Shown here one piece after another: positions 1 through 64,000 of a DNA stretch of 64,000 nt (position 1 is the first letter of the stretch; each line of letters starts with the position of its first letter). The notes beneath the pieces were generated by a model, which ran no database searches, was not told the DNA's origin, and saw only the letters and a program-made list of their open reading frames with translations. Made by a program: the position numbers and the translations under genes. Source of the stretch: Gemmatimonadota bacterium (GTDB taxonomy: Bacteria; Gemmatimonadota; Gemmatimonadetes; Longimicrobiales; Gaopeijiaceae); NCBI GenBank assembly GCA_007125845.1, contig SLCK01000014.1, positions 16,546-80,545 on the forward strand, in the 5' to 3' direction.

Positions 1-382
1 TGAACACGCTCGTCCAGATGAAGAAGAGGCGTGCAACCCACACGCTCTGCTCCGCGTCCGCGAACTGGAAGAGAGCGTAGAAGGCGACCAGGTTCAGAAT
101 GAAGAACCGGTAGATGTAGGCGACGAAGGTGCGCCGCGGAAAACGCTTCACCAGGTAGGTGAAGACCGGGTGAAGGAGGAGCATCCCCACGAGCGTCCCC
201 GTGAAGAGCCAGGCCAGGTTGTCGACCCCCCCGGCGATACCCATCGCGTCCCGGATCGGGCGGATGACAAAGTAGGCGGCCAGGACGAAGAAGAAGTACG
301 CGCAGGACCAGACGAGAGCTGCGACCTCCTCGTCTCGAACGTCGACCGCCTTCTGGATGAGCCTTCCGACCGCAGCGCTCAC
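1..382 (-). CDS. MFS-type transporter, ATP/ADP-translocase (TLC)-like, N-terminal part; 3' end runs off the window
   Basis: Own minus-strand translation from GTG at 382: VSAAVGRLIQKAVDVRDEEVAALVWSCAYFFFVLAAYFVIRPIRDAMG...FTYLVKRFPRR...FFIWTSVF. It has hydrophobic helices and a YFFFxLxxYxxxRPxRD-type N-terminal signature. Absent from the ORF track because it leaves the window. Start codon uncertain. Confidence 0.45.
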   Translation of the reverse strand, partial: MSAAVGRLIQKAVDVRDEEVAALVWSCAYFFFVLAAYFVIRPIRDAMGIAGGVDNLAWLFTGTLVGMLLLHPVFTYLVKRFPRRTFVAYIYRFFILNLVAFYALFQFADAEQSVWVARLFFIWTSVF

Positions 383-646
383 CGGGGTAAGCTCGACGTA
401 CGTGAGGGGATCCAATCGGTCATCTGCGTGGCTCCATGAGCGGGTAGCGGGGATCCTTTCCGTCGAGGGAGATGTACCTTGAAGGCACGCCTAGCCCCGG
501 TGGTTGTCCGGACATTAGAAAGAGCCTAAGGTGGAAGCAAGTGTTGAGAATGAGGCTAGAGGTCAAGCATTCAAAGGACAATTGACGTCTTCGCCGAGGA
601 AGCCGCAGGGCCCTCCGAAGTCCCCTCCCCCCAGCATAGAAACCAG

Positions 647-1612
647 ATGATCGATCGACGTGAATGGCTGAAGCTCACCGCCACTGCCGGGGCAGCGCTC
701 ACGCTGAGCCCCCGACTGCTCGAAGCGTTTGCCCGAGGTGACCTCGTCCGGGATGAGATGATTACCCGGACGATCCCCGGGACCATTGAATCCATTCCGG
801 TCATTGGACTCGGGAGCTCGGCTACCTTCGCCGCACTGGCGGGAAGCGACGAGGCCAATGTGCTCGGAGAGGTTCTGAGCACTCTCGTCGAACAGGGTGG
901 AGCCGTCTTCGACACCGCCCCCGGCTACGCGGGCGGCACGTCCGAGGAAGTCGCGGGACAGCTCGTCCAGGACCTGGGAATCGTCGATCAGGTCTTCTGG
1001 GCCACCAAGTTGAACGTGGCCCAGGACGGCACCGCCGATCCCGCTGCGGCGCGCGCCCAGGTGGAGACCTCCTTCGACCGCGTCGGAAAGGATCCCATCG
1101 ACCTCATCCAGGTCCACAATATGGGCGATCCCGCCGTTCAGCTCCCCATCCTCCGGGAGTACAAGGAGCAAGGACGGGTCCGCTACTACGGGATCACCAC
1201 CACCTTTGAGTCTCAGTACGATGACCTGATTTCGGTCATGCGAAACGAGCCGCTCGACTTCATCGGGACGGACTACGCGGTGGACAACCTGTTCGCGGAG
1301 GAGACGATCCTGCCCCTCGCCCAGGAGCGGGGCATCGGGGTGCTCGTCTACGCGCCCTTTGGCCGCACCCGCCTCTGGAACCGGGTCGAGGGACGTGAGG
1401 TACCCGACTGGGCGGTCGAGTTCGACGCCACGACCTGGGCGCAGTTCTTCCTGAAGTTCGTGGTCTCGCATCCGGCCGTCACCGCGGCCACTCCCGCGAC
1501 CAGCCAGCCGCACCACATGCTGGACAACCTGGGTGGGGGGATGGGACGGCTTCCGGACGAAGCCACACGGCAGCGGATGGTGGAGTACGTGGACGCTCTT
1601 CCCTCCGCCTGA
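647..1612 (+). CDS. aldo/keto reductase with twin-arginine (Tat) signal peptide
   Basis: 321 aa. N-terminus MIDRREWLKLTATAGAALTL (RRxWLK Tat motif plus h-region). AKR-like blocks VIGLGS, FDTAPGY, IDLIQVHN, GIGVLVYAPFG. Confidence 0.85.
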   Translation: MIDRREWLKLTATAGAALTLSPRLLEAFARGDLVRDEMITRTIPGTIESIPVIGLGSSATFAALAGSDEANVLGEVLSTLVEQGGAVFDTAPGYAGGTSEEVAGQLVQDLGIVDQVFWATKLNVAQDGTADPAAARAQVETSFDRVGKDPIDLIQVHNMGDPAVQLPILREYKEQGRVRYYGITTTFESQYDDLISVMRNEPLDFIGTDYAVDNLFAEETILPLAQERGIGVLVYAPFGRTRLWNRVEGREVPDWAVEFDATTWAQFFLKFVVSHPAVTAATPATSQPHHMLDNLGGGMGRLPDEATRQRMVEYVDALPSA

Positions 1613-1660
1613 TCGGAGGGAGGACCAAGGTTCCAGAGTCGGGCACGAGGACTTGCGAAG

Positions 1661-2641
1661 ATGATCACTCGACGAGAATGGCTTCGGAGGGCCGTGGCTG
1701 CCGGGGCCATCCTCCCCTTCACACCACGCCTTTTGGAAGCGCTGGTCGGAGGGGAATCAGTACTTAGAAGGGAGCTCATCGAGAGAACGATCCCCGCGAC
1801 GGGTGAGACCGTCCCGGTGATCGGGCTCGGCAGCTCAGCCACCTTTGCGTCCGCGGCGGGGAGCGGGGCAGGAGACGGCGCAGAGGTCGTGCGTGAGGTC
1901 CTCCAGGCGCTCCTCGACGGGGGGGGCAAAGTCTTCGACACCGCGCCCGGCTACGGGGGTGGCAGCTCGGAGATCGTGGCGGGGCGGGTCGTCCAGGAGC
2001 TCGGAATTGGCTACCAGGTCTTCTGGGCCACGAAGGTGAATGTGGCGCAGGACGGAGAGGCCGACCCGCACATGGTCCGGGCCCAGCTCGAGGCGTCCTT
2101 CGATCGGGTCGGCAAGGCGCAGATCGACCTGATCCAGGTGCACAACATGGGTGACCCGGCCACCCAGTTGGGCCTCCTGTACGACGAGTTCAAGAACTTC
2201 GGGAGAGTCCGCCTCGTCGGGATCACAACGACCCGTCCGGCCCAATACCCCGAGCTCGTGGACGTGATGCGAAACGAGCCCATCGATTTCATCGGAGTGG
2301 ACTACGCCGTCGACAACCTGGAGGTCGAAGAGACGATCCTGCCCCTTGCCCAGGAACGAGGAATCGGCGTCCTCGTCTACGCCCCGTTCGGCCGTACCCG
2401 CCTCTGGAACCGGGTGGAGGGACGGGAGGTTCCCGAATGGGCGGCGGAGTTCGATGCCGCGACGTGGGCCCAGTTCTTCCTCAAGTTCGTGGTCGCGCAT
2501 CCTGCCGTGACTGCGGTGACCCCGGCCACCAGCCGTCCCGAGCACATGCTCGACAACCTCGGGGGCGGGATGGGTCGCCTTCCGGATGAAGCCACTCGGC
2601 AACGCATGATCGACCTGGTAGAGGAGTTGCCCTCCGCCTGA
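1661..2641 (+). CDS. aldo/keto reductase with Tat signal peptide (tandem paralog of 647..1612)
   Basis: 326 aa, colinear and highly similar to the upstream gene (identical blocks such as ILPLAQERGIGVLVYAPFGRTRLWNRVEGREVP). N-terminus MITRREWLRRAVAAGA. Confidence 0.85.
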   Translation: MITRREWLRRAVAAGAILPFTPRLLEALVGGESVLRRELIERTIPATGETVPVIGLGSSATFASAAGSGAGDGAEVVREVLQALLDGGGKVFDTAPGYGGGSSEIVAGRVVQELGIGYQVFWATKVNVAQDGEADPHMVRAQLEASFDRVGKAQIDLIQVHNMGDPATQLGLLYDEFKNFGRVRLVGITTTRPAQYPELVDVMRNEPIDFIGVDYAVDNLEVEETILPLAQERGIGVLVYAPFGRTRLWNRVEGREVPEWAAEFDAATWAQFFLKFVVAHPAVTAVTPATSRPEHMLDNLGGGMGRLPDEATRQRMIDLVEELPSA

Positions 2642-2677
2642 CCCTGGAGGGACGTTCTTCCACCGATCTGCCCGCTC

Positions 2678-3727
2678 TCATTGCCAGCGGAAGAGGCGGA
2701 GGGCCAGCGCGATGCTCCCGACCGTCCACGCCACCGCCACGCCCAGCTCGGCCAGGACCGATCCGAGACCGAGCCCGTCGTTGTAGACCGCGCGAAGCGC
2801 ATCATTCACCGCCGTGAGCGGAAGGATCTGAATGAGGGGCTGCACCTCGTCCGGGAAGCGCTGCGCGGAAAAGAAGACCCCTGAGGCGAGCAACATCGGG
2901 AGCATGATCAGGTTGATCACTCCGCCGATGCCCTCGGTCGTGCGCACGCGCGATGCCGCCAGCAGACCGAGGCCCGTGAAGCAGCTGGCGCCGACGAGGA
3001 CCACGATGGCCAACGCCAGCGGACTGCCTTCAACGGTGACTCCGAAGACCAGCCAACCAAAGAAGATGAGAAGGGGGATCTCCCCGAGCAGAAAGGCGAA
3101 TCGGGCCAGCACCTGGGAGAGGAGAAAGTCGCTCCGCCGCATGGGGGTCGCGGCCAGGCGTCGCAGCTCTCGATTCTCCCGGGCCTGGGTCGTGTAGAAT
3201 CCCACACTCCAGAGGCCCGTCCCCATCAGGTTGAAGCCGATCAGGCCGGGAATGAGCCAGTCGATGTAGCGCTGTCCCGGAACCCGAACCTCCTGCGCGC
3301 GAATCGACACCGGACGCGTCCCTCCGGCCATCTCCTGCAATCGACTCTCCACGACGAGTCGTGCGGTACGCGCCTCGGGGCGGGTCGGATCGAATCGAAG
3401 TAGGATTCCCTCGGATCTCTCCACATCCGTTCCCAACACGAGCGCTGCTTCTCCCCTGCGCAGCACATCGGAGGCCGACTGCACAGCCACGGCCTCCACG
3501 TCCAACGCGGGATCGGCGTCGAGGGATTCGGCGTATCGCTCGGCAGGTGAGCCCGCCTCGATCGCGACACGCACGACGTCTGTGGTCCCGTCGCTGAAGG
3601 CAACCCCGATTCCGATCGCCAGTCCGACGGGAAAGAGGAAGATCCAGAAGAGGACTTCCGGCTCCCGGAGCATCACGAGGACCCGATTGCGCGTAAGATG
3701 CCACAGGGCCGACGGATCAGTCATCAC
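2678..3727 (-). CDS. ABC-2 type transporter permease
   Basis: 349 aa. N-terminal TM helix, large loop, then about 5 C-terminal TM helices (ABC-2 topology). Overlaps the stop of the upstream ATPase gene by 11 nt. Confidence 0.8.
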   Translation of the reverse strand: MMTDPSALWHLTRNRVLVMLREPEVLFWIFLFPVGLAIGIGVAFSDGTTDVVRVAIEAGSPAERYAESLDADPALDVEAVAVQSASDVLRRGEAALVLGTDVERSEGILLRFDPTRPEARTARLVVESRLQEMAGGTRPVSIRAQEVRVPGQRYIDWLIPGLIGFNLMGTGLWSVGFYTTQARENRELRRLAATPMRRSDFLLSQVLARFAFLLGEIPLLIFFGWLVFGVTVEGSPLALAIVVLVGASCFTGLGLLAASRVRTTEGIGGVINLIMLPMLLASGVFFSAQRFPDEVQPLIQILPLTAVNDALRAVYNDGLGLGSVLAELGVAVAWTVGSIALALRLFRWQ

Positions 3728-4691
3728 GTAGCTGCCGACCCGTGAGAGTCAGGAACACGTCATCGAGCGTGGCCCGGTGCGTCCCGAGCCAGGTCAACTC
3801 GCCTCCCAGCCGATCGATGAGTGAGAGGAGCGCCGGTACGGTCCTGTGACTTTCGTCCACGGTGAGGTAGTGGCGGCCCTCGGAGGCCACGACCCGGCGC
3901 ACGGAGGGTAGTTCGGCCAGGTCCCCCACCTGCAGGGGCACCGTGCACTCGACCTCGATGGTGTGATCTCCGCCGAGGCGATCGATCAGCTCGGCGGGCG
4001 TGCCTTGTACGAGGATGTCGCCGTGATCCATGATGGCGATCCGGTCGGCCAATCGCTCCGCCTCGTCCATGAAATGCGTCGTCAGGAGGATGGTGCCTCC
4101 TCCTGCGCGAAAGCTCTCGCACACGTCCCAGAGCGACCTCCGGGACTGAGGATCGAGGCCCGTCGTCGGCTCGTCCAGGAAGAGGACGTCGGGAGATCCA
4201 GCCAGCGCGCAGGCCACGGACAGTCGCTGCTTCTGACCCCCGGAGAGCTCACGCACATAGGTGCGCCTCTTCTCTTCGAGTTGCACCAGATCGATGAGCT
4301 CGTCGACGGTGGGGCCGGACGGATAGAACGCCCGAAAGAGCGCCACGACCTCCTCGACCCGCTGCTTTCCCGTCAACCGGGTCTCCTGCAATTGGATGCC
4401 GAGTCGGGAGCGGATGCGGCGTGCATCGGTGTCCCAGGACATTCCGAGAATCCGGACCTCGCCGGCGTCCGGATCGGTGAGCCCTTCCAAGATCTCGATC
4501 GTCGTCGTCTTTCCCGCCCCATTCGGACCGAGGAGGCCGAAACACTCCCCGCGTGCGATCGAGAGGTCCAGGTCGCGAACCGCGATCGTATCTCCGTATC
4601 GCTTCCTCAAACCCCGGGCGAGGATGGCTGGAGTCGAGATCGCCTCCTGCTCGAGCTCGGTGGCGGCCTCGACCGCATTCGACTGTATCAT
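3717..4691 (-). CDS. ABC transporter ATP-binding protein
   Basis: 324 aa. Walker A GPNGAGKTT, signature LSGGQKQR, Walker B VLFLDEPT. Confidence 0.9.
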   Translation of the reverse strand: MIQSNAVEAATELEQEAISTPAILARGLRKRYGDTIAVRDLDLSIARGECFGLLGPNGAGKTTTIEILEGLTDPDAGEVRILGMSWDTDARRIRSRLGIQLQETRLTGKQRVEEVVALFRAFYPSGPTVDELIDLVQLEEKRRTYVRELSGGQKQRLSVACALAGSPDVLFLDEPTTGLDPQSRRSLWDVCESFRAGGGTILLTTHFMDEAERLADRIAIMDHGDILVQGTPAELIDRLGGDHTIEVECTVPLQVGDLAELPSVRRVVASEGRHYLTVDESHRTVPALLSLIDRLGGELTWLGTHRATLDDVFLTLTGRQLRDD

Positions 4692-5071
4692 GCCATCGTC
4701 TCCGACGACTCCTTTCTAAGCCCCGTGCACGACGAACCTCCGCAGCCGGGAGGCTGCGGGTCCGTGTGGCAGGCGTGGCCTGAAGTTGTGGGCGGGCAAA
4801 TGCAATGCTCGGGCGGACTCGCCCATGACGAAGAGGTGTGGCGAGCCAACTCACCCCCTCGGTACCGCGCCAGAGCTTTCGTTACACCAGATGGCAGCTC
4901 TGGTGCCCGCTCTTCGTGATCGTTGTGTTGAGGCAACTCCCCCCGTAGCTTGCCAGGAACACGCGTATTCGGTCATCGCGTGCGCAAACGTATCGCCGGG
5001 CGAGACTGTGCGTCCGACGATGCCGTACCGAGCGACCTCGTCACCCCCTGCTTCCTTTTCGAACCTGGACC

Positions 5072-6622
5072 ATGACCGAATCAGGCCCGGACGGACGAAC
5101 AAGATCGATCGCCGGGGACGATTCCGACGTCCACCGACTCCTGGTCGAACACACGCGGGAGCTCCTCTGCCTCCTGGATGTCTCGGGAACGCTCCTCTTC
5201 GTGAGTCCGAGCGTCTTCCCGCTCCTGGGGTACGCCCCTGCCGACGTGATGGGCCGGTCCCCGCTCGACTTCGTGCACCCCGAAGACCGGGACACGGTCG
5301 CGGATGCGCTGCAGTCCGCGGCCGAGGGACTGGAAGTGCCGGTCCTCACCTGCCGATTTCGGGGAGCCGACGGGGAGCATCGATGGCTCGAAGTGCAGAC
5401 CCGCGCCCTCCGGGACGAGAATGGAGCCGTGACACGCCTGGTGACCAGCTCCCGGGACGCCTCGAATCGGATCGAGCTGCTCGCCAGGGTCTCGACCCTC
5501 CGATCGGTGATTTCGTCCTTCGACGATCTGGTCTTCGTATTCGATCCGGACGGTCGCTTCCGAGAATACTATCAACCCAATCGGCGGAAACGTCTCCACG
5601 CCCCGCCGGAGGCGTTTCTGGGCCGACATTTCTCGGCCGTACTCCCTGAGCAGGTGGCGATGCCTCTGGGGCACGCGCTCACCAGAGCCAAGGAAAGCGG
5701 GGAGCCTCAGGAGTTCGATTACGACTTGGTGGTGGGAGATGAACCCCGTAGCTACTATGCGAAGATCACGCCTTTGCGGGGATCGGCAGGAACCGTTGGA
5801 GGATTCGTCGGCGTCGTGCGGGACGTCACACATCGACGCTCCGAGGAGCTGGCCAGGGTCGAGCTCCTCGAGGCAAGGGGAAAGGCGGAACGGTTGGACG
5901 CCCTCGCCGTCCTCGCTCGGGGAACGGCCCACGAGTTCAACAACATCTTGACCGCTGTCCAGGGAAATCTCGCGCTCGCACTGGACGAGCTTCCCACGGA
6001 TGGGCCGGCGACGGCGGGAATCGCAGCCGCGATCGCAGCCGCGGATCGGGCGGCGGAAGTCACCAGACAACTGCTTACGTATACGGGAGCGAGCGCGGCA
6101 CGTCCGCTCGCCGGAGACCTTGTCGAGTTGATCGAGGAGCTGGAGCCGGGATTGCGCCTGCTCGTTCCACCGGGCGCCCAGCTCGAAGTCCGCCACGAGG
6201 CCGACGAAGCGCCCATCGAGGCAAGTCCGGTCCTCCTCGCGTCCGTGGTCCGGCACCTCACCCGCAACGCGATCGAAGCCCTGCCCGAGGGACATGGCCT
6301 CGTCACGATCCGCACGTTCCGGCGAGAGTACGGTGAAGAAGAATTGGCGCGGAGCCGCGTTCAACCGCTGGCGGTTCCCGGCATGTTTGCGGGGATCGAA
6401 GTGAGGGACGACGGCGAAGGGATCGATGCGGACATGCTTGCGCGCATCTTCGATCCCTTCTTCTCGACTCGGTTCCTGGGTCGGGGGCTGGGGCTGGCGG
6501 AGGTATCGGGAATCGTCCGGGCTCACCGGGGTGCGATACTCGCCACCAGTGAGCCCGGAGCAGGATCGTCCTTCGTCGTTCTCATTCCCAACACGATGTC
6601 CAGGGACGAGTCGGCAACCTGA
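5072..6622 (+). CDS. PAS-domain sensor histidine kinase (cytoplasmic)
   Basis: 516 aa. Two PAS-like segments, an H-box region GTAHEFNNILTAV, and HATPase blocks (RDDGEGID, GRGLGLA). No TM helices seen. Confidence 0.85.
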   Translation: MTESGPDGRTRSIAGDDSDVHRLLVEHTRELLCLLDVSGTLLFVSPSVFPLLGYAPADVMGRSPLDFVHPEDRDTVADALQSAAEGLEVPVLTCRFRGADGEHRWLEVQTRALRDENGAVTRLVTSSRDASNRIELLARVSTLRSVISSFDDLVFVFDPDGRFREYYQPNRRKRLHAPPEAFLGRHFSAVLPEQVAMPLGHALTRAKESGEPQEFDYDLVVGDEPRSYYAKITPLRGSAGTVGGFVGVVRDVTHRRSEELARVELLEARGKAERLDALAVLARGTAHEFNNILTAVQGNLALALDELPTDGPATAGIAAAIAAADRAAEVTRQLLTYTGASAARPLAGDLVELIEELEPGLRLLVPPGAQLEVRHEADEAPIEASPVLLASVVRHLTRNAIEALPEGHGLVTIRTFRREYGEEELARSRVQPLAVPGMFAGIEVRDDGEGIDADMLARIFDPFFSTRFLGRGLGLAEVSGIVRAHRGAILATSEPGAGSSFVVLIPNTMSRDESAT

Positions 6623-6649
6623 TCGAAGGATCGAAGGTCGGAGTCAGCT

Positions 6650-7552
6650 CTACGGAATGAGGACCGCGTCGATCACGTGGATCACACCGTTCGACGTGAG
6701 GATATCGACATCGGTGATACCGGCATCGTTCACCTGCGCGCCGCCTTCGAGCCCGATCGTAATCGTTCCCCCACCGAGCGTGGCCACCTCGGCCCCGTCC
6801 ACGAGGTCCGTAGAGAAGACTCGCCCTTCCACCACGTGGTAGAGGAGGATGTCCGCGAGGGATTCGGGATCGGCGAGCAACGCCTCGACCGTGCCGTCAG
6901 GCAGAGCCCCGAATGCGGCATCCGTCGGCGCAAAGATCGTGAACGGACCGTCTCCACGCAGCGCCTCTTCCAGCCCTGCCGCCTGCACCGCGGCCACCAG
7001 GGTCTCAAAGCCCGCACTCACCGCGGTATCCACGTTGTCCTCGACCGGGAGCAAGACACCGTCGATCACATGGATGACGCCGTTGGAAGCCTCCACGTCC
7101 GTCTGCACGACGCTCACGCCGTTCACGCGGGCACCGTCCGAAAGGGTCACCCTGAACTGGCGCCCCTCGGCCGTCGTCACCAGCTGCCCATCCTCCAGCG
7201 CGGAGGCGGGGATGCTGCCGGGCACGACATGGTAGAGAAGCACGGTGGCGAGGGCGTCCGGATCGGCCAACAGGCCCTCGACCGTTCCGTCCGGAAGGGC
7301 GGCGAAGGCCGCATCGGTCGGAGCAAATACGGTGAACGGACCCGGACCCGCGAGCGTGCTCGCCAAACCGGCCGCCTCTGCGGCCGCAAGGAGAGTGGTG
7401 AACTCTCCTGCCCGCTCGGCAGTCTCGACCAGGTTTACCGGATCGTCGGTCGGGTTGGAGGCCGTCACCTCGTTGTCGCAGGCCGCCACCAGGAGGGTTG
7501 AGCCGAGGGCCACAAGGCCCAGGCGAGGAAGAAGTCGGTTGAATCGGAACAT
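6650..7552 (-). CDS. fasciclin (FAS1) domain lipoprotein, two FAS1 domains
   Basis: Start trimmed to ATG 7552 ([25 protein letters not shown] lipobox), with GGAG upstream. Two FAS1 repeats each contain [17 protein letters not shown] and NGVIHVID. Confidence 0.85.
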
Positions 7553-7603
7553 CGGAAGCTCCTTTCGTTGGGAAAACTCTGAGGCGTCCATAACGGCACC
7601 GCA

Positions 7604-7644
7604 GTTTGTACATCGTTTGTACAGGTACAATGCATGTTTGTACA
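7604..7644. promoter_or_regulatory. three copies of GTTTGTACA plus inverted repeat TTGTAC-AG-GTACAA in the fasciclin/carH divergent intergenic region; candidate CarH/LitR operator
   Basis: GTTTGTACA at 7604-7612, 7615-7623 and 7636-7644 (offsets 11 and 21 bp). Inverted repeat at 7617-7630. Lies 67 bp upstream of the regulator start. Confidence 0.4.
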
Positions 7645-7710
7645 GATTGTGTCAAGCTCTACTTGGACGATACCTTGACGACACCCTCATGACGCGGGTA
7701 TCCTTCGGGC

Positions 7711-8670
7711 ATGGCCACCACTGAGGACAACGGATTTCGACACCCGATAGGCGTCGTGTCCCGACGAACCGGACTCTCCGCCTCGGCGCTTCGCGCGTGG
7801 GAACGCCGGTATGGTGCTGTGTCCCCGGAAAGATCCAAGGGGGGGCAGCGCCTTTACTCTGACGCGGACCTGGAGAGACTCTCCCTGCTCAAGCGCCTCG
7901 TAGATGAGGGGCGGAGCATCTCCCAGGTCGCCAATCTCCCCCTGGAGGATCTGCTCGAGCTGGCAGGGCAGGAAGTGGGGACTGCGGCCCAGCCGGTGCC
8001 GCACCACGGCGCAACACCGCCCCAGGCTGCGGATCAGCAGGCGATCGATGCACAACGCACCCTCGAGCGGGCCTTGCGCTTCACGGAGGAGATGAGGGGG
8101 GAGTCGCTACAACGGACTCTCACGCGAGCTGCCGTCGTCCTGCGACCGGAGGCACTGATCGGCCAGGTGCTCGTCCCGCTCCTCACCCGGATCGGGGAGA
8201 CGTGGAAGTCAGGCCAAATGGGTGCGGCCCAGGAGCATCTCGCTTCCGGCGTGGTACGCCGCTTCCTGGAGTGGTTGATCGATACGGCCGAGGTCGGTCA
8301 AGGGGCCCCAGTCCTGCTCACCGCCACTCCGCAAGGGCACCGCCATGAATTCGGTGCGCTCATCGCCGGCACTATGGCGGCTGAGATCGGATGGCGGGCG
8401 GTGTGCCTGGGACCCGATCTCCCTGCGGACGAGATCGCCGCAGCCGCCAAGAGGACGGGTGCGGCAGCCGTCGCAATCTCGGCGGTGCACGGGCAGGAGC
8501 CCGGCCGTCTAGTCGCGGAGCTCACCCGCCTCCGGCAACTGCTCCCCGACGATGTGCGTCTGCTGGCGGGCGGGCGGGGGATCGAGGACGTTCGTTCGGA
8601 GCTGACCGGATCCGGAGTCGAAGTTGCGCACGATCTGTCGGTCCTGCCCAGAGTCACGAGGGCGAGTTAA
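7711..8670 (+). CDS. carH: MerR-family, B12-dependent light-responsive transcriptional regulator (CarH/LitR family)
   Basis: 319 aa. N-terminal MerR HTH (IGVVSRRTGLSASALRAWERRYG). Wx9EH motif WKSGQMGAAQEH (8203-8238). B12-binding domain with HxxG (RHEFG, His at 8344-8346), ISAV and AGGRG blocks. Confidence 0.85.
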   Translation: MATTEDNGFRHPIGVVSRRTGLSASALRAWERRYGAVSPERSKGGQRLYSDADLERLSLLKRLVDEGRSISQVANLPLEDLLELAGQEVGTAAQPVPHHGATPPQAADQQAIDAQRTLERALRFTEEMRGESLQRTLTRAAVVLRPEALIGQVLVPLLTRIGETWKSGQMGAAQEHLASGVVRRFLEWLIDTAEVGQGAPVLLTATPQGHRHEFGALIAGTMAAEIGWRAVCLGPDLPADEIAAAAKRTGAAAVAISAVHGQEPGRLVAELTRLRQLLPDDVRLLAGGRGIEDVRSELTGSGVEVAHDLSVLPRVTRAS

Positions 8671-8704
8671 CCGTGATGCGTGGAGCAGGTGCACAGGGGG
8701 ATCG

Positions 8705-9196
8705 GTGGTGAGGCGCCCCTCGGCGGAGGAGCTGATCGAGCGCTTCGGTCTCCGTCCGCACATCGAAGGAGGCCACTATCGGCGGATCTTCCGGTCCGAG
8801 CGCACCGTCCTTCGGGCAGGGGAATCGCGTGCGGCGCTCACCTGCATCCACTTCCTCCTCCGACAAGGCGAGCACAGCTCCTGGCATGAAGTGGCCAGCG
8901 ACGAAGCGTGGCACTTCCTCGCCGGCGACCCCCTCGAGCTCCTCGTCTTCGACCCCAACGGATCCGGGCAGGTCGAATCCATCCTCCTGGGGTCCGTGGA
9001 GCTGTCCGGAACGGTGCCTTCCCATGTGGTGCCCGCAAGAACCTGGCAGGCGGCGCGTCCCACGGGGGAGTTCAGCTTCGCCGGGTGCACCGTGGGTCCG
9101 GGCTTCGAATTCTCCGACTTTCGATTCGTACGGGAGATCCCGGGGCACGAGGGGCGCTTTCCCGATCTGCCTCCGAGCTACCGCAACCTGCTCTAG
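8705..9196 (+). CDS. cupin-fold protein (DUF985 family)
   Basis: Track ORF starts at 8624 and overlaps the carH end. Preferred GTG at 8705 follows AGGGGGA. Motif AEELIERFGLRPHIEGGHYRRIFRS is typical of DUF985 cupins. Start uncertain. Confidence 0.7.
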   Translation: MVRRPSAEELIERFGLRPHIEGGHYRRIFRSERTVLRAGESRAALTCIHFLLRQGEHSSWHEVASDEAWHFLAGDPLELLVFDPNGSGQVESILLGSVELSGTVPSHVVPARTWQAARPTGEFSFAGCTVGPGFEFSDFRFVREIPGHEGRFPDLPPSYRNLL

Positions 9197-12100
9197 GTGT
9201 CGGAGGCCTCAACCCCTTCGAGGCCCCCAGTCAACGTGTGCGATCCTCCCCCGGGAGCCGGGTTCGTCACCATCAAGTCCAGTTCAGGCACTCCCTGCCC
9301 CCCGCTCACCGGCGCTACTCCCGATACTTCGTCCGGGTCCGAGTCCGACACCTCCGTCACCTCGAAGCTCTCCCAGTCCTCGCCCCCGCCCGGCAGGGGG
9401 TTCGTCACCGTGACCGTCCTCGGCCCCACCTCCGCATCCTCGTCGATCGCCATCGTCACTCTGATCTGTGTCTCCGACTGCACCGACACTCCGCTCAGAA
9501 CGACTCCGATTCCGCCGATCCCCACCTGTGTCACCCCGTCGACGAACCCCGCCCCGTGCAAAATCACCCCTCGCGTCTCACCCTTGTGTCCCGATGAGGG
9601 AGCCAAACCCCTCAGCGTCGGTGCCGGGTTTTGCGCCTCCTGCACCGTGAAGCTCTCCTCCAGCGTGTCCGATCCTCCCCCGGGGCCCGAATTCGTCACC
9701 GTCACGTCCCTATCGCCCGGGCTCGCGTCCTGATCGATCACGATCGTTGCTGTCAGTTCACTCTCCGACTCCACCGTCACCCCGCTCACTTGCACTCCGA
9801 TGCCGCTGATCGTGACTTCCGTCACCTCTTCGACGAACCCAGCCCCCATCAGTTCAATCGGCAGCGTCTGCCCCTGCTCTCCCGAGGACGGGGTCACATT
9901 GCTCACCGTCGGCTCCGGGTTCGGCGCCTGCGTTACCGCGAAGCTCCCGGGCAGCGTGTCCGACCCTCCCCCGGGGCCCGAATTCGTCACCGTCACGTCC
10001 CTATCGCCCGGGCTCGCGTCCTGATCGATCGTGATCGTCGCCGTCAGTTCACTCTCCGACACCACCGTCACCCCGCTCAATGCCACTCCGCTGCCGCTGA
10101 TCTCGACGTCCGTCACCCCTTCGACGAATCCGGTCCCGCTCAGTTCAACCGGCAGCGTCTCGCCCTGGATTCCCGAGGATGGGGCCACATCGGTCACCGT
10201 TGGGGCCGGGTTCGGCGCCTGCGTTACCTCGAAGTCCCCCGTCGCGTCACCCCCGCCCGGCAGCGGGTTCGTCACCGTCACCGTCCTCGCCCCCACCTCC
10301 GCATCCGCGTCGATCGCCACCGTCAGCTCGATCCGCGTATCCGACTCCACCGTCACACCGCTCACTTCCACTCCGTTGCCGCTGATCGAGACCTCCGTCG
10401 CCCCTTCGACGAACCCGGTCCCGCTCAACTCAACATCCACCGCCTGCCCCTGCTCTCCCGAGGGAGGTGACACACCGGTCAGGTTCGGCTCCGGAAAGGG
10501 CGCCTCTGTCACCTGGAAGCTCCCGGTCGCCTGGCCCCCGCCTGGTGAGGGATTGGTCACCCAGACCGTCCTCGTCCCCACTTCGGCGTCCTCGGCGATG
10601 GTGAGACTCAGGGCGATCCGGGTCTCCGAGGTGACCACCAAGCCGCTCAAGGTGAGTCCCTCGCCGCTGATCTCCACCGCGGTTTCTCCGGCTACAAAGC
10701 CTAAACCCGTCAGGACCAGGCCGAGCTCCTCTCCCTGCTCTCCAGATGACGGTGACACATTGGTCAGAGTCGGTTCCGGGAAGGGCGCCTGCTTCACCTC
10801 GAAGCTCCCCGTCGCCTCGCCTCCGCCTGGCGAGGGGTTCGACACCGTCACCGTCCGCGTACCCAGCTCCGCGTCCTCCGCGATGGTGAGGGTCAGGGTG
10901 ATCTGGGTCTCCGAACCGATCACCACACCGGACAGGGTCAGACCTGATCCGCTGACCTCGACCTGGGTTTCTCCGTTCACAAAGCCCGAGCCTGTGAGCG
11001 TCACCCCGAGCTGCTCGCCCTGCTCGCCTTCGTTCGGGCTGACGGACGTCAACGTGGGTTCGGGGAACGGCGGCTGCAGCACCTCGAATCCGTCGACCAG
11101 GGTGGCCGTCCCTCCTCCCGGCGTCGGGTTCTCGACGGTCACGTCCCTCGGGCCCAGCTCCGCATCCTCTGCGACCGAGATGCTGACTCGAAGCTGAGTC
11201 TCGCTCACGAACTCGATCCCGTCGACCGAGATCCCCGCACCGAACGAGACCTCGCTTTCCTCCTCGACGAATCCGGATCCGGCCAGAGTGACCAACAACG
11301 TCTCGCCCTGCTCACCTTCATCCGGGGCCACGCCCTCGAGATCGGGTTCGGGGAAGGTCCGGAGCACGGTGAAGGCGTCCTCGAGAGTCGCGGTTCCTCC
11401 ACCGGGTCCGGGGTTCGTGACCGATACCGACCTCGCGCCGAGCGCCGCGTCCTCCGCGATCGCGATGCTGGCTGCGATCTCCGTGGACGAGAGGACCTCG
11501 AAGTCCGTCACCTCGATGCCCGCGCCGAAGTCGATGGCCGTCTGACCGGGGAGGAAGTTTTGGCCGGTCAGCACGACATCGACTTCATCCCTCTGCAGAC
11601 CTTCGTCCGGCTCAACCCCAGTCAGGATCGGCTCCGGATTGCGAACCTCCAGCTCCACGGAGATTTGAAGGGGCGAGTTACCGGCACCGGGTGCCGAAAT
11701 CGAGACGGTCGCCCGGTACGTTCCCAGGGGCCGGCCCGTGGGATCGCTCGAAAGCACGAGCACGGTGGGTGCCGTTTCCGCGTTCAGCTCCGCCGTCAGC
11801 CACCCGGTCACCTGCCCTTCGTACTCCACAGAGACCGCGAGCTGGCTCAAGATTCCGGCGCCCGTGTTCGTGATCGTGATTCCGGCCGGGGTCGTGCTGG
11901 TCGCACCGATGAGCGCCGAGAATCGGAGGGATTCGCGGTCCACCCCGATGAGCGGCCAATCGATCACGCTGGCCAGCGCCGTCCCCCGGACGCCCTCGCT
12001 CGTCGCCGACACCTCCGCCTCCCCGACTCCCACAGCTGTGACGACCCCGTTCGCATTGACCGTTACGACACCTTCATCACCGGAGCTCCACGTGACTTCA

Positions 12101-12297
12101 CGACCGCTCAGACTCACCCCGTCGGCGCTCTGCGGAAGGGCTTGGAGAGTGACGCTCTGTCCCACCTCGAGGATCGCCACGGACGGCTCGATCACGACCC
12201 GATCGACACCCACAACCGAGACGACGGTGTCGGAGCACGAGAGGAGAAAGAGAGACATGCCGATGGCGGAAACCCACCCGGTGAGAACACGCGACAT
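9193..12297 (-). CDS. large cell-surface lipoprotein: Big_2-like Ig domain(s), then 8 tandem IPT/TIG-like repeats
   Basis: Start trimmed to ATG 12297 (MSRVLTGWVSAIGMSLFLLSC lipobox), with GGAAAGG upstream. The N-terminal extension to 12573 overlaps the upstream TPR gene. Big_2-like block is VTLQALPQSADG...VTAVGVGEAEVSATS. Then 8 repeats of 96-97 aa (PEPTLTxVSPxxGEQGxxLxVxLxGxGF...VTVTNPxPGGG). Confidence 0.8.
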   Translation of the reverse strand: MSRVLTGWVSAIGMSLFLLSCSDTVVSVVGVDRVVIEPSVAILEVGQSVTLQALPQSADGVSLSGREVTWSSGDEGVVTVNANGVVTAVGVGEAEVSATSEGVRGTALASVIDWPLIGVDRESLRFSALIGATSTTPAGITITNTGAGILSQLAVSVEYEGQVTGWLTAELNAETAPTVLVLSSDPTGRPLGTYRATVSISAPGAGNSPLQISVELEVRNPEPILTGVEPDEGLQRDEVDVVLTGQNFLPGQTAIDFGAGIEVTDFEVLSSTEIAASIAIAEDAALGARSVSVTNPGPGGGTATLEDAFTVLRTFPEPDLEGVAPDEGEQGETLLVTLAGSGFVEEESEVSFGAGISVDGIEFVSETQLRVSISVAEDAELGPRDVTVENPTPGGGTATLVDGFEVLQPPFPEPTLTSVSPNEGEQGEQLGVTLTGSGFVNGETQVEVSGSGLTLSGVVIGSETQITLTLTIAEDAELGTRTVTVSNPSPGGGEATGSFEVKQAPFPEPTLTNVSPSSGEQGEELGLVLTGLGFVAGETAVEISGEGLTLSGLVVTSETRIALSLTIAEDAEVGTRTVWVTNPSPGGGQATGSFQVTEAPFPEPNLTGVSPPSGEQGQAVDVELSGTGFVEGATEVSISGNGVEVSGVTVESDTRIELTVAIDADAEVGARTVTVTNPLPGGGDATGDFEVTQAPNPAPTVTDVAPSSGIQGETLPVELSGTGFVEGVTDVEISGSGVALSGVTVVSESELTATITIDQDASPGDRDVTVTNSGPGGGSDTLPGSFAVTQAPNPEPTVSNVTPSSGEQGQTLPIELMGAGFVEEVTEVTISGIGVQVSGVTVESESELTATIVIDQDASPGDRDVTVTNSGPGGGSDTLEESFTVQEAQNPAPTLRGLAPSSGHKGETRGVILHGAGFVDGVTQVGIGGIGVVLSGVSVQSETQIRVTMAIDEDAEVGPRTVTVTNPLPGGGEDWESFEVTEVSDSDPDEVSGVAPVSGGQGVPELDLMVTNPAPGGGSHTLTGGLEGVEASDT
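9330..11640 (-). repeat. about 8 tandem coding repeats, period about 291 bp (IPT/TIG-like modules)
   Basis: The unit starting 9661 recurs at 9952 (291-bp offset) with a run of about 66 identical bases (9674-9739 vs 9965-10030). Older copies are more diverged. Confidence 0.85.
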
Positions 12298-12311
12298 GGA
12301 AGCCTTTCCGA

Positions 12312-13478
12312 TCAATGGCGGAAGCGCAGCCAGACCAGATCCGACGCCCGTCCACCGGCTCCGGATGCGGTCGGGACGACCTGTAGAAACCCCGGACCGC
12401 TCGACACCTCGACAAAGGCATCCCTCGGGCCCACACCACGCACCGCATCGAGGGCGCCCAGAAGCGTGATGGCAGCCGCCGCTCCCAGCCCCGCCGCGAG
12501 GTATGGTCTCTCGGTGGACTCGGACCGCACCTGCCCGGGAGGACAAATCCCGTTTGTCGGCTGAGTCAGACACTCCACCGACCGCTCCTCGTGCAGAAAC
12601 CCAGCCGCCGCAGATCCGCCAGCGAGCCCGAGCACGAAGACGCCCATCCAGGGACGATCCGTGTAGAGATGGCCCATCCCGGGAATCAGTCCGGCGAGGA
12701 AGACCCTGCCCCGGGACGGCCCTGGGGCGAAAGACGGCTGACGCGGAGTCCCGAGCTCGGCCAACACCGGAATCCGATCCTCCGCAGCGGGCTCGAGCTC
12801 CAGATAGCGGCGAAGATCAGCCAACCCGGCGTCGGTCTGTCCGATGTTCAACCGAGCGAGGCCCCGATTGTAGTAGGCTGCCCCCCAGTCTCCCGCATGA
12901 GCCACCGCATCGGAGAAGGCCTCTTCCGCCTCCTCCATCCGCTCGGCGTCGAACTGTTCCACCCCGTCCCGAAATGCCTCCACGGCTGCGTCCGGTACGG
13001 CGAAGGCAGTGGGAGGGGCGATGCTCTCCAACACTCCCTCCACCTCCGCGGCGCTCGCCGGGTCCGGATTGAGTGCGAGATATCGGCAATACTCGTGGCT
13101 CGCCCGCTCGAGCTCACCCAGCGCCTCGAGAGTTCTGGCCAGGAGATACGCGATATGCTGTGCCGTGGGATCGATCTCGGCGGCTTCGGAGAGCAATTCG
13201 CGAGCCCGCTCCTGGTCTCCCAGGATCTGGGCCTGCGCGGCGGCGTTCCCTAGCCGCGAGGCCTCCGACGCCTCGGAAGCGGTGGGCTGGGAAGGTATCG
13301 TCGGCGAGGGCGGGCAGAGCGTGTCGCCTTCCGCTCGAGGGATGTCTCGCTTCAAGGGGAGCTCCTGGGCTCCTGCCAACCCGCCCGGCAAGAGCGCAGC
13401 CGAGAAGACGAGGCCGGAGATGAGCACACCGACCACCGTTCCCGGGAGATGGGTTCTCGCAAGTCGCCTTGGATCCAT
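12312..13478 (-). CDS. TPR-repeat protein with N-terminal signal/TM and C-terminal membrane segment
   Basis: 388 aa. TPR-like helices (YYNRGLARLNIGQTDAGLADLRRYLELEP; CRYLALNPD). C-terminal hydrophobic LIPGMGHLYTDRPWMGVFVLGLAGGSAAAGFL. Confidence 0.7.
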   Translation of the reverse strand: MDPRRLARTHLPGTVVGVLISGLVFSAALLPGGLAGAQELPLKRDIPRAEGDTLCPPSPTIPSQPTASEASEASRLGNAAAQAQILGDQERARELLSEAAEIDPTAQHIAYLLARTLEALGELERASHEYCRYLALNPDPASAAEVEGVLESIAPPTAFAVPDAAVEAFRDGVEQFDAERMEEAEEAFSDAVAHAGDWGAAYYNRGLARLNIGQTDAGLADLRRYLELEPAAEDRIPVLAELGTPRQPSFAPGPSRGRVFLAGLIPGMGHLYTDRPWMGVFVLGLAGGSAAAGFLHEERSVECLTQPTNGICPPGQVRSESTERPYLAAGLGAAAAITLLGALDAVRGVGPRDAFVEVSSGPGFLQVVPTASGAGGRASDLVWLRFRH

Positions 13479-13502
13479 CAGATTCTCACCTTCGATGCCT
13501 CA

Positions 13503-16500
13503 TCACCCTTCCGCCGGAATGAGCTCGACGGGCCGGCCCCGGTGGTCTCGCGTTCCGTCGCCGAGTTGCCCTTCCAGGTTGTTGCCCCAGCAATAGACCG
13601 CGCCTCCCTCGGTCCGGCCGCACGTGTGGGAGCCCGTGGACGAAAGCTCGGCGAATCGCAATGTGGCGTCCACACGCACCGGAGCCGACGAGTCTGCGGA
13701 CGACCCGTCGCCGAGCTGCCCAAAGGTGTTCTGCCCCCAGCAGTGCGCCTCTCTGCGATCATTCAATGCGCAGGTGTGGTTCGCACCAACTGTGATCGAC
13801 ACAAAGCGCTCCTCGATGTCGACGACCGCGGGATCGGACGGGGCGCGACCACCGCCCTCCACCCCGAGTTGTCCGAATCGATTCTCACCCCAGCAGAGGA
13901 CCTGTCCCTCACGCGTCAACCCGCACACGTGCGAGGCGCCAGCGCTCACGGCCATGAAGGCTCGACCGCCCCCCACCTGGGTGGGCTGCGAGCTCGCGTC
14001 CGGGACGCCCTGACCCCAGCACCAGATCTCACCGACGCCGGTGAGCGAGCAGGTGCGATCCCATCCGGCGGAGACCACGACCGCACGTGGTCCCATCGAG
14101 ACCCGGACCGGCTCGGCCCGGTCCTGAGTGGTGCCGTCGCCAAGTTGCCCGTCCGTGTTCTCCCCCCAACAATAGACCTCCCCTCCGTCGGTGCGGCCGC
14201 AGGTGTGGCTGAGCCCGGCCGAGAGCTCCACGAAGTAATGGTCCCCGGCAACGGGAACCGGCGCCGCCCGGTCTTCCCGGGTCCCGTCTCCAAGCTGACC
14301 CCGATCGTTGTCTCCCCAGCAGTAGGCACGGCCCCGGGTCGAGGCGGCGCACGTATGCGAGATCCCGGTCGCCACGATGGCGAAGGTCTCCGGAAGCGCC
14401 GGCGCGACCGGAGCGGCGCTCCGCATTGCACTCCCGTCGCCGAGCTGGCCGTTTCCGTTCCCCCCCCAACAGGCAAGACCGCCCTGGGCCGTGAGGCGAC
14501 AGGTGTGCATGCCTCCGGCGGAAATCATCGCCCTCGGAGCGAGTGCGGGGGGATCGGGGGAGCTGCCGACGGACTCGGCGATTCCCGGGAGGGCCTCGGG
14601 CTCGAACTCGGCAGGAGACTCAACGGGGGGGGACGGAACCTCCGGACCCTCCTCCTGTGGAGCCTCCGCGACCGCGTCGGGGGATGCCGTCGCGATCCAC
14701 TCCACTTCGGTGTCGCTGGCAAGGACCGAAGCCACCAGTCTCTGTGTCCCCGTTTCCGGACCCAGAGTCCAACGTGTCGCCGCAAGACCGTCCCGGTCCG
14801 TCAGGACGACCGCCTCACTCACGCTCCCCTCCCCCTCCGCGGCCACGAACTCCACCAGCACTCCGGAAAGCGGATTGCCGAACTCGTCCTCGACCCGCGC
14901 CATTACGGGCTCCGCGAGCGTGGCTCCTGGGGGCGCGAACCGGTCCGTGGATCCCATCGCGAGGAGAGCCGCAGCCTCGGAGGGGACGCCGATCGCCCGC
15001 GCCGAAGTCGCCGCGTCCCCACTGGGGAGGACAGCAGCGACGAGGTTCTCTCCGGGAGCCGCCCCGAGCGTCCACTCCGCCGACAGGACGCCGGAGTCGT
15101 CGGTGACACCGGCCTCCGGAACGATCGATCCCCCACCGGATTCGATCCGAAGCTCCACCGGGACACCCGAGAGCGGGCGGCCTGCGTCGTCCTCCACACG
15201 CACCAGAACCGGGGTCTCGAGTGGGGTGCCGACTCGCCCGACCTGGGCGCCACCTTCGACTATCTGGACTCGCGCGGGCATCCCGCCGGCATCTGCCGAA
15301 GCCGGACCGGATGGATCCTCCGCCGGCCCGAAGGGAGAGGCGTCGAGGATCCATGCGAATCCGTCGAGCCCTTCAGCGCTTTCCTGGACCGCAAGCCATC
15401 CCAACCCCCCGGCAATCAGCAAGGCGACCACGAACACGGCCGTGCGGGCCAGGGTTCGGCGCGCGGGAGCGGGTGGGGAGGAGCGGCTCGGCCCATCCTT
15501 GCTCCGACGGACTCCGGCCGCTCGCTCGGGAGCAACCCATCCGGCAAAGGACTCTCTACCGGGCTGATCGGATGCTACGGGCTCCGCGGGAATCCGCACC
15601 GTGGGTGCATGCTCGTGCCAGTCGATCGACTCCCCGTCCTCGAGGGGTGTGCGGTTGACCCACTCCCGCAGCGCCTCCGCCTCCCTGTGGATGTCCGGAA
15701 GTCCCAGCCTGCGCACCACGGACTCCGCGCTCGACCAGCGGTCCTCGGGAGCTTTCTCGAGGAGACCCTCGATGACCACCCGCAAGTCCGGCCTCAGGTC
15801 AGGCCTGAGCTCGGTCAACGGCGGCAAGGACTCGTGCTTCTGCTTGTAGACGATCGCGTAGAGGTTATGGCCCTCCCACGGGGGGCGACCCGTGAGCATC
15901 TGGTAGCTGACCATCCCGAGGCTGTAGAGGTCGCTGCGGCCGTCGAGCTCGCGGCCGTCCACCTGCTCCGGAGACATGTAGGCCGGCGTACCGACCGTGG
16001 CCCCAGCGAGAGTGATGTCATTGCTCTCACCGGAAGCTCGAGCGATCCCGAAGTCCGAGAGGAGGGCAGCGGCCTTGTCGACATCGAGATAGATGTTCTG
16101 CGGCTTCAGGTCGCGGTGGATGATCCCATGCTCTTCGTGCGCATAGGCGAGAGCGGACCCGACGTCTCGCAGCACGCTCCGCACCACTGTCAAAGGAGCC
16201 GCTCCGCTCCGTTGAATCGCCTCCTTGAGAGTGATCCCAGGGACGTACTGCATGATGAGGGCGAGGCTGCCGTCCCGAAGGTGTCGGGTCGCGAGCAGCG
16301 AGACGATGTTGGGGTGCCGAAGCTTGGCGACGAGCGTGGCCTCCCGGGCCAGCCTCGCCACTGCTTCAGAGTCACTCGAGAACCCGGGTCGGATCAGCTT
16401 GACGGCGACTTCGCCCCCGCTCCCGAGCTCACGCGCGAGATACACGATGGCCGTACCGCCTCGCCCCAGCTCGCGAATCAGCTCGTACTGGCCCTCCAAC

Positions 16501-16565
16501 TCCGGCACTCGAGGGATCCCTCGAGCCTCACCGGACGAGTCCTTAGGTCTGCTCGATTTCTCCAT
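13503..16565 (-). CDS. Hanks-type Ser/Thr protein kinase with TM helix, two Big_1-like Ig domains and a C-terminal RCC1-repeat propeller
   Basis: 1020 aa. Kinase motifs GRGGTAIVY, VAVK, HRDLKPQNI, DFGIA, GTPAYMSPE. TM helix TAVFVVALLIAGGLGWLAV. Two Ig-like modules (VLVRVEDDAGRPLSGVPVEL; VMARVEDEFGNPLSGVLVEF). About 7 RCC1 repeats (HTC...CWGxNxxGQLGDG). Confidence 0.9.
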   Translation of the reverse strand: MEKSSRPKDSSGEARGIPRVPELEGQYELIRELGRGGTAIVYLARELGSGGEVAVKLIRPGFSSDSEAVARLAREATLVAKLRHPNIVSLLATRHLRDGSLALIMQYVPGITLKEAIQRSGAAPLTVVRSVLRDVGSALAYAHEEHGIIHRDLKPQNIYLDVDKAAALLSDFGIARASGESNDITLAGATVGTPAYMSPEQVDGRELDGRSDLYSLGMVSYQMLTGRPPWEGHNLYAIVYKQKHESLPPLTELRPDLRPDLRVVIEGLLEKAPEDRWSSAESVVRRLGLPDIHREAEALREWVNRTPLEDGESIDWHEHAPTVRIPAEPVASDQPGRESFAGWVAPERAAGVRRSKDGPSRSSPPAPARRTLARTAVFVVALLIAGGLGWLAVQESAEGLDGFAWILDASPFGPAEDPSGPASADAGGMPARVQIVEGGAQVGRVGTPLETPVLVRVEDDAGRPLSGVPVELRIESGGGSIVPEAGVTDDSGVLSAEWTLGAAPGENLVAAVLPSGDAATSARAIGVPSEAAALLAMGSTDRFAPPGATLAEPVMARVEDEFGNPLSGVLVEFVAAEGEGSVSEAVVLTDRDGLAATRWTLGPETGTQRLVASVLASDTEVEWIATASPDAVAEAPQEEGPEVPSPPVESPAEFEPEALPGIAESVGSSPDPPALAPRAMISAGGMHTCRLTAQGGLACWGGNGNGQLGDGSAMRSAAPVAPALPETFAIVATGISHTCAASTRGRAYCWGDNDRGQLGDGTREDRAAPVPVAGDHYFVELSAGLSHTCGRTDGGEVYCWGENTDGQLGDGTTQDRAEPVRVSMGPRAVVVSAGWDRTCSLTGVGEIWCWGQGVPDASSQPTQVGGGRAFMAVSAGASHVCGLTREGQVLCWGENRFGQLGVEGGGRAPSDPAVVDIEERFVSITVGANHTCALNDRREAHCWGQNTFGQLGDGSSADSSAPVRVDATLRFAELSSTGSHTCGRTEGGAVYCWGNNLEGQLGDGTRDHRGRPVELIPAEG

Positions 16566-16577
16566 AGACCGACCCTA

Positions 16578-17561
16578 TCAGAGAAACCAGAGGAGTAGCC
16601 CGGAGACGACCATGAAGATCGCTACCGCGAGCGCCGTATCGTACTGCCTGAGCCAGCTCCGCAGCCGGCTTCGCCGGCCGCGTCTTCTCGACCTCGCCGA
16701 GTCGTCGAAACCGAGGAGGGGTGCAGCCACGGTCTCCGCGGACGCCGGAGTCGTCACAGCCGCACGAGGTGTCTCGGAGTTCCGAGCACGCGGGCCCGAG
16801 TCCGTCGAGCCTTCGACCCGCGACGAAACAGGGACACCCGCCGGATCGAACGCACCCAACACCACGCTGATGTTGTCCGTGCTCCCGTTTTCGAAGGCCC
16901 GCTCGACGAGCCCACGAGCCGACGCGTCCAGGTCGGCGGCGGAAGTCTCCAGGTCCTCCGCCAGCGCCTCCTCGGAGACCACCTGGTACAGGCCGTCACT
17001 GCAGAGGAGAACGGTGTGCGCCTCCTCGACCGGGAAGGGCCCGAAGCGGTCCACCTCTACCTCCGGCTCGGTACCCACCGCCCTCGTGAGGGCGTGGCGC
17101 CAGCGTGTTCCTTCTACCTCACGAACGGCTTCAGGTCCGGTGCGACGGGCCTCCTCCAGGACGGAGTGATCCGCAGTGAGACGCGTCACAGTTCGCTTCA
17201 CGACGTGATAGGCCCGGCTGTCACCCACATTTGCGATCTGATAGCCTCCGTCCTCTACTAGCAGGCCGATCAACGTCGTTCCCATTCCCTCCCATTCTGG
17301 ATTCTCCTGGGCCGCGTCGTACACGGCCCGGTTCGCCGCGCGGAACGCATCTTCCAACGAGGCGCCCGCCCGAAGCTCCTCGACCAGTTTCGCGAGAGCG
17401 CACGCGCTCGCCTGCTCGCCTGCTCGGTGTCCCCCCATTCCGTCCGCGAGGGCCAGGAGAACCCGGCCGTCCGGAAAGGACTCGACCGTCACCGCATCCT
17501 GGTTGCTAGGCCGTCGCCCCGCCTCGGTGTGGGCTCCGTGTCGCAGGAGAGGTCGCGCCAT
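16578..17561 (-). CDS. PP2C-family Ser/Thr protein phosphatase, C-terminal TM anchor
   Basis: 327 aa. Motifs NQDA, ALADGMGGHRAGEQAS, SDGLY, GSTDNISVV. C-terminal hydrophobic helix LAVAIFMVVSGLLLWFL. Confidence 0.9.
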   Translation of the reverse strand: MARPLLRHGAHTEAGRRPSNQDAVTVESFPDGRVLLALADGMGGHRAGEQASACALAKLVEELRAGASLEDAFRAANRAVYDAAQENPEWEGMGTTLIGLLVEDGGYQIANVGDSRAYHVVKRTVTRLTADHSVLEEARRTGPEAVREVEGTRWRHALTRAVGTEPEVEVDRFGPFPVEEAHTVLLCSDGLYQVVSEEALAEDLETSAADLDASARGLVERAFENGSTDNISVVLGAFDPAGVPVSSRVEGSTDSGPRARNSETPRAAVTTPASAETVAAPLLGFDDSARSRRRGRRSRLRSWLRQYDTALAVAIFMVVSGLLLWFL

Positions 17562-17564
17562 CGG

Positions 17565-18401
17565 TTACCGCTCCCGAAAGATGAACACGACCTCTCCCAT
17601 CTCGATCCGCGACCCGTCGCTGAGGCCCCGGCTCTCCTCGTCGCCCTCCAATAGCTCACCGTCCACGACGAGACCGTTTGTCGAGGAAAGATTCCCGACC
17701 CGCCACTCGCCGCCGACGTATTCCATGTACGCATGCATTCGGCTCACCGTGGGAGCGAGAATCCTGATGTGCTCATGCTCCGGACCCCGGCTCCGCCCGA
17801 AGGTGAATCGTGCCCTCCCAGGGCCCCGAACGAAGCGCACTTCCCGATCCGGATACCCGGAGACCGCTTCCAGGCGACCCGGGAGGAGGTGGAGGGTCCG
17901 GTCATCGTCGGTCGCATCGTCCGGTGACGCATCCGGTGTCGCGGCCGGCGGCGCCGTACGCACCGCCGGGGGATCGTCCCGGAGCATGCGGCCCCGTTCG
18001 TCGTCCCCACGTCCCCGCGTCCCCGAGGACGCGAACGCCTCCTCCCTAGAATGCGGATCCTCGAGCGTAACAGCCCCTTCCGACACCTCTGAACCGCCTG
18101 CATGATCCGGGCCAGCCGTGAAGCCCGGTCCGGAGGAAGGCACTCGCGGCCCATCTGCGTCGTTGAAGAGAAACCTGGGCCTCTGCTCCTCATCATGCCG
18201 ACGCCGAAGGGCCCTGACTCCGAACCAGAGACCGAGCCCGAGCACCCCGACCACAACGAGCGCCCCCACCCCTACCGCAACAGGGGCCTCCCGCACCATG
18301 TCCAGAGAGAGCCACCCCCCGCCCCCCTCGGCCGGGGCGTCCTGCACCCGGAGCAGCCCGAGCACCACCGCACAGAGCGTCCACATGTCGGAAGCCAACA
18401 C
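17565..18401 (-). CDS. FHA-domain protein with N-terminal TM segments
   Basis: 278 aa, GTG start directly after TTGGAGGAAG. C-terminal FHA block FTFGRS...VSRMHAYMEYVGGEWRVGNLSSTNGLVVDGE. N-terminal hydrophobic helices. Confidence 0.85.
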   Translation of the reverse strand: MLASDMWTLCAVVLGLLRVQDAPAEGGGGWLSLDMVREAPVAVGVGALVVVGVLGLGLWFGVRALRRRHDEEQRPRFLFNDADGPRVPSSGPGFTAGPDHAGGSEVSEGAVTLEDPHSREEAFASSGTRGRGDDERGRMLRDDPPAVRTAPPAATPDASPDDATDDDRTLHLLPGRLEAVSGYPDREVRFVRGPGRARFTFGRSRGPEHEHIRILAPTVSRMHAYMEYVGGEWRVGNLSSTNGLVVDGELLEGDEESRGLSDGSRIEMGEVVFIFRER

Positions 18402-18559
18402 CTTCCTCCAAGCTAATGGAGTCCGTCCCTCACGGAACTGAAAAATTCCCGCATGCCGGCCGCAGGAACGGCGGCCGAGCTATCCGGCGACCCGCAAGAT
18501 AGCTGATACACGCCAAGCGGCCCCAGGTGCGGGTGCCCCCCGCCGGAGCTCAGACCCGC

Positions 18560-19567
18560 TCAGGAGGGATCCGGCTCGACTCCACGTCGCCGCGAAAGCC
18601 AGGCGAGGGCGGCGACAAGCAGGACGGCACCAACCCCCGCCGCCAGAGCCTCGGGTACGGCGGCATTCGTCCCGGTCAGGGCCTCCCACCGTCCGGGTGA
18701 GATCGGACGAGTCACGAGGGGCAGAGTCGCCCCGCTGGAGTCGACGTAGGTGCTCATGATCTCCCGCCACGGCCACAGCTTCTGGAGGGACCCCACCATG
18801 AGGCCGCAGAGAAACGCAAGCGTCGCGTGATATCGGGTCCGGATGAGCCACGTGAGAACCCGGGAAAAGGCAATAATTCCCACGGTGCATCCCATGGCAA
18901 AGGCCACGAGGAAGGGCAGATGCAACTCGCTCACGGCACGCACGAGCTGCTCGTACTTACCCAGAAGGAGGAGAAGGAAGCTGCCCGAGAGGCCGGGCAG
19001 GATCCAGGCGCAGATGGCCACGGCCGCGGCAAGGAAGGTGGAAAGCCAGTGTTCGGGTGCCGGCAGCGGTTGGACGCTGGCCAGCACGAGGCCAATCCCG
19101 ATCCCAGCGGCGGCCACCCCGATACGCGAACCGCTCCAGGGGCGAACATGACGACCGACGAATGGGACCGACGCCACGATGAGTCCGAAGAAGAAGGCCC
19201 AGATCTGGACCTCCCGGTGCTCGAGCAACCAGGCGAGCATCGAGGCGAAGAGTACGAAGCTGGTGAGCATACCGACTCCCAGCATCGCCAGGAATCCCAG
19301 ATTCCCCCGCCGCCACGCCTCGAGCGGCCGACCGCCTACCGCCAGGCGCACGAGGCTCCACTCCAACCCCCGGATCGACCGCACCAGTTCCAGGTAGATC
19401 CCCGTGATGAAGGCGATCGTGCCCCCCGAGACTCCCGGAACGAGCTCGGCCGCACCCATCGCCATCCCCCTCAGGTGGATTCCCACCCAACCACCGATCC
19501 CGCGGGCGGGGGAGGGGCCCCGAGAGTCGAGGGACGGCGGCTCGGGATTCAGGGTCATGGCCTCCAC
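18560..19567 (-). CDS. DUF368-family membrane protein (family implicated in polyprenyl-phosphate recycling)
   Basis: 335 aa polytopic protein with duplicated signature VSGGTIAFITGIY and LSGSFLLLLLGKY. Start is either GTG 19567 or ATG 19558. Confidence 0.8.
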   Translation of the reverse strand: MEAMTLNPEPPSLDSRGPSPARGIGGWVGIHLRGMAMGAAELVPGVSGGTIAFITGIYLELVRSIRGLEWSLVRLAVGGRPLEAWRRGNLGFLAMLGVGMLTSFVLFASMLAWLLEHREVQIWAFFFGLIVASVPFVGRHVRPWSGSRIGVAAAGIGIGLVLASVQPLPAPEHWLSTFLAAAVAICAWILPGLSGSFLLLLLGKYEQLVRAVSELHLPFLVAFAMGCTVGIIAFSRVLTWLIRTRYHATLAFLCGLMVGSLQKLWPWREIMSTYVDSSGATLPLVTRPISPGRWEALTGTNAAVPEALAAGVGAVLLVAALAWLSRRRGVEPDPS

Positions 19568-19758
19568 GAAAGTCGCGCTGGGGAGCTCGAAGATCGGTGA
19601 ACTCTACCGGGCAGGGGAGACGAGGTCCAGAGACCCCCTGCCGGACCGCGCCTCGCCCGGGGTGCGGGGATCCGGCCTGGAACCCGGCTTGACGGTTCCT
19701 CCACCGGGCGGGTATACCTGTTTGCCGACTCTGCCGATCCTCGCGCCCGGAGGCCCCC

Positions 19759-21102
19759 GTGAGAATCCTCGTCAAGGATGCCCTCCTCGACGGGAAACCT
19801 TGTTCCCTCCTGCTCGAGGAGGGAAAGATCTCCTGGATCCGAGACAGCGCCGAAGAACACCCCCGCCGGGAAATCGCGCCGGCGATCCCAGGGCCCGACC
19901 CGGTCCCGGACACCCCTCGGGGGACCGACTCCGACGTAGACCGCGTGCTGGATGCCCGAGGCCTCCACGCGTTTCCCTCATTTCGAAACGCGCACACCCA
20001 CGTCGCGATGGTGCTCTTCCGGGGCTATGGCGACGACATGCCCTTGATGGACTGGCTGCGGACCCGGATCTGGCCCGCCGAAGCGCGCCTCACCGCCGAG
20101 GACGTCTACCACGGCGCGCGCCTGGGCATCGTCGAGATGATCCGGTCGGGGACCACCTTCTTCAACGAGATGTACTGGCACCGGGATGCCATAGAGCGCG
20201 CGGTGCAGGAGCTCGGGGTGCGAGCCGTGCTGGGGGGAATCCTTCTCGACCTGGGCGACCCTGAGGCCCTCGAAGCCCAACAGGAGGAGCTGGAGCACCT
20301 TGCCCGGAACGCCCCAAGAACTGGGCGAGTCAAGGTGGCGCTCGCCCCCCACTCCATATATATGGTGCCGCCTCACGTGCTCGAGCGGGTGGGAGAGCTG
20401 GCCCGGAAGCACGACCTCCTCGTTCACATCCATCTGTCCGAGACGGAGGACGAGGTGCGTACCTGTCTGGAGGCGAACGGTTGCCGCCCTGCCATTCACC
20501 TTCAGCGCACGGGCCTCCTGGGCCCCCATCTCGTGGCCGCCCATGGACAGTTTCTGGATGACTCGGAGCTCGAGCTCTTCGGAGAGGCGGGCGCGACCAT
20601 CGTCACCAATCCGACCGCCAACCTCAAGCTCGCGACGGGCGGCATCTTCCCCTACGCGGCCGCCAGGAGGGCGGGGGTGAGAGTCTGCCTGGGCACGGAC
20701 GGTGCCGCGTCGAACAACAACCTCGATCTCGTCGAAGAGATGAAGATGGCGGCGCTGGTCCAGAAGCACCGGGAGGCCGACGCGACCGTCCTGCCGGCGG
20801 AGGAAGCCCTCGCACTCGCCACCTCGAATCCGGCAGGCTTGTTCGAATCCGCTTCGGGAACGCTGGCTCCCGGCGAGCCGGCCGACCTCGTCCTCGCGGA
20901 CTTCTCCTCTCCCGGCACGCAGCCGGTTCACGATCCGATCTCCACCCTGGTCTACGCCGCCTCCGGTCGGTGCGTCCGGACCACGATCTGCGGCGGTCGG
21001 GTCCTGATGCACGAAGGGCGGATCGAGGTCTGCGATGAATCCGAGGTCGTGGCCGAGGCCGTGAAGGTGGCTCGGAGAGTCACGCAGCCGGAACGCTCCT
21101 GA
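19759..21102 (+). CDS. amidohydrolase-superfamily deaminase (MtaD / chlorohydrolase-like)
   Basis: 447 aa. GTG start 5 nt after GGAGG. Metal-binding HxH (NAHTHVAM), HLSE, GTDGAASNN blocks. Confidence 0.8.
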   Translation: MRILVKDALLDGKPCSLLLEEGKISWIRDSAEEHPRREIAPAIPGPDPVPDTPRGTDSDVDRVLDARGLHAFPSFRNAHTHVAMVLFRGYGDDMPLMDWLRTRIWPAEARLTAEDVYHGARLGIVEMIRSGTTFFNEMYWHRDAIERAVQELGVRAVLGGILLDLGDPEALEAQQEELEHLARNAPRTGRVKVALAPHSIYMVPPHVLERVGELARKHDLLVHIHLSETEDEVRTCLEANGCRPAIHLQRTGLLGPHLVAAHGQFLDDSELELFGEAGATIVTNPTANLKLATGGIFPYAAARRAGVRVCLGTDGAASNNNLDLVEEMKMAALVQKHREADATVLPAEEALALATSNPAGLFESASGTLAPGEPADLVLADFSSPGTQPVHDPISTLVYAASGRCVRTTICGGRVLMHEGRIEVCDESEVVAEAVKVARRVTQPERS

Positions 21103-21144
21103 CCGAACCCCTCCCGTGCCCTGATCGCGGGAGAGCCGACGACG

Positions 21145-23580
21145 TCATCGCCCAGTGTCTCCTCCGCCCCTTTCGTCGTCGGCTCGGATCCTCGCCACAC
21201 GAAGAAAGAGATACCGGGACACCATCCATCCGACGGCAGCGACGGCCGAAGCGGCAAATGAGAGCAGGAGGGGCAGGGCGGCCACCAGCCAGAGCACATT
21301 CCACTTCGAGCTTCGCAGGAATTCGGCGACCCGACGACGTCTCCGAAGCCCCTTCACCTTCGTCACATCGGGCGCGCTCTCGCGCAGCGGCGAACGCGAT
21401 GCCGACCACAACACCGCACCCACTGCGGCGACGAGCACCCCCGCGAGGAAGGGAGCGCTCTGCGGAATTTCGGGAAGGACGTCCCGTCCGAAGGTGCGCA
21501 CCAGCCCCTCCATTGGTTCGGGGAGCGGCACGAGGAGGATCTCCATCCACCATCCCACAGCGGCCGCTATGGCCGCGCCCACGTCGGCAAGGGTGAGTCC
21601 CGAGCCGAGAATCAGGATCGGGGGAAAGAGGAGGGCCGCCGCCGCCAGAAGCAGGGAAACGGGCTCGCGAAGCCTCAAGGTGCGAAAGAAGCGGGCTCGC
21701 CCTGCCAGGAGAATCTCATCCACGCGGTCACCGCCCACGGGAGTTGCCGGCGGGGATGGCGGCACACGCGCGGCCTCGGGGGGCAGCATCGCACTCAAGT
21801 GTTCCCGTACGTACCTGTCCGCGGTGGCGTACCCGTGGTTCACGAGCGCACGAACCTCGATCTCCCCGAAACCGTCGAGGTCGGTGCGCAGAGAGGCGAC
21901 GTCCCGAGGACGCGTCGGGAGCTCGATTGGATCCGGCCCGGAGCGAACCGCGATCGGAGGCGACTGGATATGAAAATACGCCAGCCCGTCCAACCGACGG
22001 ACTTCACAGAAGTCGGCGAGCCGTCCGTCGGGCTGGGATCGCTCGACCGCCTGCGAGAGACGCCGGCGTTCCCGGACATACAGTCGCTGGAGCCCCGCGA
22101 GCGCGCCCCTCAGAATCTCGGGCACCCGCAGGACCAGACTCACGTGATCGGCGGGAGCGGCCTGCTCCTCGCGGAAGAGCCCTCCCGTGTCGCTCGCGAT
22201 GATCTGCGTGCACCCCTCATCGAGCAGCGCCGTGATTCCCATGTTGTCGAAGACGCCTCCGTCGGTCAGGGACAGGCGCGACACGAAGGCGTCTTCGTAG
22301 AGACCGTGAATGACCATCGGAGGAAATACCGGCGGAAAGCACGCGGAGGCGCCGACCGCCTCCGCGACCGTGAGCCGCCCCCAGTCCTTCTCGAGGTCGG
22401 GCGATGCCCGCTCTCCCGTTCTCAGCCAGTAGAGCTCGAGGATGAACTCCACGAGAAGGAGCTCCAGCTCCGGCGATGCCTCCGTCGCCGCTCTCAGGGA
22501 ACGGACCAGGTCTCGGTCAAGGTCGGCCAGAAGCTGGTGGAAGCGTGCCCGGTGAATTGCGACGTCCTCGTCCCGGATGACTCGGTCCGAGCCCGAGAGC
22601 TCCCGAATACACCATGCCTCCACCTTCACCGGACGGAGAGCGCCGAGCTCAACCGAGGGCAGCCTGCCCGGGAACCCCTGGACCTCGAAGAGCGCCTCCC
22701 AACCGGCCGGGAGCTCCTCAACGTCGCTTCCCCCGCGGCGCCACCACAGCGCGAGAGACGCGGTGCGATGATCGTCGTCCGATCCGGGAATGTCTCCCTC
22801 TTCGGTATCCCCCCCCAGGGCGAGCTCTTCGACATCCTCCTCGGCCAGATCGTGCAGGAGCCGCTTTCTAGCCAGGATTCTCGAGATCTCGTCGGCCCGG
22901 AAGGCCCCGAGCTGCCAGTCGCCCACCTCTCCGGCCGAGAACCAGAAGCGGGTGCCCGAGTTCAGAGAAGTGGCATTCAGCACGAGCGCCGTGAGCACCG
23001 ACCCCCCCGAATCCAACTGGTCCCGGTTGTAGGCTGAGAACTCCCTATCCGGAAGACGTCCTCCCGGTCGGATCCGCAGGTCCGTGAGGGCGATCCGCCC
23101 CGGCCGAAGCCACCGCTCGAGGAGCGGGCGCTCCCGGTACCCCTCGAGGTCCTGGGCCACAGCCTCGAAGAGATGGCGCTCATAGAGACGCGACATCCGG
23201 CGCGCAAGGGAATCTCCCGTAAGGAGCACCCTGAGGGTGCCGAGCGGGTTGACCAGGAGGAGCGTGCGCAGGTTGCGCCTCACACCGCGCACCAGCACCT
23301 GCTCGAGCTCACGAACGATCTCGACATACTCCTCCCGGGTCAGGCGACCATCGGGAGAACGCTCGAGCTCCCGCTTCAGGAGGAGAACGTACAGCGCCCC
23401 GACGATGGACCCTCCGGATACCGTGCTCAGGTGCTCGATCCGCCGCAGGAGGTCCAGCTCGGCCAGGCGCCGGAGCACGCCGAGGTGAAAGAGCGAGGCC
23501 CGGAATCCGCCACCTGCCAGCGCAAGGCCCAACTTGGACCGGGTCGAGGCCAGCGACCCTTCCGAATGCGCGTCCGTCAT
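21145..23580 (-). CDS. patatin-like phospholipase with large insert and C-terminal multi-TM domain
   Basis: 811 aa. Oxyanion GLALAGGGFRASLFHLGVL, nucleophile elbow STVSGGS, catalytic DGGVFDNMG about 380 aa downstream, and about 4 TM helices in the last 200 aa. Confidence 0.85.
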   Translation of the reverse strand: MTDAHSEGSLASTRSKLGLALAGGGFRASLFHLGVLRRLAELDLLRRIEHLSTVSGGSIVGALYVLLLKRELERSPDGRLTREEYVEIVRELEQVLVRGVRRNLRTLLLVNPLGTLRVLLTGDSLARRMSRLYERHLFEAVAQDLEGYRERPLLERWLRPGRIALTDLRIRPGGRLPDREFSAYNRDQLDSGGSVLTALVLNATSLNSGTRFWFSAGEVGDWQLGAFRADEISRILARKRLLHDLAEEDVEELALGGDTEEGDIPGSDDDHRTASLALWWRRGGSDVEELPAGWEALFEVQGFPGRLPSVELGALRPVKVEAWCIRELSGSDRVIRDEDVAIHRARFHQLLADLDRDLVRSLRAATEASPELELLLVEFILELYWLRTGERASPDLEKDWGRLTVAEAVGASACFPPVFPPMVIHGLYEDAFVSRLSLTDGGVFDNMGITALLDEGCTQIIASDTGGLFREEQAAPADHVSLVLRVPEILRGALAGLQRLYVRERRRLSQAVERSQPDGRLADFCEVRRLDGLAYFHIQSPPIAVRSGPDPIELPTRPRDVASLRTDLDGFGEIEVRALVNHGYATADRYVREHLSAMLPPEAARVPPSPPATPVGGDRVDEILLAGRARFFRTLRLREPVSLLLAAAALLFPPILILGSGLTLADVGAAIAAAVGWWMEILLVPLPEPMEGLVRTFGRDVLPEIPQSAPFLAGVLVAAVGAVLWSASRSPLRESAPDVTKVKGLRRRRRVAEFLRSSKWNVLWLVAALPLLLSFAASAVAAVGWMVSRYLFLRVARIRADDERGGGDTGR

Positions 23581-24080
23581 GGTTCAGAGTGGGAGTTGTA
23601 CTTCAGTCCGGTCATCCTGGCGAGCTCCTCGTCGACTCGACCGACAACGCAAAATGGTGTGCGCGCCCCGTGATCGATCTCAGGCTACGGGTCCACAACG
23701 CTCACGTCATAGGTCACGGCCCCGGAAACGGCAAGGGTGCCGAGCCCTGGTCCGCACCGCCTCCCAACCCCGCAACTGGCGTCCCCGGAGCCCATCTCCT
23801 ATTTTTCGACGGAATCCGTTCGGGCTCGCGCCCGGGGTGGTTCCCAGCGAAGACACATCCCCAGACTCGAGCCCGCATGCGCCCCACGGGCGATCCCCAG
23901 AGTATCGAGATTGCGGAGTTTCGCAACCGCGCTCAAGGACGGTCGAGATGAGCACAGATCGGTCGGGAGGATAATTCATTGCCCCCATTCCGTGGGAGTG
24001 ACCCACCTGACCAACCGGATCGGGGGTCGCTCCATGACACGCTTTGCCGTGCTGGCGCCGCAGCCGGCATCGAAGAGGCC

Positions 24081-26114
24081 ATGGAGCTGGGTCCCGTATT
24101 CGTCGAGGCCCTCTTCGAGGCGGCTCCCGATGCGATCTGCTTGCTCGCACACGGGGGGCGGATCCTCAAAGTGAACCGGGAGTTCGAGAGACTGTTCGGC
24201 TATTCCTTGGCCGACTGCCAGGACCGCAACATCGACGACTTGCTCGCTCCTTCGGAGCACAAGAAGGTGGCCAAGGATCTCACGAGACGGCTCGATGAGA
24301 GCAATCACGAGCGCGTGCGGCAGGACGTGATCCGCCAGGACGCTAGCGGAAATCTCATCCACGTCTCCATCCTCGCCCAACCCATCTTCCTGGACGACTT
24401 TCGGATCGGGACGTACGCGAGCTACCGGGACATCTCCGCTCGCAAGGCGCGGGAGCTGGACCTGCAGGAGGCCAAGCGGATGGCCGAGTCCGCCAACGTT
24501 GCCAAGACTCAGTTTCTGGCCAACACCAGTCACGAGATCCGCACACCCATGAACGCGATCATGGGAATGGCGAACCTCCTGGCCGAGACCGATCTCACCG
24601 AAGAGCAGAGGCGCTACGTTGAGATCTTCCGCTCCGCCGGTGAGAATCTTCTCGAGCTGATCAACGACATCCTCGACCTCTCGAGGGTGGAATCTGGCAG
24701 TCTGGAGTTGGAGGACGAGCCGCTGCACCTGGACGACCTCCTGAACAGTGTCGCCGAAGTCCTGGCGGTTCAGGCCCACAAGAAGGGGCTTGAGCTGATC
24801 GTGCGAGTTCCGCCGGAGCTGCCGACGGCCGTGCGGGGAGACGAGAATCGACTCCGGCAGGTGCTGACCAACCTGGTCGGGAACGCGGTGAAGTTCACCG
24901 ACAGTGGTGAGGTATCTCTGGAGCTGAGCGCGGCGAACCGGAGCAGGGCCACGCCGGAGGGAATCGTGCATCTGCTCGAGTTTGTGGTCTCCGACACGGG
25001 CGGCGGCATTCCTGAAGACCAACAGGCCGAGGTCTTCCTTCCGTTCACCCAGGCAGACGGCTCGACGACGAGGGAGCACGGGGGGTCGGGACTCGGTCTC
25101 ACCATCGCCTCACGCTTGGTGAAGCTGATGGGCGGCGAGCTCCAGCTCGAGAGCATTGTCGGCCAGGGGAGCTCCTTCCGCTTCGTCCTCGCGATGCCTG
25201 CCCATGATGAGGCTCGCAGAAAGGTCGAGGAGGTCGAGTCGGTCAATCTCAAGGGCAGCCTCTGCCTGGTGGTGGACGACCACGCGGTGAACCGGTTGAT
25301 CCTGAGCGAGATCCTCATGGGATGGGGCAGCGAAGTCGTGGAAGCGGGAGGCGGAATCGAGGCTCTCGCGCTCCTTCGCCGGGCAAAGAGGGAGGGGAAA
25401 ACTTTCGACTTCGTCCTCCTCGACGGGCAGATGCCGGGGATGGACGGATTCGAGGTAGCGGAGGTCATCGACCGGGAGCATCGCGGCACAGGCGTCACGG
25501 TGCTCATGCTGACGTCTCTCGACCGACGGGGAGACATCGCTCGGGCCAAGGAGCTCAACATCCACAGGTACATGGTCAAGCCGGTCCAGCGAAAAGCCCT
25601 CGCCCGGGCACTGTCGCGAGCACAAAGCGGCGCCGAGAGCAACGCCGCACAGGAGGCTGCGCCACGAACGGAGCCGACGACTCGACCCGAGCCGGCATCA
25701 GGCGCCTCGACTCCCATGCGCGTCTTGCTGGCAGAGGACGTGGATGACAATCGACTCCTGATCGAGCTGTTCCTGAAGGATGCGAACGTGGAGCTGGTCA
25801 TGGTCGAGAACGGGAAGGAGGCCGTGGAGGCAGTCCGAAGCGGCCGCACGTTCGACCTGATTCTCATGGACATCCAGATGCCAGTGCTGGACGGCTATCG
25901 GGCCACCCGAGAGATCCGCAGCCTGGAGAAGGCCAATGACCGGGGGCGCGTGCCGATACTGGCTCTCACGGCCCACGCTCTGGAGGAGGAGCGCCGATTG
26001 ACACGGGAGGCCGGCTGCGACGATCACCTGACCAAGCCGATCCGGAAGGACGAGCTGATCTCGATCGTCGAGCGATATCGGGCAAACCCGAAGCCGGGGC
26101 AGGCAGACGCATGA
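24081..26114 (+). CDS. hybrid sensor histidine kinase: PAS - HisKA - HATPase - REC - REC
   Basis: Track ORF starts at 23979. Preferred ATG is 24081 (MELGPVFVEALFEAAPDAI), after GAAGAGG. H-box FLANTSHEIRTPMNAI. HATPase blocks DTGGGI and GGSGLGL. Two receivers (VLLDGQMPGMDG; LILMDIQMPVLDG). Confidence 0.85.
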   Translation: MELGPVFVEALFEAAPDAICLLAHGGRILKVNREFERLFGYSLADCQDRNIDDLLAPSEHKKVAKDLTRRLDESNHERVRQDVIRQDASGNLIHVSILAQPIFLDDFRIGTYASYRDISARKARELDLQEAKRMAESANVAKTQFLANTSHEIRTPMNAIMGMANLLAETDLTEEQRRYVEIFRSAGENLLELINDILDLSRVESGSLELEDEPLHLDDLLNSVAEVLAVQAHKKGLELIVRVPPELPTAVRGDENRLRQVLTNLVGNAVKFTDSGEVSLELSAANRSRATPEGIVHLLEFVVSDTGGGIPEDQQAEVFLPFTQADGSTTREHGGSGLGLTIASRLVKLMGGELQLESIVGQGSSFRFVLAMPAHDEARRKVEEVESVNLKGSLCLVVDDHAVNRLILSEILMGWGSEVVEAGGGIEALALLRRAKREGKTFDFVLLDGQMPGMDGFEVAEVIDREHRGTGVTVLMLTSLDRRGDIARAKELNIHRYMVKPVQRKALARALSRAQSGAESNAAQEAAPRTEPTTRPEPASGASTPMRVLLAEDVDDNRLLIELFLKDANVELVMVENGKEAVEAVRSGRTFDLILMDIQMPVLDGYRATREIRSLEKANDRGRVPILALTAHALEEERRLTREAGCDDHLTKPIRKDELISIVERYRANPKPGQADA

Positions 26115-28270
26115 GCCGAACTCCTGTCCGACGCGAGAGCTGGCTCCTTCCGGAGACGTTCAGCGCCTTCAAGCGTGATCTCGTCGAGCGTCGCTCTCCC
26201 GACCCCGACGTGATCGGAGAAGCCCAGACCGTGGGGCCCACGCAGCTCTACGAGCTCGGTCGTATCCTGCACCTTCCCGACGACCAGATCTGCCGATACC
26301 TCGCTCGATTTCTGGAGCTCCCTTACCTCGAGCGGCTCCATGCCGAGGAGCTTCTTGGAAGTGCGCTCTCGCGCGAGTTCTGCGAGGCGAACCTCGTAGC
26401 TCCCCTCACTGATGGCCGGGTCGTCCTCTCCAACCCCTTCGACTGGGCACTCATCGACACGCTCGAAAGGACGCTGTGGAGGGGTGCGGCGCCGGACGTC
26501 GCCCTGGCCGAGCCGGAGACCATTCTCACGGCTACTCGCCGGGGGGATGACGAAATCCTCCAACACGACCTTACGAAATCGGAAGTCCTCTCCCTTGAGT
26601 CGGCCGAGTCGACCGCCAGCGAACACGAGGGGCAGTCAGAAAGGGCGTCCGCCGCCGCGATCGGGAACGAGATCATGCGGGGAGCCGTGCGGGAGAAGGC
26701 CAGCGACGTCCACTTCGAGCCAAAAGAACGCGGAACGCTGGTCCGGTACCGGATCGACGGGGAGATGCACGACATCCGCATGATCGACCGGGAAACGGGC
26801 ACAAGGGTCATTTCGCGACTCAAGGTCTCTGCGGGCATGAACATCGCGGAGCGACGCAAGCCGCAGGACGGCTCTGTGGAAGCAAGCTTTGACGGTCGTC
26901 GGTTCAAGCTGCGCTTGGCCACCAGCGCGACCACCGACGGAGAGACGCTCGTCGTCAGAATCCTCGAACCCCACGTCGAACCGATCCCCCTGGAAGATCT
27001 CGGTTTCACGGAGGATCAAGCGGCCGACCTGCGCGAGATGGCGGGGCAGCGACAGGGAACGATCCTCGTCGTGGGACCGACCGGCTCGGGCAAGTCCACG
27101 ACCATCTTCACCCTCCTCAGCACGGTCGACGGGGAAAGTCGCAGCATCATGTCGGTCGAGGACCCGGTCGAGTATCGGATTCCTCACGCCAACCAGCAGC
27201 AGGTCCAGGAGCGGGCGGGAATCACCTTCGAGTCGCTGCTGCGCTCGGCGATGAGGCAGGACCCCGATATCCTGTTCCTGGGTGAAGTGCGCGATCGCTT
27301 CTCGGCTCTGGCCTTGCTTGATTTCTCGAGCTCGGGCCACCTGACGATCTCGAGCCTCCATTCATCGAATGCGACCACCGCCATCTTTCGACTGGAGCGG
27401 CTGGGCGTCGATCGCAGTGCCATGTCGGAGGCCATTTCGGGAATCGTCGCCCAGAAGCTTTTGAGATCCCTGTGCACATCGTGCCGAGAGATTGGGGAGA
27501 TCACCGCAGAAGAGCGACGCCTCCTCGAAGCTTTCACGGACGATGTTCCGCAGGTGGTGGCTCGGGCCGTTGGCTGTCCGGCGTGCCGGGAAACCGGCTA
27601 TTCGGGCCGGCAGGCCGTATGCGAAGTCATTCGAGTCGACCAGACGATCGCGCAAATGATTCAGAAGGGGGAGCCGGTTGCGAAGATCCGCACCCACCTT
27701 GCCCGGTCCGGCCGCTACCTCATCGGCCACCACGTCCTCGACCGGATCCGCTCGCAATCCATCCCGGTCCGGGAGGCGTACGAGCAGATCCTGATCGAGG
27801 AGCTGCACCTGAAAGACCTGCCTGCGGAGCCCCCCGCGTCGTCCGAATCGGCGTCGCCCGAGGAGGAGGTCGCGCCGATGATCCTTCTGGTGGACGATGA
27901 CCCCGACTTCCATGCGCTGGTCGAGGTCTTTCTCACCGGGGCGGGCTACCGGATGGTCTCGGCGTACGACGGCCTGGAGGGGATGATGGAGCTCGCCCGA
28001 ACACCGATCGACCTGATCCTCTCCGACATCCGAATGCCGAACCTCGACGGTGTGAAGCTCATGGAGATGATCACGAACAAGGGTGTCGACGTGCCGGCCA
28101 TCTTTCTGACCGGCGCCACCGACGACGGGCTCGAAGCCAAAGTGCTCTCGCTGGGCGCCGCGGACTTCATGCGAAAACCCATCTCCCGGGACGTGCTCCT
28201 CCTGCGGGTCAAGAAAGTCCTGGCGACCAAGGGCATTCAGCCGCCCTCCCCGAGCGAGAGCCTCCCATGA
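26111..28270 (+). CDS. GspE/PilB-family type II/IV secretion/pilus assembly ATPase with C-terminal response-regulator receiver domain
   Basis: 719 aa. ATGA overlap with the HK stop. T2SSE_N-like N-terminus, Walker A VGPTGSGKST, tetracysteine CTSC...CPAC. C-terminal REC is ILLVDDDPDF...DLILSDIRMPNLDG...FLTGATDD...FMRKP (acceptor Asp codon 28025-28027). Confidence 0.9.
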   Translation: MSRTPVRRESWLLPETFSAFKRDLVERRSPDPDVIGEAQTVGPTQLYELGRILHLPDDQICRYLARFLELPYLERLHAEELLGSALSREFCEANLVAPLTDGRVVLSNPFDWALIDTLERTLWRGAAPDVALAEPETILTATRRGDDEILQHDLTKSEVLSLESAESTASEHEGQSERASAAAIGNEIMRGAVREKASDVHFEPKERGTLVRYRIDGEMHDIRMIDRETGTRVISRLKVSAGMNIAERRKPQDGSVEASFDGRRFKLRLATSATTDGETLVVRILEPHVEPIPLEDLGFTEDQAADLREMAGQRQGTILVVGPTGSGKSTTIFTLLSTVDGESRSIMSVEDPVEYRIPHANQQQVQERAGITFESLLRSAMRQDPDILFLGEVRDRFSALALLDFSSSGHLTISSLHSSNATTAIFRLERLGVDRSAMSEAISGIVAQKLLRSLCTSCREIGEITAEERRLLEAFTDDVPQVVARAVGCPACRETGYSGRQAVCEVIRVDQTIAQMIQKGEPVAKIRTHLARSGRYLIGHHVLDRIRSQSIPVREAYEQILIEELHLKDLPAEPPASSESASPEEEVAPMILLVDDDPDFHALVEVFLTGAGYRMVSAYDGLEGMMELARTPIDLILSDIRMPNLDGVKLMEMITNKGVDVPAIFLTGATDDGLEAKVLSLGAADFMRKPISRDVLLLRVKKVLATKGIQPPSPSESLP

Positions 28271-28602
28271 CCGGGGAACACGCCTCCGGCCTCGGCCCGG
28301 GCACGCCCACCCGGGCCGAGGTGCCATCAGAGCTCGCCCCCCTGATTCCGCGTTACCTGGAGAACCGGCGAGCCGACGTCATCCGCCTTCGGGAGGCGCT
28401 CGAGCGGGGCGACCTGGACACCGTGGGCTCGGTGGGTCACTCGATGAAGGGGACCGGTGGCGGATACGGCTTTCAGGAGCTCACCGAGATCGGCGGCCGG
28501 ATCGAGGCGTGTGCCCGAGCGAAGGACAGCTCGTCGCTCCGGGAACTCCTGGAGGAGCTCGAGGCGTACCTGGAGGAAGTGGACGTCGTGTACGTCGAGT
28601 GA
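28267..28602 (+). CDS. histidine phosphotransfer (Hpt) domain protein
   Basis: 111 aa. ATGA overlap with the ATPase stop. HSMKGTGGGYGF motif (His codon 28438-28440). Confidence 0.85.
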   Translation: MTGEHASGLGPGTPTRAEVPSELAPLIPRYLENRRADVIRLREALERGDLDTVGSVGHSMKGTGGGYGFQELTEIGGRIEACARAKDSSSLRELLEELEAYLEEVDVVYVE

Positions 28603-28645
28603 TCTCCGCAGTGAATAGGTCTTGCGGGCCTTGGTCCACGGCCTT

Positions 28646-30208
28646 CTACAGGACCTCTCGCCAACGAGTCACTCGAGCGCTTCCTCCCTCCGTGACCACC
28701 CCGGTTCGCCCTTCGCCCAGCGCTTCGTCGTAGTGGATTCCGCCCGCTCCGGTCACGTCGACGGAGCTACCTCGAACCGCGCCGTACAATCCCCCCGAAC
28801 CGATCACGGAAACGTCCGTGCGGGGCGCGTACACGGACGCGTAGATCTGGGTACTTCCACCGATCCGGACACCGTCGTGCCCGGCGAAGGAGGAGAATAT
28901 CGAGAAGGTCGGAATGACCACGGGTGAACCCCCTTCCACAATCGTCATGGTCGGAGCGGCGTTTTGGTTCACGAGGCCTCCTCCCAGGTTGACGCGCCCG
29001 GTCACGTACACCTCGAGTGCGGCGCCCGGCTCGATGATCAGCTGCGAACCGCCCCCAAGCGTCATGTCGCCGTCCACGAACAGTCGCACCGGAACGCCCT
29101 CTCCGGGAGTGGAGGGCGCCTGTATTCTCACGATCGAGCTACCGCCCATCGAGAAGTTGCCGTTCACGAAGACCTCTCCGACTCCGTCCGACGCGAAGTT
29201 GATTTGATTCGTCGCGCCGGATGAGAAGGAAGGGCTGAAGGCGACATCTTCCTCGAAGTTGACGGGGGAGGGTCGCCAACCCGAGTAGTTGCCGTTCTCG
29301 AAGTCCCCCGGCCCCCCGGGCCGAGCTCCTTCTAGCGTGCCATCCACGAAGTCGTTCACGTTCAAGGGATCACAGGTCCCGTGAGGAGCGGGCACGTCGG
29401 CCCCCGGCTCCAACTCGGCCCCGGGGCACCACCACGTACCGGGCGTCTGCACAGCTCCACCGGCCAACACCGGATTTGCTGGACACGTCGGATTCCCCGA
29501 AAAAGTGATGTCGCCGGTGGCCATCATGGATCCCTCCACGGTTGCGCTCCCGCTCATCGTCAGGTTCCCTCCGACGTGGAGGTCACCCTTCACGAGAGTG
29601 TTTCCGGGGAGGGAAACGTCACCCGACAACGTCGTGACCCTCGCATCCGAGCTGGCCTGCCCGGACAGATAGGGTCCATCCCGGGAATCGTAGGAATCGA
29701 TCCGTCCCGATCCCCTCAGCACGACGCCGTTGCACCCCACGACCGCCGACTGGAAGGGCGAGGCCGTGGATCGTCCGCCTCGGGAGAACTCCACCTCGAG
29801 TTCTCGGCGCACCCTCCCCGAGGCATCTTCGCCCACGATTCGGATCAACACGCCGTTTCCTTCGAAGTCGACAGCGTCGACCCACCAGCGAGCGTCTGCG
29901 TGGTTGAGATCGAGGCCCGGCCCGGATGGAAGCCCCTCTCCGACTTGCTCCAGCGCCGCCCCCGCATACTCTCCGTCTTCGACCCACGAGAGTTGATCGG
30001 ACAAGAACCCGTTGACGACGAACGCCGCCCCCGACTCCGCCGCCTGGATCGCTCGTACCGAGGAGTTGAGCCGACCCGCATAGTCCGCTTGCTGGACGGC
30101 CACTGCGGCCACGGAACCGCCCGCAATCGTGGCGACTACGAGAAGGATCAGCAAGAGCGGAAGGACGAATCCGCGCTCATTCTCGAAGGTGCGACGTGGA
30201 GCGGTCAT
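28646..30208 (-). CDS. PilX_N-like pilus assembly protein with large beta-helix-like C-terminal domain
   Basis: 520 aa. N-terminus ERGFVLPLLLILLVVATIAGG...AIQAAESGA resembles the PilX N-terminal domain. The central region has repetitive G/V/T/S strands (GDVSLPGNTLVKGDLHVGGNLTMSGSATVEGSMMATGDITFSGN). ATGA overlap with the upstream gene. Confidence 0.65.
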   Translation of the reverse strand: MTAPRRTFENERGFVLPLLLILLVVATIAGGSVAAVAVQQADYAGRLNSSVRAIQAAESGAAFVVNGFLSDQLSWVEDGEYAGAALEQVGEGLPSGPGLDLNHADARWWVDAVDFEGNGVLIRIVGEDASGRVRRELEVEFSRGGRSTASPFQSAVVGCNGVVLRGSGRIDSYDSRDGPYLSGQASSDARVTTLSGDVSLPGNTLVKGDLHVGGNLTMSGSATVEGSMMATGDITFSGNPTCPANPVLAGGAVQTPGTWWCPGAELEPGADVPAPHGTCDPLNVNDFVDGTLEGARPGGPGDFENGNYSGWRPSPVNFEEDVAFSPSFSSGATNQINFASDGVGEVFVNGNFSMGGSSIVRIQAPSTPGEGVPVRLFVDGDMTLGGGSQLIIEPGAALEVYVTGRVNLGGGLVNQNAAPTMTIVEGGSPVVIPTFSIFSSFAGHDGVRIGGSTQIYASVYAPRTDVSVIGSGGLYGAVRGSSVDVTGAGGIHYDEALGEGRTGVVTEGGSARVTRWREVL

Positions 30209-30801
30209 CCTTCCAACTCCAGACGATCGAACACCTTCTCCCGAATCACGGCGGTCACCTCCGTTTCGCCCAGGAAGCGTCCCCGTCCGGATCTCGCGTC
30301 GACGAAGAGGCGGAGGCGCACAGCCAGGACGTCCGGAGCGAGCTCGACGGGGGCTTCCGAAGAAAAGCTGTCGACAGTTCCGATCCCCAGGGTGTCCAGG
30401 CCGAAGGTCACCTCGAAACCCGTGACCGCCGGTGCGATCAGCCGCGTCTCTCCGCTTTCCCCATCAGGCGGCCGGGCAACGAGCCCCGGACCCGAAGCCT
30501 CCAACCAACAAGTCTCGCTGCCGCACAGCGGCTCGCTTCTCGGGCCGGACAGAGCGAGTCGTGATCCATTGCTCGAGTCGTGGACCTCCGCTGCGTTCCT
30601 GACGAGGTTCAACAAGAGTTCCACCGACCGATGCAGCTCCGTCTGTGCGTCCCGCACCGCCTCCTGCTCTTCGGCCACGCGTGCGAAGATCAGAAAAATC
30701 GATAACGCGCCGGTCATGAGAATGCCCGAGACCACGAGGACGACCATGAGCTCGATGAGGGTGGCTCCCCGGCGGCCGAGCGCCCAGCCAGGGTCCCTCA
30801 T
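30205..30801 (-). CDS. prepilin-type N-terminal cleavage/methylation domain protein (PilW-like minor pseudopilin)
   Basis: Start trimmed to ATG 30801 (ATGA overlap with the upstream stop): MRDPGWALGRRG/ATLIELMVVLVVSGILMTG, with Glu at +5. Confidence 0.7.
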   Translation of the reverse strand: MRDPGWALGRRGATLIELMVVLVVSGILMTGALSIFLIFARVAEEQEAVRDAQTELHRSVELLLNLVRNAAEVHDSSNGSRLALSGPRSEPLCGSETCWLEASGPGLVARPPDGESGETRLIAPAVTGFEVTFGLDTLGIGTVDSFSSEAPVELAPDVLAVRLRLFVDARSGRGRFLGETEVTAVIREKVFDRLELEG

Positions 30802-31193
30802 GGTTGGATCACGGGCAGGCGCACCCGATACTCGTACTCCATCGGGTCCTGCGCTCCGGCCTCTTCCCATCGGATTCGGATCCGCACGAGGCCGGGCTCT
30901 CCTGATTCGATGAACGCCGCCTCCCCCGACCATCCGGCTGCAGAGCCGGCGTGGGAATCTTGCCAGGCGTCCACCTGGCCGAGCGGGTCGTTGAGATCGA
31001 GCCACATCCGCTCGCCCATATCCAGCGCCTGCGTGTGCGCCATCGTGCGCATGAAGCTGTCACTACTCGTCCTGGAGGCGAACCAGAAGAGCTGACCGAG
31101 CGCGAGCATGCCCACGCTCAGGATGACCAGGCTGACCAGGACTTCGATGAGCGTGAATCCCCCGTTTCCTCGGGTTCCTGCACGAATCGGCAC
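30798..31193 (-). CDS. prepilin-type N-terminal cleavage/methylation domain protein (PilV-like minor pseudopilin)
   Basis: 131 aa. MPIRAGTRGNGG/FTLIEVLVSLVILSVGMLALG, a class III signal with Glu at +5. Confidence 0.75.
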   Translation of the reverse strand: MPIRAGTRGNGGFTLIEVLVSLVILSVGMLALGQLFWFASRTSSDSFMRTMAHTQALDMGERMWLDLNDPLGQVDAWQDSHAGSAAGWSGEAAFIESGEPGLVRIRIRWEEAGAQDPMEYEYRVRLPVIQP

Positions 31194-31256
31194 GGTGTCG
31201 CTCCAGGATGGAGAGCGAGCCGACCTCGGTTAGAGGCGACTTCAGGGCACCCCAAG

Positions 31257-31272
31257 TGCAACAGACATGCCA
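31257..31272 (-). promoter_or_regulatory. sigma54-type (-24/-12) promoter candidate for the pseudopilin operon
   Basis: Minus strand reads TGGCAT-GTCTG-TTGCA (GG-N10-GC spacing; consensus TGGCAC-N5-TTGC). Lies 64 nt upstream of the PilV-like ATG, in the correct orientation. Confidence 0.45.
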
Positions 31273-31396
31273 ATACGCCACCAATGGCCTATACCATTGC
31301 TTGACAACGACTTACGCAAGAAAGGAGGCGGGAATGTCCGCCTCGGCGCGAGGAAGAATGCGATGCCGTCTTGCGCTTCGCCCCAGACAAGGGTCG

Positions 31397-32377
31397 TCAG
31401 CCCTCCACCGCCTCCAGAAGCACGTCGCGATGGGCCTCGAGGAGCTCGGCCACGGTAATCGGATCGCGTCCGGTCAGCTCCCTGACCGCGTCGCTCATCA
31501 CCTCGTAGGAGTCGAAGCCGGCCATCACCCCGGCCGGCGCCTGCTCGTCCCCGCCCTCCCCCTCCACCACCTCTACCGAAGCGCCGGTCAGGTCGCTCGC
31601 GATCCGGGCAATATCCGAGCGGGTCACGAGCTCCGATCCCGTGATGTCGTACGCGCGATTCTCGTGCCCGCTTCCGATGAGAACGCTCGCCGCGGCCGCC
31701 GCACAGTCCTCACGAGCGACGTAGGCGGTGGGTACCTCGTCGGGTTGGACGACCACGCTCCCCTCCGACAACATGTTCGCCGCCTGGTTCACCAGGCCGT
31801 TGGCATAGAGATGGTTGCGAAGCATCGTCCAGGCGACCCCGCTCGCCCGGATGTACTCCTCGGTGCTGCGATGATCGAAGGCGGAAGTGGTACTGGGGTT
31901 GTCGACGTCGACCGAGGAGGTATAGACGATATGCTGCACACCGGCCTGGACCGCCGCATCAATTGCACTCTGGTGCCACTCGACCCGATCGGGCACAGGG
32001 CTGATCGAGATGAGGAGCATTCGGGTTCCCCCCTCGTAGGCGGCCGGGAGGGATTCGGGCTCGCTGAAATCTCCGTAGCGCGTGCTGGCGCCGGCCTGGG
32101 CGTACTCTTCGAGACCCTCGGGCGTCCGACTGACCAGGATGAGTTGGGAGGGCTCAACCCCGAGCGCGAGCAGCTCCTCCACGACCAGACCGCCCAACTG
32201 ACCTGAAGCGCCCGATACGATGATCCGCTCCTCCGACGTGTCCGGTGCTCCAGCTTCGTCGGGCGCCTCGCCGCCGCACGCGGCGAAGAGGAAGGCCGTC
32301 GCGAAGGCGATCGAGTGCCATCTTCGCGAACCCCGCCGCAGATTGCCGCCGACACCGTTGAACAACGTTCCGCACAT
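31397..32377 (-). CDS. NmrA-like / atypical SDR NAD(P)-binding protein with lipoprotein-type signal
   Basis: 326 aa. AGGAGG 6 nt upstream of the ATG. N-terminus HSIAFATAFLFAAC, then Rossmann motif IIVSGASGQLGG. Confidence 0.8.
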   Translation of the reverse strand: MCGTLFNGVGGNLRRGSRRWHSIAFATAFLFAACGGEAPDEAGAPDTSEERIIVSGASGQLGGLVVEELLALGVEPSQLILVSRTPEGLEEYAQAGASTRYGDFSEPESLPAAYEGGTRMLLISISPVPDRVEWHQSAIDAAVQAGVQHIVYTSSVDVDNPSTTSAFDHRSTEEYIRASGVAWTMLRNHLYANGLVNQAANMLSEGSVVVQPDEVPTAYVAREDCAAAAASVLIGSGHENRAYDITGSELVTRSDIARIASDLTGASVEVVEGEGGDEQAPAGVMAGFDSYEVMSDAVRELTGRDPITVAELLEAHRDVLLEAVEG

Positions 32378-32578
32378 CTCCCGTCCTCCTTGTGTTCCGT
32401 CCGAAGCGAAGTCGGCTGTCCCGCTCTACCAGGAGCGCCCATGACGGCGAACTCGCCGCACTCCGGCAGTGTAGGCCAGGCCGACAGGGGGGACAAGCCT
32501 CGCCGCGGGTCACCCCGAAACGGTGGAGGCAACGAGATCCCCCTCTCCCAGGGGATGCCGGGGGACTGCGTCAGGAGC

Positions 32579-33622
32579 TCAGGAGGGCCGTCCACCGATC
32601 TCCCGACGGACGGACGGCGCCACGCTGGTTCCGAGCAGCTCGATCGCCCGAAGTACGTCAGTGTGCGGCATCGGGCCCACCGAGAGCTGGAGAAGGAAGC
32701 GATCGTGGCCGAAGAGCTCATGTTGGTGGAGAATCTTCTCGACGACCTGCTCCGGGTCGCCCACGACCTGCGCTCCGTCGAGCGCGGTCTCGGCCTCGAA
32801 CCGGGCCCGAGAGACCGGTGGCCATCCTCGTTCGCGCCCGATCCGGTTCATCACCTCCGCGAAAGGCGGGAAGGCGAGTTCGACCGCCTGCGCGGCGTCC
32901 GGAGCGAGAAAGCCGTGGGAATTGATGCTCAATGCGAGAGTCGAAGGATCGTGTCCAGCCCTCTCCGCAGCTTCCCGGTAAAGCTCCACCATCGGCTTGA
33001 AGCGCGACGGTGCGCCTCCTATGATGGCGAGCGCCATGGGCAGCCCCAGAGTGGCCGCTCGGACCACCGAAGCGGGCGTGCCCCCCACCGCGACCCACAC
33101 CGGAAGGGGATCCTGCTCGGGACGGGGCAGCACAGGTAGGCCGTCGATCGAAGCCCGATGCCGCCCGGACCACCGAATCCGCTCCTCTTCCCGAATCCTC
33201 AGGAGAAGATCGAGCTTCTCCGAGAAGAGGTCCTCGTAGTCGGTGAGCTCGTATCCGAAGAGGGGAAAGGATTCCACGAACGAACCCCGCCCCGCCATGA
33301 TCTCCGCCCGGCCCCGAGAGATCAGATCCAGGTGCGCGAAGTCCTGGAACACCCGCACTGGATCGTCCGAGCCCAGCACCGACACCGCGCTGGTCAACCG
33401 GATACGCCGCGTGCGAGCTGCCGCAGCCGCCAGAACCACCGCCGGCGCCGAGACCGCATAGTCTGGGCGATGGTGCTCCCCCACGCCGAACACGTCGAGC
33501 CCGACCTGATCGGCCAACTCGATCTCCTCGATCAGGTTCCGGATGCGGGTGCCGGCTTCCTGCTGCCTGCCCGTCTCCGGATCGACGCGAGTCTCGGCGA
33601 AGCTATAGATTCCGATTTCCAT
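32579..33622 (-). CDS. LLM-class (luciferase-like) flavin-dependent oxidoreductase
   Basis: Start trimmed to ATG 33622 ([10 protein letters not shown]). Motif [14 protein letters not shown] and TIM-barrel-like layout. The upstream extension is R/P-rich and lacks support. Confidence 0.8.
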
Positions 33623-33867
33623 GAGCCCCCGGGGCCTACGCCTTCCGACTGCCGGATGGGTTCGCCTGCACTGCGGGATCCGAGTCCGCTCCCTCGGAAC
33701 TCGACCTTCGGATCCTGACATGGCGGGCCAACCAGGTCAAACCGGAGGCACCGACTTCCGGCCGCGATCGAGATTGCGCCGAGGCGGCGGCGGCGGTAGG
33801 ATCGACGCCGCCGGAAGCTCCGGCGCACACCTTCGGCCCACTGTGCGGGAGAATCGACATCGACGAT

Positions 33868-34467
33868 GTGTCGCAGGATCATCTGGTTACCTGGCGCGAC
33901 CGGGAGCGGAGACGCCTGATCGACCTGCGCGGCGCCCTACCCGGGGCCGTCCGCGCAGAGCACGATCGCCAGATTCGCTCGCTCCTCCAGGAGGTCCTGC
34001 CCGAGGTCCGCGGCCTCACGATCGCCGGATACTGGCCGATTCGGGGTGAGCCTGACATCCGGCCCTTCCTGCATCGGCTGGCCGAAGCAGGCGCCATCGC
34101 CGCTCTACCCGCAGTCGACACGCCCGCAAGCGCCCTCGTCTTTCGCGCCTGGAAGAGAGAAGAGCCCCTGGTGCGGGACCTCCGGAACCTTCCCGCTCCC
34201 GCGAGCACGATGCCGACCGTCCAGCCCGACGTTCTCCTGATTCCGGTTGTGGGTTTCGATTCAGTCGGATTCCGGCTTGGATACGGTGGGGGCTACTTCG
34301 ATCGGACGCTAGCGGAGGCCTCCGCGCGCCCCCGCGCGATCGGCGTCGGCTATTCTGTCTCCAGAATGCCCACGGTGAGGCCTCAGCCGCACGACGTGCC
34401 CATGGATCTGATCGTCACCGAAGCGGGAATCTCGAACCCCACCCGAGAAGACTCCGACACCGCCTGA
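33868..34467 (+). CDS. 5-formyltetrahydrofolate cyclo-ligase
   Basis: 199 aa, GTG start. Motifs GYWPIRGEPD and LLIPVVGFDSVGFRLGYGGGYFDRTL. Confidence 0.85.
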   Translation: MSQDHLVTWRDRERRRLIDLRGALPGAVRAEHDRQIRSLLQEVLPEVRGLTIAGYWPIRGEPDIRPFLHRLAEAGAIAALPAVDTPASALVFRAWKREEPLVRDLRNLPAPASTMPTVQPDVLLIPVVGFDSVGFRLGYGGGYFDRTLAEASARPRAIGVGYSVSRMPTVRPQPHDVPMDLIVTEAGISNPTREDSDTA

Positions 34468-34671
34468 TCAGGGGACGGGCCGTCCTGGACGCCCCTCTCC
34501 AGCCCCCCCTTCACAGGACGCCCCCCTCAGTGCGGCGCGGAATTGCGGAATTTTTTCCCGATCCGCGACCAGTTTTCGGTTCGCCCAAGCCAGCACGCTC
34601 CACGACCCGAGCACGCCCGGACCCCCTTCCACGCTTGAGGAACGGTGGTTTCCCAATGATGCGGACACCCC

Positions 34672-34687
34672 TGGCACGGTGCCTGCA
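34672..34687 (+). promoter_or_regulatory. sigma54-type (-24/-12) promoter candidate
   Basis: TGGCAC-GGTGC-CTGCA with GG-N10-GC spacing, 63 nt upstream of the ATG at 34750. Confidence 0.35.
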
Positions 34688-34749
34688 CGACACTCACACC
34701 ATCCCGAGAATGCGGTGCACCGACGTCCCTTCGCTGGAGTGCAACCATC

Positions 34750-35286
34750 ATGAACATTCACATGAACTGGACCTCCGGCTTACGTCCAGGCACTGCGAAG
34801 AATGACTTTCCCGGGACCGACCTGTGCGAGTTGGTGAGCCAGATGCCGTTGGGGAGACTTCTTCCTCCAGGGGTTCTGATGTGCGCCGACCTTCCGACGC
34901 ACCCCTGCTCTGCCGCAATCGAGACCCGCCGGATCCGGGAGATCCTGGTGGACCTCGTCCTCAACGCTCGCGCAGCGGTGGGTCGTGAAGGAGTCGTTCA
35001 CATTGGGATCGATCGCGTGGTTTCCCCTCCCGCACAGGGACGGCCCGCGCTGACCTGGATTCAGATCGAGGTGTCGGACAGCGGGCCCCGCCTGGCACCC
35101 GCCGCAGCGGCCCTGCTCTTCGATCCCTCGTTCAGCGAGGTCGGTCAGGGTCTGGGACTGTCCGGGGCGGCTCTGCTGGTCGCGCAGAGCGGCGGCTCGA
35201 TGAAGCTCGTTGGAGACGCGAGCGACGGAAACACCGTGCGAGTGCGCATCCCGGCATTCCCGGCACTCCCGGCGCTCTCGGCTTGA
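34750..35286 (+). CDS. stand-alone HATPase_c (histidine-kinase-like ATPase) domain protein; no DHp/H-box
   Basis: 178 aa. N-box LVDLVLNARAAV, G1-like VSDSGPRL, G2 GQGLGLSGA. No HisKA or sensor region, so it may be a remnant or a split kinase. Confidence 0.5.
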   Translation: MNIHMNWTSGLRPGTAKNDFPGTDLCELVSQMPLGRLLPPGVLMCADLPTHPCSAAIETRRIREILVDLVLNARAAVGREGVVHIGIDRVVSPPAQGRPALTWIQIEVSDSGPRLAPAAAALLFDPSFSEVGQGLGLSGAALLVAQSGGSMKLVGDASDGNTVRVRIPAFPALPALSA

Positions 35287-35406
35287 AGGAGCGGACCCCC
35301 TCCGGGGTCGGCTTCCACGAAGCTTCGCTCACCCGCTGTGGGGGATCCGGTCACCCGGCACGGGAGATTCAACCAGGAACTCGGCCGGCGAAGGAGACAT
35401 ACCGAA

Positions 35407-35580
35407 ATGTTGACTTGGGCCCTCATCTTCCTCGTGGTCGCGATCATCGCGGGCGCATTCGGGTTCGGCGGCGCAGCGTCGGCCGCAGCGAGCATCGCCC
35501 AGCTTCTCTTCTTCCTCTTCGTGATCGTCTTCGTAGTCATGCTCGTTCTCTCGTTCATGGGAGGTGCTGCCGCTACCTGA
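35407..35580 (+). CDS. DUF1328 (UPF0391) small membrane protein
   Basis: Start trimmed to ATG 35407, after AGGAG at 35391-35395. Sequence begins [22 protein letters not shown]..., with two TM helices, typical of this family. Confidence 0.75.
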
Positions 35581-35606
35581 CCCCATGATCGAGAAGTTGA
35601 CTCGCC

Positions 35607-35639
35607 GGCGAGGCTCCCCGCGGTTCGGGGGGCTTCGCC
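35607..35639. terminator. GC-rich hairpin between convergent genes (candidate bidirectional terminator, no U-tract)
   Basis: GGCGAGGCTCCCC-gcggttc-GGGGGGCTTCGCC. 13-bp stem including 2 G-U pairs. Sits between the DUF1328 gene (+) and cls (-). Confidence 0.35.
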
Positions 35640-35673
35640 GACTCTCAGCACAACACGCGGGAAGGCCCGGACT

Positions 35674-37104
35674 TCAGAGCACCGGTGCGAACAGATGGGC
35701 CACGCGCGAAGCCACTCTTGAAGGAAGTCGCCTGCGGCTCAGCTCCTGCAGGGTGAGCTCGGTCGATCCGCGGAAGTCCTCCTCGAATGATGCCGCAACC
35801 TCGCCGATCGTGGACTCGTCGAAGACCAACGCTGTAATCTCGAAATTCAGGCGGATCGAGCGGTAGTCGAGGTTCACCGTACCGACTCCCGCCACCCGGT
35901 CGTCGACGAGGATGACCTTGGCGTGGAGAAATCCGCTCGCATAACAGAACGTTCGCACATCCTGTCGGAGGAGCTCTTCCAGCGCAGGCACTCGCGCCAG
36001 ATCCACCAGCCTGGAATCCGATCGCTCCGGAATGAGCACCCGGACGTCCACGCCCCGGAAGGCGGCAAGCTTGAGCGCCTCCAGGACACCGTCGTCCGGG
36101 ACGAAGTAGGGGCTCGCCACCCAGATGCGCTGCTTCGCTCCATGGAATGCCGCCTGGATCAACAGCCCTACGGTATCCACTTCGTCCGCAGGTCCCGAAG
36201 GCAGGACCAGGATCGACTCTTCGCCCACCCGAACGGGCTCCCAGACAAGGTCGGGCACGCTCCCCGTGGCCCAGTACCAGTCCTCCACGAACGCGAGCTG
36301 GAGAGCCAGCGCGGCCGGACCCTCCACCCGCAAATGGGTGTCCCTCCAGGGCCCGATCTCCGGATCTCGGCCGAGGTACTCGTCCCCCACGTTCAGGCCT
36401 CCTACCCAGCCCACTCGCCCGTCCGCAACCACGATCTTCCGATGATTGCGAAAGTTGATCTGGAACCGGGTCGGCCGTCCCATGCGAGTCGAGCGGAACG
36501 GGCTCACCTTCACTCCGGCCTCCTCGAGTGCCCGTACGAACCGGCCGGGAAGTGCGTGGCTGCCGATCTTGTCAAACAGAAGGTGCACGGCGACCCCGGC
36601 CCGCGCTTTCTGGATCAGAAGGCTCTGGAGCTCCCGGCCGATATCGTCGTCTCGAATGATGTAGTACTGGACCACGATTGAATGCCGAGCGTCTCGGATC
36701 CCGGCAAAGATGTCCCGAAACGTCTCTTCACCGTCGAGGAGGAGGCGAGACGCGTTTCCCCCGAGCACAGGAAGCCGGGCCAGACGTTCGGCGACCAGTA
36801 TTGTGCCCCGATCCCCCTCCGGGCGCGTGAGGCAATCGCGAAGCTCTTCCACCACCGATCGAAGCTCCCGGTCCAGCCTGGAAGCTCCGTGCCGTCGGGC
36901 GTTCACGTATCCCTGGAAGCGCGAAGCTCCAAGCAGCCAGTATGCGGGAACGGCTCCGTACGGAACCAGAAGCAGCGCGAGAGACCAGGCCACGGCGCCC
37001 TGTGACGTGCGCGCGGTGAAGATCGCTGAAAGGGCGCTTCCCGCACCCGCCAGGTGGAAAGCCAAAATGATGACGAGCCACATTCGAGGTCCGCTCCGCC
37101 GCAA
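35674..37104 (-). CDS. cls: cardiolipin synthase (PLD superfamily)
   Basis: 476 aa. Two N-terminal TM helices and two HKD motifs (NHRKIVVADG; LHAKVILVDD). Confidence 0.9.
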   Translation of the reverse strand: MRRSGPRMWLVIILAFHLAGAGSALSAIFTARTSQGAVAWSLALLLVPYGAVPAYWLLGASRFQGYVNARRHGASRLDRELRSVVEELRDCLTRPEGDRGTILVAERLARLPVLGGNASRLLLDGEETFRDIFAGIRDARHSIVVQYYIIRDDDIGRELQSLLIQKARAGVAVHLLFDKIGSHALPGRFVRALEEAGVKVSPFRSTRMGRPTRFQINFRNHRKIVVADGRVGWVGGLNVGDEYLGRDPEIGPWRDTHLRVEGPAALALQLAFVEDWYWATGSVPDLVWEPVRVGEESILVLPSGPADEVDTVGLLIQAAFHGAKQRIWVASPYFVPDDGVLEALKLAAFRGVDVRVLIPERSDSRLVDLARVPALEELLRQDVRTFCYASGFLHAKVILVDDRVAGVGTVNLDYRSIRLNFEITALVFDESTIGEVAASFEEDFRGSTELTLQELSRRRLPSRVASRVAHLFAPVL

Positions 37105-37154
37105 GCGGCTCCGGTCTCCACTCCGCGGGTCGGGTCAGAGACGCACCGACCCGA

Positions 37155-37916
37155 TCAGGGGGGTCCGGGGATCCGGGTGGGAGGTTGATCGTGCCCCCAA
37201 ACCTCGGGGATCTCGTCCTCGGGTATCGGTCTCGACAGGTCGAACTCCACCATCCACGAGAATTCGTCATTGTACGTAGTCCCGTAGCGGTAGACTACGC
37301 CGGGCTCGATCTCGATGCGCCAGCCCACAGGGACCCGGGCGTTCCACGTCCGCTCGGGCGAGTGAAAGTCCATTCGGTTGGCCGTGCCCTCCCCGATGGA
37401 AAATCCGCCGTACCAGGTCCGGCTGCTTTCCGAACCGTCCTTCTCCCGGTGATCGTGGCGCAACTCCAACCCCTCGCCCACCTGCATGACGAACCAGGTC
37501 CGGGAGTGATCCCACCCCCCTTCGATCTCGTCGTCCTCGGCGTGGAAGGGAATCCAGATCTCGTCCTCGTCACACTGGCGGAAGTGGACGAGAAGGTGGT
37601 CGTCGTCCCTGGGCCCGCCTCCCGAGATGGCCTGATTGCCGGGGAAAGCCTGCCCGCAGTGCGCTGCCAGGTTCTCCATGAAGGCGCCGTGGGTCGCGGA
37701 GTAGTCGTGCGTCAGCTGAGCCGCTCCTACTGGGGGGGCGACCACGAGAGCGCACGTAGCCAGCGCGGCGGCCAGGAGGTTGGCCGGCAATTCGGGCTCG
37801 CGTGCTCCGGGCGGGCGTTCCTGGCGCGCAGATGGCCCATTCGAAGCAACGGCGCAGGATTCGTAATGGAATCCGGCATGCTCCACTTCACGCGCCGCAT
37901 CGAGATCCGCTCTCAT
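37155..37916 (-). CDS. hypothetical secreted protein
   Basis: Coding-like composition. Hydrophobic segment LPANLLAAALATCALVVAPPVGAAQ. No recognisable domain. Start ATG 37916 chosen over 37982; uncertain. Confidence 0.5.
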   Translation of the reverse strand: MRADLDAAREVEHAGFHYESCAVASNGPSARQERPPGAREPELPANLLAAALATCALVVAPPVGAAQLTHDYSATHGAFMENLAAHCGQAFPGNQAISGGGPRDDDHLLVHFRQCDEDEIWIPFHAEDDEIEGGWDHSRTWFVMQVGEGLELRHDHREKDGSESSRTWYGGFSIGEGTANRMDFHSPERTWNARVPVGWRIEIEPGVVYRYGTTYNDEFSWMVEFDLSRPIPEDEIPEVWGHDQPPTRIPGPP

Positions 37917-38286
37917 GATTCCCCCGTGCTGCTCCTCGTGGCCGGTGCTTCGTCCGCCCAGACCCGCCCCCCGGTCGCACACTCATCGTAAGCGCCGCCA
38001 GCCTCCCACGCGAATGCCCACCGGGTACCCGGCTACGGATCGACAGCGCGCCCGCTTGGGAACGCGTCGAGTGTGCGATCCCCAGAGTCTGCCCGCGATT
38101 CCGGGCTCCTCGGAGCGCTACTGGACGCACGCCGACCACTCCCCTACTATGCTTCCTGACAACCGGGGAGCATCCGATGCCATTGTCCCGGCTGCGGGTC
38201 GGGGGGATGCCGCCGACCGTGGCCGGCCCGGGTCAGACAGCGGCACCCGGCAGAGAGCTCACAGCGGAACCCAAGGAGACATTTCG

Positions 38287-39510
38287 ATGCACCAGAGGCA
38301 CAGTCCGAGCATGGCCGGTCGAGGAAGTCGCACGCCTCTCCCGCCTTCTCGGCTCGGAAGCACGAACCCGATCATCTGGGCGGCCGCCTTCCTCCTCCTC
38401 ACGGCGGGCTGCGCTGAGTTGGGCGACGATCAGGTTCCAACCTTCGAGGTGGACGCCCTCTGGCCAATGCCGCTCGAGTATCCCTACATCCTGGGACCGG
38501 TCTCCGGGGTGACGGTCGCGCCCGACGATCACATCATCATCCTGACCAGGCAGGACGGCTTCAGCTCCGCCAACGAGATCAACACGGTGACTGGGACCGG
38601 GACCTGCTGCACGCCGTCTCAGGCCGTGCTCGAGTACGCGCCGGACGGGACGCTGATGAGCGAATGGGGCGGACCCGACGAAGGGTACCCCTGGCCGAAC
38701 CGGCCCCATGGGATCGCGATCGATCCGGAGGAGAATCTCTGGATCGGTGGAGGAGTGGATGAAGAGGGCAACGTGGACACCCACATTCTCAAGATGTCGC
38801 GCTCGGGAGAGCACCTGATGACGATCGGTGAACCCGGTCAGAGTCCGAGCAACCAGAGCACCACCAGCTTTGGAGGCGCCGCGCGGTTCTCTTTCGACGC
38901 CGATGCGGGTGAGGTCTACGTGGCGGACGGATACGCGAACCGCAGGGTCGCGGTGCTGGACATGGATACGGGTGAGGTCCTCCGAACCTGGGGAGCCTAC
39001 GGCAACGAGCCCGAGGATGGAGACCTGCCGGCCTACGATCCCGCGGCGGCTCCCGCCGACCAGTTCCGGGACGTCACCTGCGCCGAGCTCTCGAACGACG
39101 GAATGGTCTACGTCTGCGACCGCGGCAACAACCGCATCCAGGTGTTCGAGACCGACGGCACATTCCTCATGGAACAGGTCATCGCGCCCCAGACACTCGG
39201 CGACGGCGCGGTCTGGGACATCGCGTTTTCAACGGATGGGCAACAGAGGTTCCTCTATGTTGCCGACGGGATGAACGAGAGGGTGCACATCGTGGAACGC
39301 GCTTCCCTGGAGCGCCTGACCAGCTTCGGTATCGGCGGGCGCGTACCGGGCACATTCATGGCCCTCGCCAGCGTGGCCACCGATTCGCAAGGCAACCTCT
39401 TCACGGCCGAGAACGGTCAGGGCCGCAGGGTCCAACGTTTCGTGCACACCGGCGTGGGGCCCCTGACCGCAGATCACCTCGGCGCCCTTTGGCCGAACCG
39501 CGAGCCTTGA
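38287..39510 (+). CDS. NHL-repeat beta-propeller lipoprotein (PAL-like)
   Basis: Start trimmed to ATG 38287, after AGGAG. Signal/lipobox IIWAAAFLLLTAGC. NHL repeats YVADGYANRRVAVLD and VYVCDRGNNRIQVFE. Confidence 0.8.
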   Translation: MHQRHSPSMAGRGSRTPLPPSRLGSTNPIIWAAAFLLLTAGCAELGDDQVPTFEVDALWPMPLEYPYILGPVSGVTVAPDDHIIILTRQDGFSSANEINTVTGTGTCCTPSQAVLEYAPDGTLMSEWGGPDEGYPWPNRPHGIAIDPEENLWIGGGVDEEGNVDTHILKMSRSGEHLMTIGEPGQSPSNQSTTSFGGAARFSFDADAGEVYVADGYANRRVAVLDMDTGEVLRTWGAYGNEPEDGDLPAYDPAAAPADQFRDVTCAELSNDGMVYVCDRGNNRIQVFETDGTFLMEQVIAPQTLGDGAVWDIAFSTDGQQRFLYVADGMNERVHIVERASLERLTSFGIGGRVPGTFMALASVATDSQGNLFTAENGQGRRVQRFVHTGVGPLTADHLGALWPNREP

Positions 39511-39616
39511 CCGACGACCCGACGTGCGGAACCAGAACGAATGATTCAGCGGGGCGCGAAATCGGCTCTTCGAGCCGTCGCGATCCCCAACCACCAACGA
39601 TGAGGAGAAGAGATCC

Positions 39617-40813
39617 ATGCGGCGCAAGTTGATAATCGGTGCTGCGCTGGTTGCTGCCATTGCGGCGCTCAGCGTGGGCCAGGCCGCCCTCGAGGCGCGG
39701 GCCGCGCTCCAGACTGTGGAAGGGCCGATGTTCGAGTTGGATCCCTTCTGGCCCCAGCCACTCCCTGACAACTGGGTACTGGGTACGGTGATCGGGGTCG
39801 CGGTGGATTCGCGCGACCACGTCTACGTGGTCCATCGCCCCGAGGGAATCGACGCCATGACGGAGGGCGCAGCAGAGCAGACCCCCCCCCTCGCCGAGTG
39901 CTGTGTCGGAGCGCCTCCCGTGATCGAGTTCGATCCGGAAGGCAACGTCGCCAACGCCTTTGGCGGACCGGTCGAGGGAGCGGATTACATCTGGCCCGGC
40001 TCCAACCACGGGCTCGGAATCGATGCGATGGACAACGTGTGGATCGGGAGCAACGGCCTCGACTCGCACATCCTGCAGTTTTCTCGGGACGGAGAGTTCA
40101 TCCGGCAGCTCGGCACCCCCGAACAGGACCAGAACAGTCTGAGCTACGAACACTTCTACCGGGTCGCAAAGGTCGCTTTCGACAACGAAAACAACGAGGC
40201 CTATGTCGCCGACGGCTATGGGAACCGGAGGGTTGCGGTGGTCGACGTCGATTCCGGCGAGATCGTCCGGTTCTGGGGGGCGTACGGAAACGAGCCGGAC
40301 GACGACTTCGAGTACACCGACGATCGAACCGTAGGCACAGGGTGGGCGTCGGACGTGGATCCGCAGCCGCAGTTCCGGACCCCGGTCCACTGCGCGGAAC
40401 CCTCGAACGACGGCCTGATCTATGTCTGCGACCGGCCGAACAACCGGATCCAGGTCTTCACGAGGGACGGAGAGTTCATCCAGGAGGAATTCTACGAGCC
40501 TGAGACCCTGGGCGACGGATCCGTGTGGGAGATCGCCTTCTCGCCCGACGACGAGCAGCGCTGGATCTATCTCGCCGACGGGAAGAACTCCCGCATCCGG
40601 ATCATCGAGCGTGAGTCGCTCCAGGAGATCTCTACCCTGGGCACCGGCGGCCGCCAGCCGGGCACATTCCAGGCGATTCACAGCATCGCCACCGATTCCC
40701 AGGGCAACATCTACGTGACCGAGACCTACCAGGGTCGCCGTATCCACAAGTTCGTATACCTGGGAGACGGCCAGGTCGCGCGACATCAGGGAGCCGCCTG
40801 GCCTTCACGCTGA
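39617..40813 (+). CDS. NHL-repeat beta-propeller protein, secreted (paralog of 38287..39510)
   Basis: 398 aa. Signal MRRKLIIGAALVAAIAALSVGQA. Motifs colinear with the upstream paralog (YVADGYGNRRVAVVD; IYVCDRPNNRIQVFT). Confidence 0.85.
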   Translation: MRRKLIIGAALVAAIAALSVGQAALEARAALQTVEGPMFELDPFWPQPLPDNWVLGTVIGVAVDSRDHVYVVHRPEGIDAMTEGAAEQTPPLAECCVGAPPVIEFDPEGNVANAFGGPVEGADYIWPGSNHGLGIDAMDNVWIGSNGLDSHILQFSRDGEFIRQLGTPEQDQNSLSYEHFYRVAKVAFDNENNEAYVADGYGNRRVAVVDVDSGEIVRFWGAYGNEPDDDFEYTDDRTVGTGWASDVDPQPQFRTPVHCAEPSNDGLIYVCDRPNNRIQVFTRDGEFIQEEFYEPETLGDGSVWEIAFSPDDEQRWIYLADGKNSRIRIIERESLQEISTLGTGGRQPGTFQAIHSIATDSQGNIYVTETYQGRRIHKFVYLGDGQVARHQGAAWPSR

Positions 40814-40965
40814 GGCTGGTCCCTCTGATATCGGCCCGCTGTGACGGTGGGGCCGCGACGCCCCCGCTCTCGAAGTCCGAGGACGGGGGCGTCTTCGTCC
40901 GCCTTGAGCGCCCTCGAAGCTGACCACCAGATGATCAACGTTCGGAAGACAAGGAGAATTCGCCC

Positions 40966-42792
40966 GTGAATGCTCCCCACGTGAACATGAGGGGCTGGGT
41001 TCTGATCGGAGCCGCACTCCTCGTCATCGGATGCGAGGCACGGACGCCCGAGGGGGCAATCGACTACCGCATCCCGGAGCAGCCCGAGATCGCGACCGGG
41101 TATCAGGAGAAGCCCGGCTGGGCCACATCGGAGTTCTCGGTCGCTGCGGCGAACCCGCTCGCGACGGACGCGGGGTACCAGACGATCCAGGCCGGCGGGT
41201 CGGCCGTGGACGCTGCCATCGCGGTTCAGATGGTGCTCACGCTCGTGGAACCACAATCCAGCGGGATCGGCGGCGGCGCGTTCCTCATGCACTGGGACGG
41301 GACCGAAGTAACGGCCTACAACGGGCGGGAACGGGCACCTTCGGCGGCCGGGGAGGATCTCTTCCTGGACGAGGAAGGCGAACCGCTTCCGTTCGGAGAC
41401 GCGGTGCGGAGCGGGCTCTCGGTCGGGGTGCCCGGCACGGTCGCGATGCTCGAGGCGGCGCACCATGCCCACGGCGTGCTCGAGTGGAGCGCGCTCTTCG
41501 AACCCGCGATCGCCCTCGCGGAAGAGGGGTTTCGCATCAGCCCGCGCCTCCACGCCCAACTCGACTCCGATGAGACCCTGAGGGAAGACGACATTGCCGG
41601 CGCCCTCTACTACGACGAAAATGGGAACGCGCTCCCCGTGGGCCATCGGCTCCGTAACCCGGCCCTCGCCGAGATCCTGCGCAGGATCGCCGACGAGGGA
41701 TCCGCCACCTTCTACATCGGAGAGGTTGCAGAAGCGATCGTGCACCGCGTGCGGAACCATCCCGAGAGGCCCGGGGCGATGTCGATCGAGGACCTCCGGG
41801 CCTATCCGGACCAAGAATTCAGGGTATCCCCCATCTGCTCGCCCTGGCGGAGCTTCACGCTCTGTGGCTTCCCCCCGCCCTCATCCGGCCACCTCGCCAT
41901 CGCACAGATCCTCGGAATCCTCGAAGAGACCAACCCGCCTTCGCCTCCCCTCGCGGACGGGCTCCCCGGCGCGGAGTGGCTCCACCACTACATGGAGGCC
42001 GCCCGGCTGGCCTTCGCGGACCGGAACCACTTCGTGGCGGATCCGGACTTCATCCCTGCCCCCGGTGACTCCTGGGAAGACCTGCTCGACCCGGCCTACC
42101 TGCGGGAGAGGGCGGCGCTTGTCGGAGACGAGAGCATGGGGGAGGCCGTACCGGGCGATCCTGCCCTAGAGAGAGCGTTGGCTCATGGAAGGCATCCCGC
42201 TCAACCGGACCGCGGCACGAGCCATGTCAGCGTGGTCGACCGCGAGGGCAACGCAATCTCAATGACGACGACCATCGAGTCGGGATTCGGCAGTCGGATG
42301 ATGACCGACGGGGGCACCGGAATGCCCGGCGGCTTCCACCTGAACAACGAGCTCACCGACTTCTCGCTCACGCCCGTCGACGACGACGGTCTCCCCATCG
42401 CCAATCGAGTGGAGGCGGGCAAGCGACCTCGCTCGAGCATGGCGCCCACCCTGGTCTTCGACGCCGGTACGGGGGCGTTCGTGGCCAGCCTCGGTTCGCC
42501 GGGCGGAGCGGGGATCATCCACTACACGGCAAAGGCGTTGATCGGGATCCTTGCCTGGGAGCTGAACGCTCAGGAGGCGATAGACCTACCGAACTTCGCG
42601 AACTACAACGGGCCTTCGGTGCTCGAGGCCGACCGCTTTCCGCGAAGCGTGATCGACGAGCTGGAGGCGAGGGGCCACGAGGTCGCCGAATCCAATCTGA
42701 CCAGCGGGCTTCAGGCGATTCAGCGAACGCCCGACGGCGGACTATTCGGAGGCGCGGATCCTCGCCGTGAGGGAATCGTCATGGGTCAGTGA
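40966..42792 (+). CDS. ggt: gamma-glutamyltransferase
   Basis: 608 aa. Lipobox ALLVIGC. Autoprocessing/catalytic region GTSHVSVVDREGNAISMTTTIESGFGS, and SPGGAGII near the C-terminus. Confidence 0.9.
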   Translation: MNAPHVNMRGWVLIGAALLVIGCEARTPEGAIDYRIPEQPEIATGYQEKPGWATSEFSVAAANPLATDAGYQTIQAGGSAVDAAIAVQMVLTLVEPQSSGIGGGAFLMHWDGTEVTAYNGRERAPSAAGEDLFLDEEGEPLPFGDAVRSGLSVGVPGTVAMLEAAHHAHGVLEWSALFEPAIALAEEGFRISPRLHAQLDSDETLREDDIAGALYYDENGNALPVGHRLRNPALAEILRRIADEGSATFYIGEVAEAIVHRVRNHPERPGAMSIEDLRAYPDQEFRVSPICSPWRSFTLCGFPPPSSGHLAIAQILGILEETNPPSPPLADGLPGAEWLHHYMEAARLAFADRNHFVADPDFIPAPGDSWEDLLDPAYLRERAALVGDESMGEAVPGDPALERALAHGRHPAQPDRGTSHVSVVDREGNAISMTTTIESGFGSRMMTDGGTGMPGGFHLNNELTDFSLTPVDDDGLPIANRVEAGKRPRSSMAPTLVFDAGTGAFVASLGSPGGAGIIHYTAKALIGILAWELNAQEAIDLPNFANYNGPSVLEADRFPRSVIDELEARGHEVAESNLTSGLQAIQRTPDGGLFGGADPRREGIVMGQ

Positions 42793-42808
42793 CCCGACTG
42801 CCCTCGAG

Positions 42809-42973
42809 TCAGTGACCCGAGAGGACGAACGTCGCTGCAGGGGGAGCCGCTCCCAGGTCGATCTCGATGGTGTCGTTCGACTCCTGCATCACGAAGTAAA
42901 CGGCGAGTCCCACCAGGATGATGATCGCGATGATTGCCACGATCGACACCATGCTCTTCTGACCTTCGGCCAT
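42809..42973 (-). CDS. small single-pass membrane protein (54 aa), below the ORF-track length cutoff
   Basis: Own translation: MAEGQKSMVSIVAIIAIIILVGLAVYFVMQESNDTIEIDLGAAPPAATFVLSGH. GGAGGA lies 7 nt upstream of the ATG at 42973. Confidence 0.45.
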   Translation of the reverse strand: MAEGQKSMVSIVAIIAIIILVGLAVYFVMQESNDTIEIDLGAAPPAATFVLSGH

Positions 42974-43157
42974 CCGTCGTCCTCCAGTTCGAAGCCGTTC
43001 CCCATTCGGACTCCGGGCGAGGTCCGCGAGGATTCGACTGCTCAGGTACCCGCTGTCGTCGGACGTGACCCGGGTCCGCGGCGACTCGGGAATATCCCCC
43101 GGGACCCCAAAAGGTTCGCCCGCCAGTCGAGCATCATGCCCGAACCAGGAGCTCCCG

Positions 43158-43715
43158 ATGGCGATCCACCGAGCAAGAATCGCCCCTTCCCTCTGGTTCG
43201 ACGACGAGGCCGAAGAGGCCGCACGCTTCTACGTGAGAATCTTTCCGAATTCCAGAGTGCTCCGGATCACCCGGTACGGAAAAGAGGGACACGACCTCCA
43301 CGGACGACCCGAGGGATCGGTCATGACCGTGGACTTCGAGCTCGATGGCATGCCCTTTACCGCCCTCAACGGAGGCAACCTCTTCACCTTCAACGAGGCG
43401 ATCTCGCTCCAGGTGATCTGTGACACGCAGGCGGAGGTAGACCACTACTGGGACCGCCTCTCTTCCGGGGGCGACGAGACGGCCCTGGGGTGCGGGTGGC
43501 TGAAGGACCGATGCGGCGTGTCCTGGCAGATCCTTCCCAGAGGCCTGAACGAACTGATCGGCGATCCGACGTGCGCGGCCTCCCAACGGGCGATGTGGGC
43601 GATGCTGCGGATGACCAAGCTCGACCTGGAGGACCTTCGACGGGCCTACGACCGGGCGCACGACATTTCCGACATGCGCGAACCGCTGCATCACGCCGAG
43701 CAGAGCCGCTCGTGA
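43158..43715 (+). CDS. VOC-superfamily protein (PhnB / 3-demethylubiquinone-9 3-methyltransferase-domain family)
   Basis: Start trimmed to ATG 43158, after AGGAG. Motifs IAPSLWFDDEAEEAARFYVRIFPNS, FTALNGG, FNEAISLQV, CGWLKDRCGVSWQILP. Confidence 0.8.
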   Translation: MAIHRARIAPSLWFDDEAEEAARFYVRIFPNSRVLRITRYGKEGHDLHGRPEGSVMTVDFELDGMPFTALNGGNLFTFNEAISLQVICDTQAEVDHYWDRLSSGGDETALGCGWLKDRCGVSWQILPRGLNELIGDPTCAASQRAMWAMLRMTKLDLEDLRRAYDRAHDISDMREPLHHAEQSRS

Positions 43716-43797
43716 ACCCTCCTCGGTGGCTGGGGTATCCGCGATTCGCCCCGAGCAGCCAAGTCCCCGAGCTTCCGTCCGAGGAGGGACCGTCCGC

Positions 43798-44328
43798 ATG
43801 ACCACGAGGTCAGGCTCCGGTGAAGCGATCCGAACGGCCCTGAAGCGGGCCCGAAACGCCCTGTCCAGAATGGACTCCGTCGGAAGGGGCACGGCCCGGA
43901 CCCGCGCCACGGTGCGGCAGGGATTGACTTGCGATGTCGTGGACGGGCCCTGGCGCTTCGTGGCCGACATGCCGGCAAAAGCCGGCGGAGGTGCGGAAGG
44001 CCCGGACCCCGGGGTGTACGGGCGTGCCGCTCTCGCGAGCTGTCTCGCAGTGGGCTATACGATGTGGGCGGCTGAGCGGGGCATCGACTTCGACTCCCTA
44101 GAGGTGGAAGTTCAGGCCGACTACGACGCCCGGCCCGAGTACGGAGTGGGAGACGGCACACCGGGGTACGAGGCGATTCGCTGGGTCGTCCGGGTTCAGA
44201 GCAGCGCCCCGGAGAACGAGGTTCTCGACGTTCTGAGGACCGCGGAGACGCGGAGTCCATTTCTGGCGCTCTTCCGCAACTCTCAGGAGCTCACCCGGGA
44301 GATTCGCATCGAAGCCCCGGAGGACTGA
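43798..44328 (+). CDS. OsmC/Ohr-family peroxiredoxin-like protein
   Basis: Start trimmed to ATG 43798, after GGAGG. OsmC-like core with GPDPGVYGRAALASCLAVGY. Confidence 0.75.
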   Translation: MTTRSGSGEAIRTALKRARNALSRMDSVGRGTARTRATVRQGLTCDVVDGPWRFVADMPAKAGGGAEGPDPGVYGRAALASCLAVGYTMWAAERGIDFDSLEVEVQADYDARPEYGVGDGTPGYEAIRWVVRVQSSAPENEVLDVLRTAETRSPFLALFRNSQELTREIRIEAPED

Positions 44329-44332
44329 CGGC

Positions 44333-45154
44333 ATGGACCCCAGACTTCAGCTTCGGGTGCAGCGCTACGGATGGGACCGGGCGGCGGAGCTCTACGATCG
44401 CGCCTGGAGTCGCCAGCTCGAACCCGCCCAGGCCCTCCTCCTCGAGTTGGCCGAGCTCCGGGAAGGCGAGGAGGTCGTCGAGACCGCCTGCGGCTCGGGC
44501 CTGGTGACGGTCCGGATCGCACATGCCGTGGGGCCCTCAGGCCGGGTCGTCGCGACAGACCTCTCCGAAGGGATGTTGAACGAGGCGGGGCGGCTGGTGG
44601 AGCGGAACGGGGTCGAGAACGTGTCCTTCTTTCGAGAGGATGCGGGTCGCCTCGACCTCCCGGACGAAGCGTTCGACGCCTCGATCTGCTGCCTGGGCCT
44701 GATGTACGTTCCCGAGCCAAAGAAAGCCCTCAGCGAGATGCGACGGGTGCTGCGGCCCGGAGGCCGGGCGGTTTCGGCGGTTTGGGGAGAGCGCAGCCGG
44801 TGCGGCTGGGCAGAGATCTTTCCGATCGTCGACTCCCGGGTCGAATCCGAGGTCTGCCCGCTATTCTTCCAGCTCGGTGCCGCCGACACCCTCAGGCGAG
44901 AGATGGAAGAGGTTGGGTTTTCCGATGTCGATACGAGACGGATCACCACGACGCTGGAGTACGCCTCCCCCGAGGAGGCGGTGGTGGCCGCCTTCGCCGG
45001 CGGACCGGTGGCCATGGCCTATAGCCGATTCGACGATCAAGTCCGGTCTGAGGCACACCAGGAGTACCTGGAGTCGATCGCGGACTATCGGGACGGGGAC
45101 GGATACCGGATTCCCGGGGAATTCGTGGTGACCAGAGGGGAGCGGACCGGATAG
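44333..45154 (+). CDS. class I SAM-dependent methyltransferase
   Basis: 273 aa. Motif I VVETACGSGLVT. Post-I DLSEGML. LRPGGRAV block. Confidence 0.85.
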   Translation: MDPRLQLRVQRYGWDRAAELYDRAWSRQLEPAQALLLELAELREGEEVVETACGSGLVTVRIAHAVGPSGRVVATDLSEGMLNEAGRLVERNGVENVSFFREDAGRLDLPDEAFDASICCLGLMYVPEPKKALSEMRRVLRPGGRAVSAVWGERSRCGWAEIFPIVDSRVESEVCPLFFQLGAADTLRREMEEVGFSDVDTRRITTTLEYASPEEAVVAAFAGGPVAMAYSRFDDQVRSEAHQEYLESIADYRDGDGYRIPGEFVVTRGERTG

Positions 45155-47154
45155 GGTGACCGGTTCGCCCACACGATTCCGAGCGCGAGTGCGAGGAGAA
45201 CGACTCCCCCGGCGGCCCCGATCCATCCAAGCTCGCCCGCGTCGAATCCGCTCCTCGCAAGGACGACGGCAAGGCCGTTGTGAAGCACGTGCCATACGAC
45301 GGCGGGATAGAGCGATCCAGTCATCAGCGTGGTGGCCGCGAGGATCACTCCCAGGAATGCGGTGACCGGGATGCGGAACGGATCGTAGTGGAACAAGCCG
45401 AAGATCACGCCGACCGCCAGAGCCAGCGCCACCGGTGACAAGCGCTTGCTGAGTCCGTGGAGGATGACTCCCCGGAAGGTGAGCTCTTCCGTGACCCCGG
45501 GAATCAGCGCCACCAGTAGGAGGACCTGCCAGAGCGGAAGCTCGTCCTGCAGGATCGCCTGTCCAAAGCTCTCCATGAGCCCGTCCGGAACGGGAAGGAC
45601 CAGGTCGATCAGGCTCACCATCCCGGCGGCCGCCGCCATCCCTGCCGGAACCCCGATCAGAACTCCGGCCCAGGCCCCGGGCCTCGGCATCCTGAGCGCG
45701 AGGGCCGCGACAGGGTCCAGACGAAAGCGCCGGATGGCGGCGACAGGAAAGGCCAGGAACAGGACTCCGACTCCGAGCAGGATCGTCCACCGGAGATCGT
45801 CGAATCGGAGGTTCAACTCCAGCACCAGCTTGATTGCCCACAGGACCAGGATCCAGCGGAGGACCCGCCTCGGGAACAGCTCCTTTCCGCCGAGAGCTTC
45901 CTCCCGGGGAACCTCTCCCGCCATCAGGCCTTCATCGCCCAGGGTTCGAACGCCCCTGTGCACCACCCAGGCCGCAGCTCCCGCGGTCACGAACCAGGCA
46001 GCCGTCGCCCAGGCGAGGTGCCCGTCCCCCGCCAACAGGTCGCGTGCGGCGAGGGCCACGTTGGCGATCGGGACAGCGACCCACACGGACCGCAGGGAGA
46101 TGTCCGGGAGCAGCGGAGCGAGCGCCGGAACGACCAGGCCGAGAAAGACCGGCATCATGTAGAGCTGGGCTTCCCTGTATCCGGTAGCGTGGGAGGAGAC
46201 CAGCAGGAGGACGCCCGAGACCAGAGCGACGACCGGCAATTGCAGGAGGAGGAGCCCGCCGGCGAGGCCCGGAGAGATGGAGATCCGAACCGCCTCGATC
46301 GGCCGGAGCCAACCGGCCTCCATCAAGAGCCAGAGGTTCAGGAGTTGCATCACAGCGATCGCGCCGGCCACGAGCATGACCGCGAGAAGCTTGCCGGTGA
46401 CGATCTCAGTCCGCGAAGCCGCCGTGGTCAGGAGGGTGGCCAGGGTGCCTCGCTCCTTCTCTCCGGCAATGCTGTCGGTCGCGACGGCCGACCCCCCGAG
46501 GACCATCAAGGCCAGAATCATCGCGGTCAGGAACCCGCCGAGGCGCGCCCCACGCACCTGCCCCACCGTAGCGAGGTCCATCGATTCCACGGTCGCCACA
46601 CCGCGAACCGAAACGGGAACCCCGGCATCGGAGAGAATGGAGTCCCGCCTCGCCTCGTGCCGCTCGGCCAGCACGTCGCCCAGCAGCTCGGCTGCCTCCC
46701 TGGAGGCGGTGCGGGTGGCGTAGTGATCGATGCGGAGGACCCGATCCCCTCGATCCGTCGCCGGCAGCCCCGCGTCCATCACGCCGCCCGTGTCCTCCCC
46801 CGGCCGGCCGTCGGGGGAATGCGCCCGCACGTGGGCGTCCAGCGAGTCCACCGCCAGTGCGCGGCGGGGGTCCTCGGGTGACTCGATACGAAAGCGGTCG
46901 GCGGATTCCCCGACCTCGGGGAGGGAACGCAACAGCTCGAGCGCGAAGGCGGCCTCGTCGCCCGTGACCGCCACTCGATACGTGCGCGTCTCCGTCTGTT
47001 CGACCCGGCGATCCTCCATCCTGGAGCCGGCCAGGAAGAGCGCAGGGAGCAGGACCATCGGAAGGACCAGAGCGACGAAGACGGCCCTCGGGTCGCGGAG
47101 GAGCGAGAGGACCTCCACGACCGCCAGCGCCCGGACCGCGGGACGGATCCTCAA
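45085..47154 (-). CDS. fusion protein: ABC-2 (NatB-like) permease + CPBP-family intramembrane glutamic protease
   Basis: 689 aa. The N-terminal 400 aa have ABC-2 topology (1 TM, large loop, 5 TM). The C-terminal part has CPBP motifs EELTFRGVILHG, FGLFH and WHVLHN. ATGA overlap with the upstream ATPase. Confidence 0.8.
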   Translation of the reverse strand: MRIRPAVRALAVVEVLSLLRDPRAVFVALVLPMVLLPALFLAGSRMEDRRVEQTETRTYRVAVTGDEAAFALELLRSLPEVGESADRFRIESPEDPRRALAVDSLDAHVRAHSPDGRPGEDTGGVMDAGLPATDRGDRVLRIDHYATRTASREAAELLGDVLAERHEARRDSILSDAGVPVSVRGVATVESMDLATVGQVRGARLGGFLTAMILALMVLGGSAVATDSIAGEKERGTLATLLTTAASRTEIVTGKLLAVMLVAGAIAVMQLLNLWLLMEAGWLRPIEAVRISISPGLAGGLLLLQLPVVALVSGVLLLVSSHATGYREAQLYMMPVFLGLVVPALAPLLPDISLRSVWVAVPIANVALAARDLLAGDGHLAWATAAWFVTAGAAAWVVHRGVRTLGDEGLMAGEVPREEALGGKELFPRRVLRWILVLWAIKLVLELNLRFDDLRWTILLGVGVLFLAFPVAAIRRFRLDPVAALALRMPRPGAWAGVLIGVPAGMAAAAGMVSLIDLVLPVPDGLMESFGQAILQDELPLWQVLLLVALIPGVTEELTFRGVILHGLSKRLSPVALALAVGVIFGLFHYDPFRIPVTAFLGVILAATTLMTGSLYPAVVWHVLHNGLAVVLARSGFDAGELGWIGAAGGVVLLALALGIVWANRSPYPVRSPLVTTNSPGIRYPSPSR

Positions 47155-47924
47155 GAGAGGAGATCCCCGTCGGCCGGCTTGAGCCCCCTCACGGATCTCA
47201 CGAAGATATCCTCCAGGTAGTGCAGCCCGGTCGCGGAGCGGAGCTCCTCCAGCGTACCGGTCTCCAGGATTCGTCCCCGGTGGATGATCGCCATCCGGTC
47301 GCAGAGCTGTTCCGCTTCCGGCATGAGATGCGTCGAGAACACGATGGCCTTGAGTTCCCGCCTGAGGCCTGCAATCACCTCGCGCAACTCCATGGCATTG
47401 AGGACGTCGAGCGCCGCGGTGGGCTCGTCGAAGATCAACACCGGTGGATCGTGAGCCATGGTCCGAGCGATCGACACCTTCTGCTTCATCCCTGTCGACA
47501 GCCGTTCGACTCGAGTGTCCGCATACTCCTGGAGCTCGAAACGGTCGACCAACTCCTCGACACGTGCTTCGATCCGGTCACGGGGGTATCGGTTGACCCT
47601 GGCAAAGAACCGGAGAGTCTCTCGAGGGGTCAGCTTGGGATAGAGCGCGGTAGCCGGAGAGTGGAAGCCAAGCTGTTCACGGACCCTCCCGGGGGCATGG
47701 CCGATCTCCTCTCCCATGATCCAGGCACGTCCGCTGGTGGGGCGGACGACCGTCGCCAGCATGCGGAGAGTCGTCGTCTTCCCCGCGCCGTTCGCGCCCA
47801 GGAGGCCGAGGATCTCACCTCGCTCGCAGACGAGGTCGACGCCGTCGACAGCGACCACTTCCCCCCGCCCCTCATCGTGGAACACCTTGGTCAGACCCTC
47901 CGTCCGCACGGCGCTCCCCCTCAT
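47151..47924 (-). CDS. ABC transporter ATP-binding protein (NatA-like)
   Basis: 257 aa. Walker A GANGAGKTT, signature LSTGMKQK, Walker B VLIFDEPT. Confidence 0.9.
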   Translation of the reverse strand: MRGSAVRTEGLTKVFHDEGRGEVVAVDGVDLVCERGEILGLLGANGAGKTTTLRMLATVVRPTSGRAWIMGEEIGHAPGRVREQLGFHSPATALYPKLTPRETLRFFARVNRYPRDRIEARVEELVDRFELQEYADTRVERLSTGMKQKVSIARTMAHDPPVLIFDEPTAALDVLNAMELREVIAGLRRELKAIVFSTHLMPEAEQLCDRMAIIHRGRILETGTLEELRSATGLHYLEDIFVRSVRGLKPADGDLLS

Positions 47925-49225
47925 CCACGCCTCCCTTGCACGAGCCTCCTCCTGAGGAAGGCACCGAGCCCTCCCTTCGACGAACCCGTCGTCACTTCCT
48001 CACGCCCCAGGATCCACTGGCCGAGGAGAATCGCAAGGGTCACGGAAACCACCATCGACGCCAGAGTGAGGGAGGCCTCCAGGGGGGGGACCCCTCCCAT
48101 GATGGCTTCGCGTATCAGGAGACAAACGTTCGCAACCGGTACGAGGGCGAGCATGGGGGTGAGCTCGATGTCCGGAGCTTGCAGCAGGACCGCGGGCAGG
48201 ATCACCGCGACGTAGAAGGGGGTGATCATCGACTGCCCTTCCTTGAAGCTGCGGGCGAACACGGCAAAAACCATCATTCCGGCCGCAACGAAGAGGGACA
48301 GGAGGATCGTTCCGCCCACGATCGCAAGGAACGCCTCGGGCGGAATTCCCGCCGGGAGGAGCTCGTCGGCTTCGGCTCCCAGCACCGGCTCGAAGATCCA
48401 TCGCAATGAAAGGACCAGAGCGGCCACGTTCAGCAAGCCGCCCACGGCTCCGAAGGTGGCCACGTGGAGGTACTTCGCGGCCGCCACGTTGATCCTCGGA
48501 GACGCCACGGTCATCAGGGTCTCCCAGGTGGACCGCTCCCGTTCCCCCGCGGTCGCGTCGATCGCCGGATAGAAGGCGGCGAGGGCCACGACGAGAAGCG
48601 TGAGGAAGGGCACGATGAGGGCGAGCAGGAAGCGGGTGCCCTCCTCGGCGGTGGTGAGGTCGTTGCGGACGACCGTGAAGTCGGTCCACGTACGGTCCTG
48701 CACCCCCAGGTCTCGTCTCGCCTCGTCGATCCAGTGCGTCCGGTAGGCGCCGAGCGTGGAGGCCATCCGGGCCCGAGCCGACCGGCTGCGATCGCGGGCC
48801 CCGTGATAGGCGACCCGGACGCGGAAGTTGCCTTCCAGCGAGGCTGCTGCGTCCGTAGGAGGGAGGAACTCGAGGAAGAGGTCGATGTCGCCTCTGCGAA
48901 CGGCCGCGTGGCCCGCCTCCGGGGACTCCACCCATTCGCGAACCTCGACACGCTCTCCTGCCCTGAGAGAATCCAGCAGAAGAGGATGCTCGGCGGGCAC
49001 CCCGAGTGCCCCGACTTCAATGTGGATTCGTTCAGCCTGGCCCTGAGTCACCGAAAGCGCTGAGAGCCCCGCCCACAGGAGTCCGGGATAGAGCACGAGA
49101 GGAATAATGACGCTGAAGACGACGATGCTCCGTTCCCGGAGGGCACAGCGCATTTCGTGGGCATAGAGGGTCCAGACCTGCGCGAGCTCAAGCCGCCCCG
49201 GCCTCCCTCGACCCTCGACCCTCAT
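47921..49225 (-). CDS. ABC-2 (NatB-like) transporter permease
   Basis: Start trimmed to ATG 49225, which forms an ATGA overlap with the MATE stop. Has 1 TM, a large loop and 5 TM. Stop overlaps the ATPase start (ATGA). Confidence 0.8.
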   Translation of the reverse strand: MRVEGRGRPGRLELAQVWTLYAHEMRCALRERSIVVFSVIIPLVLYPGLLWAGLSALSVTQGQAERIHIEVGALGVPAEHPLLLDSLRAGERVEVREWVESPEAGHAAVRRGDIDLFLEFLPPTDAAASLEGNFRVRVAYHGARDRSRSARARMASTLGAYRTHWIDEARRDLGVQDRTWTDFTVVRNDLTTAEEGTRFLLALIVPFLTLLVVALAAFYPAIDATAGERERSTWETLMTVASPRINVAAAKYLHVATFGAVGGLLNVAALVLSLRWIFEPVLGAEADELLPAGIPPEAFLAIVGGTILLSLFVAAGMMVFAVFARSFKEGQSMITPFYVAVILPAVLLQAPDIELTPMLALVPVANVCLLIREAIMGGVPPLEASLTLASMVVSVTLAILLGQWILGREEVTTGSSKGGLGAFLRRRLVQGRRG

Positions 49226-50637
49226 ACGCGCGCCGAGCCGACCTGCACGTTGATCCCCTTCCACTTCCCCTGCCGGAACCGAGCCACGCTAAGGACGCAT
49301 CGGGTCACATGGCCGAGCAGGATTGCGAGCCAGATGTCCCCGGGCACGAGTCCCCGCGTCGTCTCGATGATCCAGCACATCCCAAGCGGTAGGATCGCTT
49401 GAGAGACGATGGAGATGTAGAGGGGGCTACGGGTGTCGCCCATTCCCTGGAGCCCGCCGGTGTACGTGAGAGCAACGGACACGAACACCGCCGAAACGCT
49501 CAGATAGCCAAGGAGCTGGACGCTCAACTCCAACACCGCGGGTTCCTCGAGCCCGAACACCGCGAGGAGCTGATGGGGAAGAATCAGGAACCCCACGCCC
49601 AATGCGGCGGCCCCCACGACCCCGAACAAGGCGGCCGCCCGCACCCCCTCCACCGACCGTTCCGGACGTCCGGCTCCCAGATTCTGACCGGCCACCGTCG
49701 CCGCCGCGCCCATGAGTCCCACCGAGGTCCAGGTGACGAGGGAGAAGAGTTGGCCATAGGTCACCGTGTAGGCGGCCTGGGCCTCCGCGCTCAACTCGAG
49801 AGAGCCGACGAATCGGAGAAGCAGCACACCGGCGATGTTCATCACCACCCCCTGGAAGCCGGCGGGAAGCCCGAAGCGGAAGAGTTCGCGAATGAGGACC
49901 GGATCGGGTCGCCAGCGCATCGTCCGGTGGAAGGAGATGACCAGCCGGTCCGTGAAGAAGAGGGCCATTGTTCCTCCGCTCACCACGGCGCCGGCGATCA
50001 CGGTTCCCATGGCGGCGCCGGCAGTGCCGAAGGCGGGGACTGGCCCCAGACCGCGGATGAGAATCACGTTCAGGATGAGGTTCAGCACCGTCATGAGGAT
50101 CCCGATCCGCATCGGGCTCTGGGCGTCCCCGGCGGAACGCAGGGCCCCGCTCAACATGAAGAAAAGCATCATCCCGATGCTGAAGAGGAACATGATTCTC
50201 AGGTACGGGAGCGCCTCCGCCCGCACCTCCGCCGTCGCGTTCACCAGCCCGAGCAGCGCCGGGCTCATGAGGTAGCCAAGGGGCGCAAAGACCAGGAGGG
50301 AGAGTGCGGCGGCCGTGAGGAAGGCCTGGTAGACGGCACGGTTCACCTGATCGGGCCGATCGGCGCCCGCGAAACGTGCGACGAGTACCGCCATCCCCGT
50401 GAAGATGGAGGACACGAAGACGACCACCACGAGGAAGATCTGCCACGATACACCGATCGCTGCATTCCCGACGTGGCCGACGTGGTGGCCCACCATGATG
50501 TGGTCCACGATTCCCTGAAGGCCACCGACCACGTTCAGAATCACCGTGGGCCAGGCCAGCCTCCAGACCGCGGAGGGGATGGATCCTTCCACGATGGACC
50601 GATCAAAGGATCGGCGGAGCGGCGAAGGGTTGGCCAT
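49222..50637 (-). CDS. MATE-family efflux transporter
   Basis: 471 aa, about 12 TM helices. N-terminal block WRLAWPTVILNVVGGLQGIVDHIMVGH. Confidence 0.9.
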   Translation of the reverse strand: MANPSPLRRSFDRSIVEGSIPSAVWRLAWPTVILNVVGGLQGIVDHIMVGHHVGHVGNAAIGVSWQIFLVVVVFVSSIFTGMAVLVARFAGADRPDQVNRAVYQAFLTAAALSLLVFAPLGYLMSPALLGLVNATAEVRAEALPYLRIMFLFSIGMMLFFMLSGALRSAGDAQSPMRIGILMTVLNLILNVILIRGLGPVPAFGTAGAAMGTVIAGAVVSGGTMALFFTDRLVISFHRTMRWRPDPVLIRELFRFGLPAGFQGVVMNIAGVLLLRFVGSLELSAEAQAAYTVTYGQLFSLVTWTSVGLMGAAATVAGQNLGAGRPERSVEGVRAAALFGVVGAAALGVGFLILPHQLLAVFGLEEPAVLELSVQLLGYLSVSAVFVSVALTYTGGLQGMGDTRSPLYISIVSQAILPLGMCWIIETTRGLVPGDIWLAILLGHVTRCVLSVARFRQGKWKGINVQVGSARV

Positions 50638-50755
50638 ACCGGCTCATGCTACTGTGGGAGCGGGCCATCGGCCAGCCGTGAGAGACCTGAGTACAGCCGG
50701 GGCTCGGATCATCGAACGGTTCCCGCTCGGGCGGCGGGGTCCCAGACGATGGGAG

Positions 50756-51361
50756 TCAGGGCAGGTGCACCAGAACTGGCATCAGGCCAGCCAGCTTTGC
50801 CCACTCGAGGACCTCTGCGACCACCACGACCAGGGGAATCGCGAGAGAGTCACGGAGCGCCAACCTGAACCTCCGAACATCCACGACCAGCTCCTCGGAC
50901 GTGCTGGAGGGAGGCGGATCTGGAGTCGCCCGCCACGGGACCATCCGTGGGACCTGCCGACGATAGCGCTCGTACTCCGCGCCGAAGAGCGCCCGCAGTC
51001 GACGCTCCTCGGCCAGAATCTCCGGCCAGTGCGAGAGAAAGAAGACCAGAGCGAAGACCGCCCCGAGTGTGATCGACTCGAACGCCAGCCCGGCTCCGAC
51101 GAATCCCAGGAAGCTGAACAGGTAGAGGGGATTGCGAACGTATCGGTAGGGACCTCCGGTCACGAGAACTTCGTTCTTCCGACCGGCGAGGTGCACGCTC
51201 GCCCAGACTCTTCCGCCCATCGCCGCCACCAGGAGCACCAGAGCGGAGGCTCCGAGGACGGTGTCCCACAACGAGTCCTCGAGGTGAAGGTGGTGCGAGA
51301 AGACCGCGAGAAGCGCAACGGGGATCAGTAGGGTGCGCGTTATCTGCAGTCTCGGCTTCAA
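50756..51361 (-). CDS. isoprenylcysteine carboxyl methyltransferase (ICMT)-family membrane methyltransferase
   Basis: Motif TGGPYRYVRNPLYLFSFLGFVGAGL and hydrophobic helices. The track ORF (to 51619) overlaps the upstream gene. Start uncertain: TTG 51361 or GTG 51451. Confidence 0.6.
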   Translation of the reverse strand: MKPRLQITRTLLIPVALLAVFSHHLHLEDSLWDTVLGASALVLLVAAMGGRVWASVHLAGRKNEVLVTGGPYRYVRNPLYLFSFLGFVGAGLAFESITLGAVFALVFFLSHWPEILAEERRLRALFGAEYERYRRQVPRMVPWRATPDPPPSSTSEELVVDVRRFRLALRDSLAIPLVVVVAEVLEWAKLAGLMPVLVHLP

Positions 51362-51476
51362 GGTCGTTCGAGAGGTTGAGGGGATAGGCGTCGCTTGAAC
51401 TCCCGTCAAACCCGAGGCGGATGGATGCGTTCCCTCCCCACCGGACCGCACTGCACACGAGCCACCGCTCCCTCGC

Positions 51477-52094
51477 TCACCGAGTGAGCACGAGTGGCCG
51501 AGGATATCGGATGGGCCCGAGGGGAGTGCCGATCGAGGGTCGGACCTCGAAGCGCAGCTCCACCAGATCTTCGCCGATTCCCGCAATGCCGAGCGCGAGG
51601 TCGATGAGATCGCGCCCACTCCCCTGGAAGAACTCCATGAGATCGAGCTCGACCGAAACCGGCACGCGCGTCGTCTCCCCGGCCGGAAGGCTGATCTCCT
51701 CCTCCATCACCCCCCGGACCGTCTCCCGGTCCCTGAGAAAGAGGACCCAATCCAGCGCGAGGAGACGCGCGTCGGGGTTCCCCTCGGGATTGCTGCCCCC
51801 GAGCTCGACCGTCGCGGACAGCGGCAGGGTCCCCTGCGAGATCGCCGTTCCGATGCGCAGGAGATCCGCCGACCTCAGGTTCTCGTACCGGGTCAGTCGA
51901 TCCGACTCCACCCCGGCCACCCGCACGGCCGACAGCCCATCGATGTGGAAATCGACGCTCGAGAGGGCGAAGACCGACTGGAGGGTGGCACAACCTCCGA
52001 GCAGGAACACACCGAGCACGACTCCGAAGGACGAGAGAGACCAACGGTACCCTCGCCTGCTTTGCAATCCGTGCACAGTCACCCCATTTCTCAT
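51477..52094 (-). CDS. LEA_2 / WHy-like lipoprotein
   Basis: Start trimmed to ATG 52094, after GAGAGGAAGG. Lipobox VFLLGGC. Beta-rich body with LDWVLFLRDRETVRGVMEEEISLPAGETTRVPVSVELD, resembling LEA type 2. Confidence 0.55.
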   Translation of the reverse strand: MRNGVTVHGLQSRRGYRWSLSSFGVVLGVFLLGGCATLQSVFALSSVDFHIDGLSAVRVAGVESDRLTRYENLRSADLLRIGTAISQGTLPLSATVELGGSNPEGNPDARLLALDWVLFLRDRETVRGVMEEEISLPAGETTRVPVSVELDLMEFFQGSGRDLIDLALGIAGIGEDLVELRFEVRPSIGTPLGPIRYPRPLVLTR

Positions 52095-52296
52095 CTCTGC
52101 CTTCCTCTCGAAAGCTGAATCACCGCTCAACGCTACCGGGAGCCCGTCGCGAGTGGAAGGCACGGCCGCGATGACCGGCTTGCTGCCCACAGGGGCATCG
52201 TCGACCTTGTCCACCTCCGGAATTGCCCTTCCGGTCGAGGCTCCGCGACCCCCTCACGGAAAGTGACCCGATGCCGCACATCCCCCAGGAAGCGCG

Positions 52297-54654
52297 ATGA
52301 CGCCAGAGGTCGCCCTCGTTCTCGCCGTCCTCTTTGGCGCCGCCCTCCTCTTCATCACCGGGTGGCTCCGGATGGACCTCACCGCACTCCTCGTCCTGGC
52401 CGCGCTCGCGCTGACGGGAACCGTCACCCCCACCCAGGCGCTCCTCGGGTTCAGCAGCCCCGCGGTGATCACGGTGGCGGGGATGTTCGTGATCAGCGCC
52501 GGACTCGCCCGGACGGGAGTGGCTGGCACCATCGGCAGGCAGGTCCTTCGCGTGGCGGGGCGGGGCGAGCCCGGCCTGATCGCCGTGATCATGTGTACGG
52601 CGGGCATCCTCTCGGCCTTCATGAACAACATCGGTGTCGCGGCGATGATGCTTCCTGTGGTCATGGACATCGCGAGACGGACCCGTCGGCCTCCATCCAG
52701 GCTGCTCCTGCCCCTCGCCCTCGCCTGCCTGATGGGGGGCCTTCTGACCCTCATCGGAACGCCTCCGAACATCGTCGCCAGCGACGCCTTGATGATGCAG
52801 GGACTGGAGCCGTTCCATCTCTTCGCCTTCACCCCGATCGGAATGGTCATCCTGGCGGCGGGCATTCTCTTCGTGGTCGCCGCGGGCAGGCATCTCCTCC
52901 CCGAAAGGGACCCACGCAGGGAGCTCGGAGGGGGATCGTCCGCGAATCTCGTGGACAGCTACGAGCTCCACGAGCGCGTCTTCACGGTCCGGCTCCCCGA
53001 ACCCTCCCTCCTCGACGGGAAGACGTTGGCCGAGAGCAGGATGAGGTCGGCGCTCGGGCTCCACGTGCTCGCGATCCAGAGGGAGCTCGGCCCGGAGCTC
53101 GATCCCGGTCCCGAGGCCGTGCTTCGCAGCGGTGATCGCCTGATCGTCCAGGGCCGCCCCGACCTTCTCCTCGAGCTTCGAAGGGGACGCCATCTTCAGC
53201 TCGAGCGTGAGGCCGGCGTCGACCGACACCTGACGGGGACGGGCGCCGAAATGGCGGAAGCTCGAATCCCACCCGGCTCCGCGCTCGAAGGTCAGACGCT
53301 CCATCAGACGGACCTGAGGCGGCGGACCGGCCTGGCTGTCCTCGCCATCGCGGGAACGGGGGGTTTGAGACGGACGGATCTCGAGGACTCCCCGCTCCGG
53401 GAGGGCGACATTCTCCTCCTGCACGGCAATGAGGAAAGCCTGCAGGCGCTCGAGGCGATGCCGGAGCTGACAGAAATGAGGAGGCTCCCCATAGAAGAAG
53501 CGATGCGGAGCTATGATCTCGAAGACCGCCTCTACGCGCTTCGAATCACGAGCGAGTCGCTCCTCGCCGGCCGTAGCCTGCGAGAGACGAGGTTGGGCGA
53601 CGCGGCAGGGTTGATGGTGCTGGGAATCGAGCGGGAGGAGGAGACCCTCCTGGGACCGGACCCGGAGGAGGTGCTGCGTCCCGGAGATCTCCTCCTGGTC
53701 CAGGCCAGACCGGAGACCCTCCTGATCCTGCGGGGTCTTCAGAGGCTGGACATCGATGCCGAAGGGGAAGCCGTGCTCGAGGAGCTCGAATCGGAGAAGG
53801 TGGGTCTCCTCGAAGTGGTCCTCTCACCCCGAACGAAGCTGGTCGGCCAGACTCCGCGCCAGATCGGGTTTCGCGACAAGTACGGCCTGACGGTGTTGGC
53901 GATCTGGCGAGGCGGTCGGCTCCACCGCACCAACGTACGGGACATGCCGCTCGAGTTCGGAGACTCGCTGCTCCTCTTCGGGTCCCGGCGGCGGCTCCAG
54001 CTCCTGGCCCGCGAGTCGGATTTCCTCGTGCTCACCGAGGCGTTTCAACCGCCAGTCCGCGCGGAGCTGGCTCCCCTGTCCCTATCCATCCTCGCGGCGA
54101 TTCTCCTTCCCGTGCTCCTCGGGTGGATTCCCATTTCGATCGCAGTCCTGGTCGGCGCGACCGCGATGGTCCTCACAAGCTGCCTCACTGCCGATGAAGC
54201 CTACCGCGCGATCGAGTGGCCCGCAGTCATTCTGATTGCCGGAATGCTTCCCCTGGGGGCGGCGATGGACGAAACCGGGGCGGCCCGCCTCCTCGCCGAG
54301 GGAGCGATGGGCGTGCTCGGCGATCATGGCCCTCGGGCGGCCCTGGCCGGACTCTGTCTCATGACCGCGCTGGGCGTTCAGGTGATCCCGAGCGTGGCGC
54401 TCGTCGTCGTGATGGCTCCCATCGCCCTGACCACGGCAGCGGAACTGGGAATCTCCCCCCACACCCTGATGATGGGCGTGGCTCTCTCGGCGGCGAGCCT
54501 GTCCAGCCCGGTAGCACATCCCGCGAATGTGCTGGTGATGGGTCCGGGTGGATATCGTTACATCGATTACCTGAAGATCGGCGTACCATTGACCGCGATC
54601 GTGCTGGCGCTGGTCATCGGTGTCCTACCCTTCTTTCTCCCCTTCCACCCGTAG
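52297..54654 (+). CDS. SLC13/DASS-type permease with four central TrkA-C (RCK_C) domains
   Basis: 785 aa. Two hydrophobic transporter halves flank four soluble modules of about 70 aa, each ending in a GDxLxxxG-type motif (SGDRLIVQG, EGDILLLHG, PGDLLLVQA, FGDSLLLFG). Confidence 0.85.
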   Translation: MTPEVALVLAVLFGAALLFITGWLRMDLTALLVLAALALTGTVTPTQALLGFSSPAVITVAGMFVISAGLARTGVAGTIGRQVLRVAGRGEPGLIAVIMCTAGILSAFMNNIGVAAMMLPVVMDIARRTRRPPSRLLLPLALACLMGGLLTLIGTPPNIVASDALMMQGLEPFHLFAFTPIGMVILAAGILFVVAAGRHLLPERDPRRELGGGSSANLVDSYELHERVFTVRLPEPSLLDGKTLAESRMRSALGLHVLAIQRELGPELDPGPEAVLRSGDRLIVQGRPDLLLELRRGRHLQLEREAGVDRHLTGTGAEMAEARIPPGSALEGQTLHQTDLRRRTGLAVLAIAGTGGLRRTDLEDSPLREGDILLLHGNEESLQALEAMPELTEMRRLPIEEAMRSYDLEDRLYALRITSESLLAGRSLRETRLGDAAGLMVLGIEREEETLLGPDPEEVLRPGDLLLVQARPETLLILRGLQRLDIDAEGEAVLEELESEKVGLLEVVLSPRTKLVGQTPRQIGFRDKYGLTVLAIWRGGRLHRTNVRDMPLEFGDSLLLFGSRRRLQLLARESDFLVLTEAFQPPVRAELAPLSLSILAAILLPVLLGWIPISIAVLVGATAMVLTSCLTADEAYRAIEWPAVILIAGMLPLGAAMDETGAARLLAEGAMGVLGDHGPRAALAGLCLMTALGVQVIPSVALVVVMAPIALTTAAELGISPHTLMMGVALSAASLSSPVAHPANVLVMGPGGYRYIDYLKIGVPLTAIVLALVIGVLPFFLPFHP

Positions 54655-54700
54655 CCATCGCGGTGGGCCGCGAGCGGATTCGCGTCCGGAGGGCTCGAGG

Positions 54701-56128
54701 ATGAATGCACTGGTCTGGTTCCGTCGCGACCTGCGCGTCGCCGACAACACCGCCCTTCACCATGCCTCCGACGACGGTCAGCGCGCCGTGATCGGGATCT
54801 TCCTCCTGGCCCCCGGCCAGTGGCTGGAGCACGACGACGCCCCCTGCAAGGTCGACTTCTGGCTGCGGAACCTGAAGGAGCTCCGGACCGAGCTGGGTCG
54901 ACTCAACATCCCCCTCCTGGTGCGTCCGGCGGAGCGATTCCACGAGGCTCCACAGGCCCTGCTCAGAGCGGCTTCCGAACACGGTTGCGAGCTCCTGCAC
55001 TTCAATCGCGAGTACGAGGTCAACGAACAGGCGCGCGATCGGGCGGTCGAAGAGGCGTTCGCGGAACGTGGCCTCGTTGCGCGCGGATTCGACGACCGTG
55101 TGATCCTCGAGCCGGGCTCGGTCCTCACCCGCAAACATGAGTATTACCAGGTCTTCACGCCCTACCGAAACAGGTGGCGCGACACGGTTTCAGAACGGGA
55201 TGTAGACCCCCTCCCCCCTCCCCCGCGGCAGGAGCCCGCGGGCATCGACTCCGACCGCGTCCCGGAGACGGTCGAGGCGTTCGCCGCCTCGGAGGTGGAC
55301 CCCACCCTCTGGCCCGCTGGCGAGGCCCGCGCGATGGAGCGCCTCGAGGCCTTCTCGGGGGAGAAGCTCGAACGCTACGGAGTGGACCGGGACCGCTACG
55401 CACTCGATGCGACGAGCGGCCTTTCCCCCTACCTCGCCGCCGGGGTGCTCTCCCCACGACAGTGTCTGGAGGCGGCGCTCGCGGAGAACCGAGGCCGACT
55501 GAGCTCCGGCCGCGAGGGGCCGTTGGCCTGGATGGACGAGCTGATCTGGCGAGAGTTCTTCCAGCACGTTCTCGTGGGCTTCCCGAGGGTGTCCATGCAC
55601 CAGCCCTTCCGCCAGGAATCCGACCTGGTCGCATGGAACGAGGATGAGGAGCACTTCCGGGCCTGGTGCGAAGCTCGAACCGGGTATCCCGTCGTGGACG
55701 CCGCAATGCGGCAGCTCGTGCAGGTAGGGTGGATGCACAACCGACTCCGGATGATCGTCGCCATGTTCCTGTCGAAGCACCTCCTCATCGACTGGCGTCG
55801 GGGGGAGAAGTACTTCATGCGACATCTGATCGACGGAGACCTCGGATCCAATAACGGAGGGTGGCAGTGGTCGGCGTCGACCGGTACGGACGCGGCCCCG
55901 TACTTCAGGATGTTCAATCCCACGAAGCAGAGCCGGCGCTTCGACCCCGAAGGTGAGTTTCTTCGCCGCTACCTTCCCGAGCTCGATCGCCTGGGCGCCG
56001 ATTCGATCCACGAACCGGCACGGCTTCCCGAAGATGACCGGAAACGGCTGGAGTACCCGGACCCGATCGTCGATCATCAGGCCGCGCGCGAACGTGTGAT
56101 CGAGCGCTTCGAAGAGGCCCGGAAATGA
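54701..56128 (+). CDS. phr: deoxyribodipyrimidine photolyase (class I CPD type)
   Basis: Start trimmed to ATG 54701 (MNALVWFRRDLRVADNTAL). FAD-binding domain blocks WREFF, GWMHNRLRMIVAMFL, DGDLGSNNGGWQW, FRMFNPTKQ. Confidence 0.9.
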   Translation: MNALVWFRRDLRVADNTALHHASDDGQRAVIGIFLLAPGQWLEHDDAPCKVDFWLRNLKELRTELGRLNIPLLVRPAERFHEAPQALLRAASEHGCELLHFNREYEVNEQARDRAVEEAFAERGLVARGFDDRVILEPGSVLTRKHEYYQVFTPYRNRWRDTVSERDVDPLPPPPRQEPAGIDSDRVPETVEAFAASEVDPTLWPAGEARAMERLEAFSGEKLERYGVDRDRYALDATSGLSPYLAAGVLSPRQCLEAALAENRGRLSSGREGPLAWMDELIWREFFQHVLVGFPRVSMHQPFRQESDLVAWNEDEEHFRAWCEARTGYPVVDAAMRQLVQVGWMHNRLRMIVAMFLSKHLLIDWRRGEKYFMRHLIDGDLGSNNGGWQWSASTGTDAAPYFRMFNPTKQSRRFDPEGEFLRRYLPELDRLGADSIHEPARLPEDDRKRLEYPDPIVDHQAARERVIERFEEARK

Positions 56129-57183
56129 CCCGAATCCTCGCTTGCCGGGTACTCAGGGGCGGCGTACGTTCGAGCCCATTACCTCTCTACGGCGGAACCG
56201 TGACCCCTCGAACAGGCACAGAAGGTTACCACCTCCTCCAGGAGGTGTCGGAAGCGGTCCACCTCAGGATCGTCGGACAGCACGAGACCGTCCGGGGCCT
56301 CCTCATAGCCCTCCTCACCGGCGGTCATCTCTTGCTGGAGGGGCTTCCTGGTCTGGCCAAGACCCTGCTCGTCCGTTCGCTCGCGGAAGCCCTGGGCACG
56401 ACGTTCCGCCGGATCCAGTTCACGCCGGACCTCCTCCCCGGCGACATTGTGGGCACGCCGATCTACGACCAGGGACGCGGCGAATTCAGAGTGCACAAGG
56501 GACCGATCTTCGCGAACCTCGTCCTCGCCGACGAGGTGAATCGAGCTCCTCCAAAGGTTCAATCCGCCCTTCTCGAGGCGATGGAGGAGAGACAGGTCAC
56601 CATCGACGGCACCACGTACCCCCTTCCCTCCCCCTTCCTCGTGCTTGCCACGCAGAATCCGGTCGAGCACCAGGGCACCTACCCTCTCGCCGAAGCGCAG
56701 CTCGACCGCTTCATGATGAAGCTACGCATCGAGCACCCGGATCGGGATGAGGAACGTGAGATCCTGAGAAGGGTTGCGCTCGCTCCCGGAGATGCCGAGC
56801 GCCCGGTGGTCTCCTCGCCGGCGAGCGGGCCGGCGATTCTCGCGGCCCGAGGGGAGCTGGATGGTATCCACATGGACTCCAGGATACAGGCCTACATCGT
56901 GGACCTGGTCTTCGCCTCGCGCGAGCCCGCAGCCGCCGGCGTTCCGGAGCTCGAGGCCCTCCTCGAGTTCGGGATCTCTCCCCGCGCCACGATCTTCCTG
57001 ACACGGGCCGCGCGAGCCGCTGCCTTCCTGGAGGGTCGCGACTTCGTTCTTCCCGACGACGTGAAGGCGATGGCCCGCCCTGTCTTTCGCCATCGGGTGC
57101 GCCCCACCTACGAAGCCGAAGCCCAGGGGCTCGACGGGGACCTGCTCGTCGATCTCCTCCTCGCGGCGGTCCCGGCCCCTTGA
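56125..57183 (+). CDS. moxR: MoxR-family AAA+ ATPase
   Basis: Walker A LEGLPGLAKT, Walker B LADEVNRAPPKVQSALLEAMEE. ATG 56125 overlaps the phr stop (ATGA). Alternative GTG at 56200. Confidence 0.9.
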   Translation: MTRILACRVLRGGVRSSPLPLYGGTVTPRTGTEGYHLLQEVSEAVHLRIVGQHETVRGLLIALLTGGHLLLEGLPGLAKTLLVRSLAEALGTTFRRIQFTPDLLPGDIVGTPIYDQGRGEFRVHKGPIFANLVLADEVNRAPPKVQSALLEAMEERQVTIDGTTYPLPSPFLVLATQNPVEHQGTYPLAEAQLDRFMMKLRIEHPDRDEEREILRRVALAPGDAERPVVSSPASGPAILAARGELDGIHMDSRIQAYIVDLVFASREPAAAGVPELEALLEFGISPRATIFLTRAARAAAFLEGRDFVLPDDVKAMARPVFRHRVRPTYEAEAQGLDGDLLVDLLLAAVPAP

Positions 57184-58196
57184 TTCGACGAACGCTGAAG
57201 TCTCCGATTCTGGACGTTCTCCGCAGGCGGTTCGGAGCCCGCCGTGAAGTCGAGTCCGAAGGTGCCCTCAGAGTCTCCTCGAGGGCAGCCGCTCAACCCT
57301 CACCGGAGATCTTGCGCGCGGTCCGACTCCTCGATCTCCGTACCCGGAGCTTCGTCGAGTCGCTCTTTTCGGGCGACCATGCCTCGGTCTTCCTGGGCCG
57401 CGGGCTCGACTTCTCGCACGTTCGCCCCTATCAACCCGGGGACGACGTCCGTGCGATCGACTGGAAGGTCACCGCCCGCCGGGGAGCACCCTATGTCAGG
57501 CAGTTCCTGGAAGAGAGGGACCTGCTCGTCGTGCTTCTCGTCGACATCTCGGCGTCGGGGTGGAGAGGGCCGGGGGAGAAGAGCCCCGGAGAGATCGCGG
57601 CGGAAATTGCCGCGGCGCTCGCCTTCACCGCCGTGCGCAACCACGACCGCGTCGCCCTCCTCCTGGTGAGCAGAGAAGTGGAGCGCTTCGTGCCGCCGCG
57701 CTCTGGACGTCGACACGTGATGCGCGTCCTCACGGAGATGCTTTCGCATGTGCCCTCCTCCACGGATACCGATCTCACCCCGGGACTTGAACACGTGGCC
57801 CGCTCGCTGTCGGGACGTGCCACCGTCTTCGTCCTGAGCGACTTCATCCAGACGGGACCCCATGACCCGTTCGTCGCTTCGCTCAAGCGGGCGTGCCGTG
57901 CCCACGATGTGATCGCGATCAGACTTTCGAGTCGGGCAACCGACGAGCTGCCCAGCGTTGGGTGGGTGGAGCTGACCGATCCCGAAAGTGGGCGACGTGT
58001 GGTGGTCGACACCGGAGACCGCAAGGTGAGCGAACGTTACCGGAAGCGAGTGCTCCGCGCTCACGCGAGGACCGCGAGCCTCCTGGCGGAGGCGGGAGCG
58101 GAGCTGGTGGACGTGGACAGCGCTGGCGATCCGCTGGCCGTGCTTTCGGACTTCCTGCGAAGGAGACGACTCCGGCGACGGAGCCTGCAGCCATGA
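57180..58196 (+). CDS. DUF58 (vWA-like) protein, MoxR partner
   Basis: 338 aa. Signature RPYQPGDDVRAIDWKVTARRGAPYVRQF. Start overlaps the moxR stop. Confidence 0.85.
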   Translation: MIRRTLKSPILDVLRRRFGARREVESEGALRVSSRAAAQPSPEILRAVRLLDLRTRSFVESLFSGDHASVFLGRGLDFSHVRPYQPGDDVRAIDWKVTARRGAPYVRQFLEERDLLVVLLVDISASGWRGPGEKSPGEIAAEIAAALAFTAVRNHDRVALLLVSREVERFVPPRSGRRHVMRVLTEMLSHVPSSTDTDLTPGLEHVARSLSGRATVFVLSDFIQTGPHDPFVASLKRACRAHDVIAIRLSSRATDELPSVGWVELTDPESGRRVVVDTGDRKVSERYRKRVLRAHARTASLLAEAGAELVDVDSAGDPLAVLSDFLRRRRLRRRSLQP

Positions 58197-59194
58197 TGGT
58201 TCTTCTTTTCTCCGCCCTCGTTCTACTCCCGCTCGACGTAGAGACCCAGGCGCAGGGTCAGGGTGTCGAATCCGTACCCGAGGCGCGGCTGGTGGAGGTG
58301 AGCCGTCACCCGGAGGCTCCCGCGTTCGGTGAAGTCTTCGAGCTGAGCCTCACCCTGCGCCTCGCTCCGGGATTCGTGGCCTTCGTACCCGACACGTTGG
58401 TTCCCACGGCGGCGGCGGCAAGCGCCGCGCCGGGAGAATGGCGGACGGAGCCCGCCCCCGGAGACTCGACGGACATCGTGGCCCGCTATCCCGTGGTCGG
58501 CTACCGGGAGGCGCTGATCGAATATCCCTGGATCGAGCTCGGCTTCGGTCCGGCGGGACCGGGGGACGACGGCGCGGCGGTGCGGAGCGCCTCGGAGGCG
58601 GGAGCCGCCACGGGAGTGGAGCTGGATACGCGCCTGCTCCGGCTGGGCGGAGTGACTCTCGAACCCCTTGCGCCCGCCAGCGACGGACTCACGGGGCTTT
58701 CATTGAGGCCCCCGGCCGGGGTGCTTGGTGCCGATTGGAGTCCCTGGTTCATCGTCGCCGCTAGCCTGGGCGGACTTCTGGTGCTGCTGGGAGGGGGCCT
58801 GGCGGGGTCGAGATGGTGGCGATCGACGCTCGCACCGGCGCTGGCGCAGCGGCAGAAGAAAGATCCGCGACGGCTCGCTCTGCAGGAGCTGGATCGCATC
58901 CGGGACTCCGGGCTGCACCGGAACGGCCGGATCGAGCTCTTCTACCGATCGACCACCGATACGCTCCGGAGCTTCCTCCGGGAGCTCGAGCCGGATTGGG
59001 GACCCGATCTGACATCGACGGAGCTCATGACGAGGCTCGACGAGCGCTGGACCGCGGCGGAGCTCGAGCGGCTGGCATCGGCTGTGGCGACGGCCGAGCG
59101 GGTAAAGTTCGGCCGACACCTCCCGAGCCCGGAGGTCGCCGAGGGGGACTGGGCGGTCGTCCGCGAGTGGATCCGTGAGGCCCCGGAGGCGTGA
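58193..59194 (+). CDS. membrane protein of the Bat-like operon (DUF4381-like)
   Basis: Start trimmed to ATG 58193 (ATGA overlap). Signal MMVLLFSALVLLPL. Central TM WFIVAASLGGLLVLLGGGLAG, followed by a helical tail. Confidence 0.55.
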   Translation: MMVLLFSALVLLPLDVETQAQGQGVESVPEARLVEVSRHPEAPAFGEVFELSLTLRLAPGFVAFVPDTLVPTAAAASAAPGEWRTEPAPGDSTDIVARYPVVGYREALIEYPWIELGFGPAGPGDDGAAVRSASEAGAATGVELDTRLLRLGGVTLEPLAPASDGLTGLSLRPPAGVLGADWSPWFIVAASLGGLLVLLGGGLAGSRWWRSTLAPALAQRQKKDPRRLALQELDRIRDSGLHRNGRIELFYRSTTDTLRSFLRELEPDWGPDLTSTELMTRLDERWTAAELERLASAVATAERVKFGRHLPSPEVAEGDWAVVREWIREAPEA

Positions 59195-60201
59195 TGCCCA
59201 TCGAGCTCGAGCGTCCCGAGTTCCTGTACCTCCTCGCGCTTCTCCCGCTCTGGTGGACCCTCGTGTGGCCGAGGGCCGGCTACGGAATCCGCTTCACTCG
59301 CGGGGATTCGGTCCGGGAGATGGTAGGGCGTTGGCGGATCCCCGCCCTGTTTCCGCTCTTCCTGCCGATCGCCCTCAGGTCCCTGGCGATCATGAGCCTT
59401 GTGATTGCGCTTGCGGACCCCTATCGGGTCGAGACCGTGGAGGAAGTGTCGATCGAGGGGATGGGCATCGGGATCGTCGTCGACCTGTCGACTTCGATGC
59501 TTGCCACCGACATGGAGGACTCTCAGGATCGCCTGACGGTGGCACGGTCGGCGGCAATCGACTTCGCCCGCAGCCGGCCCCATGACGAGCTCAGCCTCAT
59601 CGGCTTCGCCGGGCAACCCGTTACCCGCGTTCCCCCCACCCGGGACCTCGACCTGATCGAGCAGGGCGTCGAGACGCTCGAGATCGGCCTGATCCGGGAC
59701 GGCACGGACATCTCGGCCGCCCTGCTCGCTTCGGCGAATCGACTCCTCGAGTCCGAGCAGGAGCCGAGGGTCGTCGTCCTCCTCACCGACGGCGCGCACA
59801 ACGGGGTCGGTGTGCCTCCTCTCGCGGCGGCTCGGGCGGCTGCCGCCCTGGGGGTGAGGGTCCACGCGATGAGCATCCTCGGACCGGATGCCGGCGTTCG
59901 CCCGGGAATGGTCTCCGGGGGAGCCTCTGGAGCCGCAGCAGCAGCGGAGCGGATGCGCACCGACATGCGTAGGGTGCTCGAAGGGATTGCCGACATCACC
60001 GGGGGCCGGTACTTCCATGCCTCGAGCGGGGCCGCGCTGGACTCGATATACGCGGAGATCGGTCGGATCGAAACGCCCGTCGAAGTGGTGGCGGACCACG
60101 AGGAACGTCGACCGGAGCGAGGGTGGCCCCTCGCGGCCGGGCTGCTTTTCCTGGGCCTCGAATTCGGGTTGAAGGGCTCGCGCTGGGAGGTCATCCCATG
60201 A
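59191..60201 (+). CDS. VWA-domain membrane protein (BatA-like)
   Basis: 336 aa. N-terminal TM helices, MIDAS VDLSTSM, C-terminal TM. Confidence 0.85.
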   Translation: MMPIELERPEFLYLLALLPLWWTLVWPRAGYGIRFTRGDSVREMVGRWRIPALFPLFLPIALRSLAIMSLVIALADPYRVETVEEVSIEGMGIGIVVDLSTSMLATDMEDSQDRLTVARSAAIDFARSRPHDELSLIGFAGQPVTRVPPTRDLDLIEQGVETLEIGLIRDGTDISAALLASANRLLESEQEPRVVVLLTDGAHNGVGVPPLAAARAAAALGVRVHAMSILGPDAGVRPGMVSGGASGAAAAAERMRTDMRRVLEGIADITGGRYFHASSGAALDSIYAEIGRIETPVEVVADHEERRPERGWPLAAGLLFLGLEFGLKGSRWEVIP

Positions 60202-61277
60202 GCCTGAGCTTCGGGGACCCGTTCTACCTCTCGGTCGGGGCCGGGCTGGTCGTCCTCCTCCTCATGGCCTTCCGAAGCCACGCCCGTCGCCGACAGGCGT
60301 TGGCCGGTGCCCTGGGCGGCCGCCGAGCCGCGTCCCGGCTCTCCAGGCGCGATCTCTACCGTGTGCGGCTCGAGCGAGCTCTCCTCCTGGGACTCGCCGC
60401 GGCGGCCGTGGCGGCCGCAGCCGCCGAGCCCCGCTGGGCAGGAGAGGTGCCTCCGCCCGAACCTCCCCCCCTCCCCCGGAGCGTGGTGATCGCGATCGAC
60501 GTCTCGATGTCGATGCAGGCCGACGATCTTCCCCCGACCCGTCTCGCCACCGCTGTCGACATCGCGCACGACCTGATCGAGGCCCTCGAAGGGGAACGCG
60601 TGGGCCTCCTCCTCTTCGCGGGAAACACCTATCCTCTGGCCACGCCCACGCTCGATCACGCGGCCCTCGGTTACTTGCTGCGCGGCGTGACTCACACGAT
60701 CGCGAGCGCCCACGATCCGGGGACCTTGCTCTCGAATGCGATTCGGGAATCGGTCACCCTCCTGTCCCGGGTAGCAGCCGGAGACGGGGAGCGGGGAGGG
60801 GAAGAGGCGATCGTCCTGATCGGGGACGGCGAAGCGGGGGAGCCGGGCTCCGCGGTACTGGAGGCGGTCCGGGACGCCGGCGACCGGGGAATCGCCGTCC
60901 ACGCCATCGGGGTCGGCACCTCCGCCGGAGGCGGAATGGTCATCCCGGAAGCGCCCTTCCAGCTCGAGCGCACGGTGGTGGATCAGGGTGGGGCGCCCGC
61001 AATCTCGCGATTGGAGGAGACCCTCCTCGTCCAGATCGCCGCAGCAGGCCGAGGTGAATACGCCCTTGCTGGGGATCCGGGCGACATGGATCAGCTCAGG
61101 CACGCCGTGGCCCCTCCCCCGCGCGCCCCCCCCCCTTCCGACCTTCCTTCGCTGTGGGCCCTTTTCGACTGGGTCTTCTGGCTGACCGCCTTCGCGGTCC
61201 TCCTCCTCTTCGGGGAGGGATTGCTCGGCCTCCGGATCCCCCGCTGGAAGCCGAGCTCGGCAAGGAGCCCCGCCTGA
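60198..61277 (+). CDS. VWA-domain membrane protein (BatB-like)
   Basis: Start trimmed to ATG 60198 (ATGA overlap). MIDAS IDVSMSM. N- and C-terminal TM helices. Confidence 0.8.
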   Translation: MSLSFGDPFYLSVGAGLVVLLLMAFRSHARRRQALAGALGGRRAASRLSRRDLYRVRLERALLLGLAAAAVAAAAAEPRWAGEVPPPEPPPLPRSVVIAIDVSMSMQADDLPPTRLATAVDIAHDLIEALEGERVGLLLFAGNTYPLATPTLDHAALGYLLRGVTHTIASAHDPGTLLSNAIRESVTLLSRVAAGDGERGGEEAIVLIGDGEAGEPGSAVLEAVRDAGDRGIAVHAIGVGTSAGGGMVIPEAPFQLERTVVDQGGAPAISRLEETLLVQIAAAGRGEYALAGDPGDMDQLRHAVAPPPRAPPPSDLPSLWALFDWVFWLTAFAVLLLFGEGLLGLRIPRWKPSSARSPA

Positions 61278-62137
61278 TGTCTTCGATGGGATCGGGAGAG
61301 CGAGGTGCCCGCGGAGGGCGAGGCGCCGGCAAGGATCGCCGCTGGACCGTGGCGCTCCTCGTGACCCTCCTTCTCGTGGGGACCCTCCTCTGGGAGGATC
61401 GAACGAGCCTCGAGCGCGCCAACCGGCTCTACCGGGCCGGCGACATCGACGCGGCAGTGGAGGTCTACCGGGCCCGATCGGAGAGGCCGGACCCAGGCCG
61501 GGTCGCCGCGTACAACCTCGGCACGGCTCTTCTCCCCCTGGACCCGGAAGAAGCGGCGGCCCGGCTCCGGCTCGCCGCCCAGGAAGCCACCGATCCCCAT
61601 TCGGCCCGGCGAGCCCACTACAATCTGGGGTACCGATTCGTATCCGCCGTCGGACCGGACACCGAAGCCGACTCGGCCATCGCCCTCCTGCGGGAAGCGG
61701 TCGAGCACAATCGCCGTGCGCTCAGATTGGATCTGGAAGACCCCGACGCCCTGGTGAACCTCGCGATCGCTCAGCGGATGCTGGACTCCCTCACCTTCCC
61801 GACGGGCGATGTTACCGGAGTCGCGACCCCGGGCGAAGACGAGACGCGTATCGACGATCTGGCTCTCGTTCGCTCGGAGATGGGTGCAGGCGAATCCGGA
61901 GAGGAACCTGAACAGCCTCGTGCCGCCGAGAGTCTGGGGGAGCGTCGCGGAGCTTCGGTGGGTGCGCACGAGGCGTGGACCTTCCAGGATCCGGGACCGC
62001 TGTCCGAGGCGGAGGCCCAGAGAATCCTGGCGGAGATCGAGGATCCTCCCGAACGCCTGGTGCGAGGAATCCTGTGGTCGCTCCGGCCCGACGTGTCCTG
62101 GTGGACCTCCGAGGGGTACCCCGGCGGGTCCTGGTAG
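61277..62137 (+). CDS. TPR-repeat protein (BatC-like)
   Basis: Start trimmed to ATG 61277 (1-nt overlap with the upstream stop). TM WTVALLVTLLLVGTLLW. TPR-like ANRLYRAGDIDAAVEVYR, AAYNLGTAL, AHYNLGYRF. Confidence 0.7.
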   Translation: MSSMGSGERGARGGRGAGKDRRWTVALLVTLLLVGTLLWEDRTSLERANRLYRAGDIDAAVEVYRARSERPDPGRVAAYNLGTALLPLDPEEAAARLRLAAQEATDPHSARRAHYNLGYRFVSAVGPDTEADSAIALLREAVEHNRRALRLDLEDPDALVNLAIAQRMLDSLTFPTGDVTGVATPGEDETRIDDLALVRSEMGAGESGEEPEQPRAAESLGERRGASVGAHEAWTFQDPGPLSEAEAQRILAEIEDPPERLVRGILWSLRPDVSWWTSEGYPGGSW

Positions 62138-62215
62138 CGGCTCGCGGGTCAGACGTCGAGGGAACCGCCGCCAACGGTACCGAGCAGCAGAGGCGTCAAG
62201 TCCTCGACGGCGGCG

Positions 62216-63352
62216 TCAGCAACGACCGAGGGCTCCGTTGGCAGTCCCGATGACGGAGGCCACGTAGCGCACTCGCGCGTCCGGCAGCATCCCATTCCCG
62301 CAGCTCAGTTGCTCAAAAACGACGCGACTCGCCCGAAGGGCGTCGAGGCCGACCGGATCGGCGCTGAGCTTGAGGTGCACGAAGGGAGGACGTCTCATGT
62401 CGACGCTCGGACGAAGATCTCCGTCCAGGCTCATGCGAGCGGGAAGGACCTTCAGGCTCACGGAGCGCAGCACGTTGCCCCCGACCGCGAGAATGCGCTC
62501 CCCCTCGACGTCCACCTTCACCACGACATCGCAATGCGTGCTCGCGCCGGTGCCCATCTGGCGCCGCCTTTCCGCGAGGTTGCGGTACACGGGACGACGG
62601 GAATTGCAGAGGAGATCGCCGGGCTCCACTGCCGCCTCTCCGATGTCGTAGGCCACATATGCCGCTCCGGGAGCCGCTCCATCCCGGGCGCGGATCGCCT
62701 GGTCGATGTACGACCGATGTGCGATGGCTCGCCGAAAGCGGTCCTGGGAAGCCAGCCCTGCTTCGCACATCACCCAGGACACGAACGCGGCGGACCACGG
62801 CGCCACCCAACGCGACCCAATCCCGTTCGTCCCATTCCACGCCCGATTCTGCTGGGAGACGATTCCAGGCCCTTCCGGAGTCACGACCCAGTATCCGGCG
62901 ATCGTCGCTGCGACACGGGCCGCTTCCTCCGGGTTCGCCAGGGGAACGCGTCCCGCTCCTACAGTGGATTCGACCACGATTCCCACCCCGCGCTGACCCA
63001 TCCCCGGCGGAAGAAGTCGAACCTCATCGACATGGTCCACTACCGGGGAGCCGAAGAAGATCCATTCGCCTACCGCGACGTCGACGATACGCTGTCTCAC
63101 TCCTTCCGAAGGCAGCTCCCGGCACTCCCGGTCCACTGCGGTCATCCGGCCGGGGAGGCCGGAAACCCGTTCGGAGGGAGGACGCACCTCAGGTAGCGCA
63201 GACGAGGCATGCCGGGACGGCACCTCCTGGGCCTCGAGGACGGGTGCCGCTCCCAGCACAAGCCCTCCAGCGAGCAAGAGGCCGACCCGGAAGAAGCTCG
63301 GGAAGTGCCGGAAGGCGAATGACCGACTTGGTCCGGTACGGCTGCGCGTCAC
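62216..63352 (-). CDS. secreted DUF2272-like protein
   Basis: 378 aa. Signal FFRVGLLLAGGLVLGAAPVLEA. Blocks VGEWIFFG and PWSAAFVSWVMCEAGL resemble DUF2272. Family assignment is tentative. Confidence 0.55.
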   Translation of the reverse strand: MTRSRTGPSRSFAFRHFPSFFRVGLLLAGGLVLGAAPVLEAQEVPSRHASSALPEVRPPSERVSGLPGRMTAVDRECRELPSEGVRQRIVDVAVGEWIFFGSPVVDHVDEVRLLPPGMGQRGVGIVVESTVGAGRVPLANPEEAARVAATIAGYWVVTPEGPGIVSQQNRAWNGTNGIGSRWVAPWSAAFVSWVMCEAGLASQDRFRRAIAHRSYIDQAIRARDGAAPGAAYVAYDIGEAAVEPGDLLCNSRRPVYRNLAERRRQMGTGASTHCDVVVKVDVEGERILAVGGNVLRSVSLKVLPARMSLDGDLRPSVDMRRPPFVHLKLSADPVGLDALRASRVVFEQLSCGNGMLPDARVRYVASVIGTANGALGRC

Positions 63353-63512
63353 GGGTCACCTTTCCGGAAGGGGTGAGAGCGGCACTGCAGATGAGGAGCG
63401 ACACGAACTGGATACAACTCTCCAACCACGCTGGTTCCCAGGCGGGGCGCCCCCGACCTTCGAGGAGGCTCCGCCGTCCTGACCGGACGGTCCCGCGACC
63501 TGGAGTCCCGCA

Positions 63513-64000
63513 TCAGGCAACTTCGTCTCCCATTCGGGCCTCCACCTCCTCGAGACGAGGCGGCTCGACGTGACGAAGCGCGTCGATATTGCCCGACACA
63601 TTCCGTCCCTCTCGCAGCCGGATCACGAGCAGCCCGCTGCTCAACGCCCCGGGATGGAGGACCCTCCCGGCGAGCTCTGCCACCTCCAGATCCCGGTTCC
63701 GGATCAAGGTGGCCTGCCGGTCGGGCGGGATCGGAGCGAGCCGCTCCGCGAATCGCCAGGCCTCCCGCCGTGCGACCCGGACGCTGAAGTTGATGAGCAC
63801 GTCCCCGCGTGCACCGCCGACCCGATCCAGAAACCCGATCCATGGGGACACGCTTCCAAGGTTCCGTCGCACCTCGAGGACCATCGAAGCGAGAATCTCG
63901 TTGATCCGATCGAAGTCCCTGCGCAGGGAAGCGAGTGCCTGGCCAGGGGACACGCGCGCGGCCGCGATGCCCAGGTCCAGGTTGATGTGGGCGTTGATGG
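63513..64000 (-). CDS. hypothetical protein, C-terminal part (5' end off window)
   Basis: The reading frame stays open upstream of the GTG at 63953 to the window edge (...INAHINLDLGIAAARVSPGQALASL...). No domain recognised. Confidence 0.45.
   Translation of the reverse strand, partial: INAHINLDLGIAAARVSPGQALASLRRDFDRINEILASMVLEVRRNLGSVSPWIGFLDRVGGARGDVLINFSVRVARREAWRFAERLAPIPPDRQATLIRNRDLEVAELAGRVLHPGALSSGLLVIRLREGRNVSGNIDALRHVEPPRLEEVEARMGDEVA

Follow-up and report, generated by a model that had tools for sequence, protein, structure and literature searches.

The window, a 64-kb (64,000-nucleotide) stretch of a Gemmatimonadota contig analysed over its whole length, contains three consecutive plus-strand genes, which encode a soluble hybrid histidine kinase, a GspE/PilB-type ATPase with a C-terminal receiver (REC) domain, and a stand-alone Hpt protein (Table 1). 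The initial annotation had described this trio, and its description was confirmed: the two ATGA overlaps that join the genes were read directly in the sequence, and the proposed HMM domain scan with Pfam matched PAS, HisKA, HATPase_c and two Response_reg stretches in the first gene (146.5 bits over the two), T2SSE (PF00437, 337.6 bits) and Response_reg in the second, and Hpt in the third. The ATPase also matched MshEN (PF05157) weakly, with 26.2 bits against a cut-off of 23.1, and this match covers residues 78-144, the N1 part only. All the motifs quoted at the time were found, namely the Walker A and CxxC...CxxC motifs of the ATPase, the acceptor aspartate of its receiver in LILSDIRMPN, and HSMKG in the Hpt protein. 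The domain matches of the trio cannot be attributed to chance, since the scores exceed the curated cut-offs by a wide margin and distant genomes contain the trio as well.

The start of the kinase gene is placed differently by NCBI (ATG 24081, 677 aa) and ENA (TTG 23979, 711 aa), the reading frame being open from TTG 23979. One relative (L090) exhibits 4-nt overlaps at both the kinase/ATPase and the ATPase/Hpt junction, as in the window, and in another (L004) the kinase and ATPase genes overlap by 11 nt. A promoter and terminator scan of positions 23400-31500 yielded nothing above shuffled expectation.

Table 1. Coordinates of the genes, domains and motifs of the locus (positions in the window).
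Feature	Position	Strand	Basis or detail
Hybrid histidine kinase gene, soluble	24081..26114	+	ATG start; Pfam domains and motif positions
PAS	24102-24446	+	Pfam 48.9 bits
HisKA	24501-24698	+	Pfam 80.8 bits; H151 at 24531-24533
HATPase_c	24837-25196	+	Pfam 96.0 bits
Kinase REC1	about 25263-25616	+	D448 at 25422-25424
Kinase REC2	25722-26069	+	D597 at 25869-25871
ATGA start/stop overlap, kinase/ATPase genes	26111..26114	+	letters read directly
GspE/PilB-type ATPase with C-terminal receiver, 719 aa	26111..28270	+	Pfam, EpsE 1p9r alignment, AF2/Foldseek
Helical region and N1 domain	26138-26539	+	ATPase gene; disordered linker next
N2 and C-terminal ATPase domain	26660-27811	+	ATPase gene; linker next
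Walker A GPTGSGKST, residues 322-330	27074-27100	+	
Asp box SVEDPVEY, residues 348-355	27152-27175	+	
Walker B DILFLGEVRD, residues 386-395	27266-27295	+	
His box GHLTISSLHS, residues 409-418	27335-27364	+	
CTSC, residues 455-458; CPAC, residues 489-492	27473-27484; 27575-27586	+	
ATPase C-terminal REC (PF00072)	27878-28228	+	Pfam 83.9 bits, cut-off 30.2
Acceptor D639 in LILSDIRMPN (residues 635-644)	28025-28027	+	
ATGA start/stop overlap, ATPase/Hpt genes	28267..28270	+	letters read directly
Stand-alone Hpt, 111 aa (40.1 bits)	28267..28602	+	Pfam Hpt
Hpt H58 in HSMKG (residues 58-62)	28438-28440	+	motif position
PilX-like protein, 520 aa, hydrophobic N-terminus	28646..30208	-	DUF7305 62.4 bits, pAdhesive_15 33.2 bits
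PilW/GspH-like prepilin, 198 aa (NCBI call)	30205..30801	-	N_methyl 26.8 bits; weak PilW, weak GspH
PilV-like prepilin, 131 aa, GFTLIE	30798..31193	-	N_methyl 34.4 bits

ATPase core and phosphorelay components

With regard to the ATPase, its catalytic motifs align with those of Vibrio cholerae EpsE (1p9r) with an E value of 1.7e-75. K328 of Walker A, E350 of the Asp box, E392 of Walker B, and H410 and H417 of the His box are invariant in 20 family members, as are C455, C458, C489 and C492 of the Zn motif, which align with the EpsE cysteines. An AF2 monomer model has a mean pLDDT of 76 and a pTM of 0.48, the latter making the inter-domain geometry unreliable, the position of the receiver on the ATPase included. 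The N1-N2-CTD fold is present in this model, and in Foldseek searches it matched GspE (4pht), including N1E, with an E value of 4e-35 over 484 columns, while its core matched PilB (5tsh, TM score 0.84) and Thermus PilF (5oiu), with TM scores of 0.83-0.84 for the two. The predicted fold is nearer to GspE/PilB than to PilT (Foldseek E 1e-35 vs 1e-19), and the core is 28-34% identical to the GspE, PilB and PilF structures. Both NCBIfam equivalog cut-offs were missed, that of GspE (TIGR02533) with 344.8 bits against 630.25 and that of PilB (TIGR02538) with 317.4 bits against 675.65, and the two-receiver homologues P0003 and P0113 likewise fall below both. Judged from its motifs and its modelled fold, the protein is a predicted catalytically competent GspE/PilB ATPase of the extension type, not of the PilT type.

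The fused receiver has an intact acidic pocket. D12, D13, D57, T87 and K109 of E. coli CheY align with D595, D596, D639, T667 and K689 of the ATPase, so that all five residues are present; across 20 members of the family, drawn from several phyla, K689 never varies, and at least 90% have D596, D597, D639 and T667. The Hpt histidine is retained in 79 of the 81 family-linked Hpt genes. An internal Hpt domain was absent from the Pfam scan of the kinase, whose nearest NCBIfam relatives are the Hpt-using hybrid kinases BarA, TorS, LuxQ and ArcB, every score being below cut-off. The parts of a multi-step phosphorelay are all present, namely H151, D448 and D597 in the kinase, H58 in the Hpt protein and D639 in the ATPase, and the three-gene module contains no output domain other than the ATPase.

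A widespread family linked to Hpt genes

The proposed survey of GspE-receiver fusions and their neighbourhoods revealed a large family, with patterns for the ATPase matching about 274 GTDB species. The 80 loci that were fetched come from more than 10 phyla and nearly all belong to MAGs. In a simple neighbour-joining tree, constructed without support values, its members form a monophyletic group with respect to E. coli GspE and HofB, on a long branch. Its common form, which the initial annotation had not noted, is REC-N1-N2-CTD-REC: an N-terminal receiver occurs in 117 of the 120 best hits, where it precedes N1, the place of the c-di-GMP-binding subdomain in MshE. The window protein and two others among these hits are devoid of it. 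Its loss in the window protein is shared by the closest relative of the window ATPase (L008, 72% identical), which keeps all motifs, and an independent receiver-less subclade appears in Syntrophales in the neighbour-joining tree. The window ATPase is a derived variant of the REC-ATPase-REC type that has lost the N-terminal receiver. We rejected the idea that this receiver had moved onto the kinase, as relatives with an N-terminal receiver also have two-receiver kinases.

The association with Hpt is a constant feature of the family. Among the complete loci, defined by flanks of 3 kb or more on either side (n=47), all carry the C-terminal REC and all have an Hpt gene within 5 kb of the ATPase gene, which is adjacent and on the same strand in 41; a kinase like that of the window is found in 31. 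The trio occurs in otherwise unrelated neighbourhoods across genomes. The receiver-fused architecture is not rare but constitutes a large, database-visible, uncharacterised family: our literature search found no study of a receiver-fused GspE/PilB ATPase or of its family, which supports the earlier statement that such an assembly ATPase was uncharacterised.

No gene for PilC/GspF, GspL/M, a secretin or a second T2SSE ATPase was found within 10 kb in 84 related loci, phmmer searches with E. coli GspF, HofC, GspD, GspL, GspM and GspC gave 0 matches in these loci, and a prepilin peptidase turned up just once among them within the same distance. PilM/N/O and PilT genes were not found near the ATPase in any related locus. 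By Pfam, the 64-kb window contains no platform, alignment, secretin or retraction genes, no GspL/M, no second T2SSE ATPase and no prepilin peptidase, and ten Pfam-annotated contexts contain no platform or machinery family either.

Pilin genes and the role of the ATPase

A putative minor-pilin operon of three genes (28646-31193, minus strand), absent from the initial annotation and in which the PilV-like gene comes first, converges on the trio, the stop codon of the PilX-like gene lying 43 bp from that of the Hpt gene. Being on the opposite strand, the pilin genes do not share a transcript with the trio. The PilV-like protein scores 47.4 bits against TIGR02523 (cut-off 52.2), and the reading frame of the PilW/GspH-like gene is open to 31005. 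The 520-residue protein exhibits adhesin-like beta-helix domains (choice-of-anchor A, 32 bits, NCBIfam), and the PilX-like label of its N-terminus was given by eye only. The codon-position GC of the pilin genes shows no sign of recent transfer. In L008, the kinase gene has a PilV homologue (8e-21) about 240 bp upstream of it, in divergent orientation; a PilV-like gene adjoins the trio in both genomes, on opposite sides. That the pilin genes are a lineage-specific insertion had been considered from contig L007 and was dropped, as the longer same-lineage contig L008 carries the PilV homologue. More distant Gemmatimonadota relatives have no nearby pilin gene.

A co-directional prepilin gene lies next to the ATPase gene in 15 of the 47 complete loci. 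In about one third of the loci, from other phyla, a Zn-ribbon membrane protein and a prepilin with a lectin-like domain are added, the former matching no family in NCBIfam or Pfam. One WOR-3 operon of the family starts with an H-NOX sensor.

Taking these observations together, we favour, with moderate confidence, an explanation in which the trio makes up a single module of signalling and output, with the ATPase as its sole output: the ATPase would be the terminal response regulator in a relay of the His-Asp-His-Asp type and would probably drive prepilin-type assembly on a platform whose genes lie elsewhere in the genome. The phosphoryl group would start from the cytoplasmic PAS hybrid kinase, autophosphorylated at H151, pass to one of the kinase receivers at D448 or D597, and be carried by H58 of the Hpt protein to D639 of the C-terminal receiver of the ATPase. 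The initial annotation had proposed this relay as a simple four-step chain. The relay itself is supported by a kinase without internal Hpt and by the Hpt linkage in 47 of 47 loci, but the simple chain does not stand, because the kinase carries two receivers, which gives three Asp sites and a route that is not unique. Phosphorylation of D639 would most likely switch ATPase activity or ring assembly, in a manner resembling the receivers that gate NtrC-type ring ATPases and the c-di-GMP that gates MshE. The likely substrates in the lineage of the window would be the adjacent PilV/PilW/PilX-like set. The ATPase had originally been presented as a type IV filament motor; with both equivalog cut-offs missed and no machinery genes in the window or near the ATPase in 84 loci, this is a role that we infer, as we do the direction of phosphotransfer and the effect of phosphorylation.

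A more specific reading is possible, albeit doubtful: the REC-ATPase-REC proteins with their obligatory Hpt could be a distinct class of phosphorelay-gated type IV filament ATPase without a dedicated PilC/GspF gene. On this reading, a signal would set off a mini-machine by which an adhesive pilin is displayed or extended. The Zn-ribbon protein would act as the membrane anchor, or else the ATPase would plug into a shared pilus platform, and the window copy would be a stripped-down Gemmatimonadota version whose partners have been swapped to PilV/W/X-like pilins. The idea arises because the family is co-transcribed in many phyla with only the Zn-ribbon protein and the lectin-domain prepilin, and from the H-NOX gene of the WOR-3 operon.

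The complete absence of machinery genes near the 84 loci and in the window could also indicate that the ATPase is not a filament motor but a signalling device, in which the receiver sets nucleotide-dependent conformations that are read by other proteins. Its sole invariant partners are signalling proteins, about two thirds of the complete loci have no nearby pilin gene, and there is a precedent in Myxococcus PilB, reported to signal to exopolysaccharide production (PMC5544727). We nevertheless consider this unlikely, given that all catalytic residues and the Zn motif of extension ATPases are strictly conserved, that the N1 domain, the GspL-docking part in GspE, is kept, and that one third of the loci have a co-directional prepilin gene.

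It is improbable that the ATPase is the ordinary PilB/GspE of the genome, encoded away from its machinery, with a receiver that has a minor modulatory function or serves the kinase as a phosphate sink. Some genomes do have their motor genes dispersed, the identity of the core to GspE, PilB and PilF is in the range given above, and PilV/W/X-like genes adjoin; however, the family is a clade of its own, separated from E. coli GspE and HofB by a long branch, both equivalog cut-offs are missed, most members have two receivers, and a housekeeping motor would not need the tie to Hpt seen in all 47 loci. Finally, although the N-terminal receiver present in 117 of 120 best hits is missing from the window protein and two others, there is very little chance that the adjacency of the trio is fortuitous or that the gene is decaying and its receiver loss a degeneration, as the loss is clean and common to the 72%-identical orthologue with all motifs, the codon-position GC is gene-like, the gene still overlaps both of its neighbours, and the Syntrophales subclade is independently receiver-less.

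Significance and comparison with known systems

The inputs of extension ATPases already known are c-di-GMP, adaptor proteins and, lately, free-standing response regulators. The trio, one copy of a widespread family that occurs in many uncultured bacteria, suggests that phosphorylation controls the motor directly. The fusion of receiver and motor can be regarded as a "Rosetta stone" that argues for widespread direct phospho-control of GspE/PilB-type ATPases. More than 10 phyla have kept the fusion together with a kinase and an Hpt of its own. The trio is also a self-contained three-protein system in which one could measure in vitro how phosphorylation affects a GspE/PilB-type ring. An undescribed use of the motor is hinted at by the recurrent Zn-ribbon and lectin-pilin partners and by the fact that no platform gene is linked to it.

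In NtrC/DctD-type REC-AAA+ proteins, a receiver sits on a ring-forming ATPase and phosphorylation governs ring assembly, which would make them the most plausible mechanistic analogy for the receiver-fused ATPase. They belong to a different ATPase superfamily, their output is sigma-54 transcription, and their receiver is N-terminal only.

The best match in sequence and fold is to V. cholerae EpsE and V. vulnificus GspE (1p9r, 4ksr, 4pht), which share the Walker A, Asp box, Walker B, His box and tetracysteine motifs. In contrast to these, the ATPase carries a C-terminal receiver, most family members an N-terminal one as well, and gspF, gspL and gspM are not found nearby. The extension-type core fold is common to PilB/PilF (Geobacter 5tsh, Thermus 5oiu), from which the ATPase differs in its receiver fusion and in having no pilC, pilM-Q or pilT nearby. 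As in MshE-type ATPases (V. cholerae MshE, Pseudomonas aeruginosa PA14_29490; PMC5013675), a sensor of a small signal is placed on the N-terminus of a GspE-like ATPase. The MshEN c-di-GMP motif is a tandem 24-residue repeat, RLGxx(L/V/I)(L/V/I)xxG(L/V/I)(L/V/I)xxxxLxxxLxxQ (PMC5013675). Unlike MshE, the family has receiver domains and lacks this tandem motif, a regular expression for which, and a loose version of it, each matched 0 of 82 family sequences. Because receiver domains replace the c-di-GMP motif, the input of the family would be a phosphoryl group and not a nucleotide.

The view that such motors are controlled only through c-di-GMP or transcription, adopted in the initial annotation, is out of date. 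Xanthomonas DrdR is a free-standing response regulator that is reported to bind PilB and PilT and to raise their ATPase activity (PMC13507683), and the PatA-type regulators of Synechocystis are likewise described as free-standing response regulators by which PilB is bound and modulated (bioRxiv 10.1101/2021.06.11.447907). As with these and with P. aeruginosa PilG/PilH (PMC11656802), receivers would control a type IV pilus motor post-translationally. However, all of those regulators act in trans on canonical motors in complete pilus systems, whereas here the receiver is fused in cis to the ATPase, and a dedicated hybrid kinase and Hpt are encoded with it.

The kinase, receiver-fused ATPase and Hpt genes

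The initial annotation described three genes coupled by ATGA start/stop overlaps, which was borne out by the ORFs, by the overlaps read in the sequence (26111-26114 and 28267-28270) and by a Pfam scan; all of the motifs that it quoted were found in place. The kinase comprises PAS-HisKA-HATPase_c followed by two Response_reg stretches, the ATPase shows T2SSE (337.6 bits), Response_reg (83.9 bits) and a weak MshEN match (26.2 bits), and the third protein is an Hpt (40.1 bits). The kinase contains H151, and each of its receivers has the canonical residues; in the Hpt protein, H58 lies within HSMKG. The kinase has no internal Hpt domain according to Pfam, and its closest named relatives in NCBIfam are Hpt-dependent hybrid kinases. 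Assembly GCA_007120315.1 contains an identical stretch, in which NCBI calls the three genes too.

V. cholerae EpsE aligns with residues 181-547 of the window ATPase, which retains the Walker A motif, the Asp and His boxes, a Walker B motif complete with its Glu, the arginine region RRKPQDG and the two CxxC pairs, all invariant across a 20-sequence family alignment covering several phyla. The AlphaFold2 model (mean pLDDT 76) consists of a helical region with an N1 domain, N2, the C-terminal ATPase domain (CTD) and the receiver, with two disordered linkers between. Foldseek grouped it with GspE (4pht, N1E included), PilB and PilF at TM scores of up to 0.84, PilT-type retraction ATPases being far poorer matches. 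In the fused receiver, D595/D596, D639, T667 and K689 align with D12/D13, D57, T87 and K109 of CheY, so the acidic pocket, on which the annotation's proposal depended, is complete.

Features of the window and partner genes in related loci
Feature	Coordinates	Strand	Remarks
Kinase ORF	24081-26114	+	ORF call
ATPase ORF	26111-28270	+	ORF call
Hpt ORF	28267-28602	+	ORF call
PilX-like/DUF7305 adhesin-like protein	28646-30208	-	520 aa; converges on trio
PilW/GspH-like	30205-30801	-	converges on trio
PilV-like	30798-31193	-	converges on trio
MerR-type regulator with B12-binding domains	7711-8670	+	CarH/LitR-like light-responsive architecture
Likely surface protein	9193-12573	-	1126 aa; Big_2, TIG and quinohemoprotein amine dehydrogenase domain III repeats
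Ser/Thr signalling cluster	13503-18401	-	~1000-aa protein kinase with RCC1/WD40 repeats, PP2C phosphatase, FHA-domain protein (gene calls and Pfam)
Patatin-like phospholipase	21145-23580	-	811 aa; long hydrophobic C-terminal part
ABC-2 transporter genes	45085-49264	-	689-aa permease with fused CAAX/Rce1-like intramembrane protease domain
DNA photolyase	54620-56128	+
MoxR-type AAA_3 ATPase, DUF58 protein, two VWA/BatA-like proteins	56125-61277	+	consecutive; layout of BatA-type 'aerotolerance' operon
Partner genes downstream of ATPase gene	L013, L021, L041, L055, L076, L083, L087; also L093 6984-13648		related loci

An ATPase family and its Hpt linkage

The window ATPase belongs to a large, uncharacterised family. 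Of the 7812 matches from a protein search, the best 120 all combined T2SSE with Response_reg and 117 of them carried receivers at both ends, the N-terminal one being absent only from the window protein and the homologues P0002 and P0013. When one genome per GTDB species was scanned with two family-specific peptide patterns, 274 genomes matched. The best 80 loci, nearly all from MAGs, span the query through its receiver; Gemmatimonadota loci are the closest (72-43% identity), which makes this the most probable phylum of the window, and the others belong to Thermodesulfobacteriota, Omnitrophota, Acidobacteriota, Elusimicrobiota, Nitrospirales, WOR-3, Aminicenantes, Chloroflexota, Clostridia and further groups. 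Database names are limited to 'response regulator', 'ATPase, T2SS/T4P/T4SS family', 'PilB' or 'TadA'. Against the NCBIfam equivalog models of GspE and PilB, members reach roughly half the cut-off score, and the MshE c-di-GMP motif was found in none of 82 family sequences.

A neighbour-joining tree computed from ATPase cores, without support values, recovers the family as a single clade that a long branch separates from E. coli GspE and HofB, and places the window ATPase as sister to its closest relative, L008, inside a Gemmatimonadota clade. As these two are the sole clear members of that clade without an N-terminal receiver, its loss there was recent, and the tree points to an independent loss in a Syntrophales subclade. 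No N-terminal receiver was detected in the Syntrophales/Deltaproteobacteria loci L013, L019, L023, L024, L028, L037, L051, L071 and L078, nor in L052, L058 and L082 (Omnitrophota, Auribacterota and Aminicenantes members). On the tree, the pattern suggests repeated loss, although misplaced ORF starts or frameshifts in MAG contigs may account for some of these calls.

Genomic context was counted in the 47 related loci that had 3 kb or more of sequence on each side. An Hpt gene lay within 5 kb of the ATPase gene in every one, adjoining and co-directional in 41, and a kinase akin to the window kinase core lay within 5 kb in 31. Of 81 Hpt copies, 79 conserve the histidine. Outside Gemmatimonadota the genes mostly run kinase-(REC)-Hpt-ATPase; within that phylum they run kinase-ATPase-Hpt, often with the same 4-nt overlaps. 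Surrounding genes differ and are unrelated between loci; the patatin-like gene, transcribed divergently from the window kinase gene with 500 bp between them, is not conserved beside the trio in relatives.

Links to prepilin-type proteins

Two co-directional partner genes follow, or occasionally precede, the ATPase gene in 15-16 of the 47 loci, all of which lie outside the Gemmatimonadota, Omnitrophota and basal clades. The first encodes a protein of ~175 aa that has a zinc ribbon (CxxC...CxxC) at its N-terminus and a single transmembrane helix; neither Pfam nor NCBIfam assigns it to a family. The second encodes a prepilin (N_methyl) that matches PF06439 (DUF1080), a lectin-like beta-sandwich, in its C-terminal part. 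The WOR-3 operon L093 reads H-NOX (HNOB), kinase, Hpt, REC::ATPase::REC, zinc-ribbon protein, prepilin. No platform, secretin or peptidase gene stands beside the pair in those loci. Searches of 84 loci with E. coli queries (phmmer) gave no matches for GspF, HofC, GspD, GspL, GspM or GspC and one for GspO; only one locus held a second T2SSE ATPase. Among the other genes of the 64-kb window, Pfam detected no T2SSF, PilM/N/O, secretin, prepilin peptidase or PilT. Across the loci examined, the family is recurrently linked to prepilin-type substrates and never to a platform gene.

In the window, the convergent pilin-like genes lie 43 bases beyond the Hpt stop codon. The three are absent downstream of the trio in the 72%-identical relative, where a PilV homologue (8e-21) lies ~240 bp upstream of the kinase gene, divergent and at the contig end; the pilin association thus survives rearrangement in two genomes. 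Such neighbours are absent from more distant Gemmatimonadota loci, and the association in the window lineage is suggestive, not strong.

Proposed phosphorelay model and known control of PilB

The best-supported reading, which we hold to be reasonably probable, is a His-Asp-His-Asp relay in which the ATPase would be both terminal acceptor and sole output, because the kinase lacks an internal Hpt and is closest to Hpt-dependent kinases, Hpt linkage is universal and the module has no other output domain. Since the kinase and most family ATPases each carry two receivers, some of these may act as branches or sinks. Within the relay, phosphorylation might act on ring assembly, on the N2-CTD clamp or on docking through N1. 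NtrC-type regulators provide one analogy for such effects on the ATPase. MshE (PMC5013675) provides another. The relay logic of the initial annotation is supported by the Hpt linkage and the Hpt-less kinase, but its filament motor is only inferred: the extension-type fold, strictly conserved catalytic residues and pilin links favour that role, and the lack of a platform gene in the loci examined and the 64-kb window weakens it.

A receiver-ATPase fusion, sought under several names, was not found described in the literature searched, in agreement with the annotation. The words 'receiver' and 'fused' are not used for PilB in a 2024 review of its control, and the paper on MshEN goes no further than noting that this domain can occur together with REC in some architectures (PMC5013675). 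The accompanying claim that control is known only through c-di-GMP or transcription does not hold, as DrdR (PMC13507683) and PatA-type regulators (bioRxiv 10.1101/2021.06.11.447907) already act post-translationally on PilB. The principle of response-regulator control is consequently not new. Those regulators are, however, free-standing, whereas the window ATPase carries its receiver in cis and is served by a dedicated relay, an arrangement undescribed in the literature searched.

Follow-up and report, generated by a model that had tools for sequence, protein, structure and literature searches.

The minor-pilin locus and its genes

The window analyzed here is a 64,000-nt stretch of a Gemmatimonadota genome, located on a 90-kb contig (C138). 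It contains three consecutive minus-strand genes (the trio), described in the initial annotation as ATGA-coupled and now verified in all their open reading frames, together with a promoter-like motif and a terminator-like hairpin:

30798..31193, minus strand: geneA, PilV/GspI-like minor prepilin, 131 aa, GTG start, class III signal G/FTLIE
30205..30801, minus strand: geneB, PilW/GspJ-like minor prepilin, 198 aa, class III signal G/ATLIE
28646..30208, minus strand: geneC, PilX/GspK/ComZ-type cap pilin, 520 aa, ATGA overlap with geneB
31257..31272, minus strand: putative sigma54-type promoter TGGCAT-N5-TTGCA, a motif match 63 nt upstream of the geneA start
31325..31344, minus strand: terminator-like hairpin at the end of the upstream NmrA-like gene

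The class III signal was defined as a short basic leader with Gly at -1, a hydrophobic residue at +1 and Glu at +5, followed by a hydrophobic helix of ~20 residues. By translation of the ORFs, the leaders read ...GNG/GFTLIEVLVSL in geneA and ...GRRG/ATLIELMVV in geneB, whose ATG overlaps the TGA of geneA, and the class III feature is kept in every aligned relative of both genes. Both products also match N_methyl (PF07963 / TIGR02532; 34.4 bits for geneA and 25.6 bits for geneB, cut-off 21.2), and thus qualify as type IV pilin-like proteins. A full-length equivalog match of geneA to PilV (TIGR02523) was rejected, since its score of 47.4 bits lies under the equivalog cut-off of 52.2 and the aligned part covers only the N-terminal residues 12-64; the label PilV-like is based on size, operon position and N-terminal similarity. 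The identity of geneA among its relatives is 44-66%. For geneB, the score against PilW (PF16074) is 21 bits, under the cut-off of 26. Its AF2 model (pLDDT 85.6) finds its best PDB folds in XcpV-XcpW (5bw0), in chains 152-159 residues long (E 1.9e-4, target TM 0.61), and in 2ret_D of the EpsI-EpsJ complex, so that the predicted fold supports placement in PilW/GspJ while the sequence profile stays below threshold. Profiles of geneA and geneB searched against PDB sequences matched only the generic pilin N-terminal helix.

The large cap protein

The N-terminus of geneC (...ENERG/FVLPLLLILLVV) reads ERG/FVLPL, with Leu at +5, and lacks the Glu5 that is present in geneA and geneB, a pattern shared with GspK and ComZ (PMC6561018). 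Its DUF7305 domain (PF23981; 62.4 bits, gathering cut-off 27) is the sole copy in the genome, and other domain matches are to pAdhesive_15 (ice-binding-like, 33 bits) and choice_anch_A (32 bits). No paper was found under the name 'DUF7305'. The AF2 model, built from a 33-sequence alignment (pLDDT 86.1, pTM 0.67), predicts a pilin fold with a beta-solenoid of ~340 residues inserted ahead of the last strand, which rejoins the pilin domain, as has been reported for ComZ and for every cyanobacterial PilX (PMC6561018; PMC13759059). The predicted parts are:

residues 15-69: N-terminal hydrophobic helix
residues 79-142: small pilin sheet
residues 156-494: solenoid
residues 512-519: last strand

At E<=1e-3, Foldseek matches geneC in the PDB to nothing but the three chains of ComZ (6qvi; E from 1.9e-6 to 2.1e-5), with ice-binding proteins ranking next. 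Foldseek gives the ComZ matches a probability of 1.0, but their TM is low (0.25-0.29), and geneC and ComZ are no more than 11-12% identical in sequence. A single-sequence search of geneC against the PDB gave no match, and a profile search of PDB sequences gave weak matches to ice-binding proteins (E ~0.005). With its Glu5-less helix, its inserted solenoid and its position right after PilV- and PilW-like genes, geneC has features that mark ComZ and solenoid-type PilX. The domain matches, the AF2 folds and the ComZ match together bear out the initial description of the trio as PilV-, PilW- and PilX-like proteins with a beta-helical tip body.

Transcription unit and promoter

The trio appears to be driven by a conserved putative sigma54 promoter. 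The strict sigma54 pattern has only 14 occurrences on both strands of the whole 3.2-Mb genome, and the motif is conserved ahead of the trio in G477, the sister genome (TGGCACACGGATTGCA), and in the loci L078 (TGGCATATGTATTGCA) and L016 (TGGCACATGGATTGCA), with weaker GG-N10-GC versions in L012 (found by a looser scan) and in L014, L018 and L019 (found by eye). No sigma70-like promoter was detected in 28400-31500. The hairpin would terminate the NmrA-like gene, which weakly suggests that the trio is its own transcription unit, the number of hairpins in the region being equal to the shuffle expectation.

The genome encodes rpoN and 16 enhancer-binding proteins (EBPs), among them a PilR beside pilA. 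The strict sigma54 pattern was not found before this pilA gene (contig C55), which leaves a common PilR regulon hypothetical. Weaker GG-N10-GC matches are visible by eye before the C55 pilA and upstream of a pilin gene on contig C1.

Conservation and distribution

Some 25 relatives have the trio as a conserved unit, with a different genomic context in each. In more than 10 other loci all three genes are kept together, in the same order and with 30-75% aa identity, which confirms the genes as real. The unit of ~130, 200 and 515 aa recurs in unrelated contexts (L012, L014, L016, L018, L019, L079, L080). Within the family, the cassette is present in 5 of 314 genomes (~2%), and is therefore dispensable for basic piliation. 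A wider search, seeded with 20 closer geneC sequences and covering a 10-kb neighborhood, yielded 77 species-representative GTDB loci with geneC relatives, 37 of which have four prepilin genes directly upstream; in Shewanella and Vibrionaceae-like genomes, distant relatives of geneC lie in stand-alone five-gene minor-pilin operons. The flanks of the trio/NmrA block contain no convincing direct or inverted repeats that would mark a mobile insertion.

Pilus machinery elsewhere in the genome

The contig C138 contains no T2SSF, A24 or secretin match, and the only class III signals across its whole length are those of geneA and geneB, in agreement with the initial observation that no major pilin, platform, peptidase or secretin is encoded in the window. 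A complete canonical type IVa pilus (T4aP) system is encoded on two other contigs: C55 contains pilA, pilS, pilR, two four-gene minor-pilin sets, pilMNOP, an AMIN-secretin and PilD (C55:59276), and C78 contains PilT, PilC and a bona fide PilB, whose 750 bits exceed the equivalog cut-off. Apart from a Tad locus, this is the one PilC-type platform in the genome, whose machinery is T4aP plus Tad and not T2SS. The genome contains three PilB-type ATPases (the C78 PilB, a PilB-like protein on C31, and GspE::REC, a receiver-fused ATPase in the window) and three minor-pilin sets (the trio and the two on C55). The trio was rejected as a recent duplicate of the C55 sets, comparison with which gave only helix- and repeat-level similarity. 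A genome search for PilY1 (PF05567) gave no match, but control genomes were equally silent, so that its absence is not shown.

This inventory, with minor pilins and PilB proper to the canonical system, runs counter to a reduced or non-canonical filament module in the window, as first proposed, and agrees with the other option then raised, in which the trio is an accessory complex that primes a machine whose genes lie elsewhere. The trio is a real but ordinary minor-pilin set, which most probably forms the tip-priming complex of a T4aP built by that machine.

Comparison with known systems

The trio resembles the Thermus thermophilus pilA1-pilA2-pilA3-comZ locus (PDB 6QVI; PMC6561018) in its succession of a small PilV-like protein, a PilW-like protein and a large cap, and geneC resembles Thermus ComZ in its Glu5-less GspK-like pilin domain, with an ice-binding-protein-like triangular beta-solenoid before the last strand (PMC6561018). 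In contrast to the Thermus locus, the trio lacks a PilA1 (FimU/GspH-like) gene and an adjacent major pilin, has a putative sigma54 promoter and belongs to another phylum, and DNA binding by geneC is hypothetical. The cyanobacterial FimT-PilW-PilV-PilX sets (Com and EPS types; PMC13759059), which prime distinct filaments on one machine, present the same combination of several minor-pilin sets per genome and a single T4aP machine, and the bulky beta-solenoid of cyanobacterial PilX has been proposed to replace the PilY1 cap (PMC13759059). Unlike these sets, the trio has no FimT-type member, and is restricted to ~2% of family genomes rather than being phylum-wide.

The three-subunit I-J-K logic of the T2SS tip GspI-GspJ-GspK (XcpV-XcpW 5BW0, EpsI-EpsJ 2RET), including a Glu5-less top subunit, is likewise found in the trio, which differs in lacking GspC, D, F, G, L and M, and in having a cap with a solenoid where GspK has an alpha-domain. 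Multiple alternative minor-pilin sets serving one T4aP machine, in operons apart from pilMNOPQ and pilBCD, are known in Myxococcus xanthus and Pseudomonas aeruginosa. Those sets comprise four minor pilins and PilY1, whereas the trio has three genes, and a solenoid cap in place of PilY1.

Relationship to the HK-GspE::REC-Hpt operon and alternative explanations

The convergent Hpt gene ends at 28602, 43 nt from the geneC 3' end, and the trio and the HK-GspE::REC-Hpt operon could be seen as one module, in which the phosphorelay-gated ATPase would act as an alternative extension motor on the common PilC/PilMNOPQ platform, dedicated to assembling the filament or pseudopilus that the trio primes; a weaker version has the phosphorelay merely controlling the sigma54 promoter of the trio via an EBP. 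This explanation finds support in the multiplicity of PilB-type ATPases and minor-pilin sets, in the lack of a platform or pilins belonging to GspE::REC itself, and in the adjacency of trio and operon in both genomes of the genus. In the query genome (G000) the two are convergent, and in the sister genome G477 the geneA orthologue lies on the opposite side of the same phosphorelay operon, divergent from the HK gene and 505 nt from it, with the sigma54 promoter inside the intergenic region; the recurrence of geneA beside the operon in another arrangement makes a genus-specific link possible. (The G477 trio is cut by a contig end, and geneC was not found elsewhere in this MAG even at E<=1.) One local block swap would, however, be enough to account for both arrangements, and the association does not extend beyond the genus: the operon was near none of 7 inspected metagenomic or MAG trio loci, a REC-fused ATPase or Hpt was within 10 kb of geneC relatives in 0/77 GTDB loci, and class III signal or prepilin genes were absent from the flanks (up to ~10 kb) of all 12 other HK-GspE::REC-Hpt operons. 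Of the four other trio-bearing family genomes, G457, G462 and G469 lack the fusion at E<=1e-25, and G450 has both trio and fusion, on different contigs; a co-occurrence test at genome level, a check proposed initially, was not significant, with a Fisher p of 0.30 (0.62 without the query genome). The adjacency is a quirk of this one genus and not a conserved partnership, and a single functional module is unlikely. A dedicated filament machine using the adjacent GspE::REC was rejected, given the lack of co-conservation outside the genus and the absence from C138 of a platform (GspF/PilC) or further class III signal. Recruitment of a ComZ-type cassette beside GspE::REC in this genus, giving a signal-switched alternative filament program on the single T4aP platform, is a rather improbable scenario; here receiver phosphorylation, possibly in concert with a sigma54 EBP that takes its signal from the same Hpt, would time the production of a solenoid-tipped filament instead of the standard pilus.

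A different possibility concerns the ligand. The trio may make up the tip of a pseudopilus dedicated to competence (DNA uptake), with the solenoid as DNA receptor, and so be a functional counterpart of Thermus PilA2-PilA3-ComZ or of the cyanobacterial Com set. This would be a sub-case of the tip-priming explanation in which the ligand is specified. ComZ is indeed the closest solved structure to geneC, the V-W-cap order is that of Thermus pilA2-pilA3-comZ (PMC6561018), and the five-gene operons of the distant Shewanella and Vibrionaceae-like relatives are in keeping with such a role; but the low identity of geneC to ComZ and the very patchy distribution of the cassette count against it, and since the solenoid PilX proteins of cyanobacteria are also used for EPS adhesion and motility (PMC13759059), DNA binding cannot be read from the fold. 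A competence-specific role is thus improbable. That the trio is an orphan, patchily distributed and, with three core subunits, one short of the canonical four would also suit a decaying, non-functional remnant of a lost filament system, but its three frames are intact and translationally coupled, identity is 42-75%, certain Cys, Gly and Trp positions are invariant, conservation extends to the sigma54 promoter, and the geneB and geneC structure models are confident, making decay very improbable.

Proposed mechanism

As the tip-priming complex of a T4aP built elsewhere, the trio would be a self-contained, sigma54-driven cassette of GspI/PilV-like and GspJ/PilW-like subunits with a ComZ-type, solenoid-bearing GspK/PilX-like cap. 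The geneA and geneB prepilins, and probably the cap as well, would be processed by the PilD-type peptidase encoded on C55, after which the three proteins would form a tip or priming complex in the inner membrane, on the single PilC/PilMNO platform. The bona fide PilB would then polymerize the major pilin (the C55 PilA or the C1 pilin) under this complex, placing the Glu5-less cap at the filament tip, where it could present its beta-solenoid as an adhesin or as a DNA or polysaccharide receptor, and possibly also as a PilY1-like plug. The trio would be a third, accessory set, probably used in certain conditions to specify another type of filament or another tip specificity, and could be switched on by one of the 16 EBPs.

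Some observations sit less easily with the tip-priming explanation, among them the low TM of geneC to ComZ and the restriction of the cassette to 5 of 314 family genomes. The trio lacks a FimU/GspH-type fourth subunit, and must borrow one or manage without. The adjacency of trio and operon has outlived a rearrangement within the genus, hinting at a local link, which under this explanation would be a coincidence or purely a matter of regulation.

Significance

The analysis provides a functional label for an unannotated cassette, two of whose products match Pfam in the pilin leader only, while the third has a DUF. The link of the trio to GspE::REC is tempting but unsupported, and work on GspE::REC should not presume these pseudopilins to be substrates of the ATPase. 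The ComZ or solenoid-PilX tip design is extended to Gemmatimonadota, and the presence of three alternative minor-pilin sets alongside one pilus machine fits the cyanobacterial model of one machine and several specialized filaments.

Minor-pilin genes and predicted folds

Three translationally coupled ORFs, geneA, geneB and geneC, occupy the minus strand of the window at 28646-31193, and the end of geneC lies 43 nt from the stop of a convergent Hpt gene. This Hpt gene belongs to an operon with a histidine kinase and a receiver-fused ATPase (HK-GspE::REC-Hpt), neighbours that the initial annotation had already named and that a family scan confirms.

31193..30798, minus: geneA, GTG start, 131 aa, leader MPIRAGTRGNG then GFTLIEVLVSLVIL
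30801..30205, minus: geneB, 198 aa, leader ...ALGRRG then ATLIELMVVLVV; its ATG overlaps the geneA TGA as ATGA
30208..28646, minus: geneC, 520 aa, leader ...FENERG then FVLPLLLILLVV; ATGA overlap with geneB
28267-28602: Hpt gene, convergent with geneC
26111-28270: T2SSE ATPase with C-terminal receiver
23979-26114: PAS hybrid histidine kinase
31272..31257, minus: sigma54-type promoter motif TGGCAT-N5-TTGCA, 63 nt upstream of geneA
31344..31325: terminator-like hairpin, 3' of the NmrA-like gene
31397-32377, minus: NmrA-like gene, flanking the trio on the side away from Hpt

Family scans place N_methyl above cut-off in geneA and geneB. The geneA product reaches 47 bits against TIGR02523 (PilV; cut-off 52) with the N-terminus alone aligned, and is labelled PilV/GspI-like from its size, operon position and N-terminal similarity. 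The geneB product scores 21 bits against Pfam PilW (cut-off 26); the best structural matches to its model (pLDDT 85.6) are chains from two T2SS minor-pseudopilin complexes, XcpV-XcpW (5bw0; E 1.9e-4, target TM 0.61) and EpsI-EpsJ (2ret_D), and its GspJ/PilW assignment follows chain length and predicted fold. The geneC product matches DUF7305 (62 bits, cut-off 27), ice-binding-like pAdhesive_15 (33 bits) and choice_anch_A (32 bits). An AlphaFold2 model based on an alignment of 33 homologues (pLDDT 86.1, pTM 0.67) predicts the following elements in geneC.

Residues 15-69: N-terminal long helix
Residues 79-142: small beta-sheet
Residues 156-494: long beta-solenoid
Residues 512-519: last strand, returning to the first domain

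Compared with PDB structures by Foldseek, this model has just three matches at E<=1e-3, all ComZ chains of 6qvi (E 1.9e-6 to 2.1e-5, probability 1.0, TM-scores only 0.25-0.29), followed in rank by DUF3494 ice-binding proteins. ComZ, from Thermus thermophilus, is a tip pilin associated with competence and a proposed fibre cap, in which an ice-binding-protein-like solenoid is inserted before the last strand of a GspK-like pilin domain that lacks the conserved Glu5 (PMC6561018). The geneC product is predicted to share this design, with a pilin domain, a solenoid before the last strand and no Glu5; it is also the design of every cyanobacterial PilX protein (PMC13759059). Of the three products, those of geneA and geneB have Glu5 and that of geneC lacks it, as would be expected if they formed a tip complex of the I-J-K type in which K is uppermost; the trio contains no FimU-type subunit.

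Pilus machinery elsewhere in the genome

The source MAG (3.2 Mb, 145 contigs, about 95% complete), in which the window is C138:16546-80545, was inventoried by a genome-wide class-III signal scan and family searches, revealing a complete canonical T4aP system outside the window, on contigs C55 and C78, alongside further components.

C55: pilA (124 aa)
C55: sensor kinase and NtrC-type PilR
C55: first four-gene minor-pilin set (GspH-like, two further prepilins, 314-aa Glu5-less protein)
C55: second minor-pilin set (FimU-, PilV- and PilW-like, 392-aa PilX_N protein with a weak pAdhesive_15 match)
C55: pilM, pilN, pilO, pilP and AMIN-secretin
C55, farther along: PilD-type A24 peptidase
C78: bona fide PilB (TIGR02538, 750 bits, above cut-off)
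C78: PilT
C78, at the contig edge: PilC
C86: Tad locus (TadA, TadB/C, peptidase, secretin)
C28: additional secretin and partial A24 peptidase
C105 and C128: two more PilT-family genes
C31: orphan PilB-like ATPase with MshE-type c-di-GMP motif

Given this complete system with its two minor-pilin sets on C55, the trio constitutes a third set. Having seen no machine in the 64 kb, the initial annotation had proposed either a reduced filament module or an accessory complex for a machine elsewhere; the inventory bears out the machine elsewhere and does not support the reduced module. In a genome-wide search, PilC on C78 is the sole platform protein outside the Tad locus. A PilY1 profile search of the genome gave no match, but control genomes were equally silent.

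The two C55 sets lie consecutively between pilR and pilM (C55:18651-24363), and the last gene of each encodes a PilX/GspK-like protein without Glu5 (314 and 392 aa) whose GDxxLxG repeats are solenoid-like; counting the window trio, the genome holds three alternative tip sets. A recent copying of the C55 sets as the origin of the trio is ruled out by BLASTP. The C31 ATPase, with its MshE-type c-di-GMP-binding N-terminus, has a sigma54 enhancer-binding protein encoded about 3 kb away (C31:~55004-56074 and C31:51654), scores under the PilB and GspE equivalog cut-offs, and has no platform or pilin genes on its contig, making it a second unassigned extension-type motor of the genome.

Distribution of the trio

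The trio is an accessory cassette of patchy distribution. The cap gene, geneC, is present in only 5 of 314 genomes of the window's taxonomic family and in 2 of 301 sampled across the phylum; its product has about 25 close relatives, every one 510-530 aa long and 42-75% identical, besides many distant DUF7305 relatives. At all seven metagenomic or MAG loci inspected outside the genus (L012, L014, L016, L018, L019, L079 and L080), the unit of about 130 + 200 + 515 aa is intact, and the flanks of one locus bear no relation to those of another. A scan of GTDB species representatives, with flanks of 10 kb, yielded 77 loci spread over Gemmatimonadota, many Gammaproteobacteria, Opitutae and other groups; in 37 of these four prepilin genes precede the cap gene, a layout also found in Shewanella khirikhana, and an ordinary T2SSE ATPase lies nearby in eight, all Halomonadaceae. 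One family MAG, G450, carries two diverged whole-trio copies (C82 and C181; L024/L082 and L028/L087), with cap genes 61% and 42% identical to geneC, indicating that the cassette can be duplicated or acquired twice.

Rearrangement and the possible link to the phosphorelay operon

In G477, the sister genome of the same genus, the operon is syntenic with that of the window (64-72% amino-acid identity), and the gene immediately beyond its Hpt gene is the orthologue of the luciferase-like gene (window 32579-33721), so that the trio and NmrA-like gene are absent at that site. The G477 geneA orthologue, cut by the contig end, instead starts 505 nt ahead of the HK gene and is divergent from it (74.5% over the first 55 codons). 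In L078, the closest metagenomic relative (geneC 75% identical), the next gene after the trio, 234 nt on and in the same orientation, is the orthologue of the 811-aa patatin-like gene (L078:2992-5007; window 21145-23580), and the sequence upstream of the trio is homologous to that between the genes in G477. In the window, by contrast, the patatin gene precedes the HK operon, which separates it from the trio, a sign that a block was rearranged locally in this genus. The ancestral order was likely patatin <- C <- B <- A, then HK -> E::REC -> Hpt, then <- lux, and in the present genome the trio stands on the opposite side of the operon. No flanking repeats marking the move were found around the block in the window. 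The ~500-nt gap upstream of HK (23581-24080), which may be a scar of the rearrangement, has no more than a 12-nt block, TTCCGTCGAAAA, in common with the equivalent G477 intergenic region (L059, G477:C9, 15312-15815), where the trio's sigma54 promoter also lies.

Adjacency kept through this rearrangement is weak evidence that the trio and HK-GspE::REC-Hpt form one functional module, as the initial annotation had envisaged for the trio and the fused ATPase; yet it is confined to one genus, and the wider comparison makes such a module improbable. No T2SSE ATPase, receiver or Hpt occurs in the flanks of the seven loci outside the genus, no REC-fused ATPase or Hpt in the 10-kb flanks of the 77 GTDB loci, and no class-III signal gene or trio homologue at 12 other HK-GspE::REC(-Hpt) loci (flanks up to about 10 kb). 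Searched with a fragment across the ATPase-receiver junction, REC-fused PilB/GspE-type ATPases appear in 68 of 314 family genomes, often in 2-3 copies per genome, although some alignments run through a single stop codon and may represent split genes or assembly errors. Of the other four genomes that carry the trio, G450 alone has the fusion, on a contig other than the trio's, with none at E<=1e-25 in G457, G462 or G469; co-occurrence is not significant (Fisher's exact p = 0.30; 0.62 without the query genome). Slightly less probable still is that a ComZ-type cassette was recruited beside GspE::REC as a signal-switched filament programme on the shared T4aP platform.

A conserved sigma54-type promoter

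Counting both strands, only 14 sites in the entire genome fit the strict pattern TGGCA[CT]-N5-[TC]TGC[AT], and the chance of one in this 150-nt region is ~3e-4. Near-identical elements precede the trio in G477 (TGGCACACGGATTGCA), L078 (TGGCATATGTATTGCA) and L016 (TGGCACATGGATTGCA); weaker GG-N10-GC elements were matched by a looser scan in L012 and read by eye in L014, L018 and L019. No sigma70-like promoter was found in the trio region. The genome encodes rpoN and 16 full-length enhancer-binding proteins, none of them on the window's contig, C138, and including PilR adjoining pilA; a shared PilR regulon, with PilR as candidate activator, is plausible. A second strict site (TGGCACGGTGCCTGCA; window 34672 region, C138:51217, plus) precedes a stand-alone HATPase_c gene (34750-35286), giving this contig 2 of the 14 genomic sites but no enhancer-binding protein.

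Significance

The trio probably encodes an accessory complex of core minor pilins, putatively of the ComZ / solenoid-PilX type, that would prime filaments and form their tip. It would rely on the shared machinery of PilD, PilC, PilMNOPQ and PilB and provide some of the filaments with a different tip, whose ligand may be DNA, polysaccharide or a surface. This reading fits the ComZ tip-receptor model (PMC6561018) and the model of several priming complexes sharing one machine, shown experimentally in cyanobacteria (PMC13759059). The kind of system is already known, and what is new is modest: Gemmatimonadota join the ComZ / solenoid-PilX design, with three minor-pilin sets within one genome, a sigma54 promoter conserved ahead of the trio, and a genus-specific neighbourhood with a phosphorelay-controlled ATPase.
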